A stretch of 62,158 nucleotides of DNA, filler included, from Platydemus manokwari (Eukaryota), in assembly GCA_037951405.1 (NCBI GenBank). It is 6 parts of 6 records of this genome, joined end to end, with 100 filler letters (N's around TTAATTAATTAA, not from the genome) between each part and the next. Parts side by side here need not be neighbours in the genome. Positions count along the whole stretch, not along the records: positions 1 to 11,599 come from JBBMOY010573329.1; 5 more parts are not named here. One strand, given 5' to 3'. Of this stretch, positions 1 to 62,158 are shown one piece after another; position 1 is the stretch's first letter, and every line of letters begins with the position of its first letter. A program made the position numbers and the translations under genes. The notes beneath the pieces were generated by a model that was not told the origin of the DNA, searched no databases, and saw only the letters and a list, made by a program, of their open reading frames with translations.

Positions 1-804
1 ATTCGATCAATAATGTCATTTATAATCCCTAACTGATTTATAAATAAACAATTTGTTATGATTAAATTAAATGCTACGCAAGCATAGCTTTATCTGGATT
101 AAGATTATAGTTATGTATAAATATTTTTCCCAAATATTATTGACAAATTAATAATAATTGCCTTATTATTTAAAAATACGATAATATTCATTGAACTATA
201 ATACTACATGACAATTATCACTTATACCAAGAAAATATTTGTAAATATTTATCGCATTACTTAGATATTATAAAACAAATACGACAACCAGAATATCATC
301 TAAGAATTGATTCCAAAATTCAAAGAAAAGCAAAGAAATGTATTGATTTCAGTTGTTATTTTAAGAGATTGAATTAGATATGTATATGTTAGTAAACCTT
401 TTTACTAAGAATTTGTGATTAATGTAATTAATTAATTAATTCTGTTTCAATTATTATATCCATTTTTTGTATAGAAGATACTCAACCTAACGATGATTCG
501 CAACAATCAATACATCATATTCTATTTACAACAAATTAAACCCATTTCATACATGCATTTTCTGTACATTAGACTTACATAATCAGTCATGATTCACACA
601 CTCATTCGGATAAATTTAAACATACTTTCTGTAGATTTTAGATAAAAATTTATATAAGCAGATATACAACTTACCAGCAACTGTAAAATACAAATTTATC
701 ACGAAAATGTTTTGATATATATAAAATCTCTTTATTGTGTAATTTCTTTATCGTTCATGTTAATTTTCAATGCTTAATTTCAAAATAAATAATTTATTGA
801 CTAC

Positions 805-2269
805 CTTTCATATCTTTAGCGATAGATTGAAATTTATTTACCACGTTGTTATCAATTTGGTATGTTTCTGCATGTTCAATCTTAGATTCCGGTTCATTTA
901 ATTTTACACATCTTTGATCATCACCACTTTCATAAGAACTTAATAAAATTGATAATCACTTAATCTTTTCTTTAATCATTTACCTATACCTATTATCATC
1001 ACTGTCTCTAGATTTTTTATTTGGTTTTCTCTTTTTATTCTTTTTCTTAGATTTTTTCCTGTGTTTTTTATTAATAATTTTTTCTAATTTATTTGACATT
1101 TCGTTTGATGAAGCTGAGGATTCACTGGGTGATATTGAGTACGCATGAACTATATTGGGAGAAATTATATCTAGTAAAATTTGTGAATTAGTTTCTATAA
1201 TTTTTGGTTGCAGGTCATTCTTAGTTGAATCGATCGTTTCATTAATTAAAACTTCTTGAATAGAATGAGAACGTTTTAAGTCACGCCTTTCTGAAGACAA
1301 GCTCTTGGATCTGTTCATTCTATACTTGTGGACAGAGTCGTGCCCAATATCTTTGTTTGACGAAGTTTTATCTCTAGATTTTCTAGAAGAGTAGGAACTG
1401 TATGACCTTCTTCGACTGATATATCAAACATAAATTTATATTATATATGTACATAAACGAAACCTTTTAGATGAATATGATCGTGATCTTGATCTACTTC
1501 TAGACCCGCTTCTTGAATAGGATCTTGAATTTGAACGGGATCTATCTCTTCTTATTCTCCCTTGATGAGCTGGACTTAGTCTTGCTCTTCGCCAGCACCC
1601 CGTATTACGTGTATTAAACATTCGTCTTTGGAAATCTCTTTGACGACTGAAACTTCCTACTCCACGAAGTCCTCTGTTTCTAATATATCTACTGGGCCAC
1701 ATATAAACCCCATTGCGATTATATGCACTCTGACTTCTATTTAAGACATTCCATTCAACTGGACTACGTGAATCATTATTTCTTGTTGCTCGTTCTTCTT
1801 CAATCACTAGATTACTTTAATTCAATAACTAAAATGTTAAATAACTACATTGTTTTCTAGCCTTACGTAGATCTTTAAACCAAGAAACTTCGATATTGTG
1901 ACCAAGAATTTCCTTGTTATCAAAACTTAGCGAACGATGTGTCATTAAATAAACTTAAATAAAAATTTACTTCTCAATAACATCAACAGCTTTCTCATGT
2001 GATTCAAATCGTAAAGCAATAAACAGTTTTTTTCTGTCTTCCGAATAACTGAAGAAATCTATTTTGCAATTTTCTTTTGTCTCATTTTTGAAAAATGATC
2101 TTGAATTTTAAAAAGTAAATTTTGATGTCTACAAAAAATAAGTTTACCGCACATTTTCCATTGACATATTACTAGGGAAGCCCCTAATAAACACAGAATG
2201 TCGGCTAGGAGTCACCATTTTCGGGTCAACTCTATCGCTTGAACCATTTCCATTTTTAAATGTATTCAT
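805..2269 (-). CDS. RRM- and RS-domain (SR-like) RNA-binding protein, multi-exon; 3' end uncertain
   Basis: Manually spliced exons 2269-2148, 2099-1971, 1925-1849, 1806-1464, 1415-984 and 938-805, joined by phase-consistent GT-AG introns of ~42-48 nt. Protein: MNTFKNG...HSVFIRGFPSNMS (RNP2-like)...LFIALRFESHEKA (RNP1-like)...GHNIEVSWFKD, then RSRSNSRSYSRSGSRSRSRSRS and a Lys-rich basic tract. Confidence 0.8.
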
Positions 2270-2619
2270 AATTAATTTGAAAATTTTAATCAATTCATTG
2301 AAAATCGTTTGATAATAAATATTATTTTCATAAATTTGGAAATAAATATAAATATTAAAATTAATTTTTCCTTTTATAGCTTATTTTTGGTTTTTGTTGT
2401 TGACCAGTTAGCTTTATTTATTTCATTAATTCTCACTGGACTTCAATTAATCTAAAGGTTTTTTAAAGTCAAGTTGATGTCATTCTTATTTAAAATTTGA
2501 TATTAATTATTAATTAATGGTATTAATAAAAAAGGCTGAGTGAACTCTAGCTGTATTCTGAATAAAAATACATATTAGTAACCGTTATAATATACTATGA
2601 TATTGCTATTTCATTCTAT

Positions 2620-3223
2620 TGTTGATTACGTCACAAAATCACCCAAAATGTTTATAGAAATCAGGGAAATAACCCTCAAAGTGCTGGCACCCACTGATTC
2701 CATAAATTCACGAGCCAACAGCCAATCAGATTCCTTTTCATATTAATCCACATTTAGAAGTTAATAATCGATTGGCACATACCAACGATTGACAGCAAAT
2801 TCAGATATTCGTCAATTGCTCAAGATTTACAAGGAAAATTACTAGCATATTCATTTTCGAACGAATTCAGTAAATGAAAAACAAAGTTCCCTGACATCAA
2901 GCAGACGGACTCCATCAGTAACGCTGAGTCTTGTTTGATCGGCAATCTGTACTCTATTCTTGATTTTCAAGTGATTTTCACCAACCAGTCTTTTGGTCGT
3001 TTTCTGTTCTGTTTTGAATTTCGGCTGCTGATCCAGCTTTGTACATTTATTTGTTATTGGCTCGTTACACGATTTTAACTGTATTTGTTCATAATCAAGC
3101 TTGTGATGTTGTATTTTTAATATAATTTTAAGGTTTTATCTGTAATTGTTACCCTAAAATATTAAATCAATTAAAAATAACGTTGTCAATTGCAAGATTT
3201 ATTTGTAGAAACAAAGTCTAACA
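2620..3223 (+). mobile_element. LTR (family A), probably a 5' LTR followed by a PBS-like TGG sequence
   Basis: TGTTG...AACA termini, followed by gTGGCTG. Aligns by eye with 15210-15791 (ccaatcagattc, gacatcaagcagac, gtcttgtttg, agcttgtgat blocks). Confidence 0.6.
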
Positions 3224-3435
3224 GTGGCTGAAAAGAACAAAACTTTAAACACAACATCCAGAGTGCCACGAAACTGAGTTGCTGGTAGCCGATATAGAAG
3301 AGGGTTGATTTGAAAGTAATTGATATTTTACGACCGAATATATTTACCTAATATTAATTATGTGAATCACCAAATTAATAGATTATGATTGTGAAATTTT
3401 AGACGAATAAAATATTTAAATCAATAATCAACCAA

Positions 3436-3890
3436 CCTTACTTCGCGCCAAATGATTCAAAGAAACGTCTCTTCAGAAATAATTTCCGTCTTCAAAAATA
3501 TATTTCGATCCCAGCGAAAATATTCCCTTCTCCTATAGAAAGCCTGTTTCGAGAATGTATAACAATTCCAAATATAAAATCACGTCCTCGTATTAATTAT
3601 GAATGATCAATAATCTTGATGCGCTACCTTGTCACAATTCTCGTGTCAACTAAAATCTCTGTTCACTTCAATTAAAGAAAGTGATCGCTTAAGGTAGTGT
3701 GTGTTGGTTGTTTTCTGATCGTCTATTTATAGTAACCTGATTAGTGTATGGTCTTTAATGTCATCCATTCTCCAAATGCCTTTTATTGTAACTCTGCATA
3801 TTCATTAACTTTTAATTATTACTTTTTTCTCCATCTTATTACTATTTATTATTTATTTTACTTATAAATCCTGTAGAACTTTTCGTCAGC
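3436..3890 (-). mobile_element. Putative minus-strand 5' LTR with PBS-like sequence
   Basis: On the minus strand: TATAAATAG at ~3731-3723, LTR-like end ...GAATCA at 3453, then ttTGGCGCGAAGTAAGG. The upstream boundary is not defined. Confidence 0.35.
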
Positions 3891-3902
3891 CTCTTTTCAT
3901 TT

Positions 3903-5052
3903 TATCAATAACTGCCGAAACGCACCAATGAGTTAGCGGTGATGTATCAAGGGAAAATGGTATACATGCTGCCTGTTACAAGAATATTGACAGATGGGAA
4001 ATACAAACCCTAGGAAATCGATACGTGCTCTAACGCACTCTAGCCAATGTACGAAATTGGGAAAGATCAGTGGATAACGACACCAAATAGACGACTATCT
4101 GCAACGCCCAAGAAATTAAAATTATATGGGACATCAAGGAGAATAGAATTTCAAACAATAGCAAATATGGAAAAAAGCGGTCTATATTCACCACAAGATA
4201 TTGAACGGGCAAGAAAAGAATACAATTATGAGGCGATACTAAGTGTAGACCATTATAGGAAATCAGCAATGAATATACTGCAAGGGTTATGGGGACGATT
4301 CCAGGCCATAGGGAATTTCTTCTCATTCTTCTTAGGCATTTATTATGTGACAATGATGACCAAGATACTATTCTCCCAACTACTGTTCCATAAACAATTA
4401 GAAATTGTACACAAAGAGTTGGAAGACGGCTGCATGCCTCTGTCGAGTGTTGGCCAAACACTTAGCATGGAAAGAAATTCAAAGAAAAGTGACCGCAACA
4501 TAAGAAAGGCGCAAAGCAGGAATGCCAGATGCATATGTAATCCAACACCACCAATGTAATTGTTGTTGCCAACCGAAGCTACACGAAAATACACATTATA
4601 CAGGCAACTCACAGGAAGTCGCAGTAGACAGTGTAGAATAGACGATACACATAATCAAATCGGAAGTACCATTTGAGGAGTATAAAGCCAATCAGCTTAT
4701 TCACATAGAGCAATTAAACCCCCGAATTAAGCAAATGGAATGGGAACAAGGGAGAGCTAAAATGCAATCATTTACAAAGAAATACCAATATCTAAAAGAG
4801 CTTCACAGAAAACCGAAATGAGTCGAAAAAAAGGAATTGGAAAGTAATAGTGACAGTGACATTAAAATGGACGACACGAGAAAAATATATATACCATATA
4901 AGCAAGAAAATAAGCAAATGAGACAGCTCAAAGAGGAATTCGATTTGCCAAAACCATACACGAAAATTCAAAACAGAATAAATACCATACAAATTCAAAT
5001 TGTATTCACTCGTAACGATAAACGAAGAAAGGCTCGCACCAGAGCAGAATAA
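3903..5052 (+). pseudogene. C-terminal part of a chuvirus-glycoprotein/herpes gB-type (class III fusogen-like) env, with a long tail
   Basis: Frame-3 translation KRTNELAVMYQGKMVYMLPVTRILTD..EIDTCSNAL*PMYEIG..W..P..IEFQTIANMEKSGLYSPQDIERAR...LWGRFQAIGNFFSFFLGIYYVTMMTKILFSQLL follows the chuviral-G pattern CxxELPV..FLxPxTRIL..CxxLxPxMY..SGIY..WxxFxxFG-TM. After a frameshift near 4420 the tail runs with stops to 5052. Confidence 0.7.
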
Positions 5053-5065
5053 GAGGTTACAGTAT

Positions 5066-5760
5066 TCCTATCCGAAAAAGGTGCAAGATAATAAAACTTT
5101 ACCAGCACCTAAAACAATAAATGAAGCTAAAATATTCCTGGGTATGCTAGGATATTACAGACTATTTCAGTAAAACTACGCTAAAATAGCTGCACCGATC
5201 TACGACGCAATGAAAAAAGGCATGAAAACATGGAAAGAGAAAGGCGGAGAACGCAAAAAAGAAGGTGATGAGAGAGTTGGCAAAGGAACCAAAGCAGAAA
5301 CCCAATTGCCACTGAAGTGGGGAGACTCCCAACAAAAAGCATTTGAGTCATTAAAAGAGAATTTGATGAAGGGACCGATACTAAGATACCCAGGCATGAA
5401 ATAAACATTTATAGTGATGACCGACGCCATTGGAGGAGCGCTCGGAGCTGTAATGGCACAGCAAGACGAAGGTGAGAAAGATTGCGTAGTTGCATATGCC
5501 AGCAGAGTGTTAAAGAAAGCAGAGAAAAATTACTCAACCTTCGAAAGAGAATATTTAGCAATATTTTGGATTGTAAAAAAATTCAGGCAGTGTCTATTAG
5601 GAACGAAATTTCTAGTGCTCACCGTTAGAACGGGCACAGAAAAGCAACAATTTGTCAGGAAGAGCAACCAGATGGCAAATATTGTTACAAGATTACAATT
5701 TTACAATCAAACATAGATCAGGAAGATCTAATGCTAATGCCGATGCATTATCAAGATGGC
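5066..5760 (+). pseudogene. Gypsy pol: RT C-terminus/connection and RNase H
   Basis: PAPKTINEAKIFLGMLGYYR; LKWGDSQQKAFESLKENLMKGPILRYP; TDAIGGALGAVMAQ..VVAYASRVLKKAEKNYSTFEREYLAI; RWQILLQDYNFTIKHRSGRSNANADALSR. Confidence 0.95.
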
Positions 5761-6730
5761 CAGGACAAACCGATAACAATCAAATATTCGAAGTGAATGC
5801 AGTAGAGGTAATTGCCGAAATGTGCTCAGCCGCACTAGAAAAAGCTAATTTAAAAGAATATCAGAAGTTAGACGCTGAGATCAAATGGATGATAGAAGTA
5901 TTGAAACAAGAATCACCAAAAGCCCAAATAACCAACGAGCAGGGTAATGTTTTGAAATTAGATAAAATCACCCTGATGAACTACAAAATAAACAAAAGAA
6001 GGATTATTGATCAGAAAAAGAGATGATGGCCGTGAATTGATAGTAATGCCTAAGAAATATAGAGAACAAATTTTATACCAATACCACGATGGTGCTCTAG
6101 GAGGAGATCTGTCTAAGAGAAAAACAACGTATCCAACAGAAATATGATTGGCTAACTTTAACAGAGGATGTTAAAAACTAGAGCGAAAAGTGTACTATAT
6201 GCGCTATCAGAAAGAGCACAGGTCTTAGAACAAAAGTACCTTTAAAACCAATCGAGAAATCAAAAAGCAGAAACCGTTGCCAAATTATTTATTGAAAAAA
6301 TATTATTCAGATACGAGACGCCAGAGAAAATGCTCACAGACAGAGGAACCAACTTTCTCATTGAATTTATGCAAGAGTTAACGAGAATATTTAACATCGA
6401 GAAGTTGTGTACGACAGCATATCATTCACAAACCGATGGCCTAGTAGAGAGATTTAACAAAACTTATCAGTAGTTATTATCAGTAGTCTTAAACAAAAGC
6501 CAGAATGACTGGAAAGACTATATGAAGATATGCCTTTGGATATACAATAATGCTATCAATGATATAACAGGATACGAACCATATTTCCTCATGTATTGAA
6601 GAAGAGGAATAATGTTGGAAGACTTGAAATTCAGCCAGCCAAATGATGCGGCATATAAAGAAGACCCCACATAAGTTGATAAAATGAAAGGCAAAATTAT
6701 GGAAATATCGCTGGGGAAATGGACGCAAAA
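5761..6730 (+). pseudogene. Gypsy integrase (HHCC zinc domain and partly deleted DDE core)
   Basis: LIVMPKKYREQILYQYHDGALGG; CTICA; FRYETPEKMLTDRGTNF; TTAYHSQTDGLVERFNKT; TGYEPYFLMY. Confidence 0.9.
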
Positions 6731-6903
6731 TAGAAAAATTTGTATCCTATGGACGAATGGTGGTCCAAACTTATAGAATACACGGAAACCCCTAAAACGT
6801 TTTATTCGTAATATCGACAAGTCATAGCGCAATCTTAGATAGCATAGATTCACCACTGAAAGCTACAAGTTCAGACGATGGACAGGATAAGACTGAATCA
6901 AGA

Positions 6904-7824
6904 GTGGAATATGGGAAACAGGATAACAAATGCGGAAGCAGAGCCGCGGGAAAGTGGTCATTGTTTTTTACATGCTTTAAAAAGATCAGCGGGTTAAGAG
7001 CCAAAACGATATATACTTTAATAATGCACAGTAAATTAAAAGCAATTACAGTAAAATTAACGATATCAGATATACCAAAGGATGCCATATGAATAAGCGC
7101 AACCATCCATCATGTAATGATCACGTGGAGAGGAAGGATATCAACCGCCATACAAGCCATAATAACTATCAAAAAGCTCGATCAAATAATCACCACGGCA
7201 GACAGTGATGGGAACATACTCATCGAATGGGAAGGCGAAAAACTAATGCATCTCAAGATAAGTTATTTTAAATACGGTCGATTGGACGAGGTGCACTCAG
7301 AGAGTGTCACGATATATCAGCCAATGAATAAGCTCACTACATCGTCAAGAACCGAGATAGCCTCAACTGTTAATCAGACTACAAAGAGAAAACGAGCGAC
7401 AACAAAAGTAAACATAACTTCACCAATTGTAAATGCTTCAAAAGGGAATACAACTTCAATAATAATAAATGCCTCTTTAACCACCACTACTGATAGAAAT
7501 AATGAAATAATAAAATATTAAGTACCAGAATCAATATGGATAGAGAATCCGGACCAAAGAGATACTATAATCAATTGACATAAGTTGCATGAGAATGAGA
7601 GTATAGAAGAGACGACAAAAACTCATGCACAAAAACATGTAGAAAAAATAAGAAAACCTATATGACCTTATTATGTTATTTCAATGTCAGTAGCACCGAT
7701 AGCGGTGCTAGCTATTGCAACAGCATACGGAGTATACCATCATTACAAGGAAAGAACTATATTATTCAGATCTCAAATGTATCGATATCAGCCAGGTCGA
7801 TACACGTTAAGCACATCCGTATGA
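6904..7824 (+). pseudogene. Accessory type I membrane glycoprotein (beta-rich head, Thr-rich mucin-like stalk, TM, short tail) with 4 premature stops
   Basis: A single frame-1 reading links ORFs 6904-7092 and 7117-7521 and continues to TM YYVISMSVAPIAVLAIATAYGVY (~7669-7737) and tail HHYKERTILFRSQMYRYQPGRYTLSTSV*. N-glycosylation sequons NQT, NIT, NAS, NTT, NAS, NES. Confidence 0.6.
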
Positions 7825-8011
7825 CAATTACAGACAATAGTAGACGATTATTGGCGATCGATCTATTTGTCAAAAATTAAGCCAACCCTTAATATTAGTA
7901 ATAAATCTTTTAATAAGTTAATTAATAATAAAAATAAATGTATGAATGATTTGAAAATGCATGAGTTGGGGGTATTATTATTTATAAATCTTTTCTTAAT
8001 ATTTATATAGG

Positions 8012-9976
8012 ATGATGCCATGTATGAATGCTATTCACTAAAAATTGGGTCATTTACACAATTCAGCCATCAATATGACGTATGAACACGAAACACTGAG
8101 ATGGCAAAGCAATTTCTATCGAACCCTCCAAAGATCCGTCACAGCCGATAGCTTAGGACTGGCCTATCGGTATTATGCTGACGAGACAATCATCCCTAAC
8201 AAACTGAAAACCAATGAAGAAGAACGCATCATTCTTATTATAAAGATTACTGCACCAAGACGATATAATTTGAGTAGTATTTTTCCAATTATTCCCCAGG
8301 CCAATGGACAAGATGACAGAACTGTCACAATAGTGTATACGAATGAAAAATCAAAGTTTATGTTAAAGCAGGTGTTCGAAGAGACCGATTTTGAGTATGA
8401 ACAAATTATTATCCACGCCTGTACAACAGCAATTGAGATGAAGTGGAAGAATGAGAAGATAGAAATAGAACCATTTTCATCGGTTCACATATACTTAGAA
8501 GATGTAGAATATACAAGAACAAACTACAATCAAGTTAGAATTACGCTCACAGATTTGCCAACCATTATGATGATCTAGCAAATAAACAAGAATAGAAAGT
8601 CGTTAATGGAGTTTAGAACCCCAATAGTGTTTATCATTTCAATATGGTAAAAAAGGATTGGCATTCTGCAAGCAACCTCTGAGTAAATAGGAGGAGAAAC
8701 ATTATATCGTTTTCATGGATGCGAAGCTGGTTATTTATTACAATGGACGAAAACATCCAGTATGGGTATCGTTAAGAAAGTTTGACGGCCAAGTGATTTT
8801 GGAGAAAGAATCAGAAATCCCGCATTACAACTGCAATAAGAGTGGTTTAAGTGATGTCAATCTACGACACGCTTACGATGAAGAGGATGTTAAGGGATAA
8901 TTTAACCATTATTTGATGGGCAAAATAATGATTGGATTTGATCTGAAAGACAAAATTTCAGCGTTGGATATTATACCACAAGAATTAATGGGCATAAGAG
9001 ACCTAAAAGGATCAGAAACAATTGAGAGAATCACGGCAGACCAACAATTGGCAATGGATTTTAAAAGTATGTACTATAAATTATTTAATGAGAGATTTGG
9101 AGAGCATGAAAAGAGAAGTGAAATAATAGCCAACATTCGAATTTATGACTTAGTTAAAAATTTGTGGATTGGTAATAACGGAGACTGTGAGGAACAGCGA
9201 CTCACAAAAAGGAAAGAGAAAATGGATTTACAGGCACCACAATATTAATCTGGTCAGATCCAATGAAATTAGAAGAGGGGATACTAATTAAAGAAGGAGA
9301 AAACTCATAGATAATTCAGTCCATGGAGCAAAAAATCTTTGCGGAAAAGAGAGAAAAATTCTGGAAAAAGTATGTAAAGACAGTATACGAGAAAATGGGT
9401 CCGTTTGGCGAGAAACAAGTGCAACATGAAGTAAGTCAGACCACTCAGGAAGATATCCAGAATAGGAAAAATCAAATGTTCAAAAACATATTAGAGGCAA
9501 ATGAAACTCTAAATGAATTAATAATGGCTGAGAATGATGAAGTAGAACTGGAGCAAGAGATTTTTGATTCAATAGAAGATATTGAACAAAAAATCAACGA
9601 GATGTTGAAGCAAGAAAGGAAATGGTCAGGGGACTATTTGGAGCAGACGTTGGAAGAGAACAGGCAGAAGATCATAAAGATATCAAAGTTAAACCCAAAT
9701 GCGCTAGTGTTTATTCCAAAACCAGCAGCTATATGGGAAAGTGACATGGACAAGCCTGGTTACGAGCAGAATTTTATTGATATCGATCAATTAGACCCGT
9801 ACAACGAAAGTCTGATTAGAAATAGAAAAAGATCAGCAAGCTCGAAAATCATTGAGTCCCAGCCAGCAGAAAAGAAAGCCAAGACGCGTAGTTATAGACT
9901 GATAATCAAGAGAGTTGATTTGAATTTAAATCTGATCAGCTTTAAAGAACTCACTAGTTTTGGGAATACTAACTAA
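8012..9976 (+). pseudogene. Large accessory ORF X of unknown function (fragments 8045-8578, 8715-8900, 8913-9248, 9323-9976), with an acidic coiled-coil and a basic NLS-like C-terminus
   Basis: Four consecutive same-strand ORFs with the element's base composition, lying between an acceptor-like ttttcttaatatttatatag|G (8010) and the LTR. C-terminus RNRKRSAS..EKKAKTRS. Confidence 0.55.
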
Positions 9977-10105
9977 TAAGACCAAAACCCAACATAAAAT
10001 TTCGAATTTTATTTGTTTTATTTTTTTTCTGTCTATGTAAAAAATGTTGGGTTTTGAGAAAAAGAGATTATTTTGCATGCATATTTTAAGTGTATAAAAG
10101 TAGTC

Positions 10106-11206
10106 TGTTATTGCCAATTATATTTTTATTCTTTTTATTTTTTATCATTCCGGACAAGCTAATTAAATGAATTATTTATAAATAAAATAAGATTATTAAA
10201 GAATAAAACCGGTTAATTAACCCGAAATAGAAAAACCCTTTGAATTTTCGCATAACAACTAGAAAATAGCCCCGATAAAAAATACACCGATGCAAAAATA
10301 GCCCGCATAAAATAAGATCGAAAAATGAAAATCACCCGCATTATCTCGGCTGGTAACTAGAAATAATACCCCGAATAAAATAAATATTCTTTATTAAAGA
10401 ATAAAGAACATCAAATTTCGCCCGCATTAAAAAACTGACAACCCGCAATCAAAAATATTCAATCAGATTAAAATGAAAAGAGCCCTCATTTTAATCAAAA
10501 TTTACCATCAAATAAATCCAGTATAAATAGGCCCTTAAAGTCATTAAGCCTTCGCCCCCAATATTAGAAACCACAAGCGTAGAATGCCCGAACTAAGAAA
10601 ATCAAGTATTCGTTGCAGAGTTGAAGAAGTCGCAAACCATTATTCCCGTTGCCATTATATGCCCAGATTTATCTGGAAGAATAATTTTAACTATTGTTTG
10701 TCGATTCAATAGGAGATTGCGCAAGGGTAAAGTAAGATCAATAGGTGTAAAATCATCATTTATCTACACAATCGAAGACGCATATTCTTCCTATTTATAG
10801 GACTAAGTCCAAATACCTTTAACACCCGGTTCTACCTCTATTGGAGGATTGTTACCTTAGCTTGTCTGGAATTGTGTCATAATTGTTCCATCGTATTGAT
10901 ATATTTAACCATACTTGCTATAGTCTTATAAAAATAGTCAATTTTTATTGTAATTTGGTTAAACAATATAGTTTTAGTAGTCATACACCGAGTTACTTTT
11001 GATTTGACAAGTGTCCTAAGGAATCATTCATATTTTGATACAAATCATCATCATTGTCAAGTCATCACCTTTTTATAAAAGGGTACATAGAGAGGCGTGT
11101 AATATTAAAGTGAGACTGATCCCAATAAGCAATATCATTGAGCCGTTCATCTCGTCTTCATACGGTGATAGCAACGATCCAGGCGAAGGAAGATCAAATA
11201 ATAACA
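10106..11206 (+). mobile_element. 3' LTR (~1.1 kb) of the env-bearing element
   Basis: 7-bp terminal inverted repeat TGTTATT (10106) / AATAACA (11206), TATAAATAG at 10522, and position just after the last ORF. The PPT is not cleanly adjacent (AGAAAAAGAGA lies at 10057-10067). Confidence 0.65.
10301..10530 (+). promoter_or_regulatory. LTR U3 promoter: cluster of GCM-type RCCC(G/T)CAT sites and a TATA box
   Basis: GCCCGCAT 10301, ACCCGCAT 10334, GCCCGCAT 10420, GCCCTCAT 10482, near-match ACCCGCAA 10441, TATAAATAG 10522. Confidence 0.5.
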
Positions 11207-11213
11207 TAGGTTT

Positions 11214-11599
11214 AGTTGATACTTAGGGATCAATAGAACCACGAAGGGACTGATTAGACTCTGATATTGGACAATCAAAAAGTTATAATTAAGAGAGACT
11301 GATTGTAAAACAACAAGAAACAATAACCCCAAAATCGAACAAAGTTTTAAATTTAAATTTTTTTGTTTTTAAATATTCTTTTTATTCTTATATATATCTA
11401 TGCATATGTTGTATTTTAATGTGTCGGGTAAGGTCGGATTCCACAGTTAGCTTCAATGAAATTAAATGATGAAATAGTTAAGTTATAAGCACATTGCGTC
11501 ATAATATTTATTGAAAAATCTCCAATCAACCGCCAATCAATTATTTAAACAAACACCACGTGTTTATTTATTTAATCACGTTACTCGCCTCCTCTTAAG
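11214..11599 (-). mobile_element. 3' LTR (AGT...ACT termini, ~370 bp) and PPT of a Gypsy element cut off by the contig end (family B)
   Basis: Minus strand: PPT AAGAGGAGGCG, then AGTAAC (11585)...TCAACT (11214). Homologous to 28522-28899 (aaacaccacgtgttt, ataagcacatt, cgcct..tcttaag). Confidence 0.7.
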
Positions 11600-11699
11600 N
11601 NNNNNNNNNNNNNNNNNNNNNNNNNNNNNNNNNNNNNNNNNNNTTAATTAATTAANNNNNNNNNNNNNNNNNNNNNNNNNNNNNNNNNNNNNNNNNNNN
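11600..11699. other. Artificial contig-joining linker (N44-TTAATTAATTAA-N44)
   Basis: Identical 100-nt linkers also at 21448-21547, 32902-33001, 42380-42479 and 52993-53092. TTAATTAATTAA puts a stop codon in all six frames. Confidence 0.95.
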
Positions 11700-14600
11700 T
11701 AACATGTTGAAATGACTTTTATATATTGTTATGGTCTTGGGAAATTATAAAGTAAAATTTTAGTTCTCCAAAACAAATACTCACAAAAGATAAAAAAAAC
11801 AGAAAATAGTCTTATTTCATTGGGAGTTTATGCTCAAATTTCTCTATGAATGGAAGCTTTGAAATGAATCACTTAATACTACAAATTATCCCTATTTTTG
11901 TCGTATACCATAGCAGAAACGATCAAATAATTCATGATAAATTTTGTCCATGATAAATATTTAGTCAATAGTACAGGACCTGCTAATTAACTGAAGCTTT
12001 TTGAACTTCAATTTGTATTTGTATGAACTGTCCTTTTAAGATATATTTTGATATATCTGTGTTTTTAAGAAGCTGTGTATTTATATGAAAGCGAACTTTT
12101 ACGCAAAGAAAAATGTCTAATAAGCAGTTCATATTTTAATACTTATAATTTCGTTCAAATTAAAACCAGCTGTAAAGTTGGCTAACAATTACTATTACAA
12201 TAAGCCGATTTGTAGAATAAAATCTAATTTAAATATATTTAAATCTGATTTCTGACGTTGTTAGATTATTTAAAATATAATTATTAAGAAGGCTGATTCA
12301 ATTATTTAAGGAAATAGCATGTTAAATCGCAATGCATAAAAAATTATTTTCATTGATAGGGTCTTGGAAAGCAATAATAAATAAGGGAACTATTATCATT
12401 TAAATTCAGAACGAAATACTATAATCTATGCAGAAATAAAAGACTCAAATCACTGAAATTGGAATATTAAGTTTGATAATAATTCATTTTGAATAGTTAA
12501 CATAAAGGATGTATTTATATTAATCATATGAAATCATAACTGCTTCTATTTTAATATAAATATTTCATTTAATACGATTTTTTTTATCCTAATATTCAAA
12601 CAAGTTTTTCAAAACAATTTTAAAATTAAAATTTTTTTTAGTGATAGTAAAATATATATATTCAATATTTTAAAATTTATTTTTAATAATATGTCAATCC
12701 TTATATAAAATTTGTAATAATTAATAGACTTATTTAACGGAAACTACTGTGTTTCATTTTTTGATAAATAAACTAGTGTAGCATGAGAAAATGGTTTTAA
12801 TAGTTTGGTGAAACAACATAATTGAATTTGTCATTTGGAAGAAGCAATAAAATTTATTAATTCCATTTGTCTTTGGTTTTCTATTTATAAAAACACGAAA
12901 TCACCTATTTAATACACTTTGTTAATCACACAATATTAATTAGAATCCCAATATTGTAAATGGTTATTATTAATTAATTTGGCTCTTGTTATTATCATAA
13001 TAATTAACAAATTAAATGATAATAATTATCATCACTGTAGAGCAAAAATGTTGTGATATAACAGACAAACTAAAGTTAATTACATTTAATTAACTAGCAG
13101 CATCACATTTCATCTACATGATAACGTTTAGAAATAAAAAATCAAAACAAACGAATACTCTGTAAATATTAGAAACCTAAGATTTGATTGATTACAAGTC
13201 TAAGCAAATAAAATATTATCCATTAACAAAAAACTTCACTTTTTAATATTTTGAATTTATTGCTTTGTAGTTTTTCAGTTATATTAACAATAATTGATTG
13301 TAACTTTCTCACAAAAACGTTCAAATCGATGAAGTTGATTGTAAAATAACTGAAACTCAATTCGCTAACAAATAGATTACTGTATAATTCCAGTACCTAA
13401 GTCATTCTTTTGATAATTCTTTCTACTAAATCTTAATATTAGTTTTTAAACATGCCTTTGATCATTTCCTTCATTATTATATTTAGATGTATCTTTTCTT
13501 ATTTATTTATTTATTAGAAGAAATCTTGAATTATTTTGAAAGAATTCATTGAATGAATACTCAAATTCACTCACTGGGTGTCTTTATTAGTCTGGCATCT
13601 TCATTATGCATCACCGTGTTCAAATTTTCCGAGATCAGATATTATTCTGTCTTCTCAAGTCAAATGTAGAACCACAGTATGAAAAAATATCAAAATATTA
13701 TTTAATGTCCACATAATTTAAACAACTTGTCGCTCCACATTTAATTTTCTTATAATAAATAAAGACTAAAATAAAATAATAGTCATCTTGTCTTGGTTTA
13801 GCAACTATTATAAAAGATCCTAAATCGGTCCTTCATATGTCTCGGTACATAGATATAGACGTAAAGAGATTTTTGAGGATAGCTTTTCTTTTATATCTCA
13901 GCATGAAATCAATAAACAAAATATATTGTTTGAGAATAATATCTTTAATGGTAAATAACAACATAACTGAATTGTAAAAGATCATAATATAATAATAACT
14001 GGTAATAAACAGAACCGGAAGAGAACAAAAGTTCCTCAATTAAAGTTGTTTCTTTGAATACTTAGGAAAAACGCGTAAATCTCTAAACAACTGATTATAA
14101 TTTCATTAGTAATTAATACGTTTGAAAGGAATAAATAAATTACTCTACTCGTAAATTTTCTTTGGTTTGAGAAATTGTTTTTCATAGCATAAGTCACTCT
14201 TGTTTAAATCGCCCATCGCATATATCTGAATTCATTGTTATGAATCTTAATTCAGTTAGAACATGAACTTTTAAATTCTAATAACACTGTTGATGTTAAT
14301 ATTGAAATATTTTTGGAATAATTTATGCTTAGGATCAGCAGATTTAGTTTGTCCAAGGAACATATCGATTTTCAAGTCTAGGAATTATATGTTTAATGTG
14401 ATGTCTACCCCTACCTCCTTCTCTTTCTCTACCAATCTCTCTACATATAACCTAATCTAAATTATATATAAATAAAACGTTATATAAAAATAATAATGTA
14501 TAAATTATATATTAAATATATTATATGAACTAATTTCTGTAAATGATAAAATGTAATTTTTATTTCATAATGAATAATAATAATTTTCAGGACACAATCA

Positions 14601-15209
14601 AATCTATTCAAATCATAATTTATAACTCAAGCTTATTGAATTATTTAATTTTTGCTCTACTAAACAGCGCGACTGATAATTTCCATGGCACGTGTTACCT
14701 ACGTACATATTTAATTACTTTGACAACAAATAAATACTTCCGTCTTATCTCCAGTGTAATAAATATAAATTTTAATAATAAAACTGGAAAACAATATTGT
14801 CGACTCGTTGATAATTATTAAAATGTGATGGAATTACAAAATAATAACTCATTAGTTTTATATAATATCATTGAATATTACCACTGCTAAAATGAACAAA
14901 TGATGTTTGATGCTTCACGTATAATGGCTGATGAAATGACAAAATAGTATCAGTTTGAATTCTCTTACCACTTAAATTTTTTAGATTCCGACAAGTTGCT
15001 AAACTTAAATTGGCTTTGTTGGAAAAAATTGAGAGTATGACAAACCTGGTGCTTGGAGATGATTACTAAACTTTGTTGAAGTTGAGATCACAAGATTAGT
15101 CGAAAAATAATAGTTAGTGCATCTTATATAGGTGAGAGATTGAAAATAAAGAGACAAGGCTCTAAATGGTCTGATTGAATTCCAAATTCTACCTCTGGTG
15201 TAAATGAGG

Positions 15210-15791
15210 TGTTGGGTAGATCACAAATGAACCAAAAAGGTTACAGAAACAAATGAAATAACACTAAAATGGGTAGACACACATGTCCCGTCAACCAATC
15301 AGATTCGTTTTAATATAAAATCATATTTAGGAGCTAAAAATTGACAGGCACATATCTACAAATGGCAGCAAACTCAAATATCTGCCAATAGAATAAGAGA
15401 CCCGAGAAAAATTTTAAACAGACCGATCTACGAATGAATTCAGGAAATCGAAATCTCAGACTCGTGACATCAAGCAGACACATCCCATGTGTCTATAAAG
15501 GAGATTGAATCCCATGAGTAACTACCTGTCTTGTTTGGTCGGTAATCTTTTTGGTTGCTTTCTGTTCTCTGTTTGACTTTCACTTTTTATTAATGACTTG
15601 TGAACTGTATCAGTTTATAAATCGAGCTTGTGATATTGTAATTTAAATGATTATTTTCAGGTTTTTTCAGTTAATACCAAACATAATGTTAGAATATTTT
15701 CCTTTTGAATTTCTTTTAATATTTTAATTTATTTAATTTTACCTTTGTTATTGATTGCATTTATTAAATGTACATTTCGGCCGTGAGAACA
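15210..15791 (+). mobile_element. LTR (family A), diverged copy of 2620-3223
   Basis: TGTTG...AACA termini and shared internal blocks with 2620-3223; preceded by purine-rich aaatgagg. Confidence 0.6.
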
Positions 15792-17281
15792 ATTATAACT
15801 TGAAAATACTGGTCTTAAGAAAGGTCTATTGGTTTTGAGTAACTTATAATAAATTGATTTTCCAAACAAGTTGATATTTGAATTCATCCTGTCCTCATGT
15901 CTCAAAAACTTAGGTGGGATTTCGAATTACATAAATGTTTAACCTTTATGTGTTGGTTTCTTTCATCAGTTTACCTTATTCTCTGATAATTTTTGATCAT
16001 TTTAATGAACTATTATTATAATTCATAAAACCATAAAATCAAGTGTCAATCATCTAAAATGTGTTTGGTTTATTATAATGAATGCAGAATAATTTACATT
16101 ACCACTTCGTATAACATACAAGCTGTTGACTGGAAAGTAAAATTCAAAAAATAATCATGTGAGTACTTAGTTAAATAGAAAAAAAAATTCATCTAAAAGC
16201 ATTTTTAACATCAATTTTTCCCAATTTGTAATTAATAAAAGTAAGATCTATCACATTCGTAAACACGCACAGAACTATTTAATGAAACGGATTTTCAAAC
16301 AATTTTTAATGGATCATTTAATTTATTTGTGTCGATCTCATTTTTAAATCCAATTTCAATTATGAAATAATCCGATAACAATTTTTCGTTTGATAATTTT
16401 GTCCTCAAGCACTTATCAGTCTGCACGATCTCGAATATTAGATGTGTTAATTTTTTCAGAAACTCGCAATATGATATCATTAATTAAATATCGAGGAATT
16501 ACGATAAATTTTGTTAATTAGTTATATAAACCGCAGTTACAGTTGATTATGTCAACAAAATTTCTAACTATATTTAATAAAATTCAATTTTGAATGATTA
16601 ATTTTTTAAAATAATAAATATTTCAAAAATTGATTTTATATGAACTTTTTCATGAACTTTAAATTGAATTTAAAAAATCGGTTAATAAAAGAATTAGAAT
16701 TAAAATTGAAAATGTGTATTACTAGGTTGAAATTCAATTGATTTTGCTTTTGAAACGAAAAAGTCAAAGCTATTACAGGAGATATTTAAAATTTCGAAGA
16801 AAAGTATGCAAATTTCATAGAGTTCCTTCGGTACTTTACTGTACTTCAGAAAGGTGTAGAGAATAAAGAGGATTCTAAAAATCAATCATTTTTCAAGGTC
16901 ATATACATATACTGAAAGTAAATTATTCCACGATCCAAACTTCGAATTAATAAATTTAACTGACTAACCAGATGAATGACCAAAACACTTCCAGAAACTG
17001 TCTAGCATCTTCACTGAATAATAAGAATCTATAGAAACTCTTTAATTTTCTTATTTAATGAAAAAAACTAAATCATCTCTATTCAATCGCGCACCAAAAA
17101 CAGAATATATTTGATAATCACTATCAACTATTTTCAGTCTCGAATCTGTTTCTGTTTTCAGTTAGGCTAAACCAACTGTGTCAAAATTTATAGCTACAAT
17201 AGTTTTGGGATTTTATTTGATATGGCATGATTAGAAATTATATTATTTTTTCAATGATAGTTGAACTTTATTTTATACATC

Positions 17282-17797
17282 TGTTAAGTGAGACGAAATA
17301 TTACAAAAAAAAACGGATTTGCATCTTGGAATCCTTGTTTGAGCACTTTAAACATTTTTATGCCGACACAACAGTGCAAGCATAGTAATCAATCAGTTAT
17401 AGCGGAATTAGATGGAAAACAACAATTAGAAAAAGAGCATAGCCACAAAACACACACATATAAGGTTTGACCAGTCCCACACATACAAAAATCAGTAAAC
17501 CCAATAGGAATATGGAAAAGTGAAGATAAAATCAAAGAATGATACAAACATGACACAAAATTTACACACAGATCTCCAGTATAAATACCGATGTAAAGAT
17601 GACTAATTGCCAGTTGAAAGCCAAGTTTTGGTTACGCTTTTTGAGACATTGTATTAAACTTGTGAGCCGTACTGAGTAGTACAGGTCTAACTTGTAAATC
17701 GATTTTGATTGTATTTGTGTTATTTTGTGAATCATACTGATTAGTACGCGAATTGAAAATAGCTTATAGCCTTCTTGTTCTAAATCGAGACCCAACA
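17282..17797 (+). mobile_element. Solo LTR with 4-bp target-site duplication
   Basis: TGTT...AACA termini, CATC on both sides (17278-17281 and 17798-17801), internal TATAAATA at ~17580. Confidence 0.7.
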
Positions 17798-18916
17798 CAT
17801 CTTCATCAAATAAAGCAGCATTTCATGTAGCATTTCTTTATTTAATCATTTTCCCAGTGATTCTATCACACCGGCCTCACCAAATTATTGGTTTCGAAAT
17901 AGATTTAATAAGTGCAATCCTATCGGAACTTCAAATAAAAAGTAAGAATTTATTACTGTTTAAATTATTTATTCATATCATAATTTTAGAAAATAACTTA
18001 ATATTAGCTAATAAAATATCAGTTAAAAATAATATCAACAATTAAATAAAAATTTACAAAAATTAGATTGTTTTTGGGTAATTAAGCAAGTGTCTATGTT
18101 TGCGCCAGTGTTGAAAATTACCAAATAATTTTCTGAGGGATACATTTCGATCATTGATTACTTCTATTCCTATTACGACTACCACTACAATAATATGGCT
18201 GCATACACGAATGTTAAACAGAATGAGTTAGATTGGTTCAAGTATCACGCTAAGAAGAAAAAGGAAAACTTTAACAAAACTATGCTTTATTATTATTTTT
18301 TCTTCAATTTCAATATAATCACATTGTCTGTACCAAAATTGGTTAAACACATTAACTATTATCATAAATTACTTATGTTAATGAAACTTTCGAATTCCTA
18401 ACTTTTAGTAAATTCAACCAATAAAATCATTATCGAATAAGCCAAATTAAAAAAGCCAATAATTAACAAAAATACAGTTTATCAAATTCATTTACAAATT
18501 AAAGCAAAAAAGCATTCCAAAAAAGATTAAAATAGAATTAGTAGCCGTTTGCATTACCCATGTCTGAAACAGATTAAACTCAATTAAATATTTCTTTAGA
18601 TTAATATTAAAAAATAGTTTATAAATATCATATTGGAGAAAAAATATTTCGAATCAGTTTCAGAGAAATATTGTTCTGCTTATTAAGATCAAAACAATCT
18701 TTATAAATATCTTTTGATTTTTATGCAAATATCTTTTGTTCCAGTTTTTGTGTACCAAATGTCTTTTTAATAAAATAATGTCGGAAATGAGCGGTTTTAT
18801 TATTTTATGTATCGGTCTATGAATATATTCATATAAGATAATAGAATATCAAAATTTTGCATCTTTTCGTTGGAATAATTATTATTCAGTAAATTTAAAA
18901 CTCAAATGAATATTGT

Positions 18917-19030
18917 AAGTCGCTACTATTTTATAAAACACACATCGAAAACGAACTGAAAAGGCACGACACCGAATTATATATTTAAATACAATTATTT
19001 AAGCAAATTAATATAATTTTAAATAAAATA
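18917..19030 (+). repeat. Dispersed ~110-bp repeat, probably a DNA-transposon terminus (other copies 55120-55228 minus, 58699-58800 plus)
   Basis: Shared sharp end TAAG(C/T)CGCTACTATTTTATAAAA, then ..CATCGAAAACGAACTGAAAAG..AATACAATTATTTAA (more diverged in the 55 kb copy). Confidence 0.7.
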
Positions 19031-19066
19031 AATCTTTAAAAAATAATCCAATTAAAATTTCTCAAG

Positions 19067-20794
19067 TCAATAATACAAGATCTCTATAAATCGGTTTACC
19101 TGTACACCAAATAATATAATTTAAATAATATTAAATTAATATTATTTAAATTATCAAAGGTTTAATCAATAAATTAAGTATTAATTACCGAAGCTTTAGA
19201 TCCCGATACTATTTTCAATAAATTTCCAGGGCATTTAATGGAAACTTTGTAGTAGTTATCAACTAATACCGTAGCAGTATTTTGTGATGGACAAGTAAGT
19301 GATTCTGATCCGATAGAAATTTTAACTTGTGACAGCTTAGGATTATATGAATACTAAGTAATTATAATTTTTTGATAAAGTTATAGAGCAATAAAATACC
19401 CTCTGACATGATGCGCCATAATATAAATCTCCACTATCATTTTCTACATTATTTTCAAAACATAAAGAATCTGGCCCATAATATGAAGGGACAATGTTGT
19501 ATCGACCTGGATCTAAAATTGATTTTTAATTACTTACAAATTTTAAACATAAACTTATTTGCAAAATAAATGATAAAATAAAAATACAACGCTTAAATAA
19601 ATTTAACATGTATATAATATTAAAATTACACTTAATCTGAAAAGTAAATTTATTTGTTCATTATCAAAGTCTGTTATTTTTCAAATAAATTCACAAAAAA
19701 TGAGTGATCGAAATTAATTTCATAGATATGTAATTCTAAACACGATTACTTTATTTATTTAATGAAATAATCCTTTGTTAAATTCGAGATTTTAACTCTA
19801 AAGTTGAGACAATATTGGTTAAGTCAAATGAAATAAAGAAAACGTCTGTAATGCACCATATAATCATAACCTCGACAATGAATGTATTATTTCCAACTCT
19901 ATTCCTTTTCACGAAGCTTGAAAAAGAAATAAAATAAAAAAAGTTATTTCCTTGTTATAAGCAGGAAAATTAATTGATTCTAGTAATAAAAAATAAATCG
20001 ATCCGGAAAACATATTATCATATGAAATTGTAATTTAATTGACTTTGCAACATTTATAAATATTTATTATTGCTTCAGAAGTTTGCATTTAAAATGACAA
20101 ATGGAAAATAAGGATTATTTGTTTTTGCAAATGCTGTCAATCATGTTGTTGTGGTATTAAGATTGCGAGACAACATCCTGTGAACTTGATAAAAAATTTA
20201 TGGAATGGAAATATATAATTATAAATCTTAATAAATTACATTGTAAGTATTTCATACTTTTATTGTTCTTACGGATTTATTTTTGCAAAGATTAAACGCA
20301 AAATATGTGTTTGTGCATGTGTGTGTATTACGAGAAACAAATTTTGCTATGTAGCAGGTGTAATAAGAATGAGGTTAAAGTATTGATCGATTCTAGAGAT
20401 GTCAATTCATGTTGGTATGAAAGAATTTATGATTTTATAATTTTAAAATAATTACTTGAGAATAAAACAGATAATGTTAGTCACAGTTGTCGAAGTCAAG
20501 AATATTTCGAAAAAGAAATTGAGAAATTATATCAAAATTACCAACTTTTAATAATCCTCACTCTGCTAATGGTTGTTAGATTATTTAGTCAGAAATAAAT
20601 ACAGATTAGTTTGTAAAGGAATTTGATTTTTCGAGAAAATATTTTGAAATTTCAAATCGTATGTAAAAAATATTTGAGATAAATAATGAAGTATGTCAGA
20701 AAATGGTAATGAATAATAAACATAATTATCTCGACTTACCCATAAGACCGTTATTACTAACATCATTGCAAATTGAATTTGGCCTCGTGAACAC
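19067..20794 (-). CDS. 3' exons of a leishmanolysin/invadolysin-like (peptidase M8) gene; catalytic part not in this contig
   Basis: Phase-consistent exons 20794-20740, 19512-19400, 19353-19189 and a possible last exon 19099-19067 give VFTRPNSICNDVSNNGLMDPGRYNIVPSYYGPDSLCFE...GASCQRYSY...VKISIGSESLTCPSQ...VSIKCPG. This fits the M8 C-terminal pattern YGxxSxCF..C..C..IxCP. Not in the ORF track. Confidence 0.65.
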
Positions 20795-23203
20795 CTAAAT
20801 GATTATAATAGATTAGTAAGAACAATGACTATAACTAATTATATTATATTATTAATATTATTAAAAATTACATTTAATCATTATTTTACCCTATGAATTA
20901 TTAGGGTATTAAAGAAATTGCATCATTGAAAATTAGGTTTAATTTATAAAATAAATTTCTGCTTTCTACATAAGAAAGCAGGTGAAGGGAATTTTAATTT
21001 AATAATAGTTTATAGACTTTGAATGATTTTAAAAAATTGATAAAATAAATAAATTCTTTCTTTTTGCAAGATGGGTTGATTCAGACTCAATTTTAAAAAA
21101 AAAACTTAATCTTAAAATGTTCTTTGTAGATGTCCGGTTATAATTCACAAGCATCTTTAACAAAATAAAACAAAATTACTTGATCTAAAAAGCCCTTAAA
21201 TGAAAAATTAAGATAAATATTTTCATTAAGTTCTGGCTCATTACTAACTATGGTTTTTTATATTAATAATGTTCTGGATTTGATGAAGGAAGTTGTTTCT
21301 GATTGAATTGTAACAAATCTTATTGTCAATATTTAATGGCACTATTTTTGAAAATATCATTTGAATGTATTTAATAAAATATATTTTATTTTCTTTCAAT
21401 ATTCTAGGAATTAAAAAGTCGTGAATTTCATTTGGATTTTCATTTTANNNNNNNNNNNNNNNNNNNNNNNNNNNNNNNNNNNNNNNNNNNNTTAATTAAT
21501 TAANNNNNNNNNNNNNNNNNNNNNNNNNNNNNNNNNNNNNNNNNNNNTTACAGAAAAATAATCATAATGGTGTGGATAATTTTTCTGAAAATCAATAATA
21601 ATAATAAATGAAAATAAATTTCTGAAGACATCAAGAATCAGTTACAAAAAAAAGCACAGAAGATCTGAGTATATAAAATGATATCATCATATTGTCATGG
21701 ATAGCACATAATTATGGGAGCTATGTATAAAATTAAATAATAATGAAATAATAATCACAATAAAAAATTACTATCATTAATGTTAATGATTAAAGCACAA
21801 TATTTTGCTGAAACCAGTTTTTTTTATTGTTTTATAACGCTAAACGATAATTAATGTGCAGAAATTATTTATTTAATAATGAAACCGTTCGTAAAAAGGA
21901 TTATCAGAAATTCAAAAATCATAACTTTATTTTTAAAAGGATCTATGTGAAACACGTCATTGATTATATCGGATAACTCATCTAATAGTCACACTACAAT
22001 GACCTAGAAGATGTAAACGTGTATACTACATTGTATGTGTGTGTGTTGCAGAACAAGAACTCGATAAGTCTTGGTTCCATTTGAGATACGAGATACAATC
22101 AATGCAAATTTCAATAATAATATATATGTGAATTGTTTTTGTCAAATTGTAGACGGCGTACAGAATTGATTGACCACAATAAATTAATCATGACATTTCT
22201 AATATCAATTGATTCATGCCAACATGACAAAATGTCTATATCAATGTATCACATGAAGCGATGCAATATACTACACAATTGTAACAGATCTAATAACAAT
22301 ATCTCTATTTTTCTTTATTGATGTCTGTGGTTGTAAAATATTTCTGTCCTGTACAGAATGAACACAACGTTGAGAATATTATCAGTTAATATATATAAAT
22401 CGTATTCAATCTTATTATTTTGGTCGAGACATTTTTCATTGAACTATTGTAGATAGTTGGTGTGAAAAATTTTCTGAAATGAATTTTGATTTGTGTTGGA
22501 AGAAGCAAAATTGGTTTTCAGTTGGTTGACAACCTTTCTCTAAGCTTGAATCATCCTTAAAAAATCCACTTAGACCCGAAACATATAGATTAATTATGGA
22601 AACTGTTGAAATGTTCTAATTATTGATAACCAAAATACAATCCCATAAATAAGACTGAGCACTTTTCAAATCATAATTGACATTCAGATATGACGTTAGA
22701 TACATTCCAAATAATCAGTCATTACAATTTCATAACTTAAAATGATTATTATTGTAGCCATATTAGTGCGGATATTTCTACTCTATTCAATTGCTTCGAT
22801 TAAAATCATCAATAAAGTCAATCCTCGGAATCAGTGTTCATTCGGTTAGAGCAATACACACTCACTGCACACACACATGAAATGACTGATGAGATAAACT
22901 GAATGAAAGTCATTGTCTATCAGTAATGTTGTCAGCAACCAATATAAATAATAATTTCACTTTAATTTGGAAACCACCACATATATTATCAATTTTAAAT
23001 CCAAACTTTAATCGTTCATAACATCTAAATTGTAGATATTTTCAAAATCCTTAATGTCGAAATCGTCTTGTCATCAGATTGGTGTACATAATAATTTATT
23101 TTAAATATTGATTATAATAATCAATTATTAATTCATTTAATTAAAAATATTTATTCATAGGTTATTTTTTATTAAAATTATTAATTAAAATAAATTAATA
23201 TAC

Positions 23204-23755
23204 TTCAACTGGAAAACCACCAGACCGTTGATAAAGAGAAAAATTTTCTTGTCTCTTTTGTATTTCTTCTATCCGAGTTTCTAAAAACGGGTCTTCATGA
23301 CCTTTAAAAGTCTCGCAGTCATAAATTATATAATGCCTATTTCCATTAATCCACTGATGGACAGGAAAGAAAAAATATTCCCAATATCCTCTCAAACCGT
23401 GTCTTCGGTCTCGAATAATAATTTTTTCCATATACCAATCATGAGGTATTATATTTTCATTTGCTCTCCAAAATTCAATGTGCTCCAACTTATTGAAATT
23501 CTACAAAAAATTTTAAGACTGTTATATTTAAGGGATTTATACTCTAATTTTGCACCAAGGTTTATTTTCAATCGAAAATTTTGCCTGAATTTTATCATCC
23601 TCTGGTTGAATTAAATTAGTATAAGATAATGTCGGAGACTGGCGTTGCTGTTCATCAAATAAAACCATAAATATCGCTGGTTGATCTTCTACTTCTTTAA
23701 AGTCACCAGAAACTATACATATTTCAAATGCGATTTTGGACTTATTACTACCCAT
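23204..23755 (-). CDS. Lipoxygenase N-terminal PLAT/LH2 domain, exons 1-2 (rest of gene not found in this contig)
   Basis: Exons 23755-23543 and 23500-23204, with a 42-nt phase-0 intron. Motifs FEICIVSGD, DWYMEKIIIRD, FFPVHQWI, DPFLETRIEEIQKRQENF..GFPVE are typical of the animal LOX PLAT domain and linker. Confidence 0.8.
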
Positions 23756-24749
23756 TTTTAAATATACATATAGTTAAAATATAGAAAATAATAAAATAAA
23801 TTTTCAAAATAACTGAATCAAAATAAAGAAAATATAATATTTCCTTAAAGACTTTCGAATTTTAAAAGTTTATACAAACAGTTATTTAAACTATTTATAT
23901 TATTTAAATAATTAATTTATAAATTTGTGATTTGGAAAATATTTCATAATGAATCAATAATTGTTATTTTGATATCATCTAAATATAGTTAGTTTTTATT
24001 AATTAGTGTATGTGCTAATTCACAAAAATTAATTAATGAAAATTTTAGATTTTATTTAACTACTTATCAAATTTATAAGTTTCATTCAAAGTTCGAATTG
24101 AAAATTAGTGTTATCAAATATATCAAATATATCCAAAAGATAATAATATTTATATCAAAAAAGCTTCCCATACAATATTTGTCAGAATCAAAAATTTCAA
24201 AAAAAATAATGAAGTTTATTTTTCCATTTTTTTTATTTAAGGACACTGTAGGATCATATGTTGTATGAGGGATCCAGAATTTGTATATGCACAGTACATT
24301 CACTGGAAGACATTTACGTCATAGGAAGATTAAGTAAGATCTAATAATTGTAAAATAATATATAATTTATAAAAAACCACAAATAATTATTATTTATAGG
24401 GTTTGATCCCCTCCGTGATATCTTGTTTTATTTCTCTTTAGAGTTTATCAACCATTTCTTATTAATTGTGTATAAAATATTCTACGTTTATGTGTATAAA
24501 CGTAATTCTAAAGCCTAATTTTTATTAAGTGTATATAAATATTTGAGTAATTTTTATTAGATGTATAACTGTATTTGATGTTATAATAATAAAAGTATGT
24601 TTAAATCATAAGGTTGCTGTAATATTGAATCGGCTAGTCCCATAAGGTTCCACAATCATTTCCACAAATAATATCATAAAAATCATCTCATCACCTTTTT
24701 TTGCAAGATACAGTTAAGGTAATTAAAAGTTAAAAGATATAAAATCAAT

Positions 24750-25300
24750 AAAGTAATATCTAGAGCTACTCACCCGGGCTTTAAATGTGGATTAGAGTTG
24801 ATTAGGGTGAAAGATTATCATACTATTATGTTTTGTGATTACCTGTGGGTCATTAGAATTAAATTTCTGTTTACCTAGTAATTACTGCTTCGGTTGTGGA
24901 CTGGAAATAAGAACCAATTCCTCTTATTATATCTTTCCAGTCCACCAACAACCCAAATACCTGATCTTAGATGGCCGCGATTGTAATTGGCCATTCCTAA
25001 GCAACGATATTTTGCCAGCCGATTATTTTTCAATGTTGCGCTATTTCTTTATAAGCCTAATTGTCTACAAAATTTGAACTTTAACAAATAATTTTAAATA
25101 TTTTCATATACTGACAAAGGTCATTTAGTAACCTTTTTTGTGTGGCCCTTGCATCGTGAATAAGTTAAATTAGAAAAGGGAATTGTTGAGCCAAGTCACT
25201 ATTCGAATTCCGAAACTTCTTTAACAATTGTGGTATATTCACCTGTACGATTTATTTTATTTCGAAGACATTTTCGTTACAATATCTCTTGATAGGTTTT
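24750..25300 (-). mobile_element. Degenerate Merlin/IS1595-type (ISXO2-like) transposase relic
   Basis: Minus-strand NYNRGHLRSGIWVVGGLERYNKRNWFL resembles the Merlin motif KYNRGR..WVFGGIER..F; upstream KIIGWQNIV resembles KIGGxxxxVEIDES. Many frameshifts. Confidence 0.55.
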
Positions 25301-26662
25301 GGATCAATGTTAAATGAATATTTATTTAATCATTTCAAATTAAAATACAGCTACCTAGTTATTGGCATGCTTGAATTATTTCCAAATCACTTTTTTAGTA
25401 AAATAATTCTAAAAATTTTGGGTATCGATTCGTTTGCTTCTAATGTTAATAAAAGGTATCCTCACTTATTTTTAATAAATTGCCATTGAACCTGCTTTGA
25501 CCCATTTTTCAAATTATTAATTTTTAGCAGAATTTAAACTTTTAATTTATTTATTTTTGGATTTCAAAATGCTAAAATTCTTCATGGTAACTTAAATAAA
25601 TAATTCAAAATGATTTTAATGATTTTAATTAAATCAACTATATACATTTTTACAATACACTGCACAAATTAAAAAATTTATTACACGATTTTTTTTCTTA
25701 ACTTTGACAAAAAATGATCTAAGTTCAAAGAAAATTTTTATATCAATATTAAGGCAAGGAACAGTCAAATAATTATAAAAACGATGAGAGTGAAACTTAT
25801 TCATAAAACGAAAACTTTGAAATTTATTCGAAGTGTGACAAATTTTAATTAATTAAATGAGAAACATTTTTTGGAAAAAAAAAATGGATAAATTAATATT
25901 TATTGATTGATGAAATTCTTTTAATAATTAAAGCACCGAAAGGTTCCTATATCCTGGATTTATTATTAATTTATTTTAAAATCTATGATCAAAAATCATT
26001 TGAATTCTGACTCGCATTTGTCACTCTTTGCAAGTCCATACAATCTAATTTTTGGTAAAATTAATTGTGTGAGTTTAATTTTTGTGGTACACATCATTTC
26101 ACTATGTTTGTGCTTATCCAGACTATCAAACGAAATAAATGCTAAAACAGGGTCAAGCAGGCAATTGAACAGTCGTGCATAATATCTGTTTTCGGAAATC
26201 CTAACATTTTGTGATTTATTTTTATGAACGAAATTGGTTTGATTTGGACATAGGTTTGTTGGGGTTTTGACAAATTTAACCCTCAAAAGTGAATTCTGAC
26301 AATTATAACAATATCAATTTTATAAACAGTGTAAATGTATATTGCAGTAATTTATAATTTTTCGAAGCTAATTGAATTATATCAATTAGTTGGTTTTTAT
26401 TAAAGTTTGTAAAAAGTTATATTAATATCCAATTTTATCCACTGTAAGGATAAATTGAAACATTTTATTTATTTTGCATGGAATATAGCAATGTAGCCAT
26501 AGTTTTTACATTTTATAGTTTATGTGAAATTCTGGAAATAAATAACTTATAATAATTTATATGATTGCGTAATAAATATATTGATACTTTAAAATAATAT
26601 TTTCCACATTTAGTAACAATGAAATATAATGGCTGGAATAAATAAACCTTAGGGAATTTTAT

Positions 26663-27292
26663 TGTAATAATATTCCACAAATATATGTGATATTTATAAT
26701 ATTGTATCGAAATATATTTTATTTGGAATTATTATAAGCGCCGACATAGAAAAGCATAAATAGCAATTCAAATCATCACAACTCACCCGATTAGTTAGAA
26801 ACCACTAGATTGCTATACAAGCCTTCGAGATATTCAATTCGTTCTCCAGACATCAGCCATTATATTGATTCATTGTTCAAATCAAAGTGAGTTAGATTAA
26901 TACTGTAGAATCTCAATCAATATCATCTATTCTATCGTATATCGTCCTATTATAGAATTTTATCTCACAAAAACCTCTTACGGGTGATGGTTGGGCTTTT
27001 CGAGTTGAAGTTTGCAACCGTTTCTTATTTCCAGAATTTTGAGATCTTCGTTTAAGTGTATTTTTATAGTTGTATACTGTAGTTTTAAAATAGCAAGTTT
27101 GTAACTTTTACATTTGGTGTATATTTGTATAACAATAAAATTTACTGTAGTTGATAGTTTGCTGATTTGATAATATACAGTTGTAAAATAGTTTAATAGT
27201 TTAATTTGAGACTGATTGAAGTAATAAAATTCGGACCATTGCTGCCTATCATACTATCTTCATATACTATATATAGCGAGGTGACGACAACA
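26663..27292 (+). mobile_element. Possible LTR-like sequence
   Basis: TGTAA start, TATA-like cataaatag (~26755), AATAAA at ~27134, candidate CA ends at 27112 or 27292. No TSD found. Confidence 0.3.
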
Positions 27293-28521
27293 AATTATTG
27301 TATAAGGCTTCATAGAGTGTACCTTAGGGATTGATCAGAACTCATCGAGACTGGTCTAGACGGCATTGATCCATAGTGTTAATTTATAAAATGTTGAGAC
27401 TTATAAAATATTAAAAACAAGCAACATCGAAACACGTCAGATTGTGCGTTGGTTATAGGTTTTAAATCTCATAGTTGGATTTCAAAGATCAGATTAATTA
27501 AAAGTACTCAAACGTATTTGTTGAGGGAAATTTCACATCCAGCCCAATCACCAACATAAAAATATTCAAACACCTTTCTTTACACTCCAGCCTTCTCCTA
27601 CTCAGTAATATTCAACAATCCGGATATCTCAAACAAAGAAACAACCAGATTGGAAATACGATTAAGTCAAATGTTAAAATGTTCCTATTCAAATTTTTCC
27701 AACCCGAAAATATTCAACCCATACACTATCCAAAGTTGATCCAATCTGTTGTCAAAAACTTTTACATTGATTAAATTTTAAACCGTTGCATTGATTGAAA
27801 TTTTCGATTTTTATTAAAAAAGTCTTGTTTTTCTTTTATTTGAAGTGATGATTAGTTGTCATAATAATAATTATTATTATGATTATTTCTTTGTATGATT
27901 ATGATCTTATAAATCCTATAATTTGTAAATAAGATTAACTAAAGAGAGGCAACAAAGATTAAATAAAGTTAACTAAAATGAAGAATAATATTTAAAGCAA
28001 ATGAGNNNNNNNNNNNNNNNNNNNNNNNNNNNNNNNNNNNNNNNNNNNNNNNNNNNNNNNNNNNNNNNNNNNNNNNNNNNNNNNNNNNNNNNNNNNNNNN
28101 NNNNNNNNNNNNNNNNNNNNNNNNNNNNNNNNNNNNNNNNNNNNNNNNNNNNNNNNNNGAAATAGAATTATAATTATAAAATCGAAGTAATAAAAAATAA
28201 TTAGATAAAAGACAATAATAAAAATAATATTAATATGATTAATAATAATATAATTCTAATAATAGTGAAATGGTAATAAATGATACAAGACGAAAAATGC
28301 TAAAATTGATACATAGTTTATCAACAAATAAAAAGGTAGTCAAACATTAAAAAGGAGAAACGAGAAAATTAATATGGGATAAATCAAAAATAAAAACAAA
28401 TGAAGACATAACTAGCAAAACACTGGTTGAAAAATAGTATATAATAATAGTACAGTATATGGCATTCATTCACCAAAAATTCTTGAGTTCGGACTAGGAT
28501 CGAAAATTACTACTACAAACT

Positions 28522-31500
28522 AGTGAAGATTATTATGATTACCATTGACGAAGGAGATTTCGAGAGAGTAAATTTTTAATAAATTTTAACTTTTAATCAA
28601 TAGCACTATTGTTAACTATAATCGAATCATTCATTAATTTAACCAATCTTTTTGACAATCGACTCCATTTGGCCTTCATAAATCTCTCGTGTGGATATTT
28701 ATCATCAATCTACTTTAATAGCTTGTTGCGCATTTTTGTAATTTTTGTTTTCTTAAATAAATCTTATTTACATTAAGCTATGCCATAAGCACATTCAGGC
28801 ATGATATTTATTTAAAAAACTACATTAATACGTCAATCGATTATTTAAATAAACACCACGTGTTTCTTTAATTAATCACTTTAGTCGCCTCTTCTTAAGG
28901 CCCGCACCACCGTTTCAGCCACTCTAATCGTCTGGATTTTATCGCCCGAGGGAATTGAATCTCCACTTGTTTGTCTGACTTGAATCCGGTAATTCGATAG
29001 GGGCCTTCGTACTGGTATCTATTTTTCTTCCTCTTATGGGGATCTATGCAAACTAGCACCTTATCTCCACCTGAAAAGCTCGATGTGTTCTTTTTCCCCT
29101 GTCTTGGTTAGACATATTGACGACTGCCATCTTAGATTTTTATCTAGCTGCTGCTGCAATGTCATCTCGAGTTTGATTCTTGTGGCTCACATCTGTATGG
29201 ACATTGATCTTGTGCGAGAACTTCGTTGTTGATTGAAGTATTGCGTTAATGCAGAACTCTATCCTTGGCAACAATTCAGCCCAATTTTTCTCAGGACTCT
29301 TACCCTTTAAAGTATCTGTTATCATATCTCGTACCGTTCTGATGACTCTCCGCTATCCCTTTCGATTGATCCTGGTATGGTGAGCTGAATTCCTGTTTGA
29401 TACCCAATTTTGAACACATCTCTCTCATAAATTTGCCTTCAAATTATTTCCCGTTATCAGATAGAATGCCTTTTGGCTTTTCAAAAACGATAAATCCACG
29501 AATTCCAAATGACCTGGAAGATTGTCTTTTCGTTCTGCTTAATTGTAGCAGTGAGGATCACTAGCTTGCTGAATCTATCGATAATGACTACTAGATACCT
29601 CTTGTTACTATGCATCGTGTCCATTTGGGCAATGTCCACCACGATTTGCTCTTGAAACTCAGAGCTTAACTGAAGGAGCAGAAATTCCTTAGTTCTGGAT
29701 TGATCAATCTTTCTCTTTGAACATATAATACATTTTTTTCAGTGCCTCTTTGATGGTGCTGAAGATGTCTGGTCAATAAAAACTGTCGTTCAAATATGCG
29801 AAGGTTTTCTTTGAGCGTAAGTGGCAGAGCACCTCCTGAATTGTCTTGACAAATTGAGAGGCAAAATCTTTTGGTATTATAACAGCTAAACCGTTCTCTT
29901 CCGCCAATATCAGTGTATTGTCGATCACCTTCAGCTTACCTTTAATTCTCAAATGTGAATGTTTATTCCAGAATTCCGTCCTAGTTCGAGTTATTTCACT
30001 ATTTAGAAATCTGAATGTCTCCACTATTTCTGCATCGTTGTGCTGTGCTTCCTATATTTTCAGCATTATCTCAGACTTTATTTGTATCTGAGCTAAATAT
30101 CTAGTTTTCGGCTTTTCCGTCTTTGCTCAATCGTGTCTCATCTTGCACTGGAAACATAGTGTCTCGGTAATCCTAGACAATCCATCTACGTTGCTATGAT
30201 TCTCTTCTTTTCTATATCTTAAATCGAAACCGTATTCTGACAGTGCCGACATACATGTTTGAAATTTAGGGCTGATTGGTTTTCGTGTCCAGTTCAAGAA
30301 TACCAGGGCTTTGTGATCGGTCCTCGGTCCTCATCCAGGTCTACTGGTAACTGTGTTTCCATTCTCCCCGTTGCTGGCTCGATTTCTGCCATGGACAGTG
30401 TGGGTATTCGCCTCCATTGTTTGGATTCCACTGGCGTTGTCAATACCTTCACTCCTACTACGTCAACTAAATATTTGTCATCATCTACCGGATTCGATTG
30501 AATTGTGATGATAAACGGCTTCGTGATTGATTTCTCCTGTCTGATATCCTGCTTTAGTCGGCGAACGTGGGTGAAGCAAGAGTATGTCTTTAGCCAGTTT
30601 CCGTGATGACTGGTCCTAATGTGTAGAGTGAGTTTGAGCTATCATGACTTTTTCAGCCGTTGGCTTATTGGTTTCTTGGTTGCTGGGGTAAGACCGTTGT
30701 ACATGACAAAATTACCCTCAAGTAAAACACTTAATCTTCCCTTGAGTGTTTACTTCGTTTCGTTCTTTTGTAAACGCGACTGATCTGCAAATTGATTCGA
30801 CGTGTCCCTTGCGGTTACACTTTGCACATTCTAATCCACGAAGTGTGCATTCAGATGTGGCGTGAGTATCGACTCCGCAGCGCTGACATTTGATCTTGTT
30901 TCCATCAATGTCATTATTGGCCCTACAGTCCTTAGTGGAGTGATTATTCCTTCGACAGATGGCACATGTTTGTCCTGGCGTCCCATTTCGATTGGTCCCA
31001 GTTGAATTGCCATTGTCATGATTTTGAGCGTAATTGCTTCGATTTTGCTTTAGCTTTGAGGTTTGGCTTTGTACGTAGCGCAGATTAGTTCTCAATTGCC
31101 TTGGCCAATTTCAACTAATCGGGCTTTCTGTACTAGCTCGTCAAAATTGTCCCCCATATAGAGGCTTAAACTGGCCCTAATGTGAGGAAAGAACCCCTCC
31201 CATAGGTGGTTCTTTATATTGTTGCGAGTGTCCTGCGGCCAACCGTTTTGGGCTCCATAAGCGCGCTCAGCTAGCAAAGTAAGTTGGTGAGCAAATTCAT
31301 CAACATGCTCTCCTGGTTGGTGCTTGCGATTTTTGAATCACTGTCTGAATAAGTGTCCCGTATCGGCGGGTAGGATTTGTCGTCCAGATTGCTGATGAAA
31401 TGCGGCCCACTCCCGTGGTGGTGCTGGTGTTTTAATAATAGTGTTATTTTTTTCTCCGGCCATCCCTGTTAAGTAGATTGGCAAGCGTTTGATCATTCGT

Positions 31501-31740
31501 TTCTGGGTGATGCTGTAGGCATCTGAGAGCTGGTAGTAGTCCGACATGAACTCGTGATAAGTTCCTAGATCTCCATTGTATGGCTTTATGTTGAGCTTTA
31601 CATTTGGCTCATAGTCTCTTGGTGCAGATATGACTGCGTTCGGTTGCACGTTGGGATTCACTAGTCCCGCTGGCGGAATGGCTGATCCTTGTGGAAGGAC
31701 TACCTCTATCTCTGGTAAGTCGTCTTGCATGATGCTGGTA
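28522..31740 (-). mobile_element. Internally deleted Ty3/Gypsy element: gag - (PR/RT/most RNase H missing) - integrase - PPT - 3' LTR (family B, 28522-28885)
   Basis: Gag IKPYNGDLGTYHEF...RLPIYLTG...HQPGEHVDEFAHQL plus CCHC knuckles; RTDHKAL; LSEYGFDLRYRKEENHSNVDGLSR; integrase LCHL..CIIC, VVDIAQM..RYLVVIIDRFSK, ILSDNG, YEGPYRI; PPT AAGAAGAGGCG. Confidence 0.9.
30690..31730 (-). pseudogene. Gag with capsid-like region and 3 intact plus 1 decayed CCHC zinc knuckles
   Basis: CAICRRNNHSTKDC, CQRCGVDTHATSEC, CAKCNRKGHVESIC, and decayed CFT*G*FCHVQRSY. Confidence 0.85.
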
Positions 31741-32004
31741 GTGAGTGACGATGATCACGTCGGGCTCACCAATTTGTGGAGATTTGGTATCTCGAGGATT
31801 GAGCAATTTTAAGCAATCTGAATTCAAAGGATTGGGCATACTAGCACTTACTACTAGCACGTTTATTGATTTATATGACAGATATACAAGCTGAATAACT
31901 GTTGCATAATCAGCGTACGAGCTGGATAATTAGATTACAAGAGTTTCTAGAAGACCAGATTCGATACCTATCCCTAAAGATGATGAGTATTGTCGGTGCC
32001 GCCT

Positions 32005-32627
32005 AATAGCCCGGACACAGACTCAGACCCGATAAAAGTGATGACAAATGAAGAGTTATAGTAACTGACAAGCCCGTGAAGAGATTGCAGATATAACTAT
32101 GGAATGATTAATTGAAAGCATAAATTTACTCATTGTCGTTTTACTAGTCGCTTCAGATTATTCTCTTAGATTAACTGTGAGCGCTGTAAAGGGCGATTTT
32201 ACTGAATTTGGTCTCGATATTTATAATATTTTTGCACAAGGCAGGCTTTGTTCATGTTTGTTTGTCTTTAAGGTTTGTTTGTTTAAATTTTCCATAATAG
32301 CTTTGTGTGACTTTTTTGAATGTGCTTGCCTTTGTTTATTTTCACTTATCTCATGCCTTTGTTTGTTTTCACTTATCTCATATTTCTTTATATTAATTAT
32401 CTTTGTTTATTTTCACTTAAACAACTTGCTTATTCTCTTTATTTACACATGTTGATTGACTTTGTTTGTTTTCACTTAAACAACTTACTTAATGTATTTA
32501 AAAAAGGATTCGATAATGAAGAATTTTACTTGTTGAAATTTGAAATTTAATTTTTCATATTTTCATATTTATATATTTTCTATATTTCTAATTGTTTCTA
32601 ATTGTATTTACAATATAATCCCTAACA
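32005..32627 (-). mobile_element. Putative 5' LTR upstream of the gag, inserted into an older Gypsy pol
   Basis: Minus-strand TGTTAG start at 32627 interrupts the RNase H reading; repeated enhancer-like motifs at 32330-32480; TATAAATA ~32225; PBS-like aggcggcaccgac near 32005. Confidence 0.4.
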
Positions 32628-32901
32628 GTATCAAGTATAAATATCCTGTTTTCTCTTGGGTAATCCAAAAGTGGTGCTTCACAGAGTGTCGACTTTAGCT
32701 TCAAAAAACTTGTTTGACACGATTCTGACCATTGTAATTCCTTATCTCCACTTGCAGTTGAGGTGTATAGTGGAACCGCTATTAAAGCATAATCCTTGAC
32801 GAATCGCCTGTAATAGTTTGTCAGTCTAAAAATGATCGCAGTTTGCTGGTACACTGTGGTACTGGGGCATCTCGTATCTGTTCGATTTTGTCGTAATTAG
32901 T
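32628..32901 (-). pseudogene. Gypsy RT C-terminus/RNase H start fragment
   Basis: LTNYYRRFVKDYALIAVPLY..LQWSESCQTSFLKLKSTLCEAPLLDYP..FILDT. Confidence 0.9.
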
Positions 32902-35900
32902 NNNNNNNNNNNNNNNNNNNNNNNNNNNNNNNNNNNNNNNNNNNNTTAATTAATTAANNNNNNNNNNNNNNNNNNNNNNNNNNNNNNNNNNNNNNNNNNN
33001 NAATGTTCCATAATTAAAACAAATATGATGCGTATAAACAAATCAAACAATGTTGACTGATTTTGATAGCTTATGAATGTAGCTTCAAAATGACGTGTAT
33101 GTTAATGATTTGCTACAGCACACACACACAAGTGTTTATATCTGGTGTCAAATTCCGGTTATTAAGTTATAGACCCAATAACAGAATTATTATTTATATT
33201 GTCAATCAGAAGGTAATCCAAATTTCAACGAGAATTCCTATTTTGCAGAACGGGGACTATGTTTGGCTATATACCTGTCATGTGACTACTTACAATCAAT
33301 AGCGTTACCAAATATCATACATTAAAAATCGATATTAAATAAAACTCTTCAGCGTTCGCCATTATATTCCAGTGCTGGAAATAATTTAAATCAAATTGTT
33401 AATTTGATGGTGTAGGTTATTATAGTAACACCATTTCTATTTCTATATTAAAAATCACTTTGACTACACTTGATTCATGATTATAGTTCACCAAATTTTT
33501 ATAGAATTTTGATGTTAAAAACTTTTCATATTTTTTAATAAGAACATTTGAAAAAATTTGAACGCTAATGTTCATAATGAACGAGGTTGACTGTATTTAT
33601 TATCATTCTTGTGAATGATCCATCACCCAACATTTCTCCATCTATCATCATTATTTCAGTCTTCATTACACTTTTATCTACCGCTGGAGCCAAATCTTCC
33701 TCTATTTATAATTTCTTTGCAGTCAAAAGATGATTCATTCTCTTATCGGTTTGGATATTAACAAGATAATCAGAAATATAACTCCCTTGATTCTCCAATG
33801 ATTGATTTTGGATATCTTGAAAATATAATATTCTTTTATGGTATTTGGTTTGTGTCCAAATTATTTAATATCTGTAAACAAAATAAGTTGTTTAACTGTA
33901 GGTTTTGTCAATCATATGCTCAGATGATGTTGTTCTAGATTACATTTTTAGAAAATCTTTTTGTGTTGTTCTTTTTTGCTTTTAATCCTTCTCAGCTCTA
34001 ATGTCTGAGGATTGTTTGATAAATTCCGTCTGATAGTCATTTGCCAATCAGCGCGATTTCTCTTAAGATGATTAGCTGTTTTCCCATTATCATAAATGCT
34101 ATCACATTTTTCTCTTTTCTCCTACAATACCTCCCCGTCTTCTTTTTCATCGGGGATTATTTATTAGGTCTAATAACGTCTTTAATTGTTTCATCACATC
34201 ATTATCAAATAATTCCTTGAAAATATATGGATGATTTTAGATCGAGGTGTAATGCCTTTAGTATTCTTCTGTTGGGTTGTGATTGTTAAATGTGATGTTT
34301 TTACAACTCAACAATGTGAGTTCCTTTATTGATTTTATTTATATTTATCAAATAAACGTACAAATTGACACAAGCTCAATTAATAATCTTTTGTTTAAAT
34401 CAATTATTAAATGCTCAAAAACACAAATTTAACTATAAATTTAAAACAAATCTTACCGTGAACAAAAGAACACGTTGTGTTTCTTAATGAATTTATAAAT
34501 ATTGAGTTTATTAGTATGTTCATTTGAAATTCGAAAGGGAACGGTCATTTAGGGTAATTAATTGTTGTTTTTGTTGAATTAATATCAATTTATAAAGTAT
34601 TTAAATTTTTCGTTCCAAACTATTATCGATTATGTCAATTATTCGCGTCCAAACTGTCGAACTTTTGATCACGATTTCATTGAGAGTGATTTGTAATAAA
34701 GTTAATGCTGACATCAGATACTTTGTATCTGGAATTTTAAAACCACTTTTATCAATGTTTTGACATCTTATTACTATGGACCTTGATTTAAACTTTATCA
34801 TTAAAAGTTCTTTGAAATTATAAATTATTTTTAAGTTTAAATTTGTTAAAATTTGCTAACATTAAAATTTTAATTCTGATAATTTTTTCAATTTTCAATT
34901 ATATTTTACCTTTAAACAATCAAATTTATATAAATAATAATATTTTTTATTATTATCATTTTATACATAGTTATTTTTATAATAATTCTGTGCAGGAAAT
35001 AGAATAAAAATTTGTAAATCTGAAATCCACAATTATAAACGATAAATGTCCCAAAGAAGGATTCCGCATATTTATTCGATAGAATCAATGTTTAAGGAAG
35101 AATCATAATTGTTTATCACAAAAAAATCGAATGATAAATATTTTTAGCATTCGTTCTCGAAGATTTATTTTATCTTGATTGTATTGAATTCAGGCGTCTA
35201 ACCCAAAGCTCCAATACTTCTTACTCCATGTCTTTTTCTTTTCTTCGCAACCTTTTTTAGATTGGACTACTGCCGCCAAGTATTATGGGTTTGATTTTTA
35301 TTTTTGATTATCTGTTTATTAGACCATATTTCTTTGACGTCGTCTGATATCTTGTCGATTTTGATTTGTTGTTTATATATTTCAGTTTTTATGAGCCAAT
35401 AGTGATGTGTATCTTTTTGTCCTCTGGTACACTCTCAGTTTCTTCATTATCTGAGTAGAATAGCAGTCTGTCTACATTTAGGCAGATGTGTGTTTTCAAT
35501 AACTCATTGTTCAATAGGATCATAATTCTAATTATGAGTAATGTTCCTGTATCCTTTTTAGACAGTCGTAGATATTCTCCATAAGTGACAGAGGTTCATT
35601 ATTCTATACATTCTGCTTATACACTTTCATATTCTTCTTCATTTGTAATATCAATAATTTCCAATGCATCCTATCTATTATTGTATATTCTTAAAGTCAC
35701 TGTTGATATTTAATTTTTTATTCCACATCAAAATTTGTTGTAGTACTCCTGCAATCCGTAGAGTTTTCTAATCATTTGAAAGACTATAGAAATATATGAG
35801 CACTATTTTCTTCATTTATTGTTTTCATATGACTTCGTACAAAGAATTTCATTTCCTTCTCATTTTCCTGATGAGAATCCTATTAGCATTACCATTTACC

Positions 35901-37685
35901 ATAATGTCTAAAAATCTTATTTATGCCAAACAAAATCATTATAATAAATTATTAATAAATATTACCATGGAAACATGGTATTCATCCTCCATTCAACAAT
36001 GCATTTATGTTATACTGGGAACTTTGTCAGATTTAGTCTGAAATTTTATACAATTTAAAATATATTCCAATATTTCTTCAATTGCTACTGTTCTCCCCCC
36101 ACAACAAATTCATATGGAGCTTTTCGTATTACAATATCTCGCATACTATCAAAAATTTTTTTAGGAATATATCGATAAGAACCAAGACAAATACAGTGAG
36201 TTAATAGAACTTCCTGAAAAGGGATGAAACAGTCTTGGTTGCCTTGGAAATTTGTTTATAAAATACAAAGGCTCGTATTTGTATATTTAGCCAATTTGAT
36301 GGGATATAATTTTTTACAATATACACATGAGTTTTTTTTTAATGAATAACGCAGCCATTCTCCAATGATACACGGTTTCATTGATTTGAAAAAATTCAGA
36401 ATGAAATACACGATAATTATTCAGATAATTATTCATGCATTAATTTAAATGTGCCTTCTGCATCAATGTATTTGGGATCATTAGAGGTTAGCTATTAAAT
36501 ACATAAAAAGCAATATTGAGATGACTGAAATCAACCACTCCGCTCTTAAATGTTCAGCAGGTTAACAAAATATTTTTCTGACATTTTTTCATATCCATGT
36601 TTAAAATTAAAAAATGTAATTAACGACAAACAACGCCATTTAACAAGATAGATTATTAAAATGAGTAAACGAATAAAATATATTCTATTAATTCTGAAAC
36701 GTAATCGATCTGATAACTCATACTGATTTATGAACCGAAAAATAGATTTCTTGTAAATCTTTAATTGAATCTGCTGCTCAAATTATTTTATCGATAAAAA
36801 CATTAGTATATTTCTAGCTTTTCTTCATTAAAATTTTTTTTTTTAAAAATGATACATTAGATCTGCATACAAAATTCAAAATTGACAGATATATTTCATC
36901 GGGTTTCTATACTCCACGGATTCATGAATTTGTATTTATTTGTAAATAATCCTAACAAACTATTGATTGGGAATTATAATTGCACGATTTTGTTCATAAT
37001 AATAATAATAATAATAAAATTAAAATTTTATTTAAATTTAACATGAAATTATATTAATTTTTTTATATAATTATATTTAAATATATAATTTAGTGTTGTC
37101 ACTTTTCAGTTCAGAGAATCGGCCATGAATAAACTCTGTGACAATATACACACAGTCACACACACATACATATCAATTAATGAGCGACGAGATAAATTTC
37201 AAACATTCATAAAGAATGTGCACACCAGTATAAAATTACAAATAAAAATTCCAATATTTATTTTGTTGTTAATCTTGTAACTGATTGGATAATATTGATT
37301 CTAACAAAAAACATTTGCTTCATATAAAATAAAAATTTAAAATGTGCGATTAATTTTTGCATCTACTCCAATAGAGCTAATAGTGAGTGAAAGGAATTAT
37401 GCAATGGATTGGAAACTGTCGTGAAATACAAGGTCAATTCCAATATTAATAATAATTTTATAATGAAAAAATAATCCTATTGTGGTTATAATCCATATAA
37501 CTCTGAAATGGTTAGAATTTTGGTTGCCGACTAGATTTAACGAAAGAAATAATTGGAAAATATTTTAGAAAATCAATAAAATATAATTTTTGATTTCAGA
37601 CTAACAACGTAATTCAGATAATCGATTGATATCGATGGACACTTAAATAGGAAGAATATTTAATAATATTGTTGTTATTAATATC

Positions 37686-37692
37686 ATTATTA

Positions 37693-37772
<80 letters not shown>
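37686..37772. repeat. (TAT)n microsatellite
   Basis: Direct inspection. Confidence 0.98.
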
Positions 37773-38012
37773 GTATAGTTCTCCTTGAACAATTAACTAA
37801 CCTCTGAATCCAAAAATATAAGATTGAAACTTTATTCCAAATCCGTACTACGCAGCATGACTTACAAAACAATTACACTTGACATACTTTTCAAAATATC
37901 AACAAAACCTCCTTTCCAACTGGCCATCTTTACAATGAGAATTACAAAATCAAATCCGTAATATATTTTCGTTTCCGAAAAATGATAGAAACAAATTTAA
38001 AATATAAACAAA

Positions 38013-38412
38013 ATGGATATAGTCAAGAAGAGGGCTCCTAAAATAATTTTTTAAATTTGTTTATTGTATTGCAAAAATCTATACAGTTTATTTATTTTTA
38101 TTCTTAAATACATTTTGAATTTTTTATTTAAGTACTTAAGAAGAATTTTAGTTGCACACTAGAGCCTGTAAATCTCCTAAAACTTGATTAATTGAAAACA
38201 GTATCATAGTAAGTCGAATTATAAATTTATTTTACAATTTTGGATTAGGAAATCGGTTTTAAAACTATGTTTTGCCCTTATTAGACATCCTAACAAGTTA
38301 GATATTATACATCTCAATTATATATAAAATTAAGTTAAAAAAATTATCTCCTGCGTGACAAGTCATTATTACGAAAGTAGGTCAAAGGACCCCTTTTCCT
38401 AACTTAAGCCAA
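38013..38412. mobile_element. MITE-like element, related to 54023-54265
   Basis: Imperfect TIRs (agtcaagaagagggctcct / aggaccccttttcctaact) and the internal block tattgcaaaaatctata.agtttatt shared with the 54 kb copy. Confidence 0.55.
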
Positions 38413-39989
38413 CAAAAGACATATTTTTTCATTTTGTTTTAATAGGCTATCAATTAATTTAAATTTGTTTTATTGAATGAGGGAATACAACACCTTCGTC
38501 CGAAGCACTCCTCACCTCATTTAACAGTGATAAAAATTGGTTCTAATTAAAATCAATAATTTATTGAGAATTATTTTTGTTAAAAAATTTTTGAAAGTAA
38601 TTTCATATAATTACTATTGATTTATTGATGCATGGAATTTAATCTTGAATTTTTACAGTTCAATAAATCAGGTTGACATTCGGCTGTCATGTATTTTTTC
38701 ACATCAAATTGGAACGAAATCGAAAGAAATAATTGAAAGAAAAAAAAACCAGAAATTTAATTTATAATGGAGTGGAGTTAAACAAATTTGAAATATTTCA
38801 TTGCTCTGTTTTTCAAAAATATACGATCGATCAATTCATAACAAATAAGCCGACAATTTTTTGAAATTGTTTCGATAATTGGCTTTCAAGATATTTTTTG
38901 TTGGATCAAGCTTTATATCAAAATATATGAATTCAAAGCAAAACAAAGTTGCTATGGTGATAATGTGAAAATTTGAATAATTGTTCCTGAATAGATAATT
39001 TGGTGTCGTGATTTTGTAGTTCGTTTTTAATGTGTCCTGATAAAATAGTAGCAGTTGACATGGTGACCACTAATTTGGATTCGACTTTGAGAAGGTCTAC
39101 GACATAGAAATATAGAAGAGGAGCAAGGTACAGAAATGATTTAGAGAAGATGTAAAAAAGATTGAAAGCAGATATAGAGAAGATATAAAGAAAATTAAGA
39201 AGATTCGAAGAAGATTGAAAGAGGAGAAAAGAAATAGAAATTTTCATTTCGATTAATATTTGAAGAATTAAATATAGATATAATTAGGAGTACTTAGAAA
39301 ATCAAACTTTTTCAAAAAAGGAGAATGTGAAAATGTTTACTTAAATAATTATTCTTAAAAAGATAATTTGGTGTTGTGATTTTTCAAATCGTTATCTTTG
39401 TAAAATAGTACCGGCTTACAAACATTATTGTGTTTGAAATGTTTTAGTAAGAACGGGCACATTAATTTATTAAAATGTGCTTAGATTAACAAAATATATA
39501 CAATGATAATTATAATATCAAATGATAAACTAAATATTGAAAAAACAATAACAAAATGCAAAAACATATTCAATGAACTAAATCCGTCACTGACCGACCA
39601 ATCTATTTTTTAAATCTTTTTTCTTGCAAGGTCTTTTACTCATTTGCTCTCCAGCCTTTTAGCCTTTTCTATTTCTAATCATTTTTGCTTTCGTACTGTG
39701 AATTGGTGAAGAATGTCACCGATTTTTTCTGTCTTTTCTGTTTTATGATAATACTCACTTAGAGCATTACGGGTTTTTCTCTTTCTAGATTGACAAAACT
39801 TCAATAAATACTTTCTTAAATTATTATTTTTAATTTTTTTTCCATGTCTTGTTTTTCACTTTATAAATCAATTATTCTAATTATTACACTTTAGTATTTA
39901 ATTTATTTGGGTTCTTTGGATTCCCAATATATACGAGCTCAAATTCCTTTAATAATACTTAATGGTTTGAATGAATCGGTTTTATAATC

Positions 39990-40740
39990 GGGCAATTTCT
40001 TAATTCTATAATTTTATAATGTTAATCTACTTCGTCTTTACTTTCCACTTAACCGCGTGCACCTGATATGATATACCTTGCTAGTTCCAAGCTATGAAAC
40101 ATTTATAGACTTGTATTACTTATAAAATTTATTTTCGCGTGGTAGAAAACCAAAGAAAGATAAATAAAGGATTTATTTGGATTTAAGATTGAAGAATCAT
40201 AGGAATTCTAAAATGGATTATACAGATCCTCGAATGTGCATCGGAATGCTTAATGCAGAATTTTCCGTCGCACATAAGCTCTTATTAACTTTAAAAATCA
40301 ATTTGATACCAAAGGAATACAAATTCTGTGTACTGGCAAGTCGTCTAGAATAAAATCCCTTTATGGACCGAATGATCACACCATATTTTGCTTTTTCTCT
40401 TCAGCTTTATAACTCTTCCTAATAGCTTGTTTTATTATCTTAGATTTTTGTTGAGTTACTAAAGAAATGATTTACAATACTGGTGGTGTAATTAATTTAT
40501 TTCACGTTCATAAATACTGTCCAGGCAATCCATACCAAGTGATCAGGAAACATTATTATATGGACATTAATGAAGTGAATTTCTTCAACTCAAGTGATAT
40601 TAAAGTGACATTGACTTTCTGATCATTCATAAGGATGATGAAAGAATTACTTGAATTCTATTGCTGATCTCAAAGTGCCCAATAATTTTCTGAATCATTA
40701 TAACAATTTATGTTTCCATTGTCAGTCATGCGATAGAGAA
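39990..40740 (-). pseudogene. Highly decayed retroelement integrase-like relic
   Basis: Minus-strand MTDNGN and SFHHP remnants resemble TDNG..SxYHPQ. Heavily disrupted. Confidence 0.3.
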
Positions 40741-42849
40741 GTATAATAAAACGAAAAAATGAACTAAATATGATAATTATATTTTAATTTGTTAAAAGCA
40801 TCCCAAGCAAAAAGTAAAGCAGTTTATGTGGTTGTCAAGAAATATAACCAATTAAAAGTATTCCTGAAAAATTATATTTAAATAACTTTTACGTACGAGA
40901 AAAAATTTGACAAAATAACAAAAAATACGGGAAAATAATTTAATCAAGGTTCGATCTTGTGTATTTCTATTCTGTCTTCATTTTGGAACAAAATGCACAA
41001 ATCATACAATTAATTAACGAAGCTGGATCTTAGAAATCGATGAAGCGTTAATTAATATACTCAAACAAATAAATCCGATATTAGTTCTGGATGATGGAAT
41101 TATTTTGATTTACGATTAAAATCTTCAAATCATTATTACATGACAGTACATAGACATATAAAGATGAGAGAATATTTATATCAGAAACTATTCTCGCTAT
41201 CAATGTTAAATATATATATTTTTCTTTTACAAATTTGTTTTTCCAACGATATTTGACAACAATAAAACGAAACAAAAAAATTGACTGATTAAAACAACGG
41301 GATAAATTAGTCATAAATCAAAAACACACTTCAGAATTGAGTTTAAAATGAATTAATTTTTCAATTTTCCTTTTCAGATCATATCGAGATCGGGATCTGA
41401 TGATCAATGGTCGAGAGGAAACAAGAGAGAAAAAAAAATTGAATTAATTCATGAGTCCAAGCTTCAGTGATAAATTCCAAAAAGCTAATATATACTCAAT
41501 ATACATAATTTCAGCCCTATTTTTTCTTTGATAAGAAATAAATAATTTATGGGAATATATCAACCATCAATTAAGGTCTTTTTAATTTCAGACCGCCAGA
41601 AACAAAACACCAATATTCCCCGCTCATTAGCCGTATTCTTAATATGAGAAATATGAGATATATTTATAATTTTATCTCTCTCCGGGCATGCTATTAGTTA
41701 GTTTTTTATTCTTTAAAGGGTTCTTAATTAATATCTTCCCCTGATAAAACATTCATTTAGATTTCTTCTATTTTGACTTCTATTTTTCTCTACTCAACTT
41801 CACTGAAACACATTATTTTTTATCTTTTTCCATTTTTAAGAATCTTTTTTAATTTTTTAATTTTTTCATTTTAACTTTACTGATTAAAAGTTATGAGGCT
41901 TGAATTAGCTTTATTATATGTGTGAGCGATTCTGAATTTTCAGAGGATAAAACCTTTTGCATTTACCTTGATATGTGTAAGATGGCCTTGACAGTAAGGC
42001 AATATGAAGAAATGAGATATTATAATTTGGAAATGAGAACTGAATACTTCAGCGAAAAATAAGATTATACATTTCCCGAATATTGGTTAAGTTATTTTAG
42101 AGTAGGATTTTGTAAATTGTGCTATATTCGAAGATGGAGCTCCTGAATATCTATATTAACAAGCAGTAGCAAGTGTTGTGTATTCGTATCTTATTGTTGT
42201 GCACGTTAGTACGTGGTTAGATCAGGAGAAGCTCCTCGATCATTATCTCAAAGTTTTTTACGTAATTATTAACGAACTGATATATAAGGGTAGGAGCTTG
42301 TTTGTAATTATTGATAGTCAAATTATATATTGTTTTTTAAAAAAATCTAAGTGAAAAATTCTATCTTTCGAAGTCAGAANNNNNNNNNNNNNNNNNNNNN
42401 NNNNNNNNNNNNNNNNNNNNNNNTTAATTAATTAANNNNNNNNNNNNNNNNNNNNNNNNNNNNNNNNNNNNNNNNNNNNCAGAATTGTACAAGATTTTCT
42501 TTAGTAAACACTCAATTGTTCTAAAAAAATTCCGGTTTTTAAGTTATAGACCCAATAAGATGCACTATACTGATAAATAACGAATTAATACCAAGAGATA
42601 TATAGAAATCTAAATTGCCATCGGCCTCTAATGACATGCCATAAGTATCGACGTGCCTACATTATCGTGTTAAAATAAAATTCACCAGCATTTATTGATA
42701 GAATGCTTGTGATGAAGAAATTTGAAATATTTTAGAGGAAATGAAAACAATTGATGCAGTGGATGTAAAGAGCAAAAACAGCGATGAAGATATAATTAAA
42801 ATTGTTATGAAGAGTATTGCTGTAATGAAATTTCATTGAGAAAATATGT

Positions 42850-43920
42850 CCAAGAAAGTGGTCCAATTTTTATGGCTTCTGGAGTTAATTAAAATTTATA
42901 AACCTGATCAAGCACGAGATCCAAACTAAAGAGGAATTAATTTCACAAAATCCTACTTAGAGAGCAAATTTCATGATTTTATAAAGAATCTTTTCAAAAA
43001 ATGGTATCACTGTGCCAGGTATAGATCACTGGAACTCTCCTTTAGTAGAAATTTCCAAGAAGATGGATCGATAAGAATTTCCTAAGGTTTTTGAGAATTA
43101 AATGAATGAATTGAAAAATTAGATTTTCCAGTAATATTAAGTATCACTGATTTAATTGAACAGCGTGAAAGATTTGGGTCAAACGTATTATAAGTCTAAC
43201 TTGCGAAATATTCCAAGTTAAAAGCTTCGTTCAGTACAAGTGCAGGATAGTTTTGCTTTAACAGGCCACCTTTAGACTTTGTATCTCTACCTCAGCTTTT
43301 TAGATTTTAACGAATACATTTTTTGAAATTTAAAATATAAAGACGCTTTGTCTATCTCTTCCATATAAGAACAATTGAGGAACGTAACACAATACTAAAC
43401 CAATTTTTCAAGCCGATTATATCTTCTACACTGAGAATAAACCCAGAAAAGTGGTATTTGGTAAAAGCAAATTATGTTTCCTAATTCACACATCAGTGCA
43501 AAATGCGTGGATACAAACAATGTCAAGATAATAATGATTAAAAATCAATTAAACCGTAGTGCAAAACACAATTGAGATAGTTTCAAGGATTGAGTAATTA
43601 TTACCATCAATTCATAAAAGATAACATAAAAGATATCATAAAATAAGGTAATGGAATGCATCAAATAGTGTGATGAAAGTTTTCATAAATCAAAATGAAA
43701 AGTTAGAAATAGTATCGATTCTGAGTTTTTCAGGCCTCAAGAAAGATATAATGTTAGATACCAACTTAAACTTTGGAGTTTATAAGACTGTTTTGAGTCA
43801 AATTGACAGCACAGAGAAAGAAATAGTATTTGCATATACTTCTAGAACTCTCACTAGTCAAGAAAAGGTTTTGTATTATAAGAAAAGAACTGTTCGCTGT
43901 CCATAAATTTATCTTACACT
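42850..43920 (+). pseudogene. Decayed Gypsy RT-RNase H
   Basis: Remnants HEIQTK, WNSPLV, KKDGSIRI (frameshifted), KASFSTSAG, LRINPEK, then MLDT..VLSQ..VFAYTSRTLTSQEK. Confidence 0.7.
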
Positions 43921-44233
43921 CATCATTAAATATTGGCATATATGAGAAATATCTCGAAATTAGTTAGTGCTCAGATTCAAACATTCTTTGCAAACTTATC
44001 CTTATCGAATTTCAATCTCCAGGATAGTAAGAAAACTGATTGTAAAAATTCAGCTGAACTACCATAATTAAATTAAGCTCTTTGCTTCGTAGTATTTAGT
44101 ACAACACCCCTGATCTAAGACAAGACGAAAGTCTCCTTATCAATATTGTTGTGCACTTAGGTACCATAACGATGAATTAAGAAAGATCCAACAACCTAAT
44201 ATCTATTGGGTTGTGAATGTTATAATAAGATAT

Positions 44234-44500
44234 TATACAACTCAACAGCGTTAGTTCTAATTTGTATGTAAGGATTTGATTTTGATTAAAAGTTGATACT
44301 TGATTTTAATTCAATTTAAAACGCTAACAGTTGTAATGAGTTTTCATTTATATAAATAAGTTATAGAACTAAAGTTCCACAATTGACTACAACTGTTATG
44401 ATTTTGATAATTATTAAAATGACACTGATAATAATAAATTGATTTCTAACAAACTTGTGTCTAAATTTGAAATGGACATGCGCTGTTGGATTGATTTATA
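44234..44500. mobile_element. MITE-like element with imperfect TIRs
   Basis: tatacaactcaacagcg (44234) and cgctgttggattgatttata (44500). Confidence 0.45.
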
Positions 44501-45152
44501 TAGAACCTAACAGAGACTCCTTGTTTGTACATCAATGAGAAAAAATAATTAATTAAAAATTATCACGTTTGTTTCAGTTATTATTCTACCATTTTTAGTT
44601 ACAAAAGTATAAACGAAATTATTTCTGAAAACAAAATTCAGATAATCAAAACCGAGAATATTGTAAATGAAACTCAAGAAAAACTATAGCTTTGATAAAA
44701 TTAGAATTCCAATTATTGGTGGTTTATTGTAACTAAATAGAAAGTAAATGATAAATCGCAGAATTAAAATAAAATATCTAGAGAATTCTGAAAAATTCGT
44801 TTTTCAATATAAATTAAAAATATTAGAACAAAATATCTGAAATGTTGGAATTATTTAACTTCGTTTACATTTATTATAATTATAACTTTATTTTTACAGT
44901 TATGTATTTATAATTTTGAGTACTTTTTACTAGCATTTAATTAAATTTATTGTTTAATTATATTATATTATAGTTCAATTATATTATATTGAAAATAAAT
45001 TAAAATCTTATTTAAATTTATGAAACTTAATTTTCAGAATTACACTAAATGTTTGTTTTTATTTATCTTGTTTTAAAATATATTTCTTTATAAACAATAA
45101 TTCAAACTTCATTTTCGGTATATTAAGTATCAACTTATTTATNNNNNNNNNN

Positions 45153-46869
45153 ATGTACTGTCCAGAAAATGATTATGCTATTAAAGAAGAAATTTTTGAT
45201 GAGTATATACATAGTAAATTAGAGTATTTAGACCCTCTTGAACCAAAAATAGAACCAGAATTTGATAGATATGGAGTTGATATGGATAACTTTCCTGAAA
45301 TTGACGATAATGCGAGATTAGATATAGATGTAAAAGGTGAAGCTAAAACTTCTCGTGAATATTCAAATGACCAAAATTATGAAGAATACACTAACGATGT
45401 AGAAGAAGAGGATAATCGTGAAACAGAAGACTTCGATGGTTTCAATGAAGGTGGAGCCCGTCCGGAAAAAGTAATGAATGATATTTTTGGAGATAGTGAC
45501 GAGGAAGAAGATTTCGAAGGTTTTAATCCTAATGAAGTGGAGAAGGAAAGTGCAAAACCTCAAGAAAAGATCATTTACGAAGAAACAAAACCTGTACTCG
45601 AACATCGTGAAGTTCCTCGTTATGAAATCGATGCACCACCATTGGAACATGGAACCGACATTTTAAGTTGCTTTGAAGGAGTTGTTGAGAGACAAAGGAT
45701 CGAAAAACGATTAAATCGTCCGAAAAAACGAACTGATGTGGAATTTCTCAATGATATGGATGACAGAATAGCAGATTTAATGAATAAAATGCGTCTAGCT
45801 GCAGTGGTAATCTATATTTTACTAAATTAAACCACTGTTCATGTTTGTGATGAAGGAAGATGAAGAGCTTTTTCTTTTGGGACAGCCTGGAATTAAAAAA
45901 ATTCAACTTTTATCAGCAGTGAAAGATATTTTGAACAGGTAATTTACATGAAAAAATAATTATTTATTAGTATAAATAATAATATTTAATGATAATATAT
46001 TAACAAATAATAATAAATATTAGATCAAATATTAAAGAAGCTCTCATTGAATCCAAATTTCTGGTTGTAATGGCAGCTTGGTTGAAACCATTACCCAATC
46101 ATATTTTGCCACCATTAGATATCAGAACGGTTATGTTAAAAGCTTTACTGGAGTTTCCCACGCTATCATCTGATGTGATGCGAGAGAGCAATATCGGCAA
46201 AGCTGTCATGTATCTCTGTAAACATCCCAAAGAAACACCAGAAAATAAAAAAATTGCCACATATTTGATAAGTAATCGATAATTATCATATGGAATTGCA
46301 TAACAACAATGATTGATATTTGTAGATGAATGGTCGAGACCGATATTCCATTTGTCTAGCAATTACGATGGAATGACTCGAGAAGAGAGATTGGAGAGAG
46401 ATCGAGCTATTGGGCCCAGAAGGAGATTAGTTGAGTGAGGATTTATTTGATTACGAATGATATTTGATTAATATTGTGTTTGTGTGTGTGTATTTGATGT
46501 TTTTACAGTCTTGATGCCAAGAAAGAAGTTGTTGATGATCCCGATAAAGCCACAAAACCTGGTGAAGACGGTTGGATACCACGGGCAACTGTGCCGAAAC
46601 CATCAAATAAAGATTACATCATTCGACCTTCATGGCGAGTTGATGATGTTAAGCGACCGTTTGATGATGATGATGACGATGAGGACGAGAGGTCGCGAGT
46701 AAATCGCGGTCCGCCCAAGAAGCGTTCCAAACAGAATCACAACAGCAATTCCAATAATCCGGCAAATTGGGAGAAAACCTTTCGTAAAATTAGGGAGGCT
46801 GGCAAACAGAGAAAAATGATTCAAAGAGCTGCAAATATCAGTATTCAGGGTCGAGGTCTTGGAGTTTGA
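45153..46869 (+). CDS. IWS1: IWS1/Spn1 transcription elongation factor (Spt6-binding, TFIIS N-terminal-like domain)
   Basis: Exons 45153-45806, 45856-45938, 46024-46271, 46326-46434 and 46509-46869, all GT-AG and in phase. Acidic N-terminus, then [77 protein letters not shown]. The start abuts a 10-N gap. Confidence 0.95.
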
Positions 46870-49811
46870 TGTGTGGAGGTGTTGCTGGGTTTGGTCGATT
46901 GATGTCGATCAACGGCATTTTCAGAATCTTTGTTATAATAAATAAAATGTTTTTATTGTCTTGTTGGGTTGGCCAGACTCACCGACGGGTGGGGGTGGTG
47001 TTTGTTATCTAATTTTATTGTTGCTATGGTCACGAATTTTCCATTTTTGGTTTTGTAGGAATTCACTAATTTTTGTTGATTATCTATTTTGTAAAGCTTT
47101 TTGAACTGACGATGTTACGAATTTTTATTTGTTATCGACCTTTATGATTTTCACTCGTGTTTCTTGCTTTCTTCCATATTTACAAGTCAAATTGATAGTT
47201 GTGAGCCATGTTATTATTTTTCTTCGGAATTGTTGTTAAAAACATCAATAGTTTTCAATCTCATTAGTTTCATGCAGTTTTTGTAGAGGTTAGATTGGAA
47301 ATGAGGGGACAAGGTTTTGTAATAATTATTTGATTTATTCTCAAAAAATATTTTCATTAAATTTTTCGGTAAATTTATTACGGAATTAACTGTAGGAGTT
47401 AATCACAGATCATCTTTTCTACGGAACAAATTTACTATTCGTTATTGTTAATAAATATAAAAATGTGAATCTTTAATATGGATTGATTTCATGAATTTAA
47501 TAAATAACACATTTTTCATATAAAGATTATTTTATTAATATTAATTAAGTTTTTAAAATATTTCCTCAAATATAGTATTCATTAATAAATTTAAAATTAA
47601 ATTCAATTATAATCGATTTTTAATATCAATAATAAATATTGTTTTCATCGTTTTTAAGAGTAGTTTCTACTGTACAACCAGAGTTTGATAATCATTTACA
47701 AAATTCTTGCAGAAATAATGATGACTCATCGATGGAATATTTCATCTAAAATTAGATACAGTTCTACAATATCGTATATTTTCTGTCATACAACACACAT
47801 TTGAAAATGAAAGAAATTGTGTGATAAGTGGATATCATAAATTCACATAGAAAGCGAAGTGAAAGAGAACGCAATATAATTAAGTATGTATGTTCAAGTT
47901 CATTTTGTAGATATATATATATATATGTCCACATGTGATTTTGTTCTAGCCAATCACTAGATAATACTTATTAATTCCAATAATTTTATGAAACGAATTA
48001 AAAAACTAATATTATTTATAAGCATTGATTTTGTAGAAAGCTAGCAAAATGATTTATCCCGTCTTACGGTAGGATAGCCTATCATATAGGCTTCTAGTCT
48101 CAGTTGTCCTCAATGCTGATATTCCCGTGAATAGATGTCATCGTGGTCAGTAAGGTCATCCTTGGTCATGAAGTTCATTAAAAATATCGAACCACACATG
48201 GTTGCCATACATCTTTGGAAAGTTCATTCGATTTCTTTGGACATATCGCCTGTTCAATAACTGTTCACGATTTTAACCTTTGTGCATTTCATTGGTAGAG
48301 ATTGTTACAGTATTTTTCTTCTCGTGTGTCTGTTGGATTGTTACTTCAATTTTGTTTTTACTGTTTTAAGGATTCATTTCACGTTGAACAATTTTTACCA
48401 AATTTCCGAACTTGATTTTGTAGAAGTTTCTCTGTGTTATCACTCTGTAGTGACTATTTGACCTCCAACTGTGTGTTTTTTCCCATGGGTCTGGTTGCTT
48501 TCCGACTGGCCAGTTGTCGGTTTTATGATCGGAGATAGTTCGGGGTGTCCATCTTGCCTACTATCATAAATTTGAAATGTTGGATTGTGTCTATTTGTTA
48601 GGCCTCCATTATTGAGATATGCATTTCAGCATCTCACACACTATCAAATTCATCAGTGAGAGTTGATATTTTCCTCTTTCCTTCAAGCTAGCTAGTTTCA
48701 ACATTATTTTCTAGGCGGTTGGTTAGTTTGGTTGAAGATTCTATTGTAGAAATTATTTCCCCTCCTTAGCTTTAGGTAATGTTGCGTTCAGACTAATCTC
48801 CAGAGTTGTCTAGCCAATGATGGTTGTTTGTTGATTTTCATTGAGTACTTGAAGATCAGGCTTTTTTGTTCTCTTCTCTATTGCTTGAGTTGTAAATGAG
48901 GATCTATGACCATTGATTTTCACGACTTTTTTTCAAGTTTTGACTGTTAGACATTTAATTTTTGCAGTTATCTACATTGATATTAATCGTAATGGAGTTG
49001 TCGGGATTTTTAACAACTTTTAAGGCCGTGTTATAGATGTCTATAATTGATGTCGCTTTCGCAGCAGTTGTATTGTTCTTGTTGGGATTGTTGTCCATAC
49101 AAATGCTTTTTTACTTTATGGTTCTGGTAGAATTTCGTCGATTTTCTTTCGGGTAGCTTTGTACTAACTCGTTTTGACTGTTTACGCCTAATCTATGCTC
49201 TGTGGGGTTGTACATTTTTATTGAATCAAATCCTTAGGTTTCCTTTCCCTATTTGAATTTGGTTGTTGCCTTGGATGTCATTTGGCATTAACTAAGAACT
49301 TTGATTAATTGACAAAGTAGCCAATTTTCGTTATAAGATCCTGTGACCTAAAGTGTCTTACAGGATAGAAATGATCTCTATTATTTATGTGTCTCCTGGT
49401 ATTGGAGGCATGATTAAGCCTGTCATCCTTGTAGGAATACTCAAAACACTGTCTATGTAATTGCATTCTATATTAGCTTCCCTATTACTAGCAGATTTAG
49501 AAAAATAATGTGTATATAATGTAAAAGGTACAATGAGAACCTTCTGTGAATAAGTTATTATTCATTTAAAACAATAAATAATATTATAAGCAAAAAAAAA
49601 ATACTTTATATAAGTTGGCTCAAACCAGTAGGTAAACTTTTAATAAATTCATCTATTAACTACAAATTTCTGCGCATGTTTAAAGCAATTAAAGGAAAAT
49701 GATTTATCTAATTTCTACGAGAAAGAGTGTCTTCAATGGGATGTTATTTTCGTGCTAGATTTTTTGAGGATATAATCTATGCCTTCTAACAGGTGAGTAT
49801 TTTCAATAATA

Positions 49812-49896
49812 GTCAGATGTTCGTGAATTCGAACTCCTCAATAGTAATGTACACCAGTTCTTGAAGCCAGCATTCTCAAATACTCGCTCTAACTCG
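49812..49896 (-). pseudogene. Degenerate tRNA-Leu(CAA)-like sequence (pseudogene or SINE head)
   Basis: Minus strand: ..ctggc TTCAAGA actgg.., long variable arm, GAGTTCGAATTC T-loop, ends TCTGAC. Stems pair poorly. Confidence 0.35.
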
Positions 49897-50017
49897 TTCG
49901 TATTTGAGAATTACGGCTTCAAAAGACTGACGTGTATTTCTACTATATGTATTATGTTGAATAAAACATATTTTTAAATCTACTAATAAAAACCCTATGA
50001 AAAACACTGTCTTAAAA

Positions 50018-51935
50018 ATGAACGTGAATAAATGTCAAATTTGTGATAACATTTAAAACTATTCAAGCTTTAAAGGCACATTGGTAAAAAAGCATATCGC
50101 GTAGTATAATGAAAGAGCGATTGTCTGTGAAGATGAGCGAAGTCCTGTCGTAGACAATGAACAAAGTTCGTCTGTCTTAGGCAACAATTCTAAAATAAGT
50201 GTTATATATATAAACCATAAGATTAACAAAAGATCTCAACCAACTGAAAATATAATTTCCCATATTACAGAAGAATCTCATGAAATTTTACAATTCATAA
50301 ATAAATATTCAAATATAATACAAATGAATAAGATTACGTTACAATCGCTTTAAGTTCAGATCAAACATTAAAATTGGTGAAGATCCAATTATCGAAGATC
50401 AATTATTAGAAGCAATCAAAGATTTCCTTCAGAAATTATATAATGATTTATTAAAAGCAAAAGGTAGTGGTTGAAATATATTTGAATTAGGAAACATAAA
50501 AATAAACATTTCAAAGATAAATCTATTATTCGGAAGTAATTGTATTCCTTTATCTTTTAGAAGTAATAACATAGTTGAAAATTATGACAATAAATATTTC
50601 TTGTATTCAAAACTAACTCACTTATATCCAATTGATTGGAAAAAACACTCAAACAGACCAAGTCATTATACAAAACATTTTCATAAATTAAATATAGATG
50701 GAATAACATTTCCAACACCTTTAAATGAAATTAAAAAAATTGAAAAGAACAATAATTTCAAAATAAATGGATATGGAATTAAAGGTTAGGGAAATCAACT
50801 ATAAACTATAAATTATTTCCAATCTATATTTCTAAGAAAAAAACAATATATTTAAGAAATTAAACTTTTGTATTTATAATAGAACGGTGTATCTCATTAT
50901 GCACTCATTAAAAATTTCAATCGATTAATGAGTAGTGAGCTAAATTATAAATTAAGACCAAGTCAAAAACTGAATATTTGCGATAAATGTTGTTCATACT
51001 TTGTAAAGAAAACAAATACGTTTAATGATGACAAAGACATAACAAGCGTAGTGATGGCAAGTAAACAAAATAATACTTTTAAATTTTAAAACTATAACCA
51101 TCAAATACCAATTCTATTTATAATAGTAACTGGTACAGAATGATTAATATAGAAACCAATAAATCAAAAGGTGAAGCAACAAAAGTTATATGTAATCAAA
51201 TATCTTCTTGTATTTATTTAAAATTAACTTCAAGATACCCAAACCTAATTGAAAATGAAAATAAATTATTTCAAGGAGAAAATTGTATAAAATAATTTGT
51301 TCAGTGGATTGTAGATAATGAAAGTAGATTTGAATTAAAACTAAAAACAAAATTTGGAAGAGCATGAAAATGAGTTTAATGATTCGACTAATTGTATTTA
51401 TTATAAAAAGAAATTCATTGAAGAAACAAATCTTTCTTTTATTGGCCGGCATGATCTAAGTCTAATCACGGAACCAGTAATTAAAGTTAGAGATCATGAT
51501 TATTATCTGAAAGAAAACAAATATAGAGGAGCTGCATGTGAAGAATGCAATTTATCAGAAAGGAAGCCAAAAGATTTTCCTTGACATTTTCACAATGGCT
51601 CTAAATATGATTTCCATCTAATAATAAAGGAACTTGCAAAGAAATCTGAGAAAAATCTGAAATTATTACCATTAACTGAAGAATCTTATATATCTTTAAA
51701 TTATGGTTGTCTAAGATTCACAGATTCATTAAGATTATTTCAAAACTCTTTAGATAAAATAAGTAAATCAATGAAAGATGGAGAATCTATTGAGTTAAGA
51801 AAAGAATTTGAAAATAATTCAAGTTATGTTATAATGAAGGGAAAAGGTATCCATGTGATTACATAACATCTTTTGAAACATTCAATGAAACTAGATTACC
51901 ACCAATAGAATGTTTTTACTCTAAATTAAATTTAA
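50018..51935 (+). pseudogene. Protein-primed family B DNA polymerase (N-terminal C2H2, endonuclease VII-like insert, exonuclease), truncated before the palm
   Basis: CQIC..H; KGSG*; NYDNKYFLYS; LNIDGITFPTPLNEIKKIEKNN; HYALIKNFNRL; KVRDHDY..KYRGAACEECNL; FHNGSKYDFHLIIKEL; LRFTDSLR; FNETRLPPIECFYSKL. Confidence 0.9.
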
Positions 51936-51941
51936 TAAATT

Positions 51942-52250
51942 CTAGAAAGTTAAAATCTTTTTTTCTACGGTGTTGGAAAATAAAGCAGAATATATTGAAT
52001 CTTTATCTCGTTTATTTAATTTAAATAAAATTACAAAATTTGAATATATCCTGATTGAATTTTTTAATAAACCATAAAAACTTTGAGATAGGTAAATACT
52101 ATTACAATTATTATGTCTTCCTCTTGTATAATGAGCAGACATTATTTCCTGGTTTTTCTCTGTAACACAATCATCAAAATTATTAAATTCTTTTTGGTTT
52201 TATTTAAATCTGATGGGTTCATAATTTCATTGATTTTAGAAGTCATGATT
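51942..52250 (-). pseudogene. A32-like DNA packaging ATPase fragment
   Basis: KPSDLNKTKKNLIILMI (Walker B-like region), then YTRGRHNNCNSIYLSQSFY..IR. Confidence 0.85.
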
Positions 52251-52439
52251 ATTGTTATATTATTTTTTCTAAAGGAGACAACATTTCAGCAATGAGTTCA
52301 CAAATCTCTCTAATAGTTAATTCTTTATGAAAGCCATACTGGTCTTCAAATATTTTTATTATAATTTTTTTTGATAATCTATTTTTAAATCCATAATCTA
52401 AAATTTGATGTTCTTCTTGATAGACAGTTTTTGGATAAT

Positions 52440-52864
52440 TCATGGATAAAAGATTCTGATAATACTTGGTAATATGAAATAGCTTTCTAAAATAACTTTA
52501 TCTGTAAATTCTCGAATAAAATCTTCAGATAATGATGGGTGTTGTGAAATATATTCCCAATCCACTTCATCTTGGAATTCTCGGATAAAATTTTCAGATA
52601 ATTTTTGATAATATGAAATAACTCCCCATGCACTTTATCTTGAAATTCTTTAATAGTGGATTCTAAAAGATTTTGATTCATACAATCTAATATAAGGATA
52701 TTTTCATGTAATGTTTGTTTACAATATGAACATTTATCATCTTTATATTTTTTATCGCATTTTTCGCACATATAATGTTTACAAAAAGTAAGCATACATG
52801 TATTCCCATAACATATTAATTCATTCTTCAGAATTTTCTGATTTTTTAAGTAATTTTTTTCCAT
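52440..52864 (-). pseudogene. RING-finger plus tryptophan-repeat protein (frameshifted)
   Basis: ICYG..CKHYMCEKC..CSYC, then ~23-aa repeats QNLLESTIKEFQDKVxW / QKLSENFIREFQDEVDW / PSLSEDFIREFTDKV / QVLSESFIHE. Confidence 0.7.
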
Positions 52865-54022
52865 TTACTTCAATAAAATTTAATTAAATTGCCTCCATTT
52901 TTACAACCTATTTTTTATTAGGTGTATTAGTATGATTCCGGCTTTTTTTTTAAAAAAACAAAAACATTTTTTAAAATATTTATTTAATGAAANNNNNNNN
53001 NNNNNNNNNNNNNNNNNNNNNNNNNNNNNNNNNNNNTTAATTAATTAANNNNNNNNNNNNNNNNNNNNNNNNNNNNNNNNNNNNNNNNNNNNCTTATTTT
53101 AATAATATATTAAATATTTTAACAATATATTTAATAATATATCTTATCTTAATAATAAATTAAAAAGTTTTCTTTGAATTTAATGTTAATTTTGTAGAAA
53201 ATAATTACTTTGTTTTATTAATTTAAATAGCGTTTTAATTTTCAAATATTTAACAGGGCTAATCAGTTATTGTAATAATTAATATGTAACCTGATAGTGA
53301 AAAAAATTTCTCATTAACACTGTGATTTGAGGATAAGCTCGATAATTATATTATTTTGACAAGATTGCGAATCGAACAAATATATTTATGTCAACTAAAA
53401 CTATAATAGCGGGTTGGCCGTTGTCCAAATATGTTTATTGTCGTGACGTGTTTAAAAATTAATAATAAAATACCTCATCAGTGGGTGAAAGGGGAGATGA
53501 TAAAAATTTGAGATTTTTAATATATATATTTATATATACCTAAACAATTTTGAATATGGTTTTTTAATTTAGATAATAATCTTCAATTTAAAAATAAGGA
53601 TAATTTTTTAAAAATAGTTATTCATAGAAATCATATTTTTATTGTAAACTAAAAATTTCTGAACGAACTCCTACTTTAGATTACAAACTCCTTGGTCAAT
53701 TTCTTTATCTATGCTGTGAAATTGCCCCAGTTTCAAAAATGTTTCGCTGTCATTCTCAGACTTCCACGAAAGGAAGACAAGTCTACAAGTCGATATACCA
53801 CCAGTGTCATGAACAGTTCGATGATTAATTGAAATGATTTTCTTATATTTTATTAATGGATTTTGTCTTCTATTAGTTGGTTCACAATATCGTTTATTTG
53901 CATTTGGTTGGCACTTTTTTGTTAGCATAATAAGATTTTCTAAGATGTTTTTCAATAAATTGTCACATGCTTGTCAACAATATTGACTGATTTAATTTTA
54001 ATTGATTTTATTCAGATAATTA

Positions 54023-54265
54023 TTTGGCTCGAGTTAAGAAAGGGGCCTAAAATAAAATTTTAAACTTGTGGAGCATATTGCAAAAATCTATATAGTTTAT
54101 TAAAACATTTTTAACTTTTTATTTTAGTTGTTTATAATCAAATATAAGACACACAAGAGTTTTAAAATCTACTAAAAACTAATTATTTGAAAAACCAGCT
54201 TAATTAGGTCAAAATAGAATGCATTGAAAATTAGCGAGGACCCCTTTTTTAACATTAGAACCAAA
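54023..54265. mobile_element. MITE-like element
   Basis: TIRs tttggctcgagttaagaaaggggcct / aggacccctttttt-aacattagaaccaaa; related copy at 38013-38412. Confidence 0.6.
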
Positions 54266-57200
54266 TGAAACAATATCTCAGAGTTTTATAACAAAAATGA
54301 TTTGGAAATCATTGGGGATTGCCAGGAACTAGGTACTTGTGTTTTATCTCAAAATAAGTATATTAATATCTACTTAATAGGTTGGATCCATAGATCCAAA
54401 ACCTATCGATACTGTAATGAAATGAAGATTTCATCCAAATCAAATAAATCGTACAAATATATAAGAAGTTTTGGAATTCGAATAGAGACTTGATTTGACA
54501 ATTCATCCTTGTACCTGAATAAGGTATTTGTGGTGCACGGGCGCTCACAAAAAGACCTTCATAAATAAACCAACAATCAGCAACCAGTACAATTTTTATT
54601 CTAATAAGACTAAAAATTTAAAATTACTTATTAAGGTACAACATTTTTAGATTCCACACATATAAATATAGAAAATCGTAGAAATTGATAAGGTCTATTT
54701 TGGAGGGTCAAATATAATAGCGGATATGGTATTTGTGTTGTTGAAATACTGGAGCATTGTAGTAAGAAAGAATTGCTTCTTATTTTTATTCCACAACCAA
54801 AGTGCAGCGACTCTAGATGCAATAAATACAAGTTAAATAGAAATTTTACATTTAAAATGTTATTTTTATTTAATTTATTATTTACACTTGAGGTTTTCCT
54901 GAAATAGTTAGTGTTTCAATAAATTTTTCACTCTTGATAATTTTTTAAACATTTTTTGTTTTTTGTTTTTCTTCGAGGTTCACTACACTTACTCATTCCT
55001 TTATTATCATTCCATATTTATCGTTTTAAGTAAACATATATCAGTTATATTATATTATTCATATCGATACTTGTGAGAATTTTTAACAAAAATTAACTTT
55101 TTAAAATTTTTATTCAAATTTTATAAGATTATATTAATTTGTTTAAATAATTGCATTTAAATATAAAATTTGGTTTCGTGACATTCCAGTTCATTTTTAT
55201 TACATGCTTTATAAAATAGTAGCGGCTTAGATTGCTTTTACAAGATCTCCTTAAAAACAAATAATAACACTGTTCGCTCAATGTACTTCACGAAATATTC
55301 TCCTTTTAAAGAGATAATTTTAATTATAATTAATCTTTTTTAAACACTATTCAGATTATTGATAAGAAAAACGGAGCACTTTTATTTACTATTTTCACAT
55401 CTATAAATATCTTTAAAATAATTCTATCCAAAGGATATTAGATATTGGATATTTATATCATCATCATTATATATATGTATTTATATGATAATTCGGTTAT
55501 ATTAAACAGCCTAGTGTTGTTTTCAGGTTATGCAAGGCACTTGTAAATAAATAAATAAATCTACGAATTATATCTGTAATGCAGATCACCCATTGATAAT
55601 TACCATTATTTCTTTCATGGTGCATTCAATTGAATGTAAACAAGTTTTGACATATCTAGTAAACAAATTGAAGGATGATTTCGGTAATTTTTTAAGTCCA
55701 TGAATATCTAGCCTCATGTTTTGTTTTTAAAACGGATTACCCTGAACTGTTTTGATAATCTGAAATTAACCATGTAGGCTTTTAGATTTTTATATCTCAT
55801 TGAAGAATGGTATAAATTCGAAATTTTGGTTATCTCAAATAAAAATAAGAAATCTATCTTTTAGTTTTAAATTTTATTTTTAAATGGCAGTCTTTTATTG
55901 AAGTAGTTTTGTATCTATCTCGTATAGGCTGTAGTTACGGAATATAATTCACCATATCATCATATTAGTATTAATAGATCCAAATCTAAGGCTACTTTAT
56001 TAAATTTGGTTAATTCATTACTACTTACCAAGATTACTTGGTACGATTAGTTGTTGTTATTGCGTTCTACATCTCTCAAATACGATTTAATGAAAAATTG
56101 TCATAAGATTTTATAAAAATTTCGAATAAATTTATTATTTATGAGTTTATAAGTTTATTATTTTCGAATTGATCGAGATATTTAAATGAACGATTACAAG
56201 GTATATTTATAATTTAAAAATTTTATATTCACGAATCAGATCTAATAATATTTTAAATTATTATTATTGTGATGTATAAATATCTAATTTTTCTAATTTA
56301 ATAAGCTAAAAATATGAGATAATATTGGCATTGAATTGTGATACAAATGAAATAAAGTTTTATTGTTATTTATTCGAATAGTTTTGCTTTTCCAATGTCT
56401 TTCATTTCTTTTCCGCTATTTCAATACATCTACAACAACAAATGATAGAAATTCTCTTTCTTCTGATGGAAACAAAAAAAGCTTTTGAAAAACATTGGCT
56501 TCCTATTTGTTAAGATTCATTGAAATTATCATTAAATAATTATCATAATTTTATTTATAATAATCGATAAAAGTAAATAATAATGAATTATAATTGTGAA
56601 AATATATTGATAAATTTCACAAGATTAAAGATTATTTAATTGTAACTTGATAAGCAAATATTAGAGTTAAATGTATTTTAATATCGAATTGTGCCCATTT
56701 TGAAAACTAGAATTAGGACAGAAAATTATTTCGACTCCTCAAGACGATTCTCTCAATCTGGTTTGACAATGACGATAAAGTCTATCTAGTTGCTATTTCG
56801 GACTCGAATCTTCATTAATTAATACAGCGGATGCCATTAGCTAATAATTACAACCGAACGGATCTCGCTCATTGAAATCCAGGATAAACATAACGATTGT
56901 ATAAAATTAGTAAGTCTCCTTAAACATTAGATTGTGATTAGCTGGATTACTAATAATAAATACAACAAATTTCCAAAACATAAACTTTCTTTCAAAGCGG
57001 TTCAAGAAATTTTTGATAAAGATCAAAATATCGAATAAAGAATATCATCTTTGTACATATTAAGTTCAAATTGGATCAAATCAATAAGGGACACTTGACA
57101 GCGAATCAATGAATCATTTTGATGTTACGTATGAGCTGTATTAGCATTTTTAGGCGGATAATTGATTTTGTTTTTAACGTATAGCATCATTGTTTTAATC

Positions 57201-58794
57201 AATCTCAATGAGTTCCTCATTAAAGCCTCAGATGTAATGAACCTTATAGTTATTTTATTGTTCACTTCGAACAACTTAACTACACGAAAACAATAAGTGT
57301 GACATTATTGATACAACCTTTAATAATCCGATTACTTTTAATGTATTGGCACTGATGGTATTTATCAAATTCATCAAAATATCAATGATGATTTCTTTTT
57401 CAATAAATAACCAAGGCTTTTAGTTACAAATATTTATTACTACTTGGCAGTGATACAAATGGACAACAAATAAAATGATAAAGTCATATATGACAATCTC
57501 AATAACGAATCTTAGAATTTCTGAATTAAGCACGTAATTAATAAACTCAAGCACCCTCTCATCAAAATCATTTACCTTTAAGATGTTTGATGCAAAGCTC
57601 GATAATAAGAAACATAAGGGCTTAAATATTGACATTATTTTACATGAATGTGTTTTACCATCAAATCCTTCAGTGGAATGCTGGATAAATACAGCTTCCC
57701 TATAACCGACACGAAATGAGCTTATCTCTGCTGGAATATAATAGTGACCAAATTGTGTTCTTGGTTTCTGCCTTCATTGCACCATAATTGTTTCTGTAAA
57801 TGTGGCTGCTATTTGTTCCTGAGACTTGTGTGTTAAAGTACATGCAGTAATTATGACTACTGCTTAATATAGGCATCGATTAGTCTTGAGGTGATATTCT
57901 TCTCGATTATTATTTACTGCCTTACACATTGATTTCTGTGCATGAATTTATTATAACAGTGAAATATTCTCTGAGATTAAATTTACTATATCGGGGAGAA
58001 ATTCTCTGTGATTAAATTGATTCTACTTGATTGTCTTATTAGCAGTCTAATTTACTAGATTTTATTTTAATGGTTTCAATGGTTAAGTTTATTCCAACGA
58101 AGTTTTTGAATTTATTTTGTTTATTAATATAAATCCTTAATTTATAAACTCTAATTTCGGGCCATTGTTTTTGATTTATTCATATAATAACTTTGATTGT
58201 ATTTTACTCTGTTAACTTTGAGAAATTGCACCTATAAATTTCAACAAAAACTACTCATCATTATTTTACGGATGCTTTCAAAATATCACGAAGAACATCT
58301 TCATACATCAAATAATACTTTTATTCAAAAATACACACATGGGCACACAAAAATTAGCATATCGTTGTTTTTATGAACTGTTAGAAGCCCTCGAATCTCA
58401 ACAGTGGTATGGATATATAAGTACAAATACAATAAAAATGATCATGTGATCACAGCCCCTGAAAGAAGGCGATTTATAAATGCACTATTGCTGTCATATA
58501 TAATTTTTCTGGATTATAAACTTCATTATTAATCAGGCGACCAACATTCAGAATTTAATAAAACCACCATGCTGTGAATGACTCCAAGGAAGATATGAAG
58601 GATATATGAATGAAGGAGCCAGTTTAAACTCCGTTAAAAGACTAGGTTCATAAGTAACAGGAAGTCCTAGGAACTATAAATTTGGTTAAAGTGAGTTTAA
58701 GCCGCTACTATTTTATAAAACAATACGCATCGAAAACGAACTGAAAAGACTAGACATTCAATTCTATCCAAATACAATTATTTAAACAAAATAA

Positions 58795-59005
58795 ATAAAA
58801 TTTAATATTAAATAAAATTCAATATTAAACAAAATTCAATATTAATTAAAATTCAATATCAAATAAAATTCAATATCAAATAAAATCTAATATCAAATAA
58901 ATTTAACATCAAATAAATCTAATATCAAATAATTTAACATCAAATAAATTTAACATCAAATAAATTTAACATCAAATAAATTTAACATCAAACTAAATTC
59001 AATAC
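58795..59005. repeat. AT-rich minisatellite, 16-17 bp unit (AAATTCAATATCAAATA grading to AATTTAACATCAAATA)
   Basis: About a dozen imperfect tandem units directly after the 58699 repeat copy. Confidence 0.85.
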
Positions 59006-62000
59006 AAATGTTATTTGATATCCTCACAGTGAGTATTTATCTATCAATGAATGTATGAATGAGAATGTATGTGACATGAATGCCTGTATGTTTCACTGCA
59101 TGAGAATGAATAATGATTTTCCTAGATCCTATTGCCATTAATAATGAAACCGTTTATGATATCCATATATTTAATATAAGATACTAAGCAAAAATTAAAA
59201 TTGTGAATGATGTTATGTACGGCAAACCTAATGTTAAAATTTGGCTGAAAAACGCATGAAAATGCATTATTTATTGGCTACAGGTTCTAAAATCAACGTC
59301 TTCAGTGATTCAGAGATAATATAGCTAGATATAATCAATAAAGTAATTGAATACCTGATATAAGCGTCTTATCCAAATTAAAGCAGTTCAATGATTTTGG
59401 ATATTATATTTTTAAAAATGACTATGAGAGTATGCCAAAATAATAAAATGTTATATTGCAAATAATATAATCCCAAGAATAAAGGGTGGTATCGATATAT
59501 TAAATTATATTATTTTAGTGGTTCTAGAAGAGACGAGTTTATTAATCCACAAAGTGTTATTCAGAATAACTATAACCTAAAATAAAATATTATCATTCCA
59601 TTGGCTACTTGATACAAATAAACTTCACACTCATCAGCTTCTAATTGGCAACATTCTTTCCTGTTCCTGTGTGTTTAATGCGCTAATTTTTAATGGATTA
59701 CGTGTTTTTTGCTATTTCAATTCGATTCATTGATTTATCCTGACCGTGATAAATCAATCCCTGTGTGCATATAGTTATGTAATCATACATTTTCCAAAAA
59801 TAAAATCTTCACTCTGTATATTACTTTTGATTGGTCAGTTATCGTGCCTGAACGACTGTGCAAATTATGTATGAGTGCATCAAGGTTCCAAGCACATATT
59901 AGCGTGCATTTCCAAGAAGAATAAGGCCGAAGAATATACTTAGATTTTCGAGAAAAAGTCTCTCATTACCTATTCCAAGTATGGAAGTTATAATTGATAT
60001 ATGAAATGATACCAAAATTTCAGCAAGATTGAGTTTGGAAATGCTTATTATCACTTAGAAGTAGATTAAATACGGTATTTTTGATAAAGAATGGTTAATT
60101 TTGTTTCAATGGAATGCGTTTGGTATTGCTGCAATCCAAGAAAGTTTTCCAACGTTGGTGATTTAAGTTCTGTGATCCAAAAACCGGAAATAAGCAATCG
60201 TATTCTTTGATGATATGAAAGAAAAAATATTATCTCAGTCAAATACAATTTTATAAAACCTGAAAAAAATGAGCAAATATGGAATAACATTGAACAATTT
60301 GAAGATAAAAGTTTAAAAATCGGAGTTTTATGAAACACCTTAAGAATTTTTTAGGCCTCACCAATTGTTCATTGCTAAAACTTCTTCGTTTTTAATATTT
60401 AAAGCAAAACACATGATTACACCGAACAAATAATATATATTTATAATACATCAATTTTAAACGAATTAAAATTTATTTCCATCAAATTTATCTTTTTTTT
60501 ACATATAAAATGCTCACATTATCATATCACATATTTAATTTTTATTTAAATATAAATTTACTAATTTTTATACTTGTTTTTAAATTGATAGGTTAACAGT
60601 AATTTTTTAAGCAAGATCATTTAATAAATATCAATATGGTATAATTATTTTGATAACTTTTTCAAAATATTTTTTAATTATAATGTTAATCTTCTGTAAA
60701 TTTTAATTAAGTATAATATTTTTAAATAAACAACACACCAATTATTATAGAAAATATGTGAAGGCCAATACTACATACTTCAAAATACTTAAATGCATGT
60801 GTGAATCTTACAAGGAAAACCTGAAAGCTGTAGTGGCTCGGAAAATGTGAAAATAATATATGTATTTAAGACACGTCCACGAATATTGGTACAGTCAGAA
60901 CTATACTGAAACAAATCAGAATTGATGAAAAATACAAATTCGACTACTACATTTCCTGCGAAGATAGGTAACAATTTATTTCATACATGGTCTAACCACA
61001 TCAAATTTATAATTCCACTTTAATTCATTCTCATCAACAAATCATCAAATCAAAACCTTGAGCAAAGCAAAGATTGGATTTTCCCATTCACAACTCAATT
61101 GCAAATAGATTTCTAGTCTATGTTTGGAAACAAACAATAAAAAACAATTAAATCAATCTTCAAGTCGACTTTTTTAATGATGGGAAATAAATATTGATTT
61201 TTTGGGTACCTCCTTGCTCTTCTCATAAAACCTAGTCCTCAGTTATCCTTTTAATGTCCTTTGTATTCTGTCTTCTTTAGCCTTCTATATGATGTTATTC
61301 AAGCGTTGTTCGGTTTTTTGGTTTCCAAGATATTGTTTGTTGAGATATCTATCGAGAGCTATCTCTGCTTCTGGAAATGTTGTCGTCTATTTGATTATAG
61401 CTTTCAACATAAACTCAATTTGTGGGAATAAGTCAAATTATTGTTTGTTTTTCTTGTTAAAACTGAGTCAAAAAAATTGACGCTGGACCAAATCATTGGT
61501 GGTGTGGTGATAGGAACAGAATTGTTTAAACACAATATGATGCTTTTTTAAAAATTTAATCCATTTTAAATAGGATTTTGCTTTTCAACTTGTGATAAAC
61601 TTAATTCAATAATCAAATTTGATTTTATTTTAGACAAATGAGAAAGGTGATGTTTGATAATGTTGCAGAGCCAGATCAAATCAAGGATCATCTCAATCCT
61701 AATATTCTCAATTAATTCAATAGTATTCTCAACAGCCAGGATCATCTCAATCCATGTCTTCAGCAAATCCCAAAAATCCCAATCCATATATCAAACCTTG
61801 CACAAATGGAAAGTTGATATTGACGAAGACAAATGATTTAAAGACAATTTATTGTAATTTGATCTCACTCTTTTACCTTATTCTTTATTTATTTGTAACT
61901 ATTAATTCTTTTTCAATTTATTTATAAATATTGTGATTTATTTATGATTTTCATGAAAAAAGTGATTTAAATAATCTTTATAATTAAAAAAAGATAATTA

Positions 62001-62079
62001 TAAATTCGTAATAAAATGTATTATTTTTATAATTGTAGTAGAATAATGAATAAAATAATAGTAAGAATATGAAATAAAT

Positions 62080-62101
62080 GTATAATAATAATAATGATAA
62101 C

Positions 62102-62158
<57 letters not shown>
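62080..62158. repeat. (AAT)n microsatellite running off the window end
   Basis: Direct inspection. Confidence 0.98.

What the first reader, a model, noticed from the sequence alone, without database searches (positions are those of the whole stretch)
6904..7824. Hidden second membrane protein: mucin-like stalk, TM and PDZ-ligand-like C-terminus
Seen: reading through four stops in one frame gives a hydrophobic N-terminal stretch, a ~100-aa beta-strand-like head, a Thr/Ser-rich stalk with N-glycan sequons, a ~23-aa TM and a Tyr-containing tail ending -STSV*. Known: S/T-x-V-COOH is the class I PDZ-binding consensus. Inference: this is a viral attachment, superinfection-exclusion or immune-evasion protein, or a captured host receptor. 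The ORF track hides it by calling a different frame at 7662.
Basis: partly seen in the sequence, partly recalled or inferred. Interest (0 to 1): 0.72.

Follow-up and report, generated by a model that had tools for sequence, protein, structure and literature searches.

The report
Retrotransposon's orphan second membrane protein
A broken copy of a virus-like jumping gene carries, besides a fusion-protein gene, a second gene of no known family whose sister copies show the mark of past selection; it is predicted to encode a stalked cell-surface glycoprotein that likely helped the element's particles stick to cells, but nobody has tested this.

Summary
The frame is real. 6904-7821 has 4 stops in 306 codons, against about 21 expected, and about as many as the neighbouring pol. 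In sister contigs 26 of 36 counted differences fall on third codon positions, 11 of 13 in the membrane helix and tail. It was therefore a selected gene of a multi-copy element and is dead in this copy. The element is a Ty3/gypsy type with a gB/chuvirus-like fusogen upstream of pol, a known layout, plus extra downstream frames. The helix and the Ser/Thr, N-glycan-site-rich stalk are confirmed. The N-terminal hydrophobic stretch is not: the frame starts further upstream (about 6688) and has no clear signal peptide. The stalk lacks the prolines of a true mucin. The PDZ reading is unproven: I could not see whether sisters keep the stop after STSV, and the frame stays open for 61 more codons. No homologue or fold was found, 1.84 billion proteins included. 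Best guess: an accessory type I surface glycoprotein working beside the fusogen in attachment. Interesting as an orphan, but mechanism untested.

The parts
3900..4559 (+). C-terminal remnant of a gB/chuvirus-like class III fusion glycoprotein gene (env), upstream of pol; broken (4 stops in this frame)
   Evidence: Pfam PF24664 Monjiviricetes_fusion E=5.3e-19, 68 bits against a cut-off of 27, residues 10-110 of the frame; stop count
5072..5704 (+). End of RT and RNase H of pol; gag, protease and most of RT were not found in the frames scanned
   Evidence: PF17919 E=3.3e-32, PF17917 E=1.6e-24; tblastn of related pols
5992..6668 (+). Integrase: zinc finger (frameshifted) and core; no C-terminal domain recognised
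   Evidence: PF17921 E=0.002-0.003, below cut-off; 16 relatives at 35-44% identity; their alignments end at or before 6668
6688..7824 (+). ORF X, the finding, extended upstream: decayed single-pass membrane-protein gene of no known family; true start not identified
   Evidence: 1 stop in 6688-7089; 4 stops in 6904-7821; third-position bias in sister contigs
7009..7335 (+). Best-conserved part of the predicted ectodomain ('head'); fold unknown
   Evidence: 14 of 21 sister differences at third positions, P=0.002; no family or fold
7324..7659 (+). Ser/Thr- and N-glycan-site-rich polar stalk, with a basic KRKR cluster at 7384-7395 (a possible proprotein-convertase site, inferred)
   Evidence: S+T 34% and Pro 1.5% in residues 141-205; six N-x-S/T sites in residues 157-231
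7666..7734 (+). Predicted transmembrane helix
   Evidence: KD 19-mer 1.85, GES 1.78; 8 of 10 sister differences at third positions
7735..7824 (+). Predicted cytoplasmic tail of about 29 aa ending STSV and a stop (class I PDZ-ligand-like; consensus recalled)
   Evidence: 3 of 3 listed sister differences at third positions; state of the stop codon in sisters not visible
7825..8010 (+). Same frame stays open for 61 codons. It includes an 11% GC stretch with three AATAAA (7891-7956) and a Met-led hydrophobic segment (7957-8007) that looks like the leader of ORF Y
   Evidence: KD 11-mer 3.05
8042..8578 (+). ORF Y, a second orphan accessory frame
   Evidence: no homologue; weak VAPB MSP-domain lead E=0.2-0.9
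8688..9248 (+). Further decayed frame, DEDD/REX4-exonuclease-like by eye only (motifs recalled)
   Evidence: 3 stops in 187 codons; no significant Pfam, NCBIfam or PDB match; one unannotated PHROG at E=0.002
9230..9976 (+). ORF Z, acidic, with a PAM2 (poly(A)-binding-protein-interacting) motif at about 9683-9721
   Evidence: PF07145 E=0.007 on the whole frame; 20.4 bits against a cut-off of 20 after narrowing to 33 aa

Best explanation
ORF X is a decayed accessory gene of a multi-copy, envelope-bearing Ty3/gypsy element; it is predicted to encode a type I membrane glycoprotein that likely sat on the producer cell and particle membrane and likely helped attachment to target cells while the separate gB-like protein did the fusing. 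Shown: the frame, its place behind the integrase on the element's strand, its selection in sister copies, one hydrophobic helix, the stalk composition. Inferred: entry into the secretory pathway (no signal peptide is seen; the true 5' end may be lost in this copy near 6700), glycosylation, display of a head on a glycosylated stalk, possible shedding at the KRKR site, sorting of the tail by a PDZ scaffold, and the attachment role itself. That role is argued from anatomy and from the division of labour in herpesviruses and paramyxoviruses (recalled). This copy is dead.
For: Stops: 4 of 306 codons against a null mean of 21.4, like pol and env (2 of 211, 3 of 157, 4 of 220). Sister contigs of run X1: 29 of the 40 shown differences (143 in all) lie at third positions; 26 of 36 after dropping 2 in stop codons and 2 beside a compensating indel pair (P=2e-6). 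Integrase control 8 of 10. A crude nonsilent/silent ratio is 0.19 of neutral in this frame and 1.5 and 3.4 in the other two + frames (34 sites). High-depth sister contigs differ within 2 of the 4 internal stop codons, so those stops are not shared by them. Same strand and purine-rich composition as env and pol across 4000-10000. The element already has a class III fusogen, and X is too large for a FAST/sORF2 fusogen (PMC11952523, passages), so a non-fusogenic surface role fits best.
Against: No homologue, family or fold: 0 hits in 1.84 billion representatives, 0 of 541 word-index candidates, no meaningful Pfam, NCBIfam or PHROG match, no related locus in viral or metagenome contigs. The function therefore rests on anatomy alone. 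No signal peptide: the best in-frame 11-mer before the head scores 1.39. No listed sister contig was seen to bridge the integrase and ORF X, so their linkage in other copies is inferred. The env control for third-position bias failed (5 of 12); I suspect a frameshift there but did not test it. Only 40 of 143 difference rows were visible, from one run. The class III fusogens of rhabdoviruses and baculoviruses bind cells unaided (recalled), so a partner is not required.
Confidence: 0.45

Rival explanations
1. Same gene and topology, but it acts in the cell that carries the element: it occupies or down-regulates a receptor (superinfection exclusion), shields the surface with glycans, or rewires junction and polarity scaffolds through a PDZ-binding tail.
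For: The tail is under selection like the rest (3 of 3 listed differences at third positions). S/T-x-V is rare before stops (41 of 6884). Precedent: the HTLV-1 Env tail binds hDlg1 (PMC3395148, passages). Neighbouring accessory frames look host-directed (PAM2 motif).
Against: No binding data. The terminal stop was not seen in sisters, and there is no canonical tyrosine sorting motif. The anatomy does not separate this from an attachment role.
Confidence: 0.25
2. STSV is not a C-terminus. The stop at 7822-7824 is a fifth decay stop, and X and Y form one precursor (head-stalk-helix-loop-internal signal-Y).
For: The frame is open for 61 more codons and ends in a hydrophobic leader-like segment just before ORF Y. 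Stop-free runs of 62 or more codons are 33 of 2952, and of 44 or more 88 of 2952, in window 10201-29000. Planarian Burro elements join many domains in one polyprotein (PMC6431247, passages).
Against: Sister differences after the stop show no third-position excess (4 of 9). GC falls to 11% at 7891-7956, with three AATAAA, as in a spacer. The S-x-V end would then be chance.
Confidence: 0.2
3. X is the C-terminal extension of the Pol polyprotein, anchoring it or a cleaved product in a membrane, rather than a separate gene.
For: The X frame becomes nearly stop-free at 6688, about 20 nt after the last integrase alignment (6668). It has no signal peptide and only two in-frame ATGs before 7100.
Against: X is in another frame than the integrase core. 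The usual integrase C-terminal domain is not recognised, and one contig joins 6709 to 6741 with unknown letters between (table 5), which fits a deletion in this copy. N-glycan sites make sense only in the lumen.
Confidence: 0.15
4. X is a captured fragment of a host receptor or adhesion gene (for example with a fibronectin type III head), carried along without a role.
For: The best PDB match of the head is a fibronectin-III module over 25 residues (E=0.19). Retroelements of rotifers and planarians capture host genes.
Against: Profiles of 148 and 142 bacterial fibronectin-III domains score the head no better than shuffles (50% and 100% of 1000 shuffles as high; hhalign probability 0.3%), though animal domains could not be fetched. 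Pfam fn3 does not match. Purifying selection argues against passive carriage.
Confidence: 0.08
5. A chance reading of decayed, A-rich DNA.
For: No homologue anywhere; A-rich DNA favours Asn, Thr and Lys and thus glycan-site look-alikes.
Against: Stop depletion P=0.001 and third-position bias P=2e-6.
Confidence: 0.02

Closest known systems
GAG-ENV-POL errantiviruses with HSV/gB-type Env in Nematoda, Bryozoa and Platyhelminthes (Chary and Hayashi, PMC13524379; I read the abstract, the first part of sections 5 and 6, section 8 and search passages; supplements not seen)
   Same: gB-type env upstream of a Ty3/gypsy-order pol (RT-RH-IN).
   Different: In the parts read, the paper describes three ORFs only; 'accessory' and 'additional open' occur 0 times in the main text. 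Here at least three or four further frames follow pol, one with a membrane helix. No gag and no LTRs were found in this copy.
Burro/GYPSM1 giant gypsy elements of planarians (review PMC6431247, passages; the original paper was not held)
   Same: Env between gag and pol with similarity to mononegavirus fusion proteins; many accessory domains and ORFs.
   Different: The listed Burro extras are MATH, BIR, BCL2, ankyrin, SUMO-like and dUTPase domains, largely inside one polyprotein; no stalked single-pass protein is named in the passages read. Kinship of the pols was not tested.
ORF3 types of bdelloid rotifer LTR retrotransposons: small TM ORFs, DEDDy exonuclease, GDSL esterase (PMC5408684, passages)
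   Same: Extra ORFs downstream of pol, including orphan transmembrane proteins and exonucleases.
   Different: There the 210-230 aa TM ORFs stand in place of a canonical env and some have two helices with cysteines. Here a longer single-pass protein sits in addition to a fusogen.
sORF2/FAST-like proteins of MDG1-group retrotransposons (PMC11952523, passages)
   Same: Accessory single-pass membrane protein of a Ty3/gypsy element, at times downstream of pol.
   Different: Those are 63-107 aa with an ectodomain of about 30 residues and a myristoylation motif, in elements without env; X has at least 250 residues before its helix.
HTLV-1 Env cytoplasmic PDZ-binding motif (PMC3395148, passages)
   Same: Retroviral membrane-protein tail engaging a PDZ scaffold (hDlg1), the model for the STSV idea.
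   Different: That motif is on the fusogen itself and was tested; here it is a sequence match on an accessory protein of uncertain end.

Membership tests
Ty3/gypsy (Metaviridae-type) retroelement | pol order RT-RH-IN | tested here: met
   RT end and RNase H at 5072-5704 precede the integrase at 5992-6668
Ty3/gypsy (Metaviridae-type) retroelement | Long terminal repeats, PBS, gag | tested here: inconclusive
   No flanking repeat found; no gag match in the frames scanned. The copy is truncated or decayed.
Ty3/gypsy (Metaviridae-type) retroelement | Placement in an RT phylogeny | not tested
   Most of RT was not found in this copy
GAG-ENV-POL errantivirus (gB-type) | gB-type fusion glycoprotein upstream of pol, same strand | tested here: met
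   PF24664 68 bits against a cut-off of 27 in the frame 3900-4559
Type I membrane glycoprotein (ORF X) | One transmembrane helix near the C-terminus | tested here: met
   KD 19-mer 1.85 at 7666-7734; no other segment above 1.0 in the printed windows. Hydropathy only; no dedicated predictor was available.
Type I membrane glycoprotein (ORF X) | N-terminal signal peptide | tested here: inconclusive
   None seen in frame from 6688 on, but the true 5' end may be missing in this copy
Mucin-like (PTS) domain | Pro/Thr/Ser-rich low-complexity stalk | tested here: not met
   S+T 34% but Pro 1.5%; better described as S/T- and N-glycan-site-rich
Class I PDZ ligand | S/T-x-V at the free C-terminus | tested here: inconclusive
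   Motif present before a stop; conservation of that stop not visible; frame open 61 codons beyond
Class I PDZ ligand | Binding to a PDZ domain | not testable with these tools
   Needs a binding assay
FAST/sORF2-like fusogen | 63-200 aa, ectodomain of about 30 residues, N-myristoylation | tested here: not met
   At least 250 residues precede the helix (criteria)
Fibronectin type III domain | Profile or structural match over about 90 aa | tested here: inconclusive
   25-residue PDB lead E=0.19; bacterial profiles and Pfam negative; animal profile and a reliable model not available

The most novel reading that the evidence does not exclude
An invertebrate Ty3/gypsy errantivirus with a complex-virus gene set: a gB-type fusogen before pol, and after pol a dedicated attachment glycoprotein of a new family with a PDZ-sorted tail, a second secreted or membrane protein, and RNA-directed accessories (exonuclease-like frame, PAM2 protein). 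That would be a two-protein entry machine in a retrotransposon.
Probability: 0.2. Interest if true: 0.72.

Novelty: new variant of a known kind. Interest (0 to 1): 0.42.

Why it matters
Envelope-bearing Ty3/gypsy elements are widespread in invertebrates, but how they pick target cells is largely unknown, and the survey read here annotates gag, pol and env only. A selected second membrane protein beside a gB-type fusogen would point to split attachment and fusion, or to host-surface manipulation, in these elements. It would also add an orphan protein family that ORF callers miss in decayed copies. For now it is one dead copy with sister fragments from one run and no fold.

Tried and rejected
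No whole genome is held, so copies could be compared only through Logan contigs of one run; no RNA holder was listed. Stretches with little sister cover (about 7310-7640, most of the stalk) say nothing either way. Homology searches for X were blank; one search gave Period_C E=0.15 and an E=0.78 match, both taken as chance; plasmid tblastn gave one E=8 match. No Atlas result was obtained for X or Y. Single-sequence AlphaFold models had pLDDT 31.6 and 35.2, and the viral Foldseek search had no match at E<=0.001. X and Y as paralogues: rejected (BLASTP E=1.4; 19% of shuffles score as high). Chromodomain at 6850-6930, seen by eye: no Pfam support. A signal peptide in another frame at 6930-6977 (KD 11-mer 1.82): set aside, since that frame is stop-rich and the two listed sister differences there cannot decide. 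Fibronectin-III head: profile tests negative. MSP/VAP domain in Y: could not be tested; no MSP sequences came from viral contigs or 201 bacterial genomes (where nothing rang, controls included). Troyka elements: not relevant (PMC12440569, parts 1-2 of 5). LTR search negative. Literature searches for a stalked or mucin-like second membrane protein in a gypsy element listed no such description. The one paper holding all terms (PMC10309623, passages) uses 'mucin-like' for a host gene. Subscription papers, such as the nematode ERV paper cited, were not held.

Full report
What is there. The other five frames have 13-34 stops over the same DNA. Markov shuffles give a mean of 21.4, and 0.1% of 2000 reach four or fewer in any frame. 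The decay is like that of the neighbouring RNase H (2 of 211 codons), integrase (3 of 157) and env (4 of 220). The frame has one membrane-grade helix (7666-7734), a polar stretch with 34% Ser+Thr but 1.5% Pro, five N-x-S/T sites within 33 residues plus one more, and a basic KRKR cluster. It has no signal-peptide-grade N-terminus, and 6904 is only the first GTG: the frame has a single stop between 6688 and 7089, against eight in each other + frame.

Setting. The window is eukaryotic, AT-rich and intron-bearing by eye. An unchecked note of this scan calls the host a probable flatworm (e1-8642850); I did not test that. From about 3900 to 10000 the + strand is purine-rich. It carries, in order: the tail of a gB/chuvirus-like fusion glycoprotein (PF24664, E=5e-19), an unassigned frame, the end of RT with RNase H, the integrase, then ORF X, ORF Y (8042-8578), a frame that looks exonuclease-like by eye only (8688-9248), and ORF Z with a PAM2 motif. 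Env before pol is the GAG-ENV-POL layout reported for nematode, bryozoan and flatworm errantiviruses (PMC13524379, section 5) and for planarian Burro elements (PMC6431247). Gag, protease, most of RT, the integrase C-terminal domain and LTRs were not found, so this copy is deleted and dead.

Was X a gene? One public run holds the DNA. On 6900-7900, 27 contigs were laid. Those identical to the window have depth 11-17, and diverged ones reach about 340-440. The tool warns that depth is no copy number; I read this only as a multi-copy family. Of 143 difference rows 40 were shown, and 29 of these fall on third codon positions of the X frame. After dropping two inside stop codons and two beside a compensating indel pair, the count is 26 of 36 (P=2e-6): head 14 of 21, helix and tail 11 of 13. 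The integrase control gives 8 of 10. The env control gives only 5 of 12, a failure I did not resolve. With the two sites upstream of 7009 also left out, 34 sites give about 22.5 silent changes against 9 expected, a crude nonsilent/silent ratio of 0.19; the other two + frames give 1.5 and 3.4. High-depth contigs differ within the first and fourth internal stop codons, so those stops are not shared by them; the other two were not covered by such contigs. X was therefore a protein gene under purifying selection, and the ORF called at 7662 is the wrong frame.

Is STSV the end? Not settled. For: S/T-x-V precedes only 41 of 6884 stops in the window; GC falls to 11% at 7891-7956 with three AATAAA; sister differences beyond the stop show no codon bias (4 of 9). 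Against: the frame stays open for 61 codons and ends in a strongly hydrophobic Met-led segment just before ORF Y, while runs of 62 or more codons are 33 of 2952 elsewhere in the window. The contigs that cover the stop appear to have it too near their ends for a difference to be listed. I put about 0.75 on a true end and about 0.3 on real PDZ binding.

What family? None found. HMMER over 1.84 billion representatives gave 0 hits, the word-index search 0 of 541 candidates, and Pfam, NCBIfam, PHROGs, PDB, viral and metagenome contigs nothing significant. Single-sequence models were unusable. A 25-residue likeness to a fibronectin-III module (E=0.19) was tested with profiles of bacterial domains and failed; animal domains could not be fetched, so it stays open but unsupported. 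X and Y are not detectably related.

How it likely works. Shown: a selected, single-helix frame on an env-bearing element. Inferred: a type I glycoprotein whose head is lifted on a glycosylated stalk, at the surface of producer cells and in the particle membrane. As the element already has a class III fusogen and X is far larger than FAST/sORF2 fusogens, I favour an attachment or tropism partner (0.45 for the whole statement) over a producer-cell role such as interference or scaffold binding (0.25). Two structural rivals overlap with these: an X-Y precursor (0.2) and a Pol extension (0.15). Passive carriage of a host fragment (0.08) and chance (0.02) are unlikely.

Against what is known. The element type is known, and so are extra ORFs after pol, including orphan membrane proteins and exonucleases in rotifers (PMC5408684) and CERV in Cer1 (PMC10309623). 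In the passages read, a survey of chuvirus-type glycoproteins in arthropods found gypsy fragments beside them but no clear capture by gypsy elements (PMC10084718). Seven searches listed no description of a second, stalked membrane protein beside a gB-type env. The supplements of PMC13524379, which tabulate the elements, were not opened and may bear on this; subscription papers were not searchable. The scan's index had no like DNA.

Verdict. Observation partly confirmed, interpretation partly supported. A real, orphan accessory membrane-protein gene in a known kind of element: new variant of a known kind, interest 0.42.

Noticed in passing
[not shown]
   Followed up: partly
window 8042-8578 (+), leader-like segment 7957-8007: Orphan ORF Y. 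A recurring weak PDB match is the VAPB MSP domain (E=0.2-0.9, two short shared motifs), below significance; Pfam Motile_Sperm did not match.
   Followed up: partly
window 8688-9248 (+): Decayed frame resembling REX4/ISG20-type DEDD exonucleases by eye; no library confirms it.
   Followed up: partly
window 4561-5100 (+): Unassigned, mostly open frame between env and the end of RT; no Pfam or NCBIfam match.
   Followed up: partly
window 29000-33000 (-): A second, different decayed gypsy-like element with gag (CCHC knuckles), protease, RNase H and integrase remnants, read by eye.
   Followed up: no
window 45000-46900 (+) and 900-2200 (-): Intron-bearing host genes, by eye an IWS1-like factor and an SR-type RNA-binding protein (names recalled).
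   Followed up: no
window 11600, 21448, 28006, 32902, 42380, 45143, 52993: Runs of N (603 in all), several as two 44-base runs around a 12-base island; assembly gaps or masking that create false repeat families.
   Followed up: no
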